Below, piece after piece: positions 1-64,000 of a DNA stretch of 64,000 nucleotides. How positions within the stretch are numbered: the stretch's first letter is position 1; each line of letters starts with the position of its first letter. The notes below the pieces were generated by a model, which ran no database searches, was not told the origin of the DNA, and saw only the letters and a program-made list of their open reading frames with translations. Origin of the DNA: Dipteris shenzhenensis (taxonomy: Eukaryota); assembly GCA_047967505.1 (NCBI GenBank), contig CM106538.1. The stretch is one strand, 5' to 3'. Both the position numbers and the translations under genes were made by a program.

Positions 1-1439
1 ATGGATATCCATGCACGACTGTTCACAGGTACTCGATGCTTTCAGAGCTATTTGGTGGGAGAGATGAAGTAAACTTTGATATGACCATCCACTAGCTGGT
101 CCCTTAAGGGTGAAGAAATGTCGACAGTTACTTGGACGAGCCCATCTTGCTCTATTGTGCAAGGTTTGGATGAGTCGCATACTAAATCGATAAATGTAGA
201 CCTCATTCTTTTTTTCACAAAGTCCATGAGGCAGTTGAAGAAATAGGCCTCAGGCGGTGTAGGTACACGAAGCCCATGAAGATCTGGCTATCTTGGGACA
301 CGGCTAATGAACATACGTGCTGAGCCAGTATACACCAAAGACCCGTCATCATCACCCATTGAGGCCAATGATCTTTGTTTTGTGATGGCTTAACAATAGT
401 GTATTTGGCACAGTCTGATAGCCTCTAGAGAAACCATATACGAAGCTAGAGAAGATTAGTTAGACCCTGAGGCTGTGATGCTATGAAGAAAACTCAGTCA
501 ATATTGTGATATGCAATGTAGTCTAGAAATAGTCCTTTAAAAAAGCGAGGATGGGCTACTCGTAGTGAGCATTACTGATGTTACTACATCTCTCACTATC
601 TACATACCAACGTCTGTGCATTGCATGTTTTTTTAGTATTACGCTATGTCTCTAAGAGGTAGGTGGAATATAGATGCTGGGGGGAACTAGATAATCACAC
701 GGCTTGGAGAGTATATGCAAAGCAGTCTATGTATAGGTAAATGTGTAAAAGAGACGACATGAGACAGAGTAAATTGGCCCCAGTTATGTGTATGCCTAAG
801 CTAGATCATGTGCAACTATTTCAGAGAAATAGAGGCTAAGCATAACCATAATTGATAAACATAACTCAGGGAAGGACCTGTGTGAAAAGGAAAAAGTCAG
901 AGCATTTTTACTATGGAACAAGGAGAAAAAGATAGAGAGCACATGGAGATAGCGGAGAAAATGAAAATGCTTAGTTACAGATAATGGATTAGGGGTTTGC
1001 TGGGATTCAAACATTGACACCTATGACAATAATGAGAATCGATTGATGCTTATGTGCAAATAGGATTTGTAACCAATAGCAAAAAGCAGTAAGATAGGCC
1101 ATTATATGGATACTTTTTGTATGTTTTGAGGAACTTTGGAAATTTTAGCTTAACACTAGACTATTTTTACATATTGCTTTAAACACTTTATACCTTGATG
1201 ACTAGCTCTCAAATTTTTGCTTTTCCTCATTAGACATCAAAGTACACATAGACACGCTTTCATCGGATAATTTAGAGCTTTCTAATCCCAACTTCACATT
1301 CTATGCATTATGCCAACATAGAATGGATTTTTAAAATACATCCAAGAGATAATTTGAAAGCTTTTTTAAAAATTTACTATATCAACTTTCAACACTCAAC
1401 TTTTTTTTAGCCAGATCTAAGGTCCCCTACCCATGAAGA

Positions 1440-1440
<1 letters not shown>

Positions 1441-1485
<45 letters not shown>
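1441..1485. repeat. (TG)n microsatellite
   Basis: Direct read; counterpart at about 12258-12315 in the next repeat unit. Confidence 0.95.
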
Positions 1486-1490
<5 letters not shown>

Positions 1491-1825
1491 CTAGTACCCA
1501 TAAAGAAAAAGAACTTGAGCTTTAGAGTTTTTTTTCTCAAATTATTATTAGCTAATCCCACAAAAGTAAAAAGTTTCCCTATCAAATCAAAATCTTATGC
1601 ATATATAAAAGAAATGTACACTTTGCCTAATCTTAATTCTATTATTTCCTTGGCCAATATAGACCAAAAGCTTAGGTTTCCTGTTAAGAGACTATTTATA
1701 CTATTGAATTTGAGAATTCCTAGTCAAAGAACCTTGGAGACAAGAGATAAGACCTGGTACCCATAAAAGTGCAAAAAAAATTTCTCTCTCTAAAACAAAA
1801 CCAAAAATATATAGATATTAACAAA

Positions 1826-1832
<7 letters not shown>

Positions 1833-1906
<74 letters not shown>
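1833..1906. repeat. (TC)n microsatellite
   Basis: Direct read; counterparts at about 11688-11737 and 12664-12732. Confidence 0.95.
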
Positions 1907-1909
<3 letters not shown>

Positions 1910-2219
1910 AGAAGTTTTAGAATCTATTCGAGGGGAAAATCAACATCACCAACCTGATGTGTAGGTGGTGGAGGGGTTGTCTCTGAAATGCGAATAGTTG
2001 GCTAGATTCCACTGCTTAGACTAGACTACCTACGATCAAGAAGCTAAACTATGGAGCGTTTTTAAACATATTGCTTTAAACTCTTAACACCTTTGAAAAA
2101 AATACACCTTTAAAACTTGCATATAGCCATAGCTATTGGGGTGTGTGTGTGGGTAAAGCCATATGAAAACGATGGCCACCTTTCAAATTGTTGCTTTTCC
2201 TCATTAGACATCGTAGTAC

Positions 2220-3571
2220 TATTAACTAGAAAAGAATTCAATGCATGAGGCTAGATGCTAGGCATGGCAATGCTCGAGGGCCATGGAGGAAAAGGGAACA
2301 TGAGGGAAGAAGTGCTAACATAGGTGGGGAAAAAAAGATTAAGAGGGGTGGGAATGAAGAGGGGGACTATGGCACAAGGGGGAAGGAAGAGGGGGAAGAG
2401 GAGCATGTACATGATGGGAGGTGGAATATAGAGATAGAGACATCAAGGGAAGAGAGTCATGCCTTATTGGAAAGATGGGGAGGAAATCAAAGTACTAGCT
2501 AGGAGGCTTTACAAGAATGAGCGTGTTCCATCAAAGAATAGCCTCCTCCTTTTATAGCTAAGAGAGGGGGTCTCTCCCAATAAATGCATCCTCCCACATG
2601 CATGGTGTATGTGGAAGAGTGTCCCATTTGGGCTAGGCAGTTACACACTCTCAATTATGTGTGACAACCCTTTGCCTCATTTTTCCACATATATCAACCC
2701 CCATATCCCAAGTCTAATATACTCCCTTGGTCTCTTCCCAATTTTATAATACATTCAAACATCTAGGAGGACAAGTGGAGGGTTGGCACAAGGAATCTTG
2801 CCCCTCATCCTACTTTCCCATTATTTAACTTGCATTCTTGGACTTTCTACCACCCCCCCCTGTTGAGATATCGAGCTCCACTCGCGATATGCTAGGGTGA
2901 CTATTGTGCATTTATGTCACCGACTTGTTAGCTGGAGATGCGGTTGGTACACCGCCCACGATGGATGACAGCTATCCTTATCTACTCTAGTTTGTGGCTC
3001 AGTTAGTATGCCACCTTAGTTAGTTGAGTTTGGTTTGAGACCCACATATAGGGTTCTTCTATTTTCTTTGTACTAGAGTTCTTTTGGCTTTCACAACTAA
3101 GAAGAGGAAAACTGTTTTCAGCCTCCACCTTTGTGTGTATTCCCCCAATTGTTCATGTGAGAAAGCCGCAAGTAAGACTCCTTCCCTCTCTCCCACTATC
3201 TTCACGCCCCCCACATGGGCCTACCCTACATGGAGGGAATAATCCAATATAATATCCATCTCCAACTATTTTATATTACCTCTCCCATGGTCCTTGGGCC
3301 ATATCTAACTAAATGCAGGCGTGGGACCACCTAGGTGGAGGGGTGGTGCATGGAGGACCTATGCCACCTTATCATTTTATATTATTACTACCATGGATTA
3401 TGTACAACACACCTTATGGGTCCTCTTACATGGAAGGGTGGCACATGGTCATGCCCTACTACCACCTCAACCCTGGGCCTTATGCACACCATATTTTATT
3501 ATGCTATTGCCACACATACAAGCACACACACATATTTATGCCTTTTACTTTCGTCAAATTTATCCATAACA
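2220..3571 (-). repeat. 3' LTR of element A (contains a nested 344-bp insertion)
   Basis: Direct repeat of 10318-11303; minus strand begins TGTTATGGAT and ends CTAGTTAATA. Confidence 0.92.
2861..3204. mobile_element. Probable solo LTR of an unrelated family nested in the 3' LTR of element A
   Basis: Absent from the other two LTR-A copies; TGTTGAGATA...TATCTTCA termini; inserted in a C-run (ccccc / cgccc flanks). Confidence 0.75.
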
Positions 3572-3574
3572 GTT

Positions 3575-3582
3575 CCCCCCCC
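3575..3582 (-). promoter_or_regulatory. Polypurine tract of element A
   Basis: Minus strand GGGGGGGG-AAC immediately before the TG of the 3' LTR. Confidence 0.8.
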
Positions 3583-3649
3583 AATCAAGGAATGCATAGC
3601 ATTTCCATGCCTTGGACCATCACGCACAAAGAAGGGCTTGAGACAATGC

Positions 3650-4750
3650 TTGTTGATCACCTTCTTGCCATATGGCTCATGCAGTTCCTGAACTTGTACA
3701 GACCCATTGCTACATTCCTTGATGACTTTGTATGGACCAGTCCATAGTGGCAGAAACTTCTTATCCATTTGGTGGTCCAATCTGTGATCAAAGCCTAGCA
3801 TAACATCCCCCTCAACAAAGTGTCTTTCCCATCCCTTGCGAATTATAGCATCCAAGCAGGCCTTTTGTCGATTCTTTTGGATCTCTGTTTGATGTAGTGC
3901 AAGGCGTCGGGTTTCATCTAACTTCTCAAGTTGTACCAACCTAGCCTCTACATGTTCATCTTCTGTCCTCTATTCTCGTGCCAATCTCAAGGCCGGAATC
4001 TCTATCTCTAGTGGTAAAACTACCTCAGTACCATACACCAACTCAAAAAGAGTGTGTCATGTAGACATTTTATGAGTGATGTTGTAAGCCCACACAACTT
4101 CAGTGACCTTCTGATCCCACTGGCTCCTATTCCCTGTGGCCATTTTTCCCATTGATTTACAAAGGAGGCCAATGGTCCGCTCCGTTTGTCCCATGGATGC
4201 TGGATGATAGATGCTGGATTATAGATCCATGAGCAACTCCACTACTTCATTTAAGAATGGACTCCCATGGCCAAATACTATTTCCTTGGGTGTACCAAAC
4301 CTTGTGCAGATATGTTCAAATATGAAATTTGAAACTGCCTTACCATTTGCAACGAGGAGGGCATATCTTTGGCCCACTTAATGACATACTCAGTGGCTAC
4401 CAAAAGATACTTCTTTTTGCAGGCAGTCATGGGTAGGGGCACAACAAAATCTATTCCCCACTTCTGAAACGGATGGATGGACATCATTGGGTGATGTTGC
4501 CGAGGATGCAAATCCTTCCTACCAAAGAATTGGCATGGCTCACAAGTTTTGCAATACATAGTGACATCCTTGAACAAGGTCGGCCAATAGTACCCAGCAT
4601 GTAAAATCTTCTTAGCTGTATAGTCACCGGCATAGTGTCCTCCACAAAATCCATCATGATAATGGTTCAATACCTTAGGTACTTCATTTGCATCAATGGC
4701 CTATCTTAGTACCCCATCCAGGTCTTAATGGTATAACACCCCATCAAAGA
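3650..4750 (-). pseudogene. Gypsy integrase (HHCC, rve core, GPY/F motif), disrupted
   Basis: HYHDGFCGGHYAG...CKTCEPCQ, WGIDFV, WTGPYKV in ORFs 4278-4670 and 3499-3939; no chromodomain seen. Confidence 0.92.
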
Positions 4751-4899
4751 GAGTGTAGTGCCTACTATCTCTACGGATTTTCTTTCTCTCATAGCTAGTA
4801 CTTTCTGGAGGAAAGGAGAAAGCGGTCAAAAACTTGTAGATTCCACCATACCATAGATCCCCAACTTCTATGGCCACTACAAGGATTACATCGAGGCAC

Positions 4900-5300
4900 T
4901 CCTCTAAATCAATCAAAGCATTCTTCAAGTTGGAACAACCCCCTTTTACAATTTTGAAAGAAAAATCATATTCTTGTAAAACTGCCAACCATTTGGCCAA
5001 CCGGCCCATGGGATTTGGTGATTGAAGAACTTGCTTTGCAAGACCATTGCTACAGATTATATTGAAGGACAATCCAGCAACATAATGCTTAAATTTCTCA
5101 ATGTAGAATACCAAAGACAAAGCATGCTTGTCAGCCTCTGAGTAACGTCATTTAGTTTCGAGCAATTATCGAGAAGCAAATCGAATAGGATACATGAACC
5201 GATCCTCCCCTTGCTGGAGAAGAATACCTGCTAGAGTGTGCTCACCAAACCCAAGATTGATATAGAAAGTCTTTGACCAATCAGCATTGCATAGAATGGG
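4900..5300 (-). pseudogene. Native Gypsy RNase H domain, catalytically degenerate
   Basis: WSKTFYINLGFGEHTLAGILLQ...YPIRFASR...YSEADKHALSLVFYIEKFKHY...GRLAKWLAVLQEYDF; fold motifs kept but D/E/D positions read G/H/S. Confidence 0.85.
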
Positions 5301-6300
5301 TTCTGAAGCCAGAGCACTCTTGATTTGTACAAACCCATGATCACAATCCTCATCCCAAGAGAAATCAACTCCATCTTTTAATAGCATAGTCATGCGTCGC
5401 GTCAAAGCAGCATATTGATCAATGAAGCAGCGATAGTATCCTGCTAGATTGACAAATGAGCGTACTTGACATTTGGTTGTTCACGGGGAGAGCTTGAGGA
5501 TAGTTTCTACCTTCTCGGAGTCAAGCTTGATGCCCTCAGATGAGACAATATGTCCCAGTAACCTCCCTTGAGTGGCTCCAATGGTGCATTTATCAGGGTT
5601 AAGGCTACCATTCGCATCATTAACCTTTTGGAAGGCCAACCTAACCTTCATGACGTGCTCCTTACATGTCGAGATGATACAGAAATCATCTAAAAACACC
5701 TCCAAGAAAACCCCCAAATAAGGAGCAAACACCATTTGCATAAATCTTTGAAAGGTAGCAGAAGCATTGGTTAGGCCAAATGGCATTACTTTGAATGCAA
5801 ATGTCCCCCAAGGCGTGGCAAATGTGGTTTTAAGCACATCCTCCTCAACAATTCTGATTTGATAAAACTCGAAGTAACCATCACAGAAAGTATACATCTC
5901 ACGACTACTTACCTTCTCACGAATGAGGTCTTGAAAGGGAAGAGGATGATGGTCCCTCTTGGTGGCTACATTGAGTTTCTTATAGTCGATGCAAACCCGC
6001 AACTTCTTGTTTTTTTTTGTGTTGACTACCACTGGTGAAACCCATTTAGTATTGTGAAACGAAACAGTAAGCCCAGCTCCTACAAGTTTTTGCAACTCTG
6101 AGTGCAAAGCATCAGTCTGTAGGGGCCGTAATCTTCGATACTTCTCAGCCACAGGCTTCGCATCAGGCTTCAGCTCTATCTTGTTCTTTATGGTAGTCAC
6201 ATGGCAAAGGTGTCGGTAGCTAGTTGCGAAGAGGTCAGGGATATCTTTGAACATTTTTAGGAACTCATCTTTCTCACTTGGAGTGAGGTCTGGGGAAAGC
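5300..6300 (-). pseudogene. Gypsy reverse transcriptase, disrupted
   Basis: WVSPVV...RVCIDYKKLN, TTFATPWGTFAFKVMPFGLTNA, VFLDDF in ORF 5481-6371. Confidence 0.95.
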
Positions 6301-6529
6301 ATAGATTCAAGCTGTTGAGGACTATCTGTTACCTTTTCTATAGGTGGCAGGGTCGGAGACACCCCCATCATGTAAACTTTCTCCTCCGTCTGATTCTTCC
6401 ATTAATTCAAACACCGAGGATGAGAGAGTATCACTGTCTTGCTCCTCTTCTTCTTCTAGTTCAGTGGCACCTGGTTGCACCGGGATCTTCTCCTTAAAAG
6501 CACCAAAAGACATGTGTCATGTCTTCCAA

Positions 6530-6860
6530 TAGCTGACTGCATCACTCTTTCTCAACCATGGTCTCTCAAGTATGGCTGGGTAACTCCTGCCTGTATCTTC
6601 AATGTCCACTACATAGAAATTGACGGTAGTGGTCAACCCATTGATAGTGATGGGCAAATCCTCAATGACTCCTAGGGTGGCAAGTCGTCAACCATCTACT
6701 ACCTTGATTCGAGTGGAGGAATGCCTTGTGCATTTCAAATTCAATTTCTTCATGATTCAGGGCACCATGATATTACATGCAGCTCCCCCATCAACACACA
6801 CTTTTGACACGGCAATTATCTATAATGACATCTATTGTATGTGGGTGCCGATTAATTTCT
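6530..6860 (-). pseudogene. Gypsy aspartic protease, frameshifted
   Basis: Minus-strand VDGGAACNIM near 6765-6800, located between gag and RT. Confidence 0.75.
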
Positions 6861-7269
6861 TCAGAGATAGAAGAGACCTCTCATACCTTTCCCTTTTTCT
6901 TGCTCCTCCTTACTGAGAGCCCTTGCTGCAACTCACGTCTCACCTTAGGACTTAATGCTATTAGTTGAGGGAGCGTGATGCTCAAAGACCAATGAGCAAG
7001 GTCCTGAACGACCAAATAGTCCTCTTGCCCCGAGCCGATGGGAAAATCTAAGGCTGACCAGTTACTCCTGCAAGATCTTTTAGTCTTCTCTGTTGGTGGG
7101 TCTACCATCTCAGCATCTTAGGGCTCTGAGAAGGACACCTTCTTCCTAGGGTAGCCTGATCCACAGTTTTGAGAGGGGTCCGAGGTGGTATGACTTCTTT
7201 TCCCGAGGTTAAGGATCTCTACTTTAGAATCCTCCGTGCTTCATTCACTTAGAAGATCCACCCTTGGAA

Positions 7270-8189
7270 TATTGGGACATTCCATGCAATAATGACCCTT
7301 CTAGTGGCACTCGTAGCACACAACATTGGCACGTTCTCTTGGAGGGTGATTGGCTTGATTTCTAATGCCCACCATCTCAAGCCAAAGATCATTCAGGGCC
7401 TTAGCTAGGTCATTGACTCCAGGTTCTTTAGCAGGAGGCACTGGGGGAGTAGGAAGCAGGGGGGCTCATGGGCGAGGCTGGGAAAATCTTCGAGGTGGAG
7501 GTGAGGATATACTCCTTGTTGAGGGTAAGCATCTAAGGGAGAACCATACATTTGAGGTGGAGGCTGTGGATACATCCCTGATGAGGGGTGGGGGTCTGCC
7601 CTTGAGTTAGACCCCCCAGGTTGTTGTTGCAAGAATTGAGGGCATTGCGGAGGGACAATTGTCTTCTTTAAAGCAGGATCAGACTGAAATTTATCAAACT
7701 TTTGAGCAATCTCATGTGCTAGCACCATAGTTTCTAGATTCTCCCATTTAAGCTTGAGGCGAAATTCATCACTTGTTCCTGCTACAAGGTAGCCCAGCAC
7801 ATATTGAGTCATTCCAGCTCAAATCTGGCATTGTCCTCCTGCGTGGCAATTAAACGGTCCAAGAGAACAGCCGCTCGATCCACATATCGACACGCCGTCT
7901 CACCTTCTGACTGCTTCAAGTTTGCCACCTGTAAGTACACATTCTTTGGCTCCTCTTCTTTGTCGAAATACTCAATCATCGCTGTTGTTAACCTTAGCCA
8001 GTTTTGGTGAACGTTGTCAGCATGCTTCTCATACCACACTTGAGCCAAACCCTCTAGAAATGTGGGAAGAACCAACAGCCATCTATCTTCAGTAAGAAAG
8101 TTGAGAGAAACACAACAGCGCTTGAAGGCCACAAGATACTCATTTGGATTTTCTTCAACCCATCCACAGAACACAAGAATGTCAACCAT
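7270..8189 (-). pseudogene. Gypsy gag (capsid-like region plus CCHC knuckle), frameshifted
   Basis: ENPNEYLVAF...LEGLAQVWY...LKQSEGET in ORF 7809-8189; VCYECH*KGHYCMECP at about 7275-7325. Confidence 0.88.
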
Positions 8190-8539
8190 GCTTGAAAAAT
8201 GGAAAAGAGAGAGTCAAAATGAGGCTTATCTATTGGCAAACAATAAAAAGAGGTAGCTTGAACTGAAAATCAGGTGAAGATACATCCACAAAGCACACAT
8301 AGGCAGGGTAGGGTGTGACTGGTGTATTGTGAAATACTACACGACGAGAAGAATCTTCAGCATAGAATAGCTCATATACAATCTTAAAAGGACCAACCAT
8401 CATGATATTGCATCCATCTTTACAAGCGAGTATTAGAGACATGGCACTGCATGAGGTTGTTCACCAAGGAAAACAAGAATGCCATGACAAATGTCAACAG
8501 TTGGAGAGCTTGCACATCACCTTCAGCTTCTTCCAGTTC

Positions 8540-9500
8540 TTGTAATCACCATGCTATTTCTTCAAGGGGTGTGTGCTCTGGCATCCTTCTTTTGAGCAAT
8601 GTCCTTGAGGACCTTTCTGATAATCTTCCAAAGTCGGTAAACTCGTACCAAATATGCCCAACACTTAGTTTCATGATGACCACAACGTTTGCATTCCTTA
8701 CAAATGATCACCCTTCTTCATGGCTTGCGGCTTTGTTAGGGCGGTGCTTCCACTCGCTTCATGCATGATTGAAGTACAAGCTTCACATGTGAAGAAATCA
8801 GCAACTATATTTTGAGCTCAAGGGATATGTTGAATTTTTGCCTCTTCAAGTTGATGTCGTGAAACCAAGCCTTCGCTCCACACCTTCCACCTTCCACTAA
8901 CTTGTTCACACACGAGTTGAGAATCTCCTTGCACCTCAAGTTGCTTGATGCGATGTCCTTGTGCCTTTTTTAGCCCAAAAATGAGTGCCAAGTACTTAGC
9001 TTGGTTGCAAGTCCTTGCTAGTGCAGAGTTGCTATAACAATACACCTCACCCCCTGGTGAAGTGAGCTTCACACCCACAGCAGCAGCCTTGGCCGAAGGT
9101 TTGTATGCACCATCAAATTGGAGGAGCCAAGATATAAGAATTAATAAGCAGATGCGCCAAATCTCCCCCTAAGCTTAGGGAGCATCCCACCCTTCGAAGA
9201 ATGTCACCCTTTTAATTACCTCCAATGCAGCAAGTAGCTCGATCATCGCACAATGAGTAGAATTGAAATCAAAGTCCTCTCAGTGTATCACTAGTTCTTC
9301 ACCTTGAATCATTCACAATGTATCATCCCACCCATCGTCTTCTTGAACAATGCATTGTACAATCAATTGTTGAAGATCAACATAAAGATCAAGAAAGAGA
9401 TCTCGCCAATTGGTAGCTGTAATGAGCAGAGGATCAAGCACCGAATCCTTGAACTCGTCGAGAAGTGACATAAATATCCACCCTCCTCGTGTGGTGTGCA
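8540..9500 (-). pseudogene. Accessory ORF upstream of gag: unknown N-terminal region, archaeal-type RNase H (aRH), CCHC knuckle
   Basis: WLLQFDGA (~9108-9129), CNQA(K/E)YLALIFGL, LEVQGDSQLV, NIVADF, then CKECKRCGHHETKC (~8660-8700); same order in the copy at 24760-25870. Confidence 0.85.
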
Positions 9501-10292
9501 TCCAAGGAGTAAACTTGAAAAAGTTCAGAATCTACAATCTAGTATCAGATATGAATAGAGCACATGAAATGAAGTACTTTTGCTTTTTACAACAAGAGGA
9601 AACTCCCTACGGTTAGAGAGTTACAGTTCACAAGATTTCACCATATAAGCAATATCATTACACTTTTATCACTTCCTATTTGCTGGCCCTTGGTAAGTCT
9701 TCCTTTTGTGAATGAGAAGGTCTTGGGTTCAATTCCCACTCCTTCATAAAAAGAGAGGAGAGGAGAGGAGAAGAGGATAGGGGCGCGAGATCTTTTGCAG
9801 GAGCCCAAAAAGTCGGTCCGCGACACACAGGTGTGCCAGAAGACGCAGGAACCCAGGAAAATAGTTGCGATTTGCCCACGATGTGCAAATGCACCAGAAT
9901 ACGCAGGAATTCAAAAAACAGTCGTGATTCACGATCTGTCTACGATGCGTAGATGCACTAGCTATGACTAGGGGACATGCGGGTGTTGCAGATGCACAGG
10001 AGCGATTTTGCAAGTGTGATCAACCAAAAGACGCATGGTACCACACAGAAGGCACGTAGGAACCCACATGCACAGGAACCGTGGGCTGAAGGTGTAGGAA
10101 TCCAAAAGATGCGCAGGAACCACAGGCTAGAGGCATAGAAACTGAGAAGTTCTGCAACCATAGAGTCAGAGAATTGCGAGCAGAAGATACGTGGATTGGA
10201 GGCGCAGAAGCAAAGAACCGCACACGAAAGGTACTACAGAACTACACCCAGCCGTAGGAGTAACGAATTTTACACCACTTGCCGTGGAGATT

Positions 10293-10313
10293 TCGATCCC
10301 AGTAGCCACACCA
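10293..10313 (-). promoter_or_regulatory. Primer-binding site, complementary to a tRNA-His-like 3' end
   Basis: Minus strand TGGTGTGGCTACTGGGATCGA 4 nt after the 5' LTR; plus strand ATCCCAGTAGCCACACCA resembles the recalled plant tRNA-His(GUG) 3' end ATCCCAGCAGCCACACCA. Confidence 0.75.
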
Positions 10314-10317
10314 GTTC

Positions 10318-11303
10318 TATTAACTAGAAAAGAATTCAATGCATGAGGCTAGACGCTAGGCATGGCGACGCTCGAGGCCATGGAGGAAAAGGGAACTTGA
10401 TGGAAGAAGCGCTAACATATAGGTGGGGAAAAAAAATTTGAGGGGTGGGAATGAAGAGGGGGACTATGGTACAAGGGGAAAGAAAGAGGGGGAAGAGGAG
10501 CATGTACATGATGGGAGGTGCAATGTAGAGATGGAGACATCAAGGGAAGAGAGTCATGCTTTATTGGAAAGATGGGGGGGAAATCAAAGTACTAGCTAGG
10601 AGGCTTTACAAGAATGAGCATGTTCCATCAAGGAATAGCCCCCTCCTTTTATAGCCAAGAGAGGGGATCTCTCCCAATAAATGCATCCTCCCACATGTAT
10701 GGTGTGTGTGGAAGAGTGTCCCATGTGGGCTAGGCGGTTACGTACTCTCAATTGTGTACGACAACCCTTTGCCTTATTTTTCCACATACATCAACCCCCA
10801 TATCCTAAGTCTAAGATATTCCCTTGGTCTCTTCCCAATTTTATAATACGTTCAAACATCTAAGAGGACAAGTAGAGGGTTGGCACAAGGAATCTTGCCA
10901 CCTCATCCTACTTTCCCATTATTTAACTTGCATTCTTGGACTTTCTACACCCATCCCACATGGGCCTATCCCACATGGAGGGAATAATCCAATATAATAC
11001 CTATTTTATATTACTTCTCCCATGGTCCTTGGGCCATATCTCACTAAATGCAGGCGTGGGACCACCTAGGTGGAGGGGTGGTACATGGAGGACCTATGCC
11101 ACCTTATCATTTTATATTATTGCTACCATGGATTATGTTCAACACACCTTATGGGTCCTCTTACATGGAAGGGTGGCACATGGTCATGCCCTGCCACCTT
11201 AACCCTGGGCCTTATGCACACCATATTTTATTATACTATTGCCACACATACAAGCACACACACATATTTATGCCTTTTACTTTGGTCAAATCTATCCATA
11301 ACA
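10318..11303 (-). repeat. 5' LTR of element A
   Basis: Direct repeat of 2220-3571 minus the nested insert; followed by the PBS; TATA-like CTATAAAAGG on the minus strand near 10645-10654. Confidence 0.92.
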
Positions 11304-11682
11304 ATACACATACACACACACTTTCATTAGATAATTTAGAGCTTTCTAATCCCAACTTCACATGTTGTGATAGGCCTTGGAAATAAATTGCTACAACTTT
11401 AAATGATCCACCTTGAGCTAATTATGAGATCCAAGCATCCATAAAATTATCAAACATTAGAACTTGGACAAAGATATCAAATATTAAATTGATCTCTTTG
11501 TCTCTCTTGAATGCACACACACACACACATTGAGAGAGAAAAGAGAGTGAATTAAAGCATGCTTTTGGGCCTTCTATTATATGCTAGCATAATGCACAGT
11601 GCCCAGAAGTTTAGTTGATGCACGCCTATTAGTGCATGCATAAAATTATCAAACATTAGAAGTTGGACAAATATATTAAATA

Positions 11683-11748
<66 letters not shown>

Positions 11749-12256
11749 TTAGAAGCTTTAGAATCTATTCAGGGAAAAAATCAACATCACCAACCTGATG
11801 TGTAGGTGGTGGAGGGGTTGTCTCTGCAATGCACATAGTTGGTTGGATTCCACCGACTGGACTGGACTACCTACAATCAAGAAGCCGAACTATGGACCGC
11901 CGTTTTTAAACATATTGCTTTAAACCCTTTATACCTTTGAAAAAAGTATGACTTGAAAACTTGCATGTAGCCATAGCTATTCGTGTGTGTGAGTGGGTAA
12001 AGCCGTATGTCGAAAACAACAACCAACTTTCAAATTTTTGCTTTTACTCATTAGACATCGGAGTACACACACACGCTTTCATTGAATAATTTAGAGCTTT
12101 CTAATCCCAACTTCTCATTCTATGCATTATGCCAACATAGAATGGATTTTTAAAATACATCCAAGAGATAATTTGAAAGCTTTCTAAAAATTTACTATAT
12201 CAGCTTTCAACACTCAACTTTTGTTTGTCAGATCTAAGGTCCCCTACCCGTGAAGA

Positions 12257-12321
<65 letters not shown>

Positions 12322-12659
12322 CTAGTACCCATAAAGAAAAAGAACTTGAGCTTGAGAGTCTTTTTTCTCAAATTATTATTAGCTAATCCCATAAAAGTGA
12401 AAAGTTTCCCTATAAATTCAAAATGTTATGCATACATAAAAGAAATATACGCTCTGCCTAATCTTAATTCTATTATTTCCTTGGCCAATACAAACCAAAA
12501 ACTTAAGTTTCCTCTCAAGAGACTATTTATACTATTAAATCTGAGAATTTCTAGTCAAAGAACCTTGTAGAGAAGAGATAAGAGCTGGTACCCATAAAAG
12601 TGCAAATAAAATTTCTATCTCTAAAACAAAACCAAAAATATATAGATATTAATAAATGT

Positions 12660-12725
<66 letters not shown>

Positions 12726-13247
12726 CTCTCTCTAGAAGCTTTAGAATCTATTCAAGGGGGAAATCAGCATCACCAACCTGATGTGTAGGTGGTGGAGGGG
12801 TTGCCTCTGCAATGCGAATAGTTGGCTGGATTCCACCGATTGGACTGGACTACCTATAATCAAGAAGCTGAACCATGGACAATTTTTAAACATATTGCTT
12901 TAAACTCTTTACACCTTTGAAAAAAGTACACCTTTAAAACTTGCATGTAGCCATAGCTATTGGTGTGTGTGTGTGTGGGTAAAGCCATACGAAAACGATG
13001 ACCACCTTTCAAATTGTTGCTTTTCCTCATTAGACATCATAGCACACACACACATGCTTTCATCGGTTAATTTAGAGATTTCTAATCCCAACTTCACATG
13101 TTGTAATAGCCCTTGGAAATAAATTGCTGCAACTTTAAATGATCCACCTTGAGCTAATTATGAAATCCATGCATCCATAAAATTATCAAACATTAGAAAT
13201 TGTACAAAGATATTAAATATTAAATTGATCTCTTTGTCTCTCTTGAA

Positions 13248-13281
<34 letters not shown>

Positions 13282-13800
13282 GAGAGAAAAGAGAGTGAAC
13301 TAAAGCATGCTTTTGGGCCTTCTATTATATGCTAGCATAATGCATAGTACCTAGAGTATTAGTTGGTGCACACCTATTAGTGCATGCATAAAATTATCAA
13401 ACATTAGAAGTTGGACAAAGATATTAAATATTAAATTTATCTCTCTCTCTCTTGAATACACACACATATTGAGAGAGAAAAGAGAGTGAATGGTGCATTA
13501 TGCTAACATATAATAGAAGGCCCACAAGCATGCTTTAGTTCACAAAAGCCAGCAGGAGTGCCTCTAATTAGAAGCCTTTTTAAAAATTTACTCTACAAGA
13601 TTTAGAATCTATTTGAGAGAAAAATCAACATCATCAACCTGATATGTAGATGGTGGAGGTGATGTACATGTAATGCAAACAGTTGGCGAGATTCCAGTGA
13701 CTTGGATTGGACTACCTACAATTAAAAAGCCCAAACAAAAGGGTTAAATCAACTATGGACCCTTTTTTAAACATATTCTTTACACCTTTAAAAAAATTAC
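11304..13800. repeat. Right part of the modular tandem repeat (modules Z-X-Y-X-Z-partial X)
   Basis: X at ~11750-12060, ~12733-13040 and degenerate ~13575-13790; Y at ~12076-12732; Z at ~11321-11750 and ~13057-13450. Confidence 0.85.
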
Positions 13801-14203
13801 GCCTTAAAGGATTGCTTTTAAAAATGATGTGTGGTTTGAGAGAGAATTGAGCTCTTGGCCCGATCCCTACCCAGCACCAAAGTTCTCCTGAGACCCCTCC
13901 ATCATCTCTAGAGACATAAGTTCAAAATGAAGCTATCATTCAACCTCTTGTGTCCAAACATAGAAGTCCAAACATAGACCCCTCCCAACTCTCAGATTTG
14001 CCATGTGGTTGGAGGAGCCCTTAAACAATGGGTGTTGAGAGTAAAATACAGTAACAACTCTCTTTCTCCCTCGTTTTTGTAGTGGCTAAGCCTTGTTCCA
14101 AAGGGGTTTTCACAATACCTTTGATGATTTCAATTACCGAGCTGTTGGATTCTAGCAACGTTGAGGCGTTAGCTTAATAGGTTCTGTGTGTGTGTGTGTG
14201 TGT

Positions 14204-15204
14204 TGTTATGGATAAATTTGACCAAAGTAAAAGGCATAAATATGTGTGTGTGCTTGTATGTGTGGCAATAGTATAATAAAATATGGTGTGCATAAGTCCC
14301 AGGGTTGAGGTGGCAGGGCATGACCATGTGCCACCATTCCATGTAAGAGGACCCATAAGGTGTATTGTACATAATCCATGGTAGTAATAATATAAAATGA
14401 TAAGGTGGCATGGGTGCTCCATGCACCACCCCTCCACCTAGGCAGTCCCATGCCTGCATTTAGTGAGATATGGCCCCAAGACCATGGGAGAAGTAATATA
14501 AAATAGGTGGAGCTTGATATTATATTGGATTATTCCCTCCATGTAGGATAGGCCCATGTGGGGGGGGGGGGTGTAGAAAGTCCAAGAATGCAAGTTAAAT
14601 AATGGGAAAGTAGGATGAGGTGGCAAGATTCCTTGTGCCAACCCTCCACTTGTCCTCCTAGAAGTTTGAAAGTATTATAAAATTGGAAAGAGACTAAGGG
14701 AGTATCTTAGACTTGGGATATGGGGGTTGATGTATGTGGAAAAATAAGGCAAAGGGTTGTCGCACACAATTGAGAGTGCATAACCGCCTAGCCCACATGG
14801 GACACTCTTCCAAACACACCATGCATGTGGGAGGATGCATTTATTGGGAGAGACCCGCGCTCTTGGCTATAAAAGGAGGAAGCTATTCCTTGATGGAACA
14901 CACTCATTCTTGTAAAGCCACCTAGTTAGTTCTTTGATTTCCCCCCCCATCTTTCCAATAAAGCATGACTCTCTTCGCTTGATATCTCCATCTCTATATT
15001 CCACCTCCTATCATGTACATGCTCCTCTTCCCCCTCTTCCTTCCCCCTTGTGCCATAGTCCCCCTCTTCATTCCCACCCCTCTTAATCTTTTTTTCCCCA
15101 CCTATATTAACGCTTGTTCTCTCACGTTCCCTTTTCCTCCATGGCCCTAGTTATCGTCATGCATAGCATCTAGCCTCATGCATTGAATTCTTTTCTAGTT
15201 AATT
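14204..15204 (+). mobile_element. Solo LTR of family A inserted in a (TG)n tract
   Basis: Reverse complement of 10318-11303 over its full length; (TG)n on both sides giving a TGTGT or GTGT duplication; no PBS or PPT adjacent. Confidence 0.92.
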
Positions 15205-17934
15205 GTGTGTGTGTGTGTGTGTGGCTCTCTATCTCTCTTGACTTGCCTACATGAAACAACATTGTTTTCTATTTGGCCTCTCTATCTTATCAGGCTCCCT
15301 CCGCCCACACTCTACTGCCCTCTTCTTGCCTTTCCTTATATTTTTGTGGGTATGAAATGCATGTGATTACCTTTCATACACTTGGAGCCATTGTGTTCTT
15401 TATCCATGCCGACGAACTTTACACAGATCATAACAATGAACAGTAGTTTGTTTTCTGTTTTTATGGGCAGGAAGGATGTGAATTGTGGGAAGTTCATGCT
15501 GACTACGTCTGCAGCCCAAAATGCCAAAATTCTGCAAGAGACGATGTCAATCTTGTCGCAAAACCGTGAATTGGGAGCTCGATCCATCCTCTCCCTCCTC
15601 GATGTCATTGTATCCTCTCATTCCTCTCACGTTTCCCTTAGAGATGACGATAATCCAACAGCATAGACGGCCCTCACATTCACGTACCTTCAATGTCTTT
15701 GATCTGCTTGCCAACCTCTGATTTTGACCCCTCACTTCCTCCATTGCCACTGCACTTGCTGCTTTTGCTTCTTATGCACTCCTTCATGCTTTCTTCTTCC
15801 AATCTGCATCATCCATGGCCCTGCCTCTTGGTTGACACCCTCCTCCACCTCCCCCCACTTCTCTATTATTGCCACCGACCTATAGAAAAGATGGATGGAT
15901 GACCACAATTTGAAAAGGTAGAACGTAGAGGAAACATAGTGTATTCCAAAATTTTTTAGGTGCCACGATTTGTCATTCCAACGATTCCTTGCATTGAAGT
16001 TTTTTTTCCTTGCATGCAAAGCTAAGGCCATCCTTGCATCTCACCATTGGCTCGTCTCCTCTTCCCTTGGAAATGCCCATAATGGTAGCTTTCTGGCTCA
16101 ATTGTCTCGCATTCTGTGTCATTTGTTTTTGTTACAATATTTCTACAGCTCCCAGGCATTCCGCGCTGTCTCGCCCCTCTCAAGTGAAATGGATCACGTC
16201 GTGGGTCTGCAGTACAGCTGGGAAAATCTCATTTGGGTTCAATGGATTGTCATTTGTATCGAATCCTGCGATTCAGATGGCGATCATATATGAGAGCGCA
16301 CGTCATAAACGTCTCTCTATATGAGTCGAGTTGTGCATCCTATTAAATGTTGCGCAACAAATGCACTGCCTGCAAATTCTAAAAATGATTCTCTTGTCTT
16401 AAAGGACGCAAGTTGTGTTCGCTTTCTTCTCTTGCAAGGTCTCATTGAAGTTTTTTTCCTTGCATTGTAGTTTTTTTGTGCGGTTTCCAGACGCTGGTGA
16501 ATGATACTTAGCTACTCAGGTGAAGATAGTTCCCCTTTTGACATATCTCACCTCGCTTCTTGGTGATTTCATATTTGCATCTTCCCGATCGTCATTCCTT
16601 TTATAGCTCCCTACGGGATGATTCAAGCCAGCTCTAGGCTAATATTGTGGAGCAGCCTGAATGTGCGTCCTTCATGAGCGCTTTCTTTCACCCCCCGTGA
16701 GGTACTAATCCTAAACCGCAACCTACAAAGCTTCAAAGCTTGCGAACGCATTGCAACAGAGGAAAGCTAGCAGAGAAATACCTGGAACTCTCTTTGCAAG
16801 GTTGCCTTGTGGGTCGAGTCGCCTTCTCACTTGCTCCTTTCTTGCTACACCTTTTGCAACTTGCGCTTCCTTGTTCACAGCTTCCGCTCCTTTGCTCATA
16901 GCCTGAGCTTCTCTCAAGTTCCAATCGTTTCTTGCTTGAGTAGCCTCCATCTGCTTAGCCTCCATCCCTTCTTGCATGTAATGCTTCATTCTTTCTTTTT
17001 TCTGTGAGTTGAGAGGAAAGCGCGTTTTCGAGAGCGTGTTTTGAAGCACCAAGTGGCATAGAGAGATTGTGTTTTGAAGCACCACGTGGCATATCCATAC
17101 AAATGCCACGCGGAACCTCTCCTTAAAGTATAGTATAGAAGTATAGATAGATGTGTGTGTATGTATGTATATGTTTTTCCCAAATTTTCTTAAAATTCCT
17201 CGAAGGTAACTCTTAGATTTATAAATGAAACTTTAAATTTTATTGTTTGAAACCTAACTTTTTCAATGTAGAGAGTTTTCCACGTATCTTTAAAGCTTCA
17301 GGCAAGAGGGCAAGCTGTTTAAACTTTGGGTGAAGTGGGGGGAACATTTGTTTGGATGGCACAGGAGACGGCACAGCCACGACATGTGGGTGGTAAAAAT
17401 ACGGCCTAAAGAACAGCATTTTGCCATCTGAAGCTCGTAGCCTCGCACAAAATCTACTGCGAGTTCTCTTTTGCTGACGGAAGAACACGACAATGGAAGA
17501 CGACGAAGACTGACCATGAATCACGGTTAGCAGCTCGAGGAAAGAACTACAAAGAAGAGTGTGAGGCATCGCTCTGCCAGTAGCTATCTCGAGGAGGAGG
17601 AGAAGAAGAGTGTGAGGCATCGCTCTGTTAGTACTTAGCTAGCTATCTCGCGCCAGGAGAAGACAAGCTTGCGACACAAGGAGGAGGAGAAGAACCAGCG
17701 ACAGCAGGAGCAAGAAGAAGAAGAAGAAGCAGCAGCAACGGAGGAGGAAAGAGCACTTCGAAGGCGGGTTGAGGTATTTCAGAAAGAACATCAGCTACGT
17801 CGAAGAAGAAGCAAATAGCATGAAAAGATGAAGAGAGGTTGTGGTGCGATGCAGAGACGAGTCGAGATATTTCAGAAAGAAGATCGATCAGCTGCGGTGT
17901 GATGCAGAGACGAAGCACCAGGCCGACTACAACG

Positions 17935-20446
17935 ATGATGACGAAGAAGAAGCACCTCCTCTCAGCTCTCAGCTTCTGCGTTCTCATCCTGCTCCATCTC
18001 TTTGCAGCAGCAGCAGCTGCTTCGTCCTCGTTCGACATCGATGAAGCCACAATCGCAGATATCCATGCGGCCTTCGCATCAGGAACACTCACCTCCACTC
18101 GCCTCGTCCACCTCTACCTCGCCCGCATCGCCGCCCTCAATCCCCGTCTTCACGCTGTCATCGAAGTCAACCCCGACGCTCTGCTTCTCGCTCGTAAGGC
18201 GGATCGCGAGAGGAAGAAAGCGGGCCGGCGCGGTCGCCGGGGTCGATCATCCCACCAGCTCGCTGCACTTCATGGCATTCCCGTGCTTTTGAAGGACAAC
18301 ATCGCCACTCTCGATAAGCTCAACACCACTGCTGGCTCCTTCGCTCTGCTTGGCTCCCAGGTGCCACGGGATGCAGCTGTGGTTGCCAGGCTACGCAGAG
18401 CTGGAGCCATCATCTTGGGAAAGGCGAATCTCAGTGAATGGGCCAATTTTCGCTCCACCAATTCTTCCAACGGGTGGAGCGCCCGTGGAGGACAGACCAA
18501 GGTATCCAACAATCCAAGTTCCTCTACACTCTCATCGTCTAGTTGATCGATTGCATTTCACATGTGTGATTTCTCTCCTCGCGCTTTGCTAGAACCCTTA
18601 TGTTCTCAGCGCCGATCCTTGCGGTTCCAGCTCTGGCTCAGCTGTGGGTGTGGCAGCAAATCTCGCGTCTGTGTCTCTAGGGACTGAAACCGACGGATCG
18701 ATCATTTGTCCGGCGTCTCGAAATGCCGTCGTTGGTGTCAAGCCCACCGTTGGTCTTACCAGTAGATCAGGGGTCGTTCCGGTTTCTCACCATCAGGACA
18801 CCGTGGGGTAGGAATTTTTCAACGCCCAATGCTTCAATTTCCATTCCAGTCCATGCTCTTATGATTGGAACGCTTGTTCCAGCCCTTTGTGCAGAACCGT
18901 GACGGATGCTGTCAAGGTTCTGGATGCAATTGTAGGCTTTGATCGATTGGACGCTGCTACAGCCACTGCTTCCCATTTCATCCCGAAAGGAGGATACACG
19001 CAGTTTTTAAAAGTGCATGGGCTTCGTGGGAAGCGGCTTGGAATTGTGCGGCATCCATTTTTTTACCTCGAAACGGATCTCAGCGAGCAACCCGCTTTCG
19101 ACGAGCTTCTCCTCCTCATGAAGTACCCCTCCATCTTCTGTGCATGCTCTGTTGATCATTTTCTTTGCGATTATCATGTAGTTAATTGTCAATACACTAT
19201 CCTACTTTGGTGCCTCACAGGAAGAAGGGAGCCCAGATTGTTGATAATCTGACTATTGCGACAGTGGATGAGATAACAGCTGGGCAGTTTGAGAAGACAG
19301 TTCTTATCACCGATTTCAAGCAAGACCTCCACGAGTACTTGGAGCAGTTAATAGTGTCGCCAGTAAGGACATTAGCAGATGTGATTGCATTTGACAACAA
19401 GCATTCTAAGGAGGTTAGATTCTCGACCCCCGGCACGGACACGTCTCATATTTTTGAACGCACCAAAGCCTCACCATGCAATTGTTGTTTTAGAGCAGCG
19501 CATCTGCAAGCAGTGTTTGCTCTCTGTCTGGCTTCTTAATTACTCCTGTTTAGTGGGCGTTCTGCTAGGAAGCCAATCTGCAGCAACTGGATCCATATGG
19601 TGTCCGAAGGATTTTCTTCTTAAGCTTCATATCCCTCTATCGATCATTGAATTTAGCTTTAAGTATCCATCTTTGCTTTCTTCGCTCGGTTCTTGGATAT
19701 ATTATAATCAAATATCGGACCTTTCGCCCTTCTTGATTTGCAAATCGAATCATAGAGGGTTTCCTCGTGGAAGGGGTTTAGAAGATTGCCCGCACAGTTT
19801 GTTTCTAAGGGGTAGAGTCATCTATCTTATCCAAGTGAGTGGTTCAAGCATTGTTCCCTTTTCTATTTCTTCTTCCTTCCAAGTTCCAGATGAGAAACAC
19901 TATTGTCCCTTCGTGACATCTTCTAAACTCTGCTTATATCCATAGACCCTTTGATTTTTGTTGTGGTACCAGAACGAATCAAGTACTATACTCTTGTAAG
20001 CAGTTTGCAACATACATTTCTTTCAATGGGCGTCTCTACTTTATTCAAGAAATCTTATGGGTTTTTGCTGGTTTGTGGTCGGCCAGGAGGAGATTTCTCG
20101 GTTCGGGCAGGAAATCTTCTATGAATCTGAGAAGACAAAGGGGTTCGGTTCGAAGGTTTACAGGGAAGCCGTGGAGGGGGATGGTGAACTAACGAAGAAG
20201 GGAATCGACAGGCTAATGAAAGAGAGGAAGCTGGATGCGATAGCGGCACCATCGTACACATCGATAACGTCAGTGGCGGCCATAGCTGGATATCCTGGAA
20301 TCTCTGTGCCGGCAGGGTACACTGAAGGGGTGCCATTTGGCATATGCTTTGTGGGTGAGCGTGGAAGTGAGGGCAGACTTATCGAAATAGCCTACTCGTT
20401 AGAGCAAGCCACGCTCATTCGCAAGCCACCCCTTTACTTCACGTAA
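17935..20446 (+). CDS. Amidase-signature family amidase, plant At4g34880-like; exons 17935-18501, 18593-18807, 18883-19122, 19221-19413, 20087-20446 (524 aa; alternative in-frame ATG at 17902)
   Basis: LHGIPVLLKDN (catalytic Lys), GKANLSEW, PCGSSSGS, GTETDGSI (Ser-cisSer-Lys triad), GYPGISVPAG...PFGICF; all four introns GT-AG with consistent phases and an open frame; hydrophobic N-terminal signal-like segment. Confidence 0.93.
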
Positions 20447-21116
20447 GGGTTAACTTTGAACCACTCCCTTATCTACAACCTTACTCTTGGCCCAACTCAA
20501 CCCTTGCTCCTTTGTGCTTAATCTAACTCTATTTAGAATAAAGGTCCCAGTAATTCTAAAGTTGCCATTAGTCAAAGTCTTAGGATATAGAGAGGGATTT
20601 CGAGCTTACTCAAATGGATAGCCCTCCCCTTTACAGGTGGTCAGTTGGATATCCTTTACTGAGATTATCTTCCATGTCCTTGCTCCTTTCATCGGCCTTG
20701 AACTTGATCTAACTCTAGGTAAGATAGAGGACCAAGTAATTGTACACCCTCTATTGTTTGAATGGATATCCCTCCCCTTCACCTCACCTTAAGAGGTGCT
20801 TGGATGGAGCTCCTTCAGTAAGAAATGGCCAAGAATTCATCTTCTGATGTCCAAATTCTTTATAGAAACACCCTTAATTGTGTAAAGTTTATGTACCTAT
20901 AGAGAAAAATCAACCTCAAAATGAAAACTTCACTAATATTGTCGTACTTATGGTATATATATCTTATGATATCAACAAGTCTATCCACAATGATTGCCAC
21001 TCACTGTGAGCATACTTGTTTTGGTATCATGTTGTGATCTTGTCATTGTGTGTGTTCGATCCTTGGATTGACTTTGACTTGAGCCTGATTGGCTTGTTGC
21101 ATCCTTGCTTTGATGT

Positions 21117-21120
<4 letters not shown>

Positions 21121-21160
<40 letters not shown>
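21121..21160. repeat. (TC)n microsatellite
   Basis: Direct read. Confidence 0.95.
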
Positions 21161-21164
<4 letters not shown>

Positions 21165-24156
21165 TTCTGTACTTATGTCATTTGTGCGTTTTAACATTAA
21201 AGATTTTATATTTTGGACCGCATAAGGTGTAAGACATGTCAATATTGTAAGAGTCAAGAAAGCAAAGAATAGAGTATAGTAAACAAAGCAATAGCTACGA
21301 CAACCAACTAAGAGAAGAGTTGACCAAGAATTGACCTAGGAGTGATTAGGAAAAAGTGTGCCCTCAACTAGGCACCTTTTTCCATTTTATTAATCCCCTT
21401 GGTAATTACATTACAATTGTAAACAAATGTCTGGAGGAACCCTTTACATCAACCCTTCTACAATCTCTTTACATCCATTCTTACATGTACATACATGTCC
21501 TACATGTCACGTCTACTCCTTGCTTCTAGCTAAAATTGTGTGCAAATGAAACATCTTCATTCTTGCTATATGTCTTTCGAGAATGAGTACACCTAGTTAA
21601 AGAGTACCTGTGACTTGACATGGGCCAACCCATTTTGCCAAAAAAATAGCCAGCCTTACTTTTTATGTAGGAACATGTAACATTACTAGATCTCCTATGT
21701 GGAACTCTGTGAAGACATGTCGATTATTGTAGTATCTCCTTTGGTGAGCTTGAGATTTTTGTAGATAGGATGCCACATTTTGCCTTATAAACTCAAGGGC
21801 CTCCTGCAAAAACTTGGACCATTGTATTACATCACGATTTTTTTTAAATCCTTGAGTTGATCGGTTGGGAACCTAGGGGGTCTTCCAAACAAAGCTCGAA
21901 GGGACTAATCTGGGTTTAGTCCTGCAATGTCGTATTCTAAGCTGCAAGTACATAAGGCAAACAAACATCCCAATTCTTATGCTGAGGATCTACGTACATG
22001 GTTGTTAAGGCATTAACAACTTGTGGGGTCAGCATAGATCCCAAGGGGCGCAAGTGGCTGCAACCCTTTTGTCAACGGTTGCAATCGCATACGTTGTATA
22101 TCCACGGGACCAAGTATTAGTCCTATTCCATTGTCTAGCTTTGTCTTTTGTCTTTTCACTATGCAAAGGGGTGTTGTCAAGTCTACCCCCCCCCCCCACA
22201 CACACACACACACTTTGCAAATCTCTTTGCATTTGCAAGCGGTTGCATCGTCCATTCATCTTGACAATTGTTTGCATCTAGCAGAACTTAAGGTAGGGCT
22301 CACGAGTACTTGTACTCACTTGTTTGTTAAATGAGACGAGGAGGCCACACACTTAGTATAATTATTAGTTAAAGAAGATACTCCAAAAAACTTAGGTAGT
22401 TAAACACATTCTTCTTTAGTAGTAAAAAGGGGAGTGTCATCACATTTTAATTTAATAAATTAAGCATATAAATTCTTTTATATATTAAACTATGTATTTA
22501 TATTTTTACTTATAAAATTAAGATACTTTATAAATAAAAGTAAAAAAATTATATGGTTATTATTTTTATATGATAAATAAAATATTAAGGCCTTTCGTGA
22601 AAAGCTGTTTATAAAAAGGAAACCAACAGCGGGCCATTTTGTAGAAATTACTTTGTGGAAACTTTATAGAAGTTGATCTTGGATAAGTCCTGAAGAGGGG
22701 AGTCTACCTACCTACCACCATCCAACAAGAAAAATGATAAGAACCATATTTTAACTTAGTTGGGAAGACACATGTCATAAACACCCCTCCCTTGTTATTG
22801 GGATCACAATAAAAGGGCTTAACCATAAACTTAAATAGCTCAGTGTAAAATTACTAGTGTGAAAGGATGGGTATTTGTGGAATGGCATGAAACCAAATTG
22901 GGTTTAATAAGGGGGGGAGGGGGGGGGGAGGGGTTGTTAAAAAATTGACCAAGTGGTAAAATTTATTCGATCTTGATTAAACCTTATGAGTGTTGAGCAA
23001 CATGGAGAAGCTATAAGTGAGATTTGGGTTTTAGATTATAGAGGGTAGTTTTGGGAATCTTTAATCAAAGAATTGGCAAGAAAGTGAGATTTCAAGTTAT
23101 GAGAGAGTAAAAGGGTAAATTAAGATGAGAACAATAGTCAAATAAATGAGATGAAAATTAAAAAATAGAAGTGATAACTACTATGATGGGGTAAGTGTTA
23201 GAAGCAAGAAGGAGAAACTAAGTTTTAAGAAATGAGGAAGAAAGTTGATAAAAGGATTTTTAAAGAAAATTAAAGAAAATTTTAACGAAAGAAACTTAAA
23301 GAAAGGATAAGGAAGAAAGACATTTAGAATCTAAACACCAATGAGAAAAGGACAGGAAAAGAGAGGGGTGCATTACATCTTCACAAAATGAGAAAAATAA
23401 AAGAACAGGGTGTTTTAAATCATTGAAAGATGTAAGGAAAGGGAGTTTAAATCAATTAAAATTGTTAAAAAAAGAAAAGGGGGGGGGTAAATAATTAAAG
23501 AAAGGGGGGTTATAAAATATTGAAAAGAAGAAGGGGGAGGGGGGGCATAAATTTAAAAAATAGAAGGACATGGGAGTCCATAGTACGTGGGATGGCGCAA
23601 ATGAGGGAATGTGTGCAGAGGACAGTGGGCTGGTGGGTTACTACAGAGAAGGTGAGGGTTGTGAGGCACCAAATCCAAGACAGTGAGATGCAATCAAGCT
23701 GCATTGGTCCGTGAGTAGAGTCTGGACTCTGTAGATAGGCAAAGCAATTTGTAGTTATTAGACATGCGAGCATAAGGGGTACCTGGTAGTCCAAGACAAT
23801 CAAATTTAAGCAAATGGTAGACTTTAAGCCGTGCGTACGCAAGTGGAAGGACGAGCAGCGTCAGCATCAATTTTTTGAGTACTGCAACATGGGTTCTGAA
23901 ATAGGCAGTCTGCAAATTGGGATAGGCAGTAGATAGCAGGGTGTGATAAAGGGCGTATGGGTGACTATGAAGGAGAGTAGGGGGTTTAAATAGTGTAGGT
24001 AGTCAGGGGAGAGGGGAGAAGTCGATCATCTAGCATTGTGGTAGTAGGAAGGTCTGGAGATAGAGTAGATGTCGGGGGGTTAGGGTTGGTTAGGGGGTTT
24101 TAGGTTTGAGGAGGGTAGCTTAGGTGAGGCTTGTGAGGGTAAGGTAGGGAAGGTAG

Positions 24157-24757
24157 TGTGACATGAAGTTGGGGGTAATGAAACTTCACGCACCTCTTAG
24201 CTTCCTGCTCTTTCCAATCTTAATAATAGGGACCCTTATCACTTGCAAAGAGAGAGGAAGAAAATATTTTCATGCAAAGAAAACCACAACATGTCTTTCT
24301 CTTTGCTTCCTTTAGAGAAGAATGAATATGGTAACATCCCGAGTGATGTGTAGTCCAGCATCGGCAGAAGAAAAGGATTCGCAGAGGCCATTATCTCACC
24401 AAGCCGGGCCGGCACCAAAGAGAAGAGTGATACGTTGTTGTAAGAAGATCTTTTGGCTCCACATGACATGAACTGATATATATCTAGGGGCTTGAAGGAG
24501 CTGATTTGGCTGGATGGGTAAATTCCGGGGAAACATGGCACCTCCTTCATAGAAGCCTCTAGAAATGGCTCAAAATCATTCTACAAATTGCTAGAAAACA
24601 CAGAGGTCTATAACTTCTACCAAAAGACTGATATCAGAAATTATAGTACATTATAAGGATGTGCCTTGAAGTGAGCTTTGTACTGATATAAGTTTTGTTG
24701 AAAACAGATAACTGGTTGAAGAGATATGGACAGTTTACTGAAAGGGGGTAGAAACTC
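24157..24757 (-). repeat. 3' portion of LTR family B, inverted
   Basis: Reverse complement of about 29300-29897, ending ...CATGTCACA. Confidence 0.88.
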
Positions 24758-26467
24758 ATTGTTTAAGGAGACGACGGGTGGAATGATACACTGTGGTTGA
24801 TTCAAGGTGAAGAACTGGTGATACACTGGGAGGACTTCGATTTCACTTCTACTCATTGTGCAGTGATCGAGCTACTTGCTGCATCGGAGGTAATTAAAAG
24901 GGCGACATTCTTCAAAGGATGGGATGTTCCCCAAGCTTGGGGGGAGATTTGGCGCATCTGCTTATTAATTCCAGTGGATAAGCTTGTCGTAAATGATTTC
25001 TTCTCAATCTCGCTACAAAGGTTTCTAGGGCTTGGCTATGGTTGGTAATGTTTCGACCAAGGAATCCCTTTGCACCTAATCAACCCTTTGTGTCTCATTT
25101 TGAGCTTCAAGTTGTAATTCTTTTTTGTCTAAAGATAAACTATCAACAAAGGATTGCAATTTTATTTGGTACTGAACATCTTGCTCAAGTGTTGAATTCT
25201 CCCCACCCTCTCCTTCTACCTATCTTGGATTATCGAGAAACTTGGGATGTTTGGATTTTAGTCTTGGTGTGATGACATCTTGGCTACTTCAATTTGACGG
25301 AGCATACAAACCTCTGACCAAGGCTACTGGTGTGGGTGTGAAGCTCATTTCACCGGGGGGTGAGGTGTATTGTTATGGCGAGTCTACACCTGCAAGTACT
25401 TGCAACTAAGCTGAGTACTTGGCACTCATTTTTGGGCTACAAAAGGCACAAGAACATCGCATCAAGCAACTTGAGGTGCAAGGAGATTCTCAATTCGTGT
25501 GTGAACAAGTTAGTGGAAGATGGAAGGTGCGGAGCGAAGGCTTGGTTCCATGACATCAACAAGCATTGGAACTATGCCAACAATTTGAAGAGGTAAAAAT
25601 TCAGCATATCCCTTGAGCTCAAAATATAGTTGCTGATTTCTTGGCATGTGAAGCTTGTACTTCAATCACACATGACGCGAGTGGAAGCACCACCCCAACA
25701 AAGCTGCAAGCCACGAAGGAGGGTGATCCTTTGTAAGGAATGCAAAGGTTATGGTCATCACGAAACTAAGTGTTGGGCATATTTGATACGAGTTTACCGA
25801 CTGCGAAAGATCATCAGAAAGGTCCTCACGGACATTGCTCAAAAGAAGGATGCCAGACCGTACACCCCTTGAAGAAATAGCATGGCAAGAGTTACTCATG
25901 GATCGCATGGGTATAGATCATCACACTTCTAGCATCTATTATCCAGCATCCATGGGTCAAACTGAGTAGACCGATGGCCTCTTTTGTAAAACCATGGGAA
26001 AAATGGCTACAGGGAATAGAAGCCAGTGGGATCAGAAGGTCACAGAAGCCGTATGGGCTTACAACATCACTCATAAAATGCCTACAGGTCACACTCCTTT
26101 TGAGTTGGTGTACGGTACTAAGGCCGTTTTACCACTAGAGATAGAGATTCCAGCTTTGAGATTGGCACAAGAACAAAAGATGATAGAAGATGAACATGTA
26201 AAGGCTCGATTGGTGCAACTTGAGAAGCTAGATGAAACCCAACGCCTTGCCCTACATCAAATAGAGATTCAAAAGAATCGACAAAAGGCCCGCTTGGATG
26301 CTAAGATTCGCAAGGGATGGGAAAGACACTTTGCTGAGGGGGATGTTATGCTATGCTTTAATAACAAATTGGACCACCAAATGGATAAGAAGTTCCTTCC
26401 ATTGTGGACCAGTCCATACAAAGTCATCAAGGAACATAGCAATGGGTCTGTACAAGTTCGAGAGCCT
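24757..26467 (+). mobile_element. Internally deleted relative of element A: accessory aRH/CCHC ORF joined directly to the integrase C-terminal half
   Basis: 24760-25885 matches reverse complement of ~8545-9355 (plus an extra ~300 bp); 25890-26465 matches reverse complement of ~3685-4240; gag, PR, RT and RH absent. Confidence 0.88.
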
Positions 26468-27537
26468 CATGTCCACGTGTTCCAATAATATAAGAGAGGC
26501 CACATGCCAAGAGTGTGGAAGGCATGTGGAGGAGTGTGGAGTCAAGAGGAATCCTTCTAGAATTCCTATGTGGAATAAGGAGGATGCGGACATATGGAAA
26601 AGAGAGGGTCCCTATGGGCTCCATGTGGGAAGACTCTTGACTTTCTCAATATTTTAAGAGTTTTGAGCATCTTTTGATGGGACACATGGCAAGAGTAGCC
26701 AAAAAGGACATGGATGGTGACATACGGGCTTATGCGATTGATGGGGAAAGGAATTTACGGGCAGCAATTTTAAATGGGTGAACGAGGGTGACAGAATCTC
26801 TATAAAAGGAGCCCTCCTCTCCCTTGTTCATCAATCTCTTCCACCATTAGGCCTCATGTTGTTGTAGCTCTAGTCTCCTCAAGCCTCTTCCATGAGCCTT
26901 CTCTCCCTCTTGTAGATATTCTCTTATGTAGACTCTTGAGTCCATCTCTCTCTAGTTTATTCTCTCTCTCTATGAGTAGTCTTGGAGCTTCCGCTCCCTC
27001 TTGTATGTATGAAACCTCTTCTTCTCCCTTGTGTTTATAGTATTTTGAGTGTATTTGAGTGGAGTCTTACTCTCATGGCAATGAAAGTCACTTATTATTT
27101 TTCTTAAGTCTCCATTCCTATGTTCTTTTCTCTCTCTATTCAAGTCTCTAAAGTAGTTCTTGTTCGGCCACTCACTGTGCACACATGGTCCATCCATTTC
27201 CTGAGCCACTATGCAAGCTTCTTCCTCTCTTTTAGGCGAATTCTAGGGGTATTGGATCGTTGATAATTGGGGAGCCTTGAGGGAGTAGTTTACTCAGGCG
27301 AAATTAGCATGGGTGGAGGGCAGTTTTTATGATAGTTTGACTCCCTGTTAGTATTTTGCTCATGACTTTCTGCTCATTAGTCCGATTTTGATGAAATTTA
27401 TATCAACGTGAAGCTCTCTTCGAGTCACATGTTTCTATATGATTAGATCTTGAATCAAATACTACTGTAAAAACTTATGAGTCTCTGTGTTTGATAGTCT
27501 ATTTTCATGACAGTTTTTACCCCCTTCCAGTAAACTC
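26468..27537 (+). repeat. Internal fragment of LTR family B
   Basis: Near-identical to about 28097-29165; lacks both termini. Confidence 0.88.
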
Positions 27538-27544
27538 CACAAGA

Positions 27545-27720
27545 GAGACTGGTCGAACCTATGAATAGCTTGTTGCAAAGAGACATGGAAAATAATCTAA
27601 CATATCCAGGTACTGGAGCTTCTCACTACCTAATAGAGAATCACCAAAAAGCTCTTCATTGCATTGGCGTCGTTTAGTGTGCTCCACATCCTCCACATGA
27701 ACTATCTCTACATGATCTTC
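27545..27720 (-). pseudogene. Short Gypsy pol fragment (PR-RT linker)
   Basis: EKLQYLDMLDYFPCLFATSYS resembles EKDEFLKMFKDIPDLFATSYR of element A. Confidence 0.5.
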
Positions 27721-27846
27721 TTGTACCACCACCATGTTTCCTCTTGACTCATCCCGATCAGCACCAAGACAAAGACCAAAGGCCACTCCTAATGATGTTA
27801 TAGCACACCTTCTTATCATTTTCCTGCAAAATCAATTCTCCAGTAA

Positions 27847-29897
27847 TGTGACGCCAAAATTTGATATTTTTATTTGACATTGGTATTGTTTTCTTCTATG
27901 TTTGATAAGAGTTTGAGTAGCAAGTGATAGCCTAGTAGCTCTCACTTATTTCTATTTTCTAAGATATTGTATAAGATTGAGAGGATGAGTGGAATGGATC
28001 ATTGTAAATACCTTGGTATGGGGTGAAAGTTATTTGTGTATGGGATATTATGGGGTTTTTAGAAAATAGGAAGAGAGTCATATAAAGAGGTGGGCTCATG
28101 TCCACGTGTTCCAATAATATAAGAGAGGCCACATGCCAAGCGTGTGGAAGGCATGTAGAGGAGTATGGAGTCAAGAGGAATCCTTCTAGAACTCCTATGT
28201 GGAATAAGGAGGATGTGGATATATGGAAAAGAGAGGGTCCCTATGGGCTCCATGTGGGAAGACTCTTGACTTTCTCAATATTTTAAGAGTTTTGAGCATC
28301 TTTTGATGGGACAAATGGCAAGAGTAGCCAAAAAGGACATGGATGGTGACATACGGGCTTATGCGCTTGATGGGGAAAGGAATCTACAGGCAGCAATTGT
28401 AAATGGGTGAACGAGGGTGACAAAATCTCTATAAAAGGAGCCCTCCTCTCCCTTGTTCATCAATCTCTTCCACCATTGGGCCTCATGTTGCTGTAGCTCT
28501 AGTCTCCTCAAGCCTCTTCCATGAGCCTTCTCTCCCTCTTGTAGATATTCTCTTATGTAGACTCTTGAGTCCATCTCTCTCTAGTTTATTCTCTCTCTGT
28601 GAGTAGTCTTAGAGCTTCCGCTCCCTCTTGTATGTATGAAACCTCTTCTTCTCCCTTGTGGTTATAGTATTTTGAGTGTATTTGAGTGGAGCCTTACTCT
28701 CATGGCAATGAAAGTCACTTCTTATCATTTTCCTTAAGTCTCCATTCCTATGTTCTTTTCTCTCTCTATTCAAGTCTCTAAAGTAGTTCTTGTTTGGCCG
28801 CTCACTGTACACACATGGTCCATCCATTTTCCGAACCACCATGCAAGCTTCTTCCTCTCTTTTAGATGAATTCTCGGGGTATTGGATCGTTGATAATTGT
28901 GAAGCCTTGAGGGAGTAGTTTGCTCAGGCAAAATTAGCATGGGTGGAGGGCAGTTTTTATGATAGTTTGACCCCCTCTTAGTATTTTTCTCATAACTTTC
29001 GACTCGTTAGTCCAATTTTCATGAAACTTATATCAATGCAAAGCTCTCTTCAAGTCGCATGTTCTGCTATAATTAGATCTTCAATCAGATACTACTGTAA
29101 AAAGTTATGAGTCTTTGTGATTGACAATCTATTTTCATGATAGTTTTTATACCCTTTCAGTAAACTGTCCATATCTCTTCAACTGGTTATCTGATTTCAA
29201 TGAAACTTATATCAGCGCGAAGCTCTCTTCAGGGCTCATGTTTCTATCTGATTAGATCTTGAATGAGATACTATTGTAAAAAGTTATAAGTCTTGTCATG
29301 ATAGTTTCTACCTCCTTTTAGTAAACTGTCCATATCTCTTCAATCGGTTATCTATTTTCAACGAAATTTATATCAGTACGAAGCTCTTCAAGGCACATTC
29401 TTGTAATGTACTTTAATTTTTTATATCACTTTTTTCGTGGAAGCTATAGACCTCTATGTTTTCTAGCAAATTGTAGAATGATTTTGAGCCATTTCTAGAG
29501 GCTTCTATGAAGGAGGTGCCATGTTTCCCCGGAATTTACCCATCCAGCCAAATCAGCCGCTTCAAGCCCCTAGATATATATCAGTTCATGTCATGTGGAG
29601 CCGAAAGATCTTCTTCCAACAACGCATCGCTCTTCTCTTTGACGTCGATCGGCTTGGTGAGATAATGGCCTTTGCGGATCCTTTTCTTCTCCTGATGCTG
29701 GACTACAACGTCACTTGGGATGTTACCATATTCATTCTTCTCTAAAGGAAGCAAAGAGAAAGACATGTGGTTTTCTTTGCATGAAAATATTTTCTTCATC
29801 TCTTTTTGCAAGTGATAAGGGTCCCTATTATTAAGATTAGAAAGAGCAGGAAGCTAAGAGGTGCGTGAAGTTTCATTACGCCCAACTTCATGTCACA
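27847..29897 (+). mobile_element. Complete ~2.05-kb LTR of family B
   Basis: TGTGAC...GTCACA inverted termini; TATA-like CTATAAAAGG near 28429; internal ~170-bp subrepeats at 28990-29390; three further partial copies nearby. Confidence 0.85.
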
Positions 29898-29900
29898 TTA

Positions 29901-31212
29901 TGTGATGCCAAAATTTGATATTTTTTATTTGGCATTGGTATTGTTTTCTTCTATGTTTGATAAGAGTTTGAGTAGCAAGTGATAGCCTAACGGCTCTCAC
30001 TTATTTCTATTTTCTAAGATATTGTATGGGATTGAGAGGATGAGTGGAATGGATCATTGTAAATGCCATAGGTATGAATTATAAACCTTGGTATGGGGTG
30101 AGAGTTATTTGTCTATGGGATATTATGGGGTTTTTAGAAAATAGGAAGAGTGAGTCATATAAAGAGGTGGGCTCATGTCCACGTGTTCCAATAATATAAG
30201 AGAGGCCACATGCCAAGCGTGTGGAAGGCATGTGGAGGAGTATGGAGTCAAGAAGAATCCTTCTAGAATTCCTATGTGGAATAAGGAGGATGTGGACATA
30301 TGGAAAAGAGAGGGTCCCTATGGGCTCCATGTGGGAAGACTCGACTTTCTCAATATTTTAAGAGTTTTGAGCATCTTTTGATGAGACACATGGCAAGAGT
30401 AGCCAAAAAGAACATGGATGGTGACATACGGGCTTATGCGATTGATGGGGAAAAAAATCTACAAGCAGCAATTGTAAATGGGTGAACGAGGGTGACAAAA
30501 TCTCTATAAAAGGAGCCCTCCTCTCCCTTGTTCATCAATCTCTTCCACCATTAGGCCTCATGTTGCTGTAGCTCTAGTCTCCTCAAGCCTCTTCCATGTG
30601 CCTTCCCTCCCTCTTGTAGATATTCTCTTATGTAGACTCTTGAGTCCATCTCTCTCTAGTTTATTCTCTCTCTCTCTATGAGTAGTCTTGGAGCTTCCAC
30701 TCCCTCTTGTATATATGAAACCTCTTCTTCTCTCTTGTGTTTGTAGTATTTTGAGTGTATTTGAGTGGAGCCTTACTCTCATGGCAATGAAAGTCACTTC
30801 TAATCATTTTCCTTAAGTCTCCATTCCTATGTTCTTTTCTCTCTCTATTCAAGTCTCTAAAGTAGTTCTTGTTCGGCTACTCACTGTACACACATGGTCC
30901 ATCCATTTCCTGAGCCACCATGCAAGCTTTTTCCTCTCTTTTAGGCGAATTCTAGGGGTATTGGATCGTTGATAATTGTGGAGCCTTGAGGGAGTAGTTT
31001 GCTCGGGCGAAATTAGCATGGGTGGACAGTTTTTATGATAGTTTGAACCCCTATTAGTGTTTTGCTCATAACTTTTCGCTCGTTATTCCGATTTTGATGA
31101 AACTTATATCAACGTGAAGCTCTCTTCAATCACATGTTCCTATACGATTATTAGATACTATTGTAAAAAGTTTTGAGTCTCTGTGTTTGACAGTCTGTCC
31201 TCATGACAGTTT
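29901..31212 (+). mobile_element. Second LTR-B copy, head-to-tail with the first, truncated by a LINE
   Basis: Starts TGTGATGCCAAAATTTG 3 nt after the previous LTR; homology stops at the LINE poly(T) near 31215. Confidence 0.85.
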
Positions 31213-31214
31213 AT

Positions 31215-34200
31215 TTTTTTTTTTTCCCAAGAAAGAGACTTCTATTAAGTAAGAGAAAAAACCCGCGAGAGCAAGCACAAAGCGGAATACATCATGAAAT
31301 CATGAGGATAAATAAAAAACTCCCTCAGAGTGAGGTGGAAAACGACCAAGGCTGAGGCTGAAAGTGCCACCTCAACCCTGTAGTAGTCTCAGAGAAGAAA
31401 GGAGAATCCTTCCATTCCCTGAAGAAAGAAGCCCTCCTAGCTGAGGCTGCACGGGATTCTCCCTGCATACCCGTCCATACGGCCATCAAAGTATATACGG
31501 TGTCTATCCAAATACTAGCCAATGTGTGCAAGGGATGAACTTGAGTACCCTCCAAAGCCTCTGTGCATCTGGCTCTCCAAATATGCCAAGATGCTATGCT
31601 CGCTAGAATCTCCCAAGAAGTATCCACAGAGGCATGTACAGCTGTAAAAGGAAGGTGCGGTACCACATCCAACGAACAAGACTCAGTTCGATGACGTCGA
31701 ACCAAAATGGCCCGAGAGGAGTCAAATCTCTCATAGAATACCTGAGGCCCTATAAGAGAAAGCCAAGCCACTGAGCCCCATATCATAAAAAATGGGAAGT
31801 GGGCAAAGTGACTGAAAATCCTGGCTACCCCCATCCAAATCATCCTCGCCTATCTGCAATCCCATAAGCAATGCTGAATAGTCTCTGAAGCAGAGAGGCA
31901 TCGAGGGCAAGTAGGGTCGGCTACGCGAACCTAGACCTCCAAAGGTTCACTGCAATCCCACCATGGATAGAAAGCCAAAAGAAGATAGTGATCTTTCTAT
32001 TCATATGGGATTTCGAGAGTCTCCTCCAAAAGCACCTCTGCAGATCTGCAGTGATATCAAATGTCTCCCAATGAGGAACTCTGGAAGGTCTCCAACCTCT
32101 ACTACTGAGCTGATATCTCGTGGCATTACTGACCGTGTAACGAAAGAAGGGGATGCTCTTCTCTCGATGCCTTGCGTCAATCCACTCCCACTCTCCGAGG
32201 TCCCACTGCAAATACCTGATGGGAACTCCCCCATAGAGCCAGAGCCTCCAAGACCCAGTGGAGAGTAGCCCGGGGTCTGGGTCTAGGAACCACTCTGAAA
32301 TCCTAGACACTAAAAACTAAACACCCTCCTGTGCATCTCTAAAGGCCAATGCAGAACACCGCCTCTCGTAAAAGTACCTGCCCAAGTGGAGGAAGTGAGT
32401 GGCATATCATCTGTGTCTTCCCAAACCTCTGAAAGGGTTGCCTCAATCTGCAAGATCCTCCCTGCACTCCCTCTGAGATGTCCTGTCAACCTTGATTTGG
32501 TCTCCTCTGAAAGCTTGCGGAAAGCTTTCCAAGACCCCATAGATGATGCAGGTCCCCTCTCCCACCTGGACCACTGCATGTAGAGTGAGACACCCAGTGG
32601 TCTACCATGATCATCTAAAATACTGTCATTCCACATGATGGGTTGCCTATCAATCTCTTTCCGAGAGGAAGGAGGAATCCTCCGAAGAGTGCTTCTGAAA
32701 CTGGCCCAAGCTTTCAGAATGGCAACCATGAGAGGGGAAGAAGGTGATTTGAGGTGTGCTGTGGTGAAGATCTACCTAACACTGCTCATCCAGTCTCCTC
32801 CTGAAGAAGGTGTGCACCTCTGTATGCTGCTAATATGTCCTTCCACGGTTCCTGCCTTGGCATACGTCCCCGCACCACCATCTTGCAAAGTAAAGCTCTG
32901 CACTGTAAATCTAGATCAATAATATTGAGACCCCTTTCCTGTGTAGGGAGGATGAGGGTCTCCCAAGCCACCCTGGCTAAGGCATCTGTTGTGCCATCAA
33001 GCCCACTCCAGAGAAAATTTCTGATCGGTCTTCTTAGCTGAATGATGTAGTCCCTAGAATGGCACCAGCATGAACAAACAAACCAGGCCATGGCCAAGAG
33101 GACCTGGTTGACCACCACAACTCTAGAGGCAAGATCCAGCTTGGCTGGGCTCCAAAAAAGAAGCTTCTTCCTGATGCTCTCCAAAACGGGAGCAAACTGT
33201 TGCGTGGTAGAAATATCCTGGCAGCCCAAATACCTGATAGGCTCACCCCTCTGAACCCAAGTGAATCCTATGTCAAGCCCCCAAACTAGAGTGTCCTCAT
33301 CACTGATCCAAAAGCCATTGGATTTATGCCAATTTATCTGCGCCCTTGCCGCCAAGCAAAATAAATCCAATGCTGTCTTGAAAGAAGTGAGTGTCTGTGG
33401 AGTGGCATCCAAGTAAACTGCTGTGTCATCTGCCAACTCACTGTCAAGTAGCTCCTCTTCCCTTCTGATGGGAAGTCTCAGCCCAAAGATGTCAGCTTGA
33501 GATCTAACATAGATACTCATAGCTTTGGCCACGAACAAAAAACGGAAAGGAGCAAGGGGGCATCCCTGACGGACTGATCTCGAAATCTGAAATCTCTCAC
33601 CCCTTACCCCACCAATAAGTACCTGGCTGTGGGCTGATCTGTACAAAGAGGAAACACCTTTGATCCAAGCACTAGTAAAGCCAAAGCGTAGAAGGGTGCC
33701 CTCCAAAAAACCCCAATCTACTCTGTCATAAGCTTTCTCAAAATCCAAAAGTAGAATGGCAAGATTCTGGCCACTCTGCATGGCCCACTCTGAAGCTTCC
33801 CAGAAAGAGAAAATGTTATCAAAAGCTTCTGCCATGCACAAATCCCGTCTGGGTCATGAATAAGATCAGGGAGAAGGTCTGCAATCGGAGGCTGATAGCC
33901 TTTGGCCAGAATCTTGTAACAAGTCCCCAGAATTATGATAGGCCTCCACTGGGACACTAAATTTCTGCAACCTCCTTTTGGGATAAGGTGGATGAGACCC
34001 TCTGTAAGCGACCCAGGCATCTCGCCAGAGTCCCAAATGGCCTGCAGGGCTGAAGTAATATAGTCTCCAATCATATCCCAAAATGCAATGAAAAAAGATG
34101 GGGTGAGGCCATCCGAACCTGGGCACTTGCCCTTGTGAAGGGCTGAAAGTGCAGTCCTGTGTGCTGGTGAAAGGTGCATCGAGTAGAACATGCATATCCG

Positions 34201-37200
34201 GATTCACCCACACAGGGATGCTCTGCCAAATAGCCTGTCTAGCATCCTCTCTATCATGCATCTCAGGATCAGCAATAAGAAGGGTGGCATAGAAATCTGA
34301 AGCTATGCGTAAGACATCATCAGGCTCTGTCTGTAAAACCCCATGTGAGTCAATAAGCTGGGATATACACTCTCTCTACTATGTCTAGGGCCAAGAGTAG
34401 AGAAAAAGTGTTTATTGACTCTACAACCCATCTGAATCCAGAAGGACTCCCATGCATGAAAGGCATACTCTGCTCTCTGATCAAGCAATAACTGTTGATG
34501 AGCCCTTGCTTTAGCAAGGCGCTCCTGAATCCAAGCATCTGAAGGCCGTTTTTGCTCTTCCCTCTACAAAGTTGCCAACTGCTAGCGAACATCAATCTCA
34601 CGTCTGAGAATATCTCGTCTCCTGGTACAAGCAACTGAGCGGTAGAAGTCGCTAATACCAGAAAGGGCAGCGGCTACATGTGATGGATATGGCTGCCCAC
34701 CCTGGACATGAGAAACCCATATCTGCAGGGCTGCCTCTGTAAGGTCCTCCTCTGTGTAAAAGGCATCTGGAATCTTGATGCTGGCAGACCGGCCTCTCAA
34801 GTGAGGCTCTGAGATAGCCAGCACAACAGGAAAGTGGTCTGAAGTGGAAACCCCAGCAGCAATGCATACCAATCCACCTTTGTCTAGTGCCCAATCATGT
34901 ACATAGAATCTGTCAATGCGTGCATGAATAGGCATCTGATGCCTCCTGTTCAACCAAGAGAACAGGAGGGACTGTGGCTGAATAAGAAAGGCATCATCCC
35001 ACCAAGTATCTCTGCCACAGAAGTGAAAAAGGAAGGCATCCCAAGCTGCTCTCTCCAAAGAGTGAAGTCCGCCTTCTCTACCTCCTTTTTTGTCTGACGG
35101 TAACTCGACCATGTTAAAGTCACCTCCAATCACCCATGAATCCACAAAGGGGGCCCAAGAGAGCAAATTCTTCCACATAAGGACACGTTCCCCTCTAATG
35201 TTGGAGGCATACAGGTTAAGGAAACAAACCTTACACCCTCCAATCAAAAGAATAATCCACTGAGCTCTAGAGGGAATAATGACTCCATGTCCAACAACTA
35301 AGGGGAGAACCAACTGTGAAACTAAAATAGAAGTGCCCCCTCTGGTGCCCAAGGCAGGCGACCAAAAAGTATGGCCAGAAAGCAACTTGCCTAATCTCTA
35401 GAATCCAATTTGTGCTCTTGAATAAATAAGATATCAATGGAACCCCAATAACACCTGGATGAAGCTCAGCTGTCTACGGTGGTGATGTCGGATGCCACCT
35501 AGGCCCTGTATGTTCCAACTAATAATCCTCATCGACGGGAGGATGTAGAGTGGAATACCTTACCCGACCTAGTGGCGGAAACAAACCCCTCAACAAGGGA
35601 AGACCTCCTGCTCGAGGAGGGAGGAATGGAACCAAGTGGCGGAAAATCAACAGGGGAAAGAACCCTGCCACCTGAAGAAGAAGCCCTGTCAACAGGAAAC
35701 CCAATCACTGGCTCCCCAAAAGTAGCGGGCACAAACTCCTCCTCTGGGAAATCTGAACCATCTGCCAGGGCTGAAAACGAGTTCTTGTGAAGCAAGCCAG
35801 ACACCGGAGTGCGAAGGATCCCTTCTGAGGGAAGAGGATCAATTGTGTAAACCATCCCCTTCCCCCTATCCAAGGGAGAAAGTGAGTACTGCTCTCTATC
35901 CTGTGTCTGCCCAGCCGTGTCTGCCCAGCCGCGGAGACCTCTACTGCCTCAAGAAGAGCGTCTGGCACCGCTGGATCTAGGGAAGAAGCTGTAGTGTCTC
36001 GGACTGTGCGAGGTGAGACTGGAGGGACAGCTCGAGGTGAAGCAGAGTCCACTAATGTACCCTCGTGAACTGAAGGAGGGATCTGCACACGTGCCGGAAC
36101 CCATTGGAGAGCGTCGCATGCCCCTGAGGTAGGTGGGGTTCGAGGAGCAGGTGATGGACCTGTACCACCCCCCTGTCGAGGCCGAGGAGCAAGTGCTGGA
36201 CCTGTACCACCACCATCCTGAGGAGGACCGCCATCCGAAGGTCGAGGAGCAGGTGCTAGACCTGTACCACCCCTCTGTCGAGGCCGCGGAGCAAGTTCGG
36301 ACCTGTACCACCCCCCTATCCCCCCTGTCGAGGCCATGGGGCGGTAGCTGTACCAGAGGGCTTCTTAGGCCTTTTCTTCTTCCTGGGGCAATCCCTGGCA
36401 AAGTGTCCAATGGTCCTGCATATCCTGCACTGGTCCTGTCTGCCTGAAATCTCTACTCTCTAGCGAAAAAAGGAACCATCCGGGCGCTGGATCATAACAT
36501 GATCCATCTTGAGGTTAGGATCCTTACAGAGGACCCTAACTCTAGGTACTCCATCAGCCTTGGTTGCCTCTGCTGCAGTCAATGGCAACCCAGGGAGGGG
36601 TGGGATCTCAGCAATTGTGCCAAAATGCTCCCCAATAATAGAAAGAAGTCGATGGTAAACCTAGGGAAGCTCGGGGAATTCGATGAAGAGCGAAAAGATT
36701 TCCTTATCTACCTCCACTAGGTCGAAACCAATATGAAAGGCTTCAAAGAAGATCCTCCTGTGTCCCAGGTGTAAAAACTCAACTTTGAGCACAGTGCTCG
36801 CAGCCTCTGAAGTGTCAAAAACAACCTAGAAAAAACCTCATCCCAGAAGACGAACATCTAACAATCGTGGAGTGAGGTCTGGGGGGAGAGCCGCAAGCAT
36901 CCAGTCTCTGGCTTGGGACCTGGAGGGGTGAGACCCAAAGATGCATGCTAGCAACGTGGTAGAGCATTCAATCTCTACATCCTTCTTGAGCTGCTGCAAC
37001 TCGTTTTTAGAAAAGGTAATAGTTTTCGCGGCCGGTGGAGGTGGAGTAGGATTGGCTGACGGAGTATCCATCGCCAATCGAGGTGAGGAGGCCGACTTTG
37101 ACAATTTGGAGGCTCCTTCTGCTCCAAAAAATGCAGTGGGACCTCGGAGAGTGGGAGTGGATTGACGCAGGGCATCGAGAGAAGAGCATCCCCTTCTTTC

Positions 37201-38779
37201 GTTACACGGTCAATAATGCCAGGAGATATCAGCTCGGTAGTAGAGGTTGGAGACCTTCCAGAGTTCCTCATTCGGAGACTTTTGATATCACTGCGGATCT
37301 GTAGAGGTGCTTCTGAAGGAGACTTTGGAAATCGCACAGGAATAGAAAGATCGCTATCTTCTTTTGGCTTTCTATCCATGGTGGGATTACAGTGAACCTT
37401 TGGAGGTCCAGGTTCAGAGCCGACCCTACTTGCCCTCGATGCCTTTCTGCTTCGGAGACTATTCAGCATTGCTTATGGGATTGCAGACAGGCAAGGATGA
37501 TTTGGATGGGGGTAGCCAGGATTTTCAGTCACTTTGCCCACTCCCCATTTTTTATGACATGGGGCTCAGTGGCTTGGCTTTCTCTTACAGGACCTCAGGT
37601 TTTCTATGAGAGAGTTGACTCCTCTCGGGCCATTTCGGTTCGACGTCATCGGACTGAGTCCTGTTCGTTGGATGTGGTACCACACCTTCCTTTTACAACT
37701 GTACATGCCTCTGTAGATACTTCTTGGGAGATTCTAGCGAGCATAGCATCCTGGCATATCTAGAGAGCCAGATGCACAGAGGCTTTGGAGGGTACTCATG
37801 TTCATCCCTCGCACACATTGGCTAGTATCTGGACAGACAATATCTGGACAGACACCGTACATACTTTGATGGCCGTATGGAGGGGTATGCAGGGAGACTC
37901 CCGTGCAGCCTCAGCTAGGAGGGCTTCTTTCTTCAGGGAATGGAAGGATTCTCCTTTCTTCTCTGGGACTACTACAGGGTTGAGGTGGCACTTTCAGCCT
38001 CAGCCTTGGTTGTTTTCCACCTCACTCTGAGGGGGTTTTTTTATTTATCCTTATGATTTCATGATGTATTCCGCTTTGAGCTTGCTCTCGCGGGTTTTTT
38101 CTCTTACTTAATAGAAGTCTTTTTCTTGGAAAAAAAAAAATGCTGCGGGAGATAGGGGGGTAGAAAACAGGGAAAGGAGGTGAGGAGGGAGCGGGGGAAG
38201 GGGCGAGGAGGGGAGGGGTAAAGGGGAGAGGCTGAGAGGCTGAAGGGGAGGGGGCAGGCTGAGAGGGAGGGAGGGGGCAGGCTAGGGAGAGGAGAGGGAG
38301 AGGAAGGAGAGGCAGGAAGGGGGCGGGCTGAGAGGTAGGGAGGGGGCGGTCTGAGAGGGAGAGGAGAGGGAGAGGAAGGAGAGGGAGGGGCAGGGAGGGG
38401 CAGGGAGGGGGCGGTGCAGGCTGAGAGGGAGAGGAGAGGGAGAGGAAGGGGCGGGCTGAGAGGCAGGGAGGGGGCAGAGGAGCAGGCAGGGAGGGGGCGG
38501 AGGAGCAGGCTGAGAGGGGGAGGAGAGGGAGCAGGGGCTGAAGGGAAGGGGGAGGAGAGGGAGAGGAGGGGGCGGGCTGAGAGGCAGGGAGGGGGCGGAG
38601 AGAGGCAGGGAGGGGGCGGAGGAGCAGGCTGAGAGGGGGAGGAGAGGGAGCGGGGCTGGAAGGGGGCGGGCTGAAGGGGAGGAGGAGAAGGGAGGGAGGG
38701 GCTGAGGGCAAGGGAGAGAGGAAGGGACGGGCTGAGGGAGAGGGTGCAGCAAGGGAGCGGGGAGGAGTAGCAGCTCACC
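31215..38779 (-). mobile_element. Near full-length L1-type LINE (subfamily A), decayed, with another LINE inserted in its 5' UTR
   Basis: Poly(T) at 31215-31224; ORF2 ~31325-35532 (APE endonuclease, RT with LLDFEKAYD, RQGCPLAP, LADD; CPRC/HCLWDC zinc motif); ORF1 35529-37071; G-rich 5' UTR complement at 38144-38779. Confidence 0.93.
37131..38140 (+). mobile_element. 5'-truncated LINE (subfamily A) inserted in the 5' UTR of the preceding LINE
   Basis: ORF2 C-terminus, 3' UTR and poly(A) at 38129-38140; AAAAAATGC duplicated on both sides. Confidence 0.9.
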
Positions 38780-38796
38780 TTCGTTTATGAATATCA

Positions 38797-39449
38797 GGCG
38801 AGGATGATTTGGATGGGGGTAGCCAAGATTTTCAGTCAGCCAGGATTTTCAGTCACTTTGCCCACTCCCCATTCTTTATGACATGGGGCTCTGTGGCTTG
38901 GCTTTCTCTTACAGGGCCTCAGGTATTCTATGAGAGACTTGACTCCTCTCGGGCCATTTTGGTTTGACGTCATCAAATTGAGTCCTGTTTGTTGGATGTG
39001 GTACCACACCTTCCTTTTACAGTTGTACATGCATCTGTGGATACTTCTTGGGAGATTCTAGTGAGCATAGCATCCTAGCATATCTGGTGAGCCAGATGCA
39101 CAGAGGCTTTGGAGGGTACTCAGGTTCATCCCTCGCACACTTTGGCTAGTATCTGGACAGACACCGTTTATACTTTGATGGCTGTATGGATGAGTATGCA
39201 GGGAGACTCCCGTGCAGCCTCAGCTAGGAGGGCTTCTTTCTTCAAGGAATGGAAAGATTCTCCTTTCTTCTCTGAGACTCCTACAGGGTTGAGGTGGCAC
39301 TTTCAGCCTTAGCCTTGGTTGTTTTCCACCTCAGTTTGGGGGGTTTTATTTATCCTCATGATTTCATGATGTATTTCACTTTGAGCTTGCTCTCGCAGGT
39401 TTTTTCTCTTACTTAATAGAAGTCTCTTTCTTGGGGGGGAAAAAAAAAA
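38797..39449 (+). mobile_element. 5'-truncated LINE (subfamily A)
   Basis: Last ~550 nt of ORF2, 3' UTR and poly(A) at 39440-39449. Confidence 0.9.
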
Positions 39450-39549
39450 CTCACAGATATAAAGCTTGATGTTGAATGATGTATCTAACTCAAGATAAGT
39501 ACAACACTATATAGTGTGATACTAGACTCTAGAAAGCCATAGTGTATAT

Positions 39550-41417
39550 TGTAGGAACAAAGTGGAGACAGGTTGTGAACACAAGTGAGCAAGAGTGCAC
39601 ACATAAGAAAGCTCCAATAGAAATGTTCAAATGAAACAATACAAGTACTTCGTATATATGGTACCCAAGTACTACTGGTCAACCATAGGGTTGACTTTAT
39701 GCCTACAACACCATATCTTTGTAATCTCTTACAAACCCCCCCTCAAAGATATGGCTGAAAGTACCCTAGAAAAATCTCAAGTGTACCATGCAGTACCTAA
39801 AGTACCATGTTTACATAAATTCATCCAGATGGATATGCAACCCATGGGAGTACATGAAAACAATGTCATTGTGAATCACTTCACAACCCCCCTTGACATT
39901 GTGAGAATGTCTCTGATTCCCAAGCCATGTTGATGTCGTAAGAAAAGATCTGTTGACAGGGCTTTGGTGAAGATATCCGCCACATTGTCCTCAGATGGAC
40001 AATAGATGAGATCAGTGAACCCATCAGAAATACAATCCAATACATAATGATAATGATTTTCAATGTGTTTCATGCGAGCATGAAAGACAGGATTGTTGGC
40101 TATGGCAATGCAACTTTGCTTGTCACAAAAGATAGAGTTTGCTTCGCCATCCTATGCATGATGCAAGTCATGCAAAAGCTTCGTAAACCACATTAACTCT
40201 GTAGTGGCTGAATTTGCAGCTTTGTACTCTACTTCACTGGAGGAAAGAGAGACTCGCTCCTGCTTCTTACTGAGCCATGAGATACAGGCTGAACCCAATG
40301 AGAAGCAATAGCCAATAGTGGACCGTCTGTTGTCAATGTCACCTGACCAATCTGAGTCGGTGAAACGACTCAATGCTAGATCACAATCTGAAGCATAATG
40401 CAAGCCAAGAGAGAGAGTGCCATGGACATATCTAAGAACCCTATTTACTGCATTCCAATGTGTGATCGTGGGACAATGCATGAACTGGCTCAAAATCCCT
40501 GTGGCATAGGCAATATCAGGCCGTGTGGAGCATAGATATATCAAACTGCCAACCAACCGCTTGTACAGAGTGCCATCAAACTTTTCAGTAGCATCATGCT
40601 TACTCAGCTTGAGTCCCTTTTCCAATGGAGTAGCCACAAGCTTACAGTTCTCCATTTTAAATTTCTACAACAACCCCTTCGAATACTTTGTCTGTCACAT
40701 AGAAATCCCATCATGGGTCTACCAAAACTCAATGCGAAGACAATAATGCAATAGGCCCAAATCTGTCATGTCAAAGTTGTGACATAAAGCAGACTGCACT
40801 GCTGTAATTTGCTGCAAATCACTGCCAGTGAGTATGATGTCATCCACATATAGTACCAACATGACCAATTCTGATTTTTGCTGCAAAACATACAGATTTG
40901 GCTCTGTATGAGTGTTTACAAAGCCCTGGGACAGCAAAAACTGATGTATCTTTTGATACCACGCACGAGGTGCTTGCTTCAGCCCATATAGAGCCTTCCT
41001 GAGCTTGCATACCACTTGCTCTTGTCCCTTCACCTCAAAACCTTGGGGCTGATGTACATAGACCTCCTCTTTAAGATCCCCATTGAGGAAAGCGGTCTTG
41101 ACATCCATCTGGTACACTAACCAACCATAAAACACAGCAAGAGAGATGACAGAACGAATGGTGATCATCTTGGCCACTGGAGCAAAAGTCTCCTCATAAT
41201 CTAGCAACCAAACGGGCTTTGTATTTCTCAACTGTGCCATCTGAATGGTATATTTCACCTTATAAATCCATTTCATGTCAACCACATTTTTCCCAATGGG
41301 TGCATCAAGCAAGTCCCATGTGGCATTCTTCTCAATGGATTTAATCTCAGCTTCCATAGCTTTCTGCCATGCCGGATTACACTGAGCATCCTTGAAGTTC
41401 TGAGGCTCATTTTCAGC
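39550..41417 (-). mobile_element. 3' half of a Ty1/Copia element: RT, RNase H, PPT (39736-39744) and 184-bp 3' LTR (39550-39733)
   Basis: YEETFAPVA, QMDVKTAFLNG, LYGLKQAPRAW, LYVDD, TRPDIAY, FTDSDW, KHIE; LTR homologous to 52517-52697. Confidence 0.93.
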
Positions 41418-42834
41418 TTCGCAAGATGGTGGTGCGGGGACTTATGCCAGGGCAGCAACCGTGGAAGGCCTTTCTTATTAGCAACATACGGAGGTGCACA
41501 CCTTCTTCAGGAGGAGACTGGATGAGCAGTATTAGGTGCATCTTCACCACAGCACACCTCAGATCACCTTCGTCCCCTCTCATGGTTGCCATTCTAAAAG
41601 CATGGGCTAGTTTCAGGAGCACTCTTCGGAGGATTCCTCCTTCCTCTTGTGAAGAGATTGATAGGCAACCCATCATGTGGAATGACAGTATTTTAGATGA
41701 TCATGGCAGACCACTTGGTGCCTCACTCTACATGCAGTGGTCCAGGTGGGAGAGGGAAAAAGTGGTTCCTCGACCCAGACCCCCGGCTACTCTCCACCGG
41801 GTCTTGGAGGCTTTGGCTCTACGGGGGAGTTTCCATTAGGTATTTGCAGTGGGACCCTAGAGAGTGGGAGAAGATTGACGCAGGGCATTGAGAGAAGAGC
41901 ATCTCCTTCTTTCGTTACACGGTCAGTAATGCCAGGAGATTTCAGCTCAGTAGTAGAGGTTGGAGACCTTCCAGAGTTCCTCATTGGGAGATATTTGATA
42001 TCACTGCGGATCTGCAAAGGTGCTTCTAGAGGAGACTCTGGAAATCCCACAGGAATAGAAAGATCACTCTATTCTTTTGGCTTTCTATCCATGGTGGGAT
42101 AGCAGTGAACCTTTGGAGATCCAGGTTCGGAGCCGACCCTACTTGCCCGGAGACTACGCAGCATTGTTTATGGGATTGCAAACAGGCGAGGATGATTTGG
42201 ATGGGAGTAGCCAAGATTTTCAGTCACTTTGCCCACTCCGCATTCTTTATGACATGGGGCTCTGTGGCTTGGCTTTCTCTTACACGGCCTCAGGTATTTT
42301 ATGAGAGACTTGGCTCCTCTCGGGCCATTTTGGTTCGACGTCATCAGATTGAGTCCTGTTCGTTGGATGTGGTACCACACCTGCCTTTTACAGATGTACA
42401 TGCCTCTGTGGATACTTCTTGGGAGATTTTAGCGAGCATAGCATCCTGGCATATCTGGAGAGCTAGATGCACAGAGGCTATGGAGGGTACTCAGGTTCAT
42501 CCCTCGCACACTTTGGCTAGTATCTGGACAGAATCTGGACAGACACCGTACATACTTTGATGGCCGTTTGGATGAGTATGCAGGGAGACTCCCGTGCAGC
42601 CTCAGCTAGGAGGGCTTCTTTCTTCAGGGAATGGAAGGATTCTCCTTTCTTCTCTGAGACTCCTATAGGGTTTAGGTAGCACTTTCAACCTCAGCCTTGG
42701 TTGTTTTCCACCTCACTTTGAGGGGGTTTTATTTTTCCTCATGATTTCATGATGTTGTATTTCCGCTCAGAGCTTGCTCTAGTGAGTTTCTTTCTTACTT
42801 AATAGAAGTCTCTTTTTTGCCAAACAAAAAAAAG
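41418..42834 (+). mobile_element. 5'-truncated LINE (subfamily A) with internal deletions
   Basis: Post-RT ORF2 region, 3' UTR and A-rich tail at about 42821-42834; ~350-nt deletion near 41757 relative to the 54527-61255 copy. Confidence 0.9.
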
Positions 42835-45800
42835 AACCCTCCAAAGCCTCAGTGCACCTGGCTCTCCAAATGTGCCATGCTGCAATGCTAGCTAAGACCT
42901 CCCATGGAGAATCAACCGATGAATGAGCAGCCTTGAAGATAGAGGCCAGAACATCCTCTAGAGAGCATGACTCCATAAGGTGTCGTCGGATGTGAAGAGC
43001 CCAAGAGGAATCAAGTCTCTCAAAGAAGACCTGGGCCCCTGAAAGAGTAAGCCAAGCCATTGATCCCCAGGTCATATAGAAAGGTACGCGAACAAAAGTG
43101 CTGAAAAGTCTTGCAATCCCCTTCCATATGATTCTTGCTTGTCTGCAATCCCAAAGGTAGTGTTGTATTGTCTCCAAAGCAGAAAGGCAACGAGGGCAAG
43201 ACAGGTCAGCTCCAAACCTGGATCTCCATTGGTTCACTGCTATCCCACCATGAATAGAAAGCCAAAAGAAGAGAGTGATTTTTCTATTCCGGTGGGATTT
43301 CCAGAGCCTTTGCCAAAAGATTTTCTGCAAGTCAGCAGAAATCTGAAAGTTCTCCCAATGATGAGCTCTGGTAGGCCTCCAACCTCTACAGCTGAGCTGG
43401 AATTTCCTGGCATTACTGACCGTGTAACGAAAGAAACGGATGCCCTTTTCTCAGTGCACTTCATCTATCCATTCCCATTCCCCAGGGTCGCACTTCAAAA
43501 ACGTAATTGGGACACCTCCATAGAGCCACAGCCTCCATGAGCCCAGGCTGATGAGAAGCGGGTCAGGATCCAAGTACCACTGTGAAAAAGAGCCATGCTC
43601 CATGAAGCCCACTATCTTGACTCGCTGAAACGGTACCTCCAACAAGATATCGTCTGTGGATCTAGACAGTCTACCCCCCAAAGAAACATCAAATGCTAAG
43701 GCATCCTCATGTGTGTCATGAAAAGCAATCACCTATAAAGGAACTCCCAATCTGGAAAATGCCCCCATCCAGGTGGAGTAAGTAATAGGCATGTCATCTG
43801 TGTCCACCCAATCCAAGGGCAAGGCTGCACCAATCTATTGGACTCTCCCGGCACTCCCTCTAATATTAAGAACCATCTGGGCCTGTCGGTCTGTAGGAAG
43901 CTTCCTGAAGGCTTTCCATGCTCCCACGGTAGATGCAGGGCTCCTCTCCCATCTTGGCCACTGCATGTAAGGAGAGGCTCCAAGTGGTCTACCATGCTCA
44001 TCCAAAATACTGTCATTCCACATGATAGCCGCCTTTCAATCTCTTCACGGGTGGATGGGGGAATCCTGCGAAGAGTACTCCTGAAGCTGGCCCATGCTTT
44101 CAGGATAGCAACCATAAGAGGGGAAGAGGGAGATCTGAGGTGGGCTGTGGTGACAACCCATCTGGTACTGTGTGTCCAATCCTCTCCTGAAGTGGGCGTG
44201 CGAGACTGAATGCATCTGATAAAGAAATTCTTCCAAGGCTGTTGCCCTAGCATAAGTCCTCTCACGACCTTGCAAAGTAAGGCTCTGCACTGTAGATTTG
44301 GGTCGATGATATTGCTGCAGCAAGGCGCTCCAGAATCCAAGCATTTGTAGGCCGTTTTTGCTTTTCTCTCTGAAGAGTTGCCAGTTGCTGTCGAATGGCA
44401 ATCTCTGTCCTGCGAATCTCATCTGTCCTGATACTAGCAACAGAATGATAAAAGGGAGTGAATTCCACCTTCCCTACCCCCTCTTTTGTCTGAAGGCATC
44501 TCAACCATATTGAAATCACCCCCATCCAAGAATCTGCAATATGGGACCAAGAGAGCAACTCCTTCCAAAGTAGGACATGATCGCCTCTTAAGTTGGGTGC
44601 ATAAAGGTTAAGAAAGCCAACCTTATGCCCACCAATCATCAAAATAACCCACTGTGCTCTAGAGGGGACTATGACTCCGTGTCCAATGACCAAGGGAAGC
44701 ATCGAATAAGAGAGAGAAATGCAAATAATGCCTCCCTTGGTGCCCAAGGCAGGTGACCAAAAAGCATGGCCAAAAAGAAGCTTACCCGACTTGGTACAAT
44801 CTGTACCATCCATCTTATGCTCTTGGAGCATATGGATATCAATGGGGTCACCTGAAACAGCTGGATGGAGTTGGTTACGAATCAGCTGCCTACGGCGGCG
44901 ATGAGGTATACCACCGAGGCCCTAAACATTCCAACTAACGATCCTTATCGACGGGGGGAGGCCGGGTGAAAGGCCCTACCCAACCTGGTAGTGGAGAAAA
45001 TTCTCTCCTGTGAAAGAGTCCTCTTGTCAAGCAGAGGGAAATCAATGGTGAAAGAAAACCCACTCCAGTAGAGAGGGAATCCCTATCCAACGGAATCCCA
45101 ATAACCGGATCCCCGGGTAAAGGGTACAAACTCCTCCTCTGTCTTAAACTCTGCCAAATCTGCCAGTACTGCAAAACAGTTCCTGTAGGAGGGAACTGGC
45201 ATAGAAGTGCGAAGAATCCCTGCACCCGAGGGAGAAGAGGAAAAAACCCCCTTACCTCTATCAAGAGGTCAAGTGTGAGTAACAGAGGAAGGATGCTGAT
45301 CAAGAACATTAGTGATAGGACCTGAAGAAATGGGTTGCCCCTCCTGATGAGCAGGTGGGGGGACTGGGGCAACCACATCTATGCCTGTAAATGCAGGAAT
45401 ATCATCTGCCTGTAATTGAGTATGGTCCGAGGTGCCTCGTATAGGTGGCGGAGTGTCAACAACCCTCACAGGCTTCCAACGGGTACTGATCGTACTGTGC
45501 GTGCTGAAGAAGATGGTCCAGGTCTAGGGGTTGGTCCTGAAGGTCCTGGGCGGAGATGGGGGGGCTCTGGTAGCGCGTGTAGAAGTAGGACGAGAAGGAG
45601 GAATAAACCGTTTGGGCCTTTTCTTCTTCCTTGGGCAATCGCTTGCGAAGTGCCCAAGGGTCCTGCAAATCCTACACTGATCCTGTCTCCCTACAACCTC
45701 GACTCTCTGTCGAAAAAAGGAACCATCTCATCACTGAAGCATAATGTGATCATTTGTAATATCAGGGTCAGAGACGATGACCCTGACTCATGGCATCCCA

Positions 45801-46620
45801 TTTGATCTGACAGCCTCCGCCACTGAAGAGGGCATGCCAGGGAGGGAGGGGATCTCTGTGACCAACCCAAAAGTGGCTCCTATGGACAATAAGAGTCGAT
45901 GGTAAACCTGAGGAAGGTTGGGGAATTTGATGAAAAGTGAGGTAACCCTGCTATCTTTCTCTACTAGATTGAAACCCAAAGTGAAGGGTGTCAAAAAGAT
46001 CCTCCTGGAGCTCAATGCCAAAGGACTAGCCTTGAGTACTGAACTTGCTACTCAACTTGCTGACTCTGGAGAATCAAAGACCACTTGGAAGAACCCTTTT
46101 CCAAGTAGACGAACATTGGTGAGGTGCCCTGAGAAGTCTCCAGGTAAAGCCGAAAGCATCCAATCCCTAGCCTGTAGCCTGGAGGGGTGGGAACCGTGGA
46201 TGCGAGCAAAGAGTGAGGTGGCATACTCATGCTCTAAATCTATCTCTAGCTGCTAAAGCTCGTCTTTGGAAAAGGTAACTGTTTAGGCCGCTGGTGGAAG
46301 CAGTCGAGGATTGTTGGCTAAATGGGAACCCATTTGTCAATCAAGGTGGAATGGCCGACACGAACACGAAGATGCTCTGTCCATCCAAAAACCTGCTGCC
46401 AGAAAGAGAAAATCGCTCTCTTTTTCCTAGAAGGGGAAGAATAAGGGGGAGGGGGAGCGTGGCGGGGGAAGGGGCAGGGTAGGGAAGGAGGAGAGGGGGA
46501 GGGAAGGAGGGGAGGGGGAGGGAGGGAGGGATGGAGGTGGTGAGGCAGAGGCAGGGAGGGAGGGGCTTACGACCAGCCAGGCGCTCCCAAAGGAAAATGT
46601 GAAGTCTGAGCCAAAAATCA
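42835..46620 (-). mobile_element. Diverged L1-type LINE (subfamily B) lacking the RT domain and the 3' end
   Basis: ORF1 ~44943-46333, endonuclease ~44400-44945 (LQEHK, GFLNLYAPN), jump near 44313 directly to the post-RT region, CPRC...HYLWDC; G-rich 5' UTR complement at ~46430-46565. Confidence 0.87.
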
Positions 46621-47435
46621 CCGTCTAGGAACCTCCGTTCACCCTAGACCAATGGTCTTTCAACGTCCTGACCATCTCTGTGATCAGCTCCTCCCTAGAC
46701 TGTTAGGAGATCCTCCATGATCAGCCAACGCCATTGCCAGCCCAACTTGAGAAAAGAATCCCCTTTTGCCAAGAGCCCTGCTCGGCGTGAAGTCCTTCCA
46801 CCAGCCTCAGCCCATGAGCCATGCCTAGGCACAAGGTTGGAACCCTAATCCTAACTTTGAAGGGGTTTGTGTATATTCATTTTTTCAACAGCTCCAACTG
46901 GCCCGCCCGATGTGAGAGAGCCCCCTTCCCATTCTGATATCCTCCGTCCTTTCTCACACAGCTCCTGTGACGTGGCAAAAAATTCCAAATCCTACGTTCC
47001 ATTCTAGAGATCTCTCTCCCTGTCATCTGTTTACCAACCCACGTCCTTTCTTTTTCCTGCTTGCTATTTTGCCCAACATGCAAGGGGGGGGGGGGGGGCG
47101 GGCATTTGGAAGGTTCCACATGGCACCCTCTTCCACATTTGCCCCTAGCTCCCTCTAGTGGGGCTCTTTTTAGAAGCATACCAATGGCCTACCTTCAAAA
47201 CTAAGGGTACTGTGCCCCCTTCTTGGTCCAAACCACAATTTTTACCCCCAAGGCATTAATTGCTAGGGGTTCTAGCACACCAAGCAACCCATGACCTTCC
47301 TCCTTGTTTTCCCAGGGTCTTGCCCACATGCAAGCCTACATAGAAATCACACCCTCGTGACATTGCTCCACCTACTCCAAGCTAGCAACCCCCCTCTCCC
47401 CTTCCTGCCCTCTTTCTTGCCCTCACCCTTTCTGT

Positions 47436-47895
47436 GGCAGGGGAGGGGAAGGAGGCGGAGTAGGGGGAGCGGGGGGTAGGAGGAGCAGGGGGTTAGGAAG
47501 GAGGGGCAGCGGGCGGGTAGGGAGAGGAGGGGAGAGGGCAGCGGGGGTAGGGAGGGAGGGGCGGGTAGGGGAGCGGGGTAGGGGGAGCCGGGGGTAAGGA
47601 GGGAGGGGCAGCGGAGGGGTAGGGAGAGGCGGGGACAGCAGCGGGGTAGAGAGGGAGAGGTAGCGGGGGGTAGGCAGCAGGAGAGGGAGGGAGGGGAGCG
47701 GGAGAGGCAACGGGGGGGGAGGGCAGCAGGAGAGGGAGGGAAGGGAGCGGGAGAGGCAGTGGGTGAGGGGGCAGCAGCCCGGGAGGAGGGGCTGGTAGGG
47801 AGAGGAGGAGGGAGAGGAAGGGAAGGGCTGGGAGCGGAAAGGGGTGCAAGACGGAAGGCAGCAGGGAGCAGTAGGACAGGGAGCTCAGAAGCTCT
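47436..47895 (-). repeat. Isolated G-rich tract, probably a LINE 5' UTR
   Basis: Same composition and GAGC-type terminal motif as the LINE 5' UTRs at 38144-38779 and 54527-55200; no ORF1 attached. Confidence 0.55.
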
Positions 47896-47924
47896 TCAAG
47901 GCCGGGGTACTCCTATCGATCAAT

Positions 47925-50335
47925 TTTTTGTCCTGAATGACTTCAGTGTCTGTGGAGTGGCATCCAAAAATACAGCCGTGTCATCTGCCAACTCATTGTC
48001 TAAGAGCTCATCCTCCTGCCTCAGAGGAAGCTTGAGCCCTACCATACCAGCTTGAGCTCTAATGTAATAGCTCATAGCCTCAGTCACAAAAGGAATCAAA
48101 AGGAGGCGAGGGGGCAACCCTTACAGACCGATCTGGTAATCTCAAACCTGTCTCCCCTGACTCCACCAATAAGAACCTGGCTGTGGGATCTGTAGAGGGC
48201 TAACACCCCTCTGATCCATGCATCTGAGAAGCCAAAACGAGTAAGTGTGCCCTCCAAAAATCCCTAGTCTACCCTATCATAAGCTTTCTCAAAGTCCAAG
48301 AGTAGAATGGCTATTATGCATGGCCCAATCCGAAGCCTCCCAAAATGAGAAGATGTTATCAAAGATGCTCTTGCCATGCACAAAACCTGTCTGCGTATCA
48401 TGGATAAGATTTGGTAGAAAGGGTTGAAGACGAAGGCTGATAGCTTTAGCTAGGATTTTATACAAGGTACCCAGCAAGGTAATCGGTCTCCCCTAAGACA
48501 CTAAATTCCTGCAACCCCCTTTCAGAATCAAATGAATGAGGCCCTCCGTAAGTGAGTCCGGCATCTCACCCGAGTCCCATACACCCTACAGGGATGAGGT
48601 AATGTGATCCCCAATCTGATCCCAAAAAGTAATAAAAAATAAGGGGGTAAGTCCGTCTGAATCAGGACACTTGCCTTGTGAAGGGCAGAGAGAGCAGTCC
48701 TGAACTCTATGTTGGTGCAGGCTGCATCAAGTGAGGCAGCCATATCCCCTTTCACCAACCCAAGTAAGTGTCGCCAAATAACCACTCTAGCATCATCTGT
48801 GAGAGTCTGGATCTGCTATAAGAAGGGAGGCATAGAAATCGGTGGCAACCTGTAAGACGGAATTTGGATGTGTTTGAAGAACTCCGCCTAAGTCAACAAG
48901 CTGTGAGACGCTCTCCCTACTATGTCTGGGACCAAGAGTAGAGAAGAACTTCTTGTTGACCCTACCTCCCTTCTGTGTCCAAAATGACTCTCTGGCGTGA
49001 AAGGCATACTCTGCTCTCTGATCTAAAAGTGACTGCTGCTGAGCCCTTGCTGCAGCAAGGAACTCCTGAATCCAAGCATCTGTATGCCTCTTCTACTCCT
49101 CCCTCTGGAGGGCAGCCAACTGCTAGCGGATATCTATCTCACGCCTAAGGATCTCACCCCTCTTGATACGAGCAACTGAAAGATAAAAGTCACTGATATC
49201 AGAGAGGGCTGTGGCTAAGTCTCAAGGAGAAAGCTGCCCATCCTAAAAATGGGATACCCAGGTGCTCAACACTGTCTCTGTAAGGCCCTCCTCTGCATAA
49301 AAGGAATCTGGAATCCTAACACTGGCAGAGCGGCGCCTCACATGGGGATCTGAGACCATCAAAACCACTGGAAAATGATCCGAAGTGGACACCAATGCAA
49401 ACAATACCACCTCTATCAAGAGCCCAATCATCCACATAAAATCTGTCAATCCGTGCATGTATAGGCATCTGCAATCTCCTATTCGACCAAGTAAACAGGA
49501 GAGAATGTGGTGAGTGTGAAAAGCATCATCATGCCAAGCATCCCTGCCACTGTACTTAAAGGAAGGCATCCCACATTGCTCTCACTAGGGAGTGAATGCC
49601 ACCTTCCCTACCACCCCTTTTGTCTAAGGGAATTTCAACCATGTTGGAATCGCCCCCTATAATCCAAGCATCTGCAATATGTGACCAAGAGAGCAGTTCC
49701 TTCCAAAAAAGAACACAATCCACTCTAGAATTGGGTGCATAAAAGTTTAAGAGACCAACCTTATGCCCACCAATCAAAAGTATAATCCACTAAGCTCTAG
49801 AAGGGTCTATGATCTTGTGTCCAATCACCAAGGGGAGTATAGAAGAAGAAACTGAAATGCAAGTACCTCCCCTGGTGCCCAAGGCGGATGACCAAAAAGT
49901 GTGGCCTGAAAGAAGCTTACCCGACTTAGAACAATCCCTGGCATCCAATTTGTGTTCCTGAATCATCAGAATGTCCATTGGACCCCCAGTAACACCTGGA
50001 TGAAGTTGGTTATGAATCATCTGCCTGCAGCGGCGGTGAGGTATACCCCCGAGGCCCTAAACGTTCCAACTGACAATCCTCATCTCCAAGAGGAGGAGGC
50101 CGGTTGGAAGATCCTACCCGACCTGGTAGCGAGAAAGCCCTCTCCTACAAAAAATTCATCCTATCAAGAGGAGGGAAGTCAACTGGGGAAAGCACACCCA
50201 CATCTGCTGAAGGGGAAACTCTGTCCACCCCACAAATGTCTGGAAGATGTGCTCCCCGAGCATAGAGGGTACAAACTCCTCCTTTGCCTCAAACTCAGCC
50301 AAGTTTGCCAGAAGTGAAAATAAATTCCTGCGAAG
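47925..50335 (-). mobile_element. Internal LINE fragment (diverged subfamily): ORF1 C-terminus, endonuclease, RT up to LADD
   Basis: IQEHKLD, NFYAPN, SDHFPV, LGTLYKILAK, QTGFVHG, LLDNELADDT. Confidence 0.88.
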
Positions 50336-50344
50336 TACCTATGC

Positions 50345-50533
50345 TGCCCCCTCCCTCCCCTCCTTGCTTCTCCTCCCTCCCCTCCCCCCTACCTGTTGCT
50401 CCCCCCACCTCCCCTCCCCCCTACCTACTGCTCCCCCCCTGACTCCCCTCCCGCTGCTGCAACCCCCCGCGCTGCTGCAGCCCCCTCCCGCGCACTGCCT
50501 CCTCCCCCGTATATATATATATATATATATATA
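50345..50533 (+). repeat. C-rich tract (LINE 5' UTR-like) followed by (TA)n
   Basis: CTGC/CCCC repeats at 50345-50509; (TA)n at 50510-50533. Confidence 0.6.
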
Positions 50534-50534
50534 A

Positions 50535-52516
50535 TTTTATTTTCATGAAAATTACTTCATTAAGTATGAATGAAAACCGCGAGAGCAAGCTCAAATGCGG
50601 GAGTACATCATGCAATGCATGAGGAAAAAAACAGCTCAAAATGAGCTTCAACCCTAAGGGAGACTCAGAGAAGAAAGGAGATCCTCTCCAAACTCTGAAG
50701 AAAGTAACTCTCCTGGCAGTAGCTACTCTGGAGGATCCCTGCATGCTCGCCCATATGGCCATCAAAGTGTGTATTGTGTCAGACCAAATACCGGGCATAA
50801 CCTGAGAAGGGTGAACTTGAATACCCTCCATCGCCTTTGTACACTTGGCTCTCCAAATATGCCTAGCTGCAATGCTAGCCAAAATCTCCCACGACGTGTC
50901 TACTGAGGCATGAGCAGCTCTAAAAGGAGTGAAGTGAACAACCTGGAGGGAACAAAACTCCACTGAGAGTCATCATACAATGAGAGTTGGATCTGGATCA
51001 CGTCCGTCGAAAAACACCTGAGGGCCAATAAGAGATAGCCAAGCCACTGAACCCCGGGTCGTATAGAAAGGTGTTGTATGAAAGATACTGAAAATCCAAG
51101 CAACACCTTTCGAGATCGTCCTTGCATGTCTGCAATCCCAAAGGCAAAGCTGTACTGACTCAACTACAATGTGACAACGAGGACAAGTACGGTCAGCCCC
51201 GAACCTTGATCTCCACAAGTTCACAGCAATCCCTCCATGAATAGAAAGCCAAAAGAAAAGAGTGATCTTTCTATTCCTGAGGGATTTCCAGAGCCTACGC
51301 CAAAAGTTCTTCCAAACAACTGCAGAAATATGAAAACTATCCCAATGAGGCGCTCTGGAGGGCCTCCAACCTCTACTGCTGAGCTGAAATCTCCGGGCAT
51401 TTCTAATTGTATAGTAGCGAAAGAAGGAGAAGCTCTTTTCTTGGTGCCCCTCATCAATCCATTCCCTCTCCCTTGGGTCCCACTACAAGAACCTAATAGG
51501 GGAATCACCATATAACCAGTGTCTCCAAGACCCCAACACAAGGAGAAGAGGATAAGGGTCAAGATACCACTGTGAGTCCTTGCCCCACTCCATGAAAACT
51601 GCAATCTTGATAGGTTGAAAGGCAACCTCCAAAAGAATATCATCAAAAGATCTGGTAAGTCTGCCTCCCGACTGAACATAAAAAACTAGGGTATCCTCAT
51701 GTGCATCCTGCAAGGCAATAATCTATAAGGGAATGCTCGTCCTTGAGAACGCTTCCCACCAAGTGGACTCTGTGATCGGCATGTCATCTGTGTCAATCCA
51801 CTCTGACGAAATGGCTGCCTCTATCTGCTGTATCCTAACTGAACTCCCTCTGAGGTGCCCAATTGCTAAAAGTCCTTGATCCTCTGGAAGTCTCATAAAG
51901 GCCTGCCAAACGCCTACTATAGAAGCAAGTCCTCTCTCCCATCTAGACCACTGCATATAATGTGACACTCCAAGTGGCCTGCCATGGTCATCCAAAATCG
52001 AATCATTCCACATGACGGGCTGCCTGCGAATTTCTTCAAGAGAGGTGGGTGAAACTCTGCGAAGAGTGTTTCTGAAGCTGCCCCAAGCTTTTAGAATAGT
52101 AGCCATGAGAGGGGAAGGGAGAGATTTGAGATGGGCTAAAGTAAAGATCCATATGATGCTGTTCATCCAATCTCCCCCATGAGATGGAGTACAAGAATGA
52201 ATGATGCGTGAGAAAAAATCTTTCCAGGGCTCCTGTCCAAGCATCAATCCACATAATATTGAGACCTCCTTCTTCTGTGGGGAGAACGAGGGTCTCCCAA
52301 GCCACCCCGGCTACAACATCTGAGGTGCCATCTAAAGTGCTCCATAGGAAGTTCCTGATAGGTCTCATGAGCTGAGCGATACAACCTCTAGATCTGCACC
52401 AACATGAGCAAACGAACCAGGCAGTGGCCAATAATATCTGGTTCACAACCACAACCCTGGATGCAAGGTCAAGTCAGGCAGAACTCCAAGAGATTAGTTT
52501 CCTCCTGATACTCTCA
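50535..52516 (-). mobile_element. 3' part of a diverged LINE, interrupted by the Copia LTR at 52517
   Basis: VVNQILLATAWF...RNFLW, WDPGEREW, CPRC...LWDC; 3' UTR homologous to subfamily A. Confidence 0.88.
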
Positions 52517-52699
52517 TGTAAGAGATTACAAAGATATGGTGTTGTAGGCATAAAGTCAACCCTATGGTTGACCGATAGTACTTGGGTACTATATATACCA
52601 AGTACTTGTATTGTTTCATTTGAACATTTCTATTGGAGCTTTCTTGTGTGTGCACTCTTGCTCACTTGTGTTCACAACCTGTCACTTTGTTCCTACATT

Positions 52700-52711
52700 T
52701 GGTATCAGAGC
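52700..52711 (+). promoter_or_regulatory. PBS complementary to initiator tRNA-Met
   Basis: TGGTATCAGAGC 2 nt after the LTR. Confidence 0.95.
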
Positions 52712-53763
52712 GCTTCCGTCTCTAGAGCCCATTCCCACGCTTGCTTCCAGACTCCCGCAAGCTTGGTGCTCCAGTGCGCATTCTTGGTTCTCACATTCAG
52801 CTCTCCAGCTTTTGCTTGAGGTAGCTCCAACAGTCCAGAGGCTGTTTTTTGACCTTTTGACGTCTGATTTTGACGTTTTTCAAAATTTCGGAGCTGCCCG
52901 CATACAAACAAGCCTGTCCCGCACCATTTCAAGTGAAAATAGAAAAAAAATCTGTTTTTTTCCGTCCGTACAGTCCGTACAAATCTGTCCGTATAGTTGC
53001 ACGATAGTGCCATGACTCCGTACAACTTGTCAGAACCTGATTTCAAGCCCGTACGACTTGTTAGAAGGTGATTCGAGCAGTTTTCGGCTGTTTTTGGGCG
53101 TTTTTGCTCAGATCTGGACCTTTTTCAGCTCCAGCCTCTCCCGGGTGTGTTCCAGCAGCTCCAGGCATCTCCATACTTCTCCAGGCTCTTCTCTACACGT
53201 GTATTGTATTCAGAAGTACTCCCGACAGCTTCATTCAGCTCCAAGCAGCTCACTTCAGCTCCTTTGTCATCTATAGCTTGCCCACACAGTCAATGGAGTG
53301 TTTTGCAAGTGTTTCGGGCCAAGGTGCACTTTCAGTAAGTGTTTTGAGCTGTGTATTTCGCGTCGGGACTGTTTTTGCAGCCCATACTCTTGCACTCTCA
53401 GGTGCATTTGCAGATACTCTACATTGTTGGGTGCATTTGCAGTTACTTTACAGTTGTGGATGCTTTTGAGCTCCGGTGGATGCATTTGAGCACTGGTGGG
53501 TGCACTATTTCAGACTTGGGTTGTGCATTTTCAGTTTGGGAATGCACTTCAGATTGCAGCAGAGTGTAGTGATTGGTTGATGCCATTTTTGCAGTGACTG
53601 CATTGTGCAGTCAGTTGCATTTCAGAGCATCCAGTCGTACTTTGCATTTGCAGCCAGTATTAGTTTGGGATTTGCAGGCACATTTGCAGCCAGTTGCACT
53701 TTTGGGACTTGCAGTTCTTTTTGCAGGTACATTTGCAGCTTGTGGGTATCCCATTTTGCATCA

Positions 53764-54526
53764 TGTCGACTCTTTCAGACAGTTTTGGCAATTTGTCCAA
53801 GGGTAACAAGCTGGATGGACCAAACTATGCCTTGTGGTCATTCATGCTTAAGAACATCTTGGTTGGTAAGGGCTTTTGGGATATTGTTAGTGGGGATGAG
53901 GTGAGGTCAGCAAGCTCATCTACATCCAGCACAGCTTCTTCGGGTCAGACTTAGGCAGACAACAGACTGCTACAGCCCCTCCTGCTAGTCCCATAGCATC
54001 GACGGAGGAGCAAAAGAAGTTAGACCGCCGTAGTGCCCAAGCGATGTTTTTTATCGCCACAAATGTGAAGAGGCACATTATGACGACTATCAAGTCATCC
54101 AAGGATGCAAAGGCAGCATGGGAAAGATTGGCAAACATGTATCATGCTAAGAATGAGGCAAGGGCCATTGCCTTGACAAATCAGCTCAAGGATCTCGAGA
54201 TGCAGGAAGGCCAGGCCATCACTAATCATATTGCCAAGATCACTGATCTACGTGATCAGCTTGCAAGTATTGATGAGGAAATAGAAGACAAAAAGCTCAT
54301 CTCTATTACTCTCAATAGCTTAGCACCCTCATATGGCACATTCGTCACTTCATTGACCATTGTTCTCAGGGCAGCCCCACTCTCGTTTGATGAGTTAGTT
54401 GGGCTTTTGTTGCAGGAAGAGGAGAGATGCTCAAATTTTGCCAAAGCCTCTCATCAGGGTGAGCAAGCACTTGCCATGGGTGGAAAGGGCAAATTTCAGA
54501 GAAAGTTTGAGCCAAAACACAGCCAT
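53764..54526 (+). pseudogene. Copia gag (N-terminal and capsid regions), premature stop, split by a LINE
   Basis: KLDGPNYALWS...KGFWDIVSG, AKAAWERL, LNSLAPSY, LLQEE. Confidence 0.9.
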
Positions 54527-55261
54527 GGAACTGCTAGTGAGCTGCTACTCCTCCCCGTTCCCCTGTTGCTCCCCCTCCCTCAGCCCGTCTCTCTCTCCCC
54601 TCAGCCTGTCCCTCGCCCCTCCCAGCTGCTCCCCCCCCTCCCCCCCTGCTGCTCCGCCCCCTCCCCCTGCCTGTCCCTCGTTCCCTCCCCCTGCCCTTCC
54701 GCCCCCTCTCCCTGCTTCCGCCCCCTCCCCCCTGCTGTTCCGCCCCCTCTCCCTGCCTCCGCCCCCTCCCCCCTGCTGCTCCGCCCCCTCTCCCTGCCTC
54801 CGCCCCCTCCCCCCTGCTGCTCCGCCCCCTCCCCCCTGCCTCCGCCCCCTCCCCCCTACTGCTCCGCCCCCTCTCCCTGCTTCCGCCCCCTCCCCCCTGC
54901 TGTTCCGCCCCTTCCCCCTGTCCGTCCCCCTCCCTTGCTTGCCCCTTGCCTCCCCCCTGCTGTCCCGCCCCCTCCCTGCCTGCTCTCCCACCCCCTCTCT
55001 TCCTCTCACTCCTGCCCTTCCCTTCTCTCCTTCCCCTCTCCTTCTTCTCCTCTCCTTTCCCTCTTAGCCCTCCCCTCCAACGCCCCCTCCCTCCCTCTCA
55101 GCTTGCCCCTCTCCCCTCTCAGCCCCAGCCCCTCTCCTCCTTCCCTCCCCTTCCCCCCTGCTTCCTCCTCGCCTCCTTTCCCCTCCCTTGCCCCCCGCAG
55201 CTTTTTTGGAACGGAAGGAGCTTTTATTCTGTTCGAGTCGGCCTCCTCACCTTGATTGGCG

Positions 55262-56816
55262 ATGGATACCCCGTCAGCCAATCCTACTCCATCTCCACCA
55301 GCCGCGAAAACTATCACTTTCTCTAAAGACGAGTTACAGCAGCTCAAGAAGGATGTAGAGATTGAGTGCTCTACCACATTGCTAGCACGCATCTTCGGGT
55401 CTCACCCTTCCAGATCCCAAGCCAGAGACTGGATGCTTGCGGCTCTCCCCCTAGACCTCACTCCTCGATTGTTAGATGTTCACCTTCTGGGACGAGGTTT
55501 TTTCCAGGTTGTTTTTGACACTCCAGAGGCTGCGAGCACTATGCTCAAGGCCGAGTTTTTACACCTGGGACACAGGAAGATCTTCTTTGAAGCCTTTCAC
55601 CTTGGTTTCGACCCAGTAGAGGCAGATAAGAAAATCTTCTCGCTCTTCATCAGGTTCCCCGGGCTTCCCCAGGTTTACCATCGACTTCTTTCTGTTATTG
55701 GGGAGCATTTTGGCGCAGTTGCTGAGATCCCACCCCTCCCTGGGTTGCCATTGACTGCAGCAGAGGCAACCAAGGCTGATGGGGTTCCTAGAGTTAGGGT
55801 CCTTTGCAAGGATCCTAACCTCAAGATGGACCACGTCATGATCCAGCGCCCGGATGGTTCCTTTTTTCGCCAGAGAGTGGAGATTTCAGGCAGGCAGGAC
55901 CAGTGCAGGATTTGCAGGATCTCGGGACACTTTGCCAGGGATTGCCCCAGGAAGAAGAAAAGGCCTAAGAAGCCCTCTGGTACAGCTACCGCCTCAGGGC
56001 ATCGACAGGGGGGATGGGGGGGGGGATTAGAGACCCGGCACTTGCCCCTCGACCTCGACAGAGGGGTGGTACAGGTCCAGCTCCTGCTCCTCGTTCTTCA
56101 CGTGGCAGTCCTGCTCAGTCAGGTGGTGGTACAGGTCCAGTACCTATTCCTCGGCCTCGACAGGGGGGTGGTACAGGTCCTTCACCTGCTCCTCGACCCC
56201 CACCTCCCTCAGGCACACGCGACGCTTTACAGTGGGTTCCAGTACGTGTGCAGGTCCCTCCTTCAGTTCACGAGGGTACCTTAGTAGACTCTGCTTCACC
56301 TCGAGCTGTCCTTCCTGTCTCACCTTGCACAGTCCGAGACGCTGAAGCTTCGACCTCCTCCCCAGTTGTAGCTTCTTCCTTAGATCCAGCAGTGCTAGAT
56401 GTTCCTCTTGAGGATGGAGAGATCTCCGCGGCTGGGCAAATACAGGGTAGAGAGCATTCCTCACTCCCTCCCTTGGATAGGGGGAAGGGCATAACTTACA
56501 CTGTTGATCCTCTTCCCTCACAAGGGATCCTTCGTACTCCGGTGTCTGGATTGCTCCACAGGAACTCATTTTCAGCCTTGGCAGAGAGTTCAGATTTCCC
56601 AGAGGAGGAGTTTGTGCCCGCTACTTTTGGGGAGCCAGTGGTTGGCTTCCTATTGACAGGGCTTCTTCTTCAGGTGCCAGGATTCTTTTCCCTATAGACT
56701 TTCCACCACTGGGTTCCTTCCCTCCCTCCTCGAACAGGAGGTCTTCCCCTGTTGAGGGGTTTGTTTCCGCCACTAGGTCGGGTAAGGTGTTCCACTCTAC
56801 ATCCTCCCGTCGATGA
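55262..56816 (+). pseudogene. LINE ORF1 (DUF4283-like RRM region, CCHC knuckle, Pro/Gly-rich tail), frameshifted
   Basis: LGRGFFQVVF, FIRFPGLP, CRICRISGHFARDCP; PAPRPRQGGGTG repeats. Confidence 0.88.
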
Positions 56817-59800
56817 GGATTATCAGTTGGAACATACAGGGCCTAGGTGGCGTCCCACATCGCGGCCGTAGACAGCTGATCTGGGATCAGCTTCATCCAG
56901 GTGTTACTGGGGGTCCCATTGATATATTATTTATTCAAGAGCACAAGCTGGATTATAGAGATTGTGCCAAGTCAGGCAAGTTGCTTTCAGGCCATACTTT
57001 TTGGTCGCCTGCATTGGGCACTAGGGGAGGCACTTCTATTTCAGTTTCGCAGTCGGTTCTCCCCTTAGTTGTTGGGCACAGAGTCATTATCCCCTCTAGA
57101 GCTCAGTGGATTATTCTTTTGATTGGAGGGCGTAAGGTTGGCTTCCTCAACCTATATGCCTCCAACATTAGAGGGGAACCTGTCCTTATGTGGAAGACTT
57201 TGCTCTCCTGGGCCCCCATTGTAGATTCTTGGGTGATTGGAGGTGACTTTAACATGGTCGAGTTACCTTCAGACAAAAAAGGGGGTAGAGAAGGCGGACT
57301 TCACTCTTTGGAGAGAGCAGCTTGGGATGCCTTCCTTTTCCATTTCTAAGGCAGAGATACTTGGTGTGATGATGCCTTTCTTATTCAGCCATAGTCCCTC
57401 CTGTTCTCTTGGTCGAACAGGAGGCAACAGATGCCTATTCATGCACGCATTGACAGATTTTATGTAGATGACTGGGCACTAGACAGAGGTGGATCGGTAT
57501 GCATTGCTGCGGGGGTTTCCACTTCAGACCACTTCCCTGTTGTTCTGGCTATCTCAGAGCCTCACTTGAGAGGCCGATCTGCCAGCATCAGGATTCCAGA
57601 TGCCTTTTACACAGAGGAGGACCTTACGGAGGCAGCCCTATGGATATGGTTTGCTCACGTCCAGGGTGGGCAGCCACATCCATCACATTTAGCCGCTGCC
57701 CTCTCTGGTATTAGCGACTTTTACTGCTCAGTTGCTTCTACCAAGAGACGAGATATTCTCAGATGTGAGATTGGTGTTCGCCAGCAGTTAACAGCTTTGC
57801 AGAGGGAAGAGCAGAAACGGCCTTCAGATGCTTGGATTCAGGAGCGCCTTGCTGCAGCGAGGGCTCATCTGCAGTTATTGCTTGATCAGAGAGCAGAGTA
57901 TGCCTTTCATGCACGGGAGTCCTTCTGGATTCAGATGGGTGGTAGAGTCAATAAACACTTTTTCTCTACTCTTGGCCCTAGACATAGTAGAGAGAGTGTA
58001 TCTCAGCTTATTGACTCACATGGGGTTTTACAGACAGAGCCAGATGACGTCTTACGCATAGCTTCAGATTTCTATGCCACCCTCCTTACTGCTGATCCTG
58101 AGACACACGATATAGAGGATGCTAGACAGGCTATTTGGCAGAGTATCCCAGTGTTGGTGAATCCGGATATGCATGTTCTACTTGACGCACCTTTCACCAA
58201 CACAGAGTTCAGGACTGCACTTTCAGCCCTTCACAAGGGCAAGTGCCCAGGTTTAGATGGCCTCACCCCGCTTTTTTCATTGCATTTTGGGATATGATTG
58301 GAGACTATATTACTTCAGCCATGCAGGCCATTTGGGACTCTGGCGAGATGCCTGAGTCGCTTACAGAGGGCCTCATCCACCTTATCCCAAAAGGAGGTAG
58401 CAGAAATTTATTGTCCCAGTGGAGGCCTATCACACTTCTGGGGAATTATTACAAGATTCTGGCCAAGGCTATCAGCCTCCGATTGCAGCCACTTCTCCCT
58501 GATCTTATTCATGACACTCAGACGGGATTTGTGCATGGCAGAAGTATTTTTGATAACATTTTTTCTTTCTGGGAAGCTTCAGAGTGGGCCATGCAGAGTG
58601 GCCAGAATCTTGCCATTCTACTGTTGGATTTTGAAAAAGCTTATGACAGAGTAGATTGGAGTTTTTTGGAGGGCACCCTTCTACGCTTTGGATTCACTGA
58701 TGTTTGGATCAGAGGTGTTTCCTCTTTGTACAGATCAGCCCATAGCCAGGTACTTTTTGGTGGGGTAAGGGGTGAGAGATTTCAGATTTCGAGATCAGTC
58801 CGTCAGGGATGCCCCCTTGCTCCTTTCCTTTTTTTATTCGTGGCCGAAGCTACGAGCATCTATGTTAGATCTCAAGCTGACATCTTTGGGCTGAGACCTC
58901 CCATCAGAAGAGAAGAGGAGCTGCTTGACAGTGAGGTGGCTGATGACACAGCGATTTATTTGGATGCCTCTCCACAGACACTGACTTCTTTCAGGACAGC
59001 ATTGGATTTATTTTGCTTGGCGGCAGGGGCGCAGATAAATTGGCATAAATCCAATGGCTTTTGGATCAGTGATGAGGACACTCCAGTTTGGGGGCTTGAC
59101 ATAGGGTTCACTTGGGTTCAGAGGGGTGTGCCTATCAGGTATTTGGGCTGCCAGGTCGGCTTGGGTATTTCTACCACGCAGCAGTTTGCTCCCGTGTTGG
59201 AGAGCATCAGAAGGAAGCTTCTCTTTTGGAGCTCAGCCAAGCTGGATCTTGCCTCTAGAGTTGTGGTGGTCAACCAGGTCCTCCTGGCCACTGCTTGGTT
59301 TATTTGTTCATGTTGGTGCCGTTCTAGGGATTGCATCATTCAGCTCAGAAGACCGATCAGGAACTTTCTCTGGAGTGGGCTTGATGGCACAGCAGATGCC
59401 TTAGCCAGAGTGGCTTGGGAGACCCTCATCCTCCCTACACAGGATGGGGGTCTCAATATTATTGATCCAGGTTTACAGTGCAGAGCTTTACTTTGCAAGA
59501 TAGTGGTGCGAGGATTTATGCCAGGATAGGAACCGTGGAAGGACTTTCTTATCAGCAGCATACAGAGGTGCACACCTTCCTCAGGAGGAGACTGGATGAG
59601 CAATGTTAGATGGATCTTCACCACAGCACACCTCAGATCACCTTCATCCCCTCTCATGGTTGCCATTCTGAAAGCTTGGGCTAGTTTCAGAAGCTCTCTT
59701 CGGAGGATTCCTCCTTCCTCCCGGGAAGAGATTGATAGGCAGCCCATCATGTGGAACGACAGTATTTTAGATGATCGTGGCAGACCACTGGGTGCCTCAC

Positions 59801-61146
59801 TCTACATGCAGTGGGCCAGGTGGGAGAGGGGACCTGCTTCTTCTTTGGGATCTTGGAAAGCTTTCCGTAGGCTTCCAGAGGAAACCAAGTCAAGGTTGAC
59901 AGGACATCTCAGAGGGAGTGCAGGGAGGATCTTGTAGATTGAGACAGCCCTTCCAGAGGCTTGGATAGACACAGATGATATGCCTCTCACTTCCTCCACT
60001 TGGGCAGGTACTTTCTCGAGAGGCGGGGTTCCACTTCAGGTCTTAGCCTTCCGAGATGCACAGGAGGATGCTTTGGTTTTCAGTGTCCAGGATGGTGGCA
60101 GATTGCTGAGATCTACAGATGATATCTTGCTTGAGTCTGCTTTTCAGCCTATCAGGTCGTAGGCCTTTTGATGCAGGGATCAGATTCAGAGTGGTTCTTA
60201 GACCCTGACCCCCAGTTACTCTCCACCGAGTCTTGGAGACTCTGGCTCTATGGAGGAGTTCCCATCAGGTATTTACAGTGGGACCCCGGAGAGTGGGAGT
60301 GGATTGACGTGGGGCATCGAGAGAAGACCATCCCCTTCTTTCGTTACACGGTCAGTAATGCCAGAAGATTTCAGCTCAGTAGTAGAGGCTGGAGACCCTC
60401 CAGAGTTCCTCATTGGGAGACTTTTGGTATTACTGTGGATCAGCAGAGGTACTTCTGGAGGAGGCTCTGGAAATCCCACAGGAATAGAAAGATCACTATC
60501 TTTTTTTCATGGAGGGATTGCAGTGAACCTTTGGAGGTCCAGATTCGGAGCCGACCCTACTTGCCCTCGTTGCCTTTCTACTTCGGAGTCGATTCAGCAT
60601 TGCTTATGGGATTGTAGACAGGCGAGATTGATTTGGATGGGGATAGCCAGGATCTTCAGTCACTTTGTCCATTCCCCACTTTTTATGACTTGGGGCTCGG
60701 TGGCTTGGCTTTCTCTTACAGGACCTCAGGTTTTCTATGAGGGACTTGACTCCTCTCGGGCCATTTCGGTTCGACGTCATCGGGTTGAGTTCTGCTCGTT
60801 GGATGTGGTTCCACACCGTCTATTTACAACTGTACATGCCTCTGTGGATACTTCTTGGGAGATTATAGCGAGCATAGTAGCCTGGCATATTTGGAGAGCC
60901 AGATGCACAGAGGCTATGGAGGGTACTCAGGTTCATCCCTCGCACACATTGGCTAGTATCTGGACAGACATCGTACACACTCTGATGGCCGTATGGACGG
61001 GTATGCAGGGGGACTCCCGTGCAGCCTCAGCTAGGAGGGCTTCTTTCTTCAGGGAATGGAAGGATTCTCCTTTCTTCTCTGAATCTACTACAGGGTTGAG
61101 ATGGCACTTTCAGCCTCAGCCTTGGTTTCTTTCCACCTCACTCTGA
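56813..61146 (+). pseudogene. LINE ORF2 (APE endonuclease, RT, zf-RVT-type zinc motif), several stops and frameshifts; no C-terminal RNase H seen
   Basis: MRIISWNIQG, IQEHK, GGDFN, RIDRFY, SDHFPV; WRPITLL, LLDFEKAYD, RQGCPLAP, VADD, RYLG; CPRC...HCLWDC. Confidence 0.95.
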
Positions 61147-61708
61147 GGGGTTTTTTATTATCCTCATGATTTCATGATGTATTCCGCTTTGAGCTTGCTC
61201 TCGCGGGTTTTTGTTCTTACTTAATAGAAGTCTTTTTCATGAAAAAAAAAAAAAAAAAACACAGCCATACAACTCAGCCCAAGGAGGGGAATGCAAGCAG
61301 TTCAAGCAAAAATCAGAAAAAGGGCAAATGCAATTATTGCAAGAAGCTAGGGCATTACATCGCAGAGTGTCAGAAAAGGATTGCCAATGAAAAGAAGAGG
61401 CAAAGGGACAGCTCTAGCAGTAATTTTGTTGCCCCAACTCAAACTCGTGCTTCAGATGCACATGATGAAGCTCATATTGCCCAAGGTGATAGAGATTTTA
61501 TGTTTGCTTTATTTAATGAGAAGATGGATGCCAAGGGGGATTTGAATGCTGAAAATCAATCAGGGGATGCTTCCCATGATCAACATATGTTGGTCGAATT
61601 TCAAGACAGGATCAAGGATCCAAAGAAAGGGTATGAGTTTTTGTAGCAACAGACACATATGACAGAGTCTTATACAAGCTTGATGCTCAGCATTATGATC
61701 AAAAGGTA

Positions 61709-62560
61709 TTGGCTATAGCAAACACTTCCCGGGCTGATTTATGGCATGCTAACTTTGGACATGTCCATCATGGGGCATTGCCCTACTTGTACAACAATAA
61801 TATGACTCAGGGAATGCCAAAATTACAGCAACCAGCAAATGAAGTGTGTGAGGGGTGTGCACTTGGCAAATTGCATCGCTTGCCATTCAGTAAACAAGGC
61901 AAGAATTGGGTCAAGGCAACCAGAGTGTTGCAGATAGTGCACAGTGATGTATGTGGCCCCATGACTATTCCCACGCATAGAGGAGCAAGGTACTTTGTGA
62001 CCTTTATAGATGACTTCTCCAGGTTCACATGGCTTTTTCTCATGAAGGAAAAATCTGAGGTGTTCTATTGGTTTCAGGAGTTCAAAGCTATGGTTGAGAA
62101 CCAAACTAATTCTAGAATTGTAACACTCAACTCAGATAGAGGGGGAGAGTACATGTCACATGCATTACAGGGATTTTTGAAGCATCATGGGATGAAACAT
62201 CACTTGACATGCCCTTACACACCACAGCAGAATCCACTCCCTGAGAGGAAGAATCGTACTCTCATGGAAATGACGAGATGCATGCTGAAATTCAAGAGAG
62301 TCTCAAAGGCTTTTTGGGGAGAAGCAGTTGTGACAGCCACTTATATTCAGAACAAATGCCCTTCCAAAGCTTTGGTTAATGTGACTCCATTTGAGGCTTT
62401 GTATGGCTTTAAGCCAAAGATTAGTCATTTCAGAATTTTTGGCTCAGTGGCATATGCTTTGGTTCTAGATGCACATCGGACAAAGCTTGATGAGTGACAA
62501 GAGTGTCAAATGCATTTTCGTGGGGTATAGCACTGAAAGCAGGGGATTTGATCAACTCTC
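61709..62560 (+). pseudogene. Copia GAG-pre-integrase and integrase core
   Basis: LWHANFGH...CEGCALGK, VHSDVCGP, FIDDFSR, SDRGGEY, TPQQN..ERKNRTL; the protease region upstream appears largely deleted. Confidence 0.93.
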
Positions 62561-62566
62561 ATTTTT

Positions 62567-64000
62567 GGAGCTGCTCCTCTCCCCGTGAGCTCTGCTGCCC
62601 CCCCCCCCTCCCCTCTCAGCCAGCCCCTTCTCCCTCTCTCTCACCCTCGCTGCCCCCCTCTCCCTCCCCTCGCCAGCCCCCTCTCCCTCTCTCCTCACTA
62701 GCCTCCTCTCCCTCCTCCCTCACCCTCCTGCTCCCTTTCCTCCTCCCCGCCCTCCCTCTCCTCCACCTGCCAGCCCCCCCGTCCCCCTCCTCCACCCCCG
62801 CCCCTTCCCTCCTCCTCCCCCGCTCACCCCCTCCCCCTCCGCCAGCCCCCCCTCCCTCCCCGCCAACCCCTCTCCCCCCTCCCTCAACCTCCCGCTCCCC
62901 TTCCTCCTCCCCGCCCTCCCTCTCCTCCACCCGCCAGCCCCCCCACCCCCTCCCTCCTTCTCCCCCGCCCTCCCTCTCACCTTACTCGCCTTCCCTCTCC
63001 CACCCGCCCCCTCCCCCCGCACCCTGCCCCCTCCTTTCCTCTTCCCCACCCACCCTCTCCCTCCCAGCTACTCCTTCCTCCAGCGCCCGTGTTTCAGGAC
63101 GTCCTAGGCAGAATATTCACGGACGGAACTTTTAGTGTTTGAATTGGCCTTTTCACATCGATTGTTGAATGGATCCCCACTCAGCCAATCTTCATCCACT
63201 TCCACCGGCCGCGAGAACCGTCATTTTTTCAGAAGACGAGTTGGAGTAGCTCAAGAAAGATGTGGAACTAGAGGGCTCCACATCATTTTTTACCCGCATC
63301 TTTGGATCACACCCTTCTAGATCACAAGCTAGCGATTGGATGCTGGCGGCGTTACCAAGAGATCTCGCCCCACACCTCAGAGATGTTCGACTTTTGGGAC
63401 GTGGATTCTTCCAAGTGGTTTTCGACTCCCACGAGTCCACAGCCCTTGTTCTCAAAGCTAATCCTTTGGCTTTGCGTTCGAGGAGGATTTTTCTTTTTCC
63501 CTACACCTTGGGCTTCGATACGATCGAGGAGGACAGTCAGGTCACATCACTGTTCATTATATTTCCTGGTCTCCTCAGGTCTACCATCGACTTCTTGCTA
63601 CTATCAGAGCCACATTCGGAGTGGTCACAGAGATCGTCCCCTTTCCTGGCATGCCTTCTTCCTCGGCAGAGGCAGTCAGGGCAGACGGGGTGCCTCGAGT
63701 TAGGGTCATTGTCTCTGACCCTAACATCTCAGATGACCACATCATGCTTCAGCGCCCAGATGGTTCTCTCTTTTGACAGAGAGTCGAGATTGCAGGTAGA
63801 CAGGACCAGTGCAGGATTTGCAAGACCCTTGGGCATTTTGCTAGAGATTGCCCAAGGAAGAGAAAAAGACCCAAGAGGTCTTCTGGTGCGGCTCCTTCAC
63901 GTACTACCCCAACTGCACTTCCCCACCGCCCTGTACCACGCACTCCAAGACCACCAGGAGCAGCAGGGCGCCCTGCTTCGTGCACCCCAGGACCACCAAG
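62567..64000 (+). mobile_element. 5' part of another diverged LINE (C-rich 5' UTR and disrupted ORF1 from ~63169), running off the window
   Basis: Starts GGAGCTGCT (cf. GGAACTGCT at 54527); RIFGSHPSRSQASDWMLAALP, LGRGFFQVVF, CRICKTLGHFARDCP. Confidence 0.9.

Follow-up and report, generated by a model that had tools for sequence, protein, structure and literature searches.

The described systems closest to the locus reported here are Tat elements, which Ustyantsev et al. (2015, PMC4408406) portray as carrying an archaeal-type RNase H (aRNH) together with a native one (gRNH) whose DEDD motif is degenerate. The same dual pattern was later described for the oomycete elements Chronos and Archon (Ustyantsev et al. 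2017, PMC5348765). Biryukov & Ustyantsev (2023, PMC10508981) distinguish a structure #4, in which the archaeal-type RNase H (aRH) has an ORF upstream of gag, and they report this structure from Tat B of four mosses and from Tat C of Selaginella tamariscina. They describe the native RNase H (RH) as degraded in all aRH-bearing Tat structures, at whichever position the aRH lies, and consider the mode of action of an aRH outside pol to be unclear. Structure #4 was named 'pre-capsid' by Prokopeva et al. (2026, PMC13468544), who report all structural variants in lycophytes.

The element that we describe here occupies approximately positions 2215-11303, on the minus strand, of the window (the whole 64-kb stretch of DNA that was analysed, from Dipteris shenzhenensis). 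We read it, with a probability of roughly 0.88, as an old and dead copy of a Tat-lineage Ty3/gypsy element of the pre-capsid type, in which the loss of the native RH is lineage-wide and older than the insertion. Like structure #4 of PMC10508981, it has a separate ORF for the aRH, placed after the 5' LTR and before gag, a native RH with a degenerate DEDD tetrad right after the reverse transcriptase (RT), and a land-plant host. Compared with that description it shows no difference in kind; the window copy is dead. Native RH degradation beside an aRH, in this exact architecture, is already known from PMC10508981 and PMC4408406, and the preliminary description of this DNA, which had seen in it a Tat-type element with two RNases H, agrees with both papers. 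The nearest named relatives of the element, among the matches listed, are fern Tat-like polyproteins with an aRH, which is in line with Tat C being reported to fall between Tat B of mosses and Tat D of ferns. With the angiosperm Tat elements (Ogre, Tat4-1 and others; PMC4408406), it shares a captured aRH and a native RH without its first three carboxylates, but in those elements the aRH comes after the native RH inside pol, whereas in the window it lies upstream of gag. In angiosperm Tat the final Asp of the native domain is reported as conserved in the same paper; in the window it is an Asn, and this fourth Asp is missing in 43 of 68 aRH-bearing relatives.

Ty3 itself (4ol8, 7q5b) has a homologous RT-RNase H of the same fold, but it keeps the catalytic D-E-D-D and has a single RNase H, neither of which holds for the window element. 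Retroviruses are said, following Malik & Eickbush in 2001, to combine a connection (tether) domain with an acquired RNase H. The native RH of the window resembles such a tether in being an RNase H-like fold without catalytic residues beside the RT, with structural matches to the RTs of MLV and HIV-1. The two systems are nevertheless of independent origin; the acquired RNase H of the window is of the archaeal (Arg) type and not of the fungi/metazoa (His) type found in retroviruses, and whereas the active RNase H of retroviruses follows the tether in the same polyprotein, in the window it is the integrase zinc domain that follows, with the aRH upstream of gag.

Anatomy of the element and its surroundings

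The domains recognised by Pfam on the minus strand come in the order aRH, gag, RT, RH and integrase, with the RT-RH-integrase order of Ty3/gypsy, within an LTR-bounded element of ~9 kb. Its 5' LTR (10313..11303, minus strand), the first letters of which are TGTTATGG, and its 3' LTR (2215..3571, minus strand) form a pair of direct repeats that blastn aligns at 93.0% over 644 bp and 91.8% over 377 bp. This identity of ~92-93% implies ~4% change per copy since insertion. About 340 bases of the 3' LTR, at 2855-3195, are absent from the 5' LTR. At the LTR ends that we chose for the element, no target-site duplication was recognisable. Both flanks carry a ~1-kb repeat (1206-2219, 11297-12066 and 12027-13045; 87-91% identical) with long (GT)n and (CT)n runs, and it looks as if the element had been inserted between units of a tandem repeat.

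Between the LTRs, all features described here lie on the minus strand. The gag (capsid) region extends over 7405..8213, with a match to Retrotrans_gag (PF03732, E 1.3e-6) at 7809-8213, and after it a CCHC knuckle of CX2CX4HX4C spacing was found by eye at 7318-7277. A protease-like stretch (VDGGAACNIM ... LERPWL), at 6553..6795, was likewise placed by eye, from the frame-2 translation and the relatives P0026 and P0004. The RT (5481..6401; RVT_1, E 1.7e-19) could be aligned to that of Ty3, and downstream of the native RH lies the integrase zinc-binding domain (4278..4700; Integrase_H2C2, E 6.7e-13). The decayed integrase core and C-terminal region, at 3572..4299, consists of frame-shifted, stop-ridden translations without a Pfam match, and is followed by a polypurine run (3582-3572), the G-run GGGGGGGGAAC, immediately before the start of the 3' LTR. 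Pfam searches of stop-masked frames yielded zero matches in the protease region, the integrase core and the 5' UTR.

The pol frame is interrupted by six in-frame stops between the RT and the integrase zinc domain, and by a frameshift within the integrase. The stop at 5483-5481 occurs in this copy alone: two of its letters differ in all overlapping public contigs. The copy is dead, and its native RH and its aRH are both broken. A single partial read in one RNA run covers the conserved RT motif. In three public DNA runs we found 423, 555 and 419 contig pieces on 4700-9200 with at least 80% likeness, mostly below 95%, and these hundreds of diverged pieces indicate that the element family is multicopy. 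Contig depth over the conserved RT core at 5757-5907 is raised ~10- to 20-fold in all three of these runs, with loose ends at 5739-5810; this rise is probably due to other gypsy families that match the conserved motif and is not a feature of the element.

A further LTR-like piece belonging to the family is present at 14204-15206. In plus-strand orientation, its part 14601-15206 is 91.6-92.4% identical to both LTRs, and 14204-14500 matches 3272-3571 at 94%, inverted. The piece may represent a solo LTR, a rearranged one or the margin of a further copy. As its one recognisable host gene, the window contains an amidase-signature exon at 17824-18546 on the plus strand (Amidase, E 9.1e-26), with a protein of the lycophyte Diphasiastrum complanatum as its best named match (71%). 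The region from 31000 to 64000 is crowded with other retroelements, among them LINE-like RVT_1 (32786-33853 and 58186-59529), endonuclease (34582-35397 and 56786-57349) and zf-RVT (42779-43450) domains, and Copia-type RVT_2 (40719-41441), gag (53900-55255) and integrase (61637-62497) domains.

Catalytic sites and fold of the native RNase H

The native Ty3/gypsy RH domain (4887..5411, minus strand) is matched by RT_RNaseH_2 (E 2.2e-10, 5166-5480) and RT_RNaseH (E 1.8e-8, 4725-5147), and has in-frame stops at 5168-5166 and 5150-5148. None of the four positions of its D-E-D-D tetrad is acidic. Site 1 is a Gly (GGG, 5252-5250) within the motif LGFG (5255-5244), site 2 a His (CAT, 5126-5124) within DKH (5132-5124), site 3 a Ser (AGC, 5051-5049) within CSN (5054-5046), and site 4 an Asn (AAT, 4922-4920) within KNALID, opposite the Asp of ADAxSR. 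The flanking motifs YPIRFASR (5192-5169), EKFKHY (5099-5082), GRLAKW (5006-4989) and LQEYDF (4979-4962) are all found. The preliminary description had quoted the first three motifs with their codons and had considered the surrounding fold motifs to be kept, both of which we can confirm on the minus strand; its claim that three carboxylates are lost holds for sites 1-3 but overlooked the fourth. It had also stated that each of these sites is at least two base changes away from an Asp or Glu codon. This is correct with respect to the expected residue (Asp to GGG, Glu to CAT, Asp to AGC), but not with respect to any acidic codon, as a single base separates GGG from GAG, and CAT from GAT. The AAT of site 4 is also a single base step from an acidic codon.

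Over 420 residues, the RT-RH region aligns to the RT/RNase H of Ty3 (phmmer against the Protein Data Bank: 4ol8, E 6.8e-45; 7q5b), with the Gly paired with the first catalytic Asp and the His with the Glu that precedes LLG. At site 3, pairwise HMMER introduces a compensated one-residue gap that brings the Asn, and not the Ser, opposite the catalytic Asp, while in a 177-row MAFFT alignment, made up of the window and 176 relatives, the register is ungapped and CSN corresponds to TDH. The gapped register was set aside, the 177-row alignment backing the ungapped one. The third site is marked as a catalytic Asp by the difference between 4ol8, which has Asn there, and 7q5b, which has Asp. We take the catalytic residues of Ty3 to be D358, E401, D426 and D469, which fit the chain numbering with a two-residue offset and the Asn-Asp difference between the two structures. 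The register had originally been drawn by eye, with a shifted alignment recognised as its risk, and it proves to be correct, with sites 1 and 2 placed by phmmer to Ty3 and site 3 by the 177-row MAFFT alignment.

We modelled the residues of 4887-5411 with AlphaFold (X at the two stops, 40-row alignment). The model has a pLDDT of 86.1 and its topology, beta1-3, alphaA, beta4, alphaB/D and beta5, is that of the RNase H order; site 1 falls in strand 49-55, site 2 in helix 92-106 and site 3 right after strand 115-120, and the helix with site 4 is modelled at low confidence. The top Foldseek matches of this model are the RT-RNase H of CaMV (1.7e-10) and of Ty3 (1.6e-8, TM 0.65), followed by the RT of MLV and then by HIV-1 RT chains. 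This likeness, together with the non-acidic sites, means that the fold is kept and that the active site is gone. The native RH is thus a homologue of the Ty3-type RNase H that has retained its fold and lost its catalytic carboxylates, and judging from its residues, a domain with Gly, His, Ser and Asn at the four metal-binding sites is predicted to be incapable of hydrolysing RNA/DNA hybrids.

The archaeal-type RNase H and a second family copy

The aRH ORF (8698..9168, minus strand) is located between the 5' LTR (10313-11303) and gag (7405-8213). It is matched by RVT_3 (PF13456, E 1.6e-13) at 8818-9168, and aligns to the Halobacterium RNase HI 4e19 (phmmer, E 6.4e-10) and to the RNase H domain of Rv2228c. 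Of 84 relatives, 63 have D-E-D-R-D as their aRH core (per site: D 78, E 78, D 82, R 75, D 75). In the element described above (copy 1) it reads D-K-D-stop-D, with a Lys (8997-8995) at the catalytic Glu and a stop (8820-8818) at the conserved Arg. The start of gag lies ~485 bases downstream of the terminal TAA of the aRH (8700-8698), in a different frame. A contig of one public run bridges 8257-8907 at ~85% likeness.

The family has another copy in the window, with an internal deletion, at 24757..26459 on the plus strand (blastn 90.7% over 215 bp, 87.5% over 609 bp and 88.9% over 532 bp). In this copy 2, the 5' UTR/aRH region (90.7% and 87.5%) is joined straight to the 3' part of the integrase (88.9%), and gag, protease, RT and native RH are missing. 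Its aRH, 72.9% identical in protein sequence to that of copy 1, matches the whole RVT_3 profile (E 1.4e-25), keeps the catalytic Glu and ends at the same TAA (25734-25736). Since both copies share the location of the aRH and the sequences on either side of it, the aRH is integral to the family and not a private insertion. As both copies are decayed, we infer rather than observe that the aRH ORF was separate from gag and pol in the ancestor. Both copies also have a stop at the conserved Arg (8820-8818, minus strand, and the matching codon in 25263-25733, plus strand), where 75 of the 84 relatives have R; this common stop may have arisen in each copy by decay or have come from their ancestor. 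In contigs of two public runs (X1, X2), position 7048 is joined to 8382 with 1333 bases skipped and the same 10 letters between. These contigs lack most of gag, which shows that a gag-deleted derivative of the family exists elsewhere.

In the +1 frame, a further short frame overlaps the 3' end of the aRH in both copies (8804-8562, minus strand; 25630-25872, plus strand). It includes a basic stretch and the exact CX2CX4HX4C spacing, with the knuckle at 8702-8661 in copy 1, and it runs uninterrupted through 80 codons in copy 2 but contains two stops in copy 1; no Pfam zinc knuckle matched this mini-ORF at E<=1. The frame is known from two related dead copies only, and it is a rather speculative idea, drawn from these sequences, that active members might make an aRH-zinc-knuckle frameshift fusion or a small knuckle protein acting as partner of the aRH. 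If true, an aRH-knuckle product would explain how an aRH encoded outside pol reaches the genomic RNA in the particle.

Age of the loss and alternative readings

Searching 1.84 billion representatives with the 175-residue native RH (HMMER) returned five fragments, independent of one another and taken as family-level relatives, that are 58-77% identical to it (P0366, P0376, P0389, P0447 and P0464). All five are short singletons on ~600-bp metagenome contigs and, at this level of identity, perhaps belong to sister subfamilies. Site 1, Gly in the window, is R in the one fragment that covers it; site 2 is His in the window and in all three covering fragments, only P0366 being well aligned there; site 3, Ser in the window, is N in three of four and S in the other; and site 4 is Asn in the window and in all three covering fragments, within an identical NLKNALIDL. 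Pairwise and multiple alignments thus give no acidic residue in 11 site readings. The window itself holds only one RT-RH copy, no other having been found within its 64 kb, and a scan of metagenome loci queried with its RH ORF gave one distant locus (L001, 28% identity) that was not used.

Of the best 240 database matches to the RT-RH region, the top ones of which are only 40-53% identical and hence not copies of the family, 212 had an RH stretch and 176 could be aligned (28 and 36 dropped). The 68 relatives whose protein also includes an aRH-like stretch retain the first Asp, the Glu and the second Asp in 0/68 cases each, and the last Asp in 25/68. Those without such a stretch, 108 in number, comprise 48 with an intact DEDD, 54 in which it is fully or almost fully degenerate and 6 in which it is partial. 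An RT tree of the window and these database relatives (FastTree, 159 rows, 18 of the 176 relatives being left out for want of a usable RT stretch) places the window on a long branch (0.62) within a clade of 41 rows (SH-like 95). This clade is made up of 28 degenerate rows with aRH, 12 other degenerate rows and the window, and contains no DEDD-intact row. Of 1004 variable positions in the public contigs, the 40 best-supported ones at which every copy departs from the window include none in the interval 4835-5465, which gives indirect support. At ~4% change per site, the estimated odds of losing the carboxylates by decay after insertion are ~5e-4 for three and ~4e-5 for all four. The fragments, the aRH-bearing relatives, the RT clade and these odds together indicate that the loss long predates the insertion. 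The sequence comparisons therefore support the view that the missing carboxylates are a property of the lineage, probably fixed long before this copy inserted, and not the product of pseudogene decay. That the inactivation is older than the insertion had been proposed from the window sequence, and the proposal is now borne out by the non-acidic fragment sites, by the absence of the first three carboxylates throughout the aRH-bearing relatives and by the nesting of the window RT among degenerate RHs only.

Decay confined to this copy, in which the catalytic codons of an RH otherwise intact in the family would have mutated after insertion, is in keeping with the six stops and the integrase frameshift, with LTRs that are only 92-93% identical, and with a Gly at site 1 and a Ser at site 3 where some fragments have R and N. 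It conflicts with the His at site 2 and the Asn at site 4 that window and fragments have in common, and with the 0/11 acidic fragment readings; moreover, sites 1-3 would each require two base changes against a per-site change of ~4%, with the odds of ~5e-4 given above, and the same three carboxylates are missing from 68/68 aRH-bearing relatives. We regard copy-specific decay as largely refuted, with hardly any chance of being correct. An equally slim chance is left to an error of alignment, by which an alternative active site, for example one using the Asp at 5132-5130, would have been missed and the native RH would still be active. The pairwise HMMER gap does make the register at site 3 non-unique, and an Asp does stand two residues upstream of site 2, but 174 of the 176 relatives, with intact and with degenerate active sites alike, have E or D at that position, which makes it a separate conserved position and not the catalytic Glu. 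In addition, the HMMER alignment to Ty3, the multiple alignment and the modelled secondary structure are three agreeing registers, and the two candidates for site 3, Ser and Asn, are both non-acidic.

The role of the aRH is a separate matter. It might be a passenger or relic, derived for example from a plant LINE, a type of element in which this domain is also found, with host RNase H or other elements compensating in trans, and we consider this improbable, if slightly less so than the two readings just discussed. Its ORF is a separate one outside pol, a location from which its working is called unclear in PMC10508981; both window copies have a stop at the conserved Arg, and LINEs with related domains occur in the same window. 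Against a passenger stand the same place and flanks of the aRH in two copies that are ~12% diverged and in the bridging public contig, as well as copy 2, where the whole RVT_3 profile is still matched at E 1.4e-25 and the catalytic Glu is kept. The presence of an aRH is, furthermore, paired with a degenerate native RH in 68/68 proteins, and the best aRH matches, among the matches listed, are Tat-type polyproteins.

On the reading that we favour, an ancestor of the element may have captured a cellular archaeal-type RNase H, whereupon the redundant native RH would have been freed from catalytic constraint. The dead domain would have survived as a structural connection, or 'tether', between RT and integrase, and in active members the RNase H activity for reverse transcription would be supplied in trans by the separately encoded aRH protein. 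This scheme of capture, tether and aRH in trans is taken from the published model for Tat, for the oomycete elements Chronos and Archon, and for retroviruses. Within it, a dependence of the element on the aRH, the two forming one system, appears to be a reasonable inference.

With its two RNase H genes both broken, the window copy cannot address how a separate aRH serves reverse transcription. It contributes one more dead example, in a land plant, of a convergent theme that recurs in retroviruses, Tat and oomycete elements, in which an element acquires a cellular RNase H and its native domain is then reduced to a connection without catalysis.

Follow-up and report, generated by a model that had tools for sequence, protein, structure and literature searches.

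The window analyzed here, a 64,000-nucleotide stretch of contig CM106538.1 of Dipteris shenzhenensis (assembly GCA_047967505.1), contains a decayed LTR retrotransposon of 9,088 bp on the minus strand (copy 1, positions 2216-11303), whose limits were established by self-comparison of the window and by reading of the element's ends. The 5' LTR (10314-11303, minus strand) is 990 bp long by self-blastn, and the 3' LTR (2216-3571, minus strand) is 1356 bp long, owing to approximately 340 bp of extra sequence at 2856-3194. The two LTRs align as 10313-10952 with 2215-2855 at 93.0% identity and as 10940-11303 with 3195-3571 at 92.0%. A primer binding site (PBS)-like sequence, read from the DNA at 10290-10313 (minus strand), opens with TGG (10313-10311) immediately past the end of the 5' LTR; in a search for its tRNA partner, ARAGORN identified no tRNA gene in the window and Rfam returned no match on 10240-10340. 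At the opposite end of the internal region, a polypurine tract (PPT; 3572-3586, minus strand) with a run of eight G residues adjoins the 3' LTR.

The internal region begins with a leader of about 1.15 kb (9139-10289, minus strand) that includes 18 ATGs and a long frame open for 72 codons (9316-9531, minus strand). An equivalent frame of 93 codons (24767-25048, plus strand) is found in a second copy of the family described below, and neither frame has a match in Pfam. The leader is followed by a decayed open reading frame (ORF) for an archaeal-type RNase H (aRH; 8701-9138, minus strand; Pfam RVT_3, E 7.2e-15) and by a frame open for 51 codons (8565-8717, minus strand) that encodes a CX2CX4HX4C (CCHC) motif. 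A TGA (8562-8564) closes this frame and, after 9 nt, is followed in the same frame by the presumed ATG of gag (8550-8552, minus strand; context AGCATGG). The gag region (7277-8552, minus strand) is broken into several frames and carries a Retrotrans_gag domain at 7812-8213 (Pfam E 1.3e-6), together with its own nucleocapsid (NC) knuckle at 7277-7318, which has an in-frame stop inside. The pol region (3502-6687, minus strand), delimited by the ORF map and by Pfam matches to RVT_1, RT_RNaseH, and Integrase_H2C2, comprises a protease (PR) remnant (6520-6687), reverse transcriptase (RT; 5484-6401), a native RNase H (RH; 4728-5480), and integrase (INT; 3502-4700), all on the minus strand. The order PR-RT-RH-INT, enclosed by LTRs with a PBS-like TGG site and a G8 PPT, is that of a Ty3/Gypsy element, and the best match of the RT/RH region in the PDB is the Ty3 RT/RH structure 4ol8 (E 8.3e-45).

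Copy 1 interrupts another repeat. Its flank at 1206-2216 matches 12027-13042 (91%) and the flank at 11304-11704 matches 13039-13452; because both flanks match there, 12027-13452 is recognized as an uninterrupted paralog of the insertion site, which lies at approximately 13040. Part of the interrupted repeat unit is also tandemly repeated at 11688-12118. No target-site duplication could be resolved, as the insertion borders on a (CA)n tract beside the position corresponding to ~13040 in the paralog. A solo LTR of the same family, in inverted orientation and 92-95% identical to the LTRs of copy 1, occupies 14186-15203 and has (CA)n runs on both sides. The presence of (CA)n at both places may reflect an insertion preference or the growth of microsatellites at LTR ends.

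An Archaeal-Type RNase H ORF Upstream of gag

A sequence-only reading of this DNA had placed an aRH domain between the PBS and gag, on the same strand, and the present analysis bears this out: the domain recognized by RVT_3 has the 5' LTR and PBS-like site on one side and Retrotrans_gag on the other. The motifs that had been named, FDGA, an NQAEY-type motif, QGDSQ, and NIVAD, all occur where they had been placed, in a single minus-strand frame spanning 8701-9138; the second of them reads NQAKY in copy 1 and NxAEY in copy 2. The corresponding ORF of copy 2 (25272-25736, plus strand) retains its ATG at 25272, has three in-frame stops, and covers positions 2-122 of the 123-position RVT_3 profile (E 1.4e-25), which is far beyond chance. 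A tblastn search with an intact relative (P0003) detects exactly two aRH copies in the window, that of copy 1 with 70% identity over 154 amino acids (aa). As this search finds no further aRH there, the LINEs resident in the window are without one.

By sequence, the closest relatives of the domain in the PDB, as found with phmmer, are the RNase H1 4e19_A (best match, E 1.6e-17, 37% identity), Rv2228c, and the RNase HI ST0753. A model of the protein made with AlphaFold from 31 sequences has a pLDDT of 89.6, falling to an average of 67 in the block 131-140 and to below 50 at residues 142-154, and in a Foldseek search it is matched best by the Halobacterium RNase H1 4e19, with a TM of 0.90 on the target, and by the archaeal RNase HI 2ehg. 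The label of archaeal-type RNase H is therefore correct, since the closest proteins by sequence and by fold are archaeal RNases HI. The fold and the DEDD active site are those of the archaeal-type enzymes of Halobacterium (4e19) and Sulfolobus tokodaii (2ehg/3aly). The aRH differs from these in being encoded by a retrotransposon and in its predicted form, a 154-aa protein with a disordered, Ser/Thr-rich tail of 24 residues.

Relatives and Decay of the aRH ORF

A search of 5.8 billion clustered proteins recovered close relatives that are 71-81% identical to the aRH of copy 2, with nine matches at E ≤ 6e-19, all of them from short contigs in public assemblies. Two 90% clusters list 23 members, of which 14 are exactly 154 aa long: the first, with eight members, contributes six of these, and the second, in which 15 of 25 members are listed, contributes eight. 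Public assemblies thus contain at least 14 distinct intact versions of the 154-aa protein, in which the DEDD core is conserved and the disordered tail varies. All 14 have Met at the first residue of the domain, end at the same place as the window copies, and retain D9, E48, D72, and D122. Variable positions amount to 20 of 130 in the folded core and 10 of 24 in the tail (Fisher p 0.009), a difference that would fit constraint on the enzyme, in a comparison that covers intact protein sequences only. A search for longer proteins found no aRH relative exceeding 273 aa, although this weighs little as evidence. The best matches in a search of 1.84 billion proteins were proteins with multiple RVT_3 domains (plus SAP), which are uninformative for lineage. 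When contigs were scanned with P0003, metagenomes yielded 85 pattern matches and viral contigs two, none of which was confirmed.

The aRH ORFs of the window are, by comparison with these relatives, decayed. That of copy 1 has Ile at the position of the start Met, the substitution E48K, a deletion of eight codons, and a TGA where the relatives have Arg115; one of the three in-frame stops of copy 2 is this same TGA. Between the two copies the aRH frame has accumulated 9 synonymous and 30 non-synonymous changes, corresponding to a dN/dS of 0.97, which indicates neutral decay, so the window copies give no sign of selection. Both copies are dead and nothing in the window is active today.

The aRH belongs to the element as a family feature. 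Contigs at least 85% alike to the element were collected from three DNA runs of one organism (134, 167, and 186 contigs, respectively), and their depth is above zero in all 24 bins of 7200-9743, in gag and aRH alike; the family is present at high copy number. Coverage by contigs of other copies extends over 9320-9743 and becomes sparse at 9744-10167 in the three DNA runs. A further run, guessed to be RNA, gave 11 contigs and no cover over 8684-9107. Loose contig ends at 9133/9138, and likewise P0011, reveal that other copies carry about 300 bp that are absent from copy 1, and it is this private deletion that brings the long leader frame at 9316-9531 into register with the aRH frame. The absence of this segment could in principle reflect splicing, with copy 1 arising by retrocopying of the spliced transcript; this intron reading was rejected because GT..AG borders are lacking and there is a filler of 4 nt.

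An alternative is that the aRH segment is a nested insertion or captured fragment residing in the leader, derived for instance from the 3' end of an L1-type LINE or from a host gene with RVT_3. In favor of this, LINEs are abundant in the window, and plant L1 elements and host genes commonly carry RVT_3 domains (compare the multi-RVT_3 proteins above). However, the segment has the same neighbors in both window copies, and in all three DNA runs the aRH bins are covered by contigs of other copies just as the gag bins are. No LINE RT or APE, zf-RVT, poly(A), or flanking duplication adjoins the aRH; tblastn with P0003 finds the domain nowhere else in the window, resident LINEs included; and the ORFs of the relatives are intact, each beginning and ending with a start and stop codon of its own. 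The same layout is, moreover, in print for a whole Tat cluster (PMC10508981). Given that contigs cover aRH and gag alike and that nothing LINE-like adjoins the segment, a nested insertion is very unlikely, and the evidence supports the aRH as a stand-alone ORF 5' of gag that characterizes the family rather than a private insertion. In this respect the sequence-only reading, which had proposed a separately supplied aRH, has held up: the ORF is intact over 154 aa in relatives and contigs of other copies cover aRH and gag alike.

A Second, Truncated Copy

Homology to copy 1 starts abruptly at 24757 and stops at 26459 against other repeats, defining a second member of the family on the plus strand (copy 2). 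Its first piece (24757-25885, plus strand) includes part of the leader, the aRH ORF, and the CCHC frame (25630-25872, plus strand), which is open for 80 codons and has its motif at 25732-25773. This piece is joined almost directly to a C-terminal piece of integrase (25928-26459, plus strand) with 89% identity to 4215-3690 of copy 1, such that homology jumps from 25885, just past the presumed gag ATG, to 25928, and the region from gag through most of INT is missing. LTRs were looked for at this copy and none were found; copy 2 is a truncated and internally deleted fragment of the family of copy 1. The recurrence of the arrangement at 24760-25870, which had been claimed, accordingly stands for the aRH-CCHC pair and fails for its context: because homology jumps to the C-terminus of integrase, no gag follows and the position upstream of gag is not preserved.

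The surroundings of copy 2 are themselves repetitive. A 600-bp unit (24157-24756) abuts its 5' break and recurs in inverted orientation at 29303-29897, where it holds a distant copy (60%) of the segment directly upstream of the aRH start (29604-29739 versus 25131-25265). Downstream of copy 2 there are three direct copies of an LTR-like unit of 1.1-1.3 kb, at 26466-27536, 27846-29166, and 29900-31212.

The CCHC Motif Between aRH and gag

The zinc-knuckle motif said to follow the aRH is present in copy 1 as CKECKRCGHHETKC at 8661-8702 (minus strand), and its CX2CX4HX4C spacing is exact in both copies. It does not, however, lie within the aRH ORF. Its frame is shifted by +1 from that of the aRH in the two copies alike; the aRH stop falls within the first Cys-Lys codons of the motif, and all 14 intact relatives stop there. 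A nucleic-acid-binding aRH-CCHC protein, as the sequence-only reading put it, is therefore not supported in that form, given that the motif is in another frame, fails the Pfam zf-CCHC profile, and occurs in none of 182 proteins, made up of the 150 aRH relatives listed, ORFs belonging to the family itself, and three read-throughs of the window. The motif overlaps the end of the aRH ORF, both its stop and the part coding for the disordered tail, and most likely does not belong to the aRH protein.

An alternative assessment is that the CCHC frame is functional in its own right, either as a fusion to the aRH produced by a programmed +1 frameshift where the aRH ORF ends or as the N-terminal part of Gag; in this case the single TGA that separates it from the presumed gag ATG in both copies may be a product of decay common to the two, and a nucleic-acid-binding tether would bring a trans-acting RNase H into the particle. 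Several observations are favorable to it. The pattern is rare, with nine matches to a CX2CX4HX4C regular expression in the six-frame translation of the 64-kb window, and at least six of the seven others are in gag or ORF1 contexts of retroelements, four of those being confirmed by Pfam. The CCHC frame is free of stops over 51 codons in copy 1 and over 80 in copy 2, while the aRH frame is decayed in both; in each copy it is in phase with the presumed gag ATG; and the TGA at the Arg115 position that is common to both copies shows that shared stops can arise by decay. Its neighbors in a protein language model are small proteins from clusters in which 15-24% of members carry zf-CCHC (score 0.93, 176/256 features), and the aRH tail that overlaps it is predicted to be disordered (pLDDT 43-67). 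Between the two copies its dN/dS is 0.33, compared with 0.65 and 3.3 in the other frames, but this derives from only six synonymous and eight non-synonymous changes and is not significant.

Against these points, the PF00098 (zf-CCHC) profile has no match to the motif in either copy at E up to 10, whereas all four of the other knuckles in the window used as controls are matched (E 2.8e-6 to 5.5e-4), and the motif is without the aromatic residue after the first Cys that is typical of a zinc knuckle. All 14 intact aRH ORFs end ahead of it, none of the 182 proteins carries it, no called protein of 44-140 aa resembles the frame, and no signal for frameshifting was identified. A functional CCHC frame is on this evidence improbable, and its fuller form, in which live members would translate the frame as a frameshift extension of the aRH or the N-terminus of Gag and thereby recruit the separate RNase H or its RNA into the particle, is slightly more doubtful still. 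Such a function would be relevant to the way in which an RNase H encoded in trans becomes part of the reverse-transcription complex. It would also answer how an aRH outside pol can function, which PMC10508981 leaves open and which its section 7 raises for elements of structure #3 (see below) as well. This knuckle-like frame, of putative function, is the one detail of the locus that may be unreported. The main texts searched do not mention a zinc knuckle adjoining the aRH (the word "zinc" does not appear in the main text of PMC10508981 or of PMC4408406), and a literature search combining RNase H, zinc knuckle, and a position upstream of gag returned nothing relevant.

The Native RNase H

The aRH of copy 1, identified by RVT_3 and by its matches to archaeal RNase HI, is present in addition to the native RH of pol, as in the aRH-bearing Tat elements. 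When this RH is aligned with that of Ty3, 'tt-D-as' of Ty3 is opposite 'in-l-G-f' and 'rt-D-h' is opposite 'cs-N-g', so that Gly and Asn occupy two Ty3 Asp positions in what is a single decayed copy. These Asp residues we take to be catalytic, which is supported for one of them by the difference between two Ty3 structures: at the Asp of 'rtDH', 4ol8 has Asn (evidently a mutant that was crystallized) and 7q5b has Asp. The catalytic core of the native RH is thus degraded in copy 1, as far as the sequence of one decayed copy can tell. This agrees with section 7 of PMC10508981, according to which every Tat structure that bears an aRH has a degraded native RH.

Relation to Known Architectures

Copy 1 is probably an old and dead Ty3/Gypsy LTR retrotransposon of the Tat kind with a layout that has already been published, and copy 2 a fragment of the same family. 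Membership of Tat rests on the architecture and on the degenerate RH. The layout reads 5' LTR, PBS, a leader of ~1.1 kb, a 154-codon aRH ORF, gag, PR-RT-(degenerate RH)-INT, PPT, and 3' LTR, with the aRH as an independent ORF in the 5' untranslated region, as judged by its position and by the 14 relatives with their own start and stop.

The main text of Biryukov and Ustyantsev (2023; PMC10508981) describes as structure #4 of Tat an aRH encoded by an independent ORF upstream of gag, found in Tat B of mosses and Tat C of Selaginella tamariscina. Prokopeva et al. (2026; PMC13468544) refer in their text to the same layout as "pre-capsid" and attribute its discovery to Biryukov and Ustyantsev together with Wang et al. 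(2021, New Phytologist). Copy 1 shares with structure #4 the Ty3/Gypsy order PR-RT-RH-INT, the independent aRH ORF between the 5' LTR and gag, and the degraded native RH; nothing architectural separates it from the descriptions in the main texts of the two papers, and a zinc knuckle is mentioned in neither of them. The sequence-only reading had proposed a further architecture, against a background of three aRH positions inside the polyprotein that agrees with the text of Neumann et al. (2019; PMC6317226), and had named prior cataloguing of the domain order as grounds for withdrawing the proposal. Since structure #4, or pre-capsid, is already published, the proposal falls on those grounds. The feature is real and was correctly spotted, yet its architecture has been described before and is represented here by dead copies; for that reason the locus adds little.

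What the locus does provide is an independent example with clean boundaries, namely LTRs, a PBS-like site, a PPT, and a paralogous uninterrupted site, within which the solo aRH ORF is located 5' of gag and not 3' of integrase. This is of consequence because the published accounts differ on mosses: one sentence in section 2.4 of PMC13468544 assigns them a "post-integrase" layout, whereas section 5 of PMC10508981 places the moss aRH upstream of gag. Earlier, Ustyantsev et al. (2015; PMC4408406) had described moss Tat-like elements as having no aRH "in their coding sequences". The post-integrase and pre-capsid layouts could be confused if the boundaries of an element are uncertain. Structure #3 (post-integrase; conifers, Cycas, and Ginkgo), as presented in the main text of PMC10508981, resembles copy 1 in having the aRH in a separate ORF outside pol, but differs in that this ORF is 3' of integrase, whereas in copy 1 it lies between the PBS and gag within clearly delimited LTRs.

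By analogy with retroviruses and other Tat elements, live members of the family would translate a 17-kDa aRH as the first ORF of the full-length RNA. The protein may then act in trans as the RNase H for the RNA/DNA hybrid made by the RT, whose own RH would serve only as a connecting tether. Gag-pol would be produced from the same RNA after reinitiation or leaky scanning, or else by internal entry, simple scanning being disfavored by the 18 ATGs that the decayed leader of copy 1 contains. The scheme resembles the dual RNase H of retroviruses and Ogre/Retand-type elements, in which a presumed dead native RH serves as the connection and an acquired RH as the enzyme. In those elements, however, the acquired RH is part of the polyprotein (an aRH in pol after the tether-like RH), whereas the aRH of the present family would have to reach the RT in trans.

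Remainder of the Window

Apart from the elements described above, the window is made up of L1-type LINEs (RVT_1, Exo_endo_phos, and zf-RVT, with an ORF1 carrying DUF4283 and zf-CCHC) and copia-type elements (RVT_2, Retrotran_gag_2, and rve), and no RVT_3 domain was found in either type of element in the window. These LINE and copia-type regions include 32300-37131 and 55202-60093, which are inverted relative to each other and 90% identical, together with 40719-41441 and 53900-62497. The only evident piece of a host gene is a 240-codon frame at 17824-18546 (plus strand) that matches the Amidase profile PF01425 (E 9.1e-26) over positions 2-124 of 445 and presumably represents a first exon.
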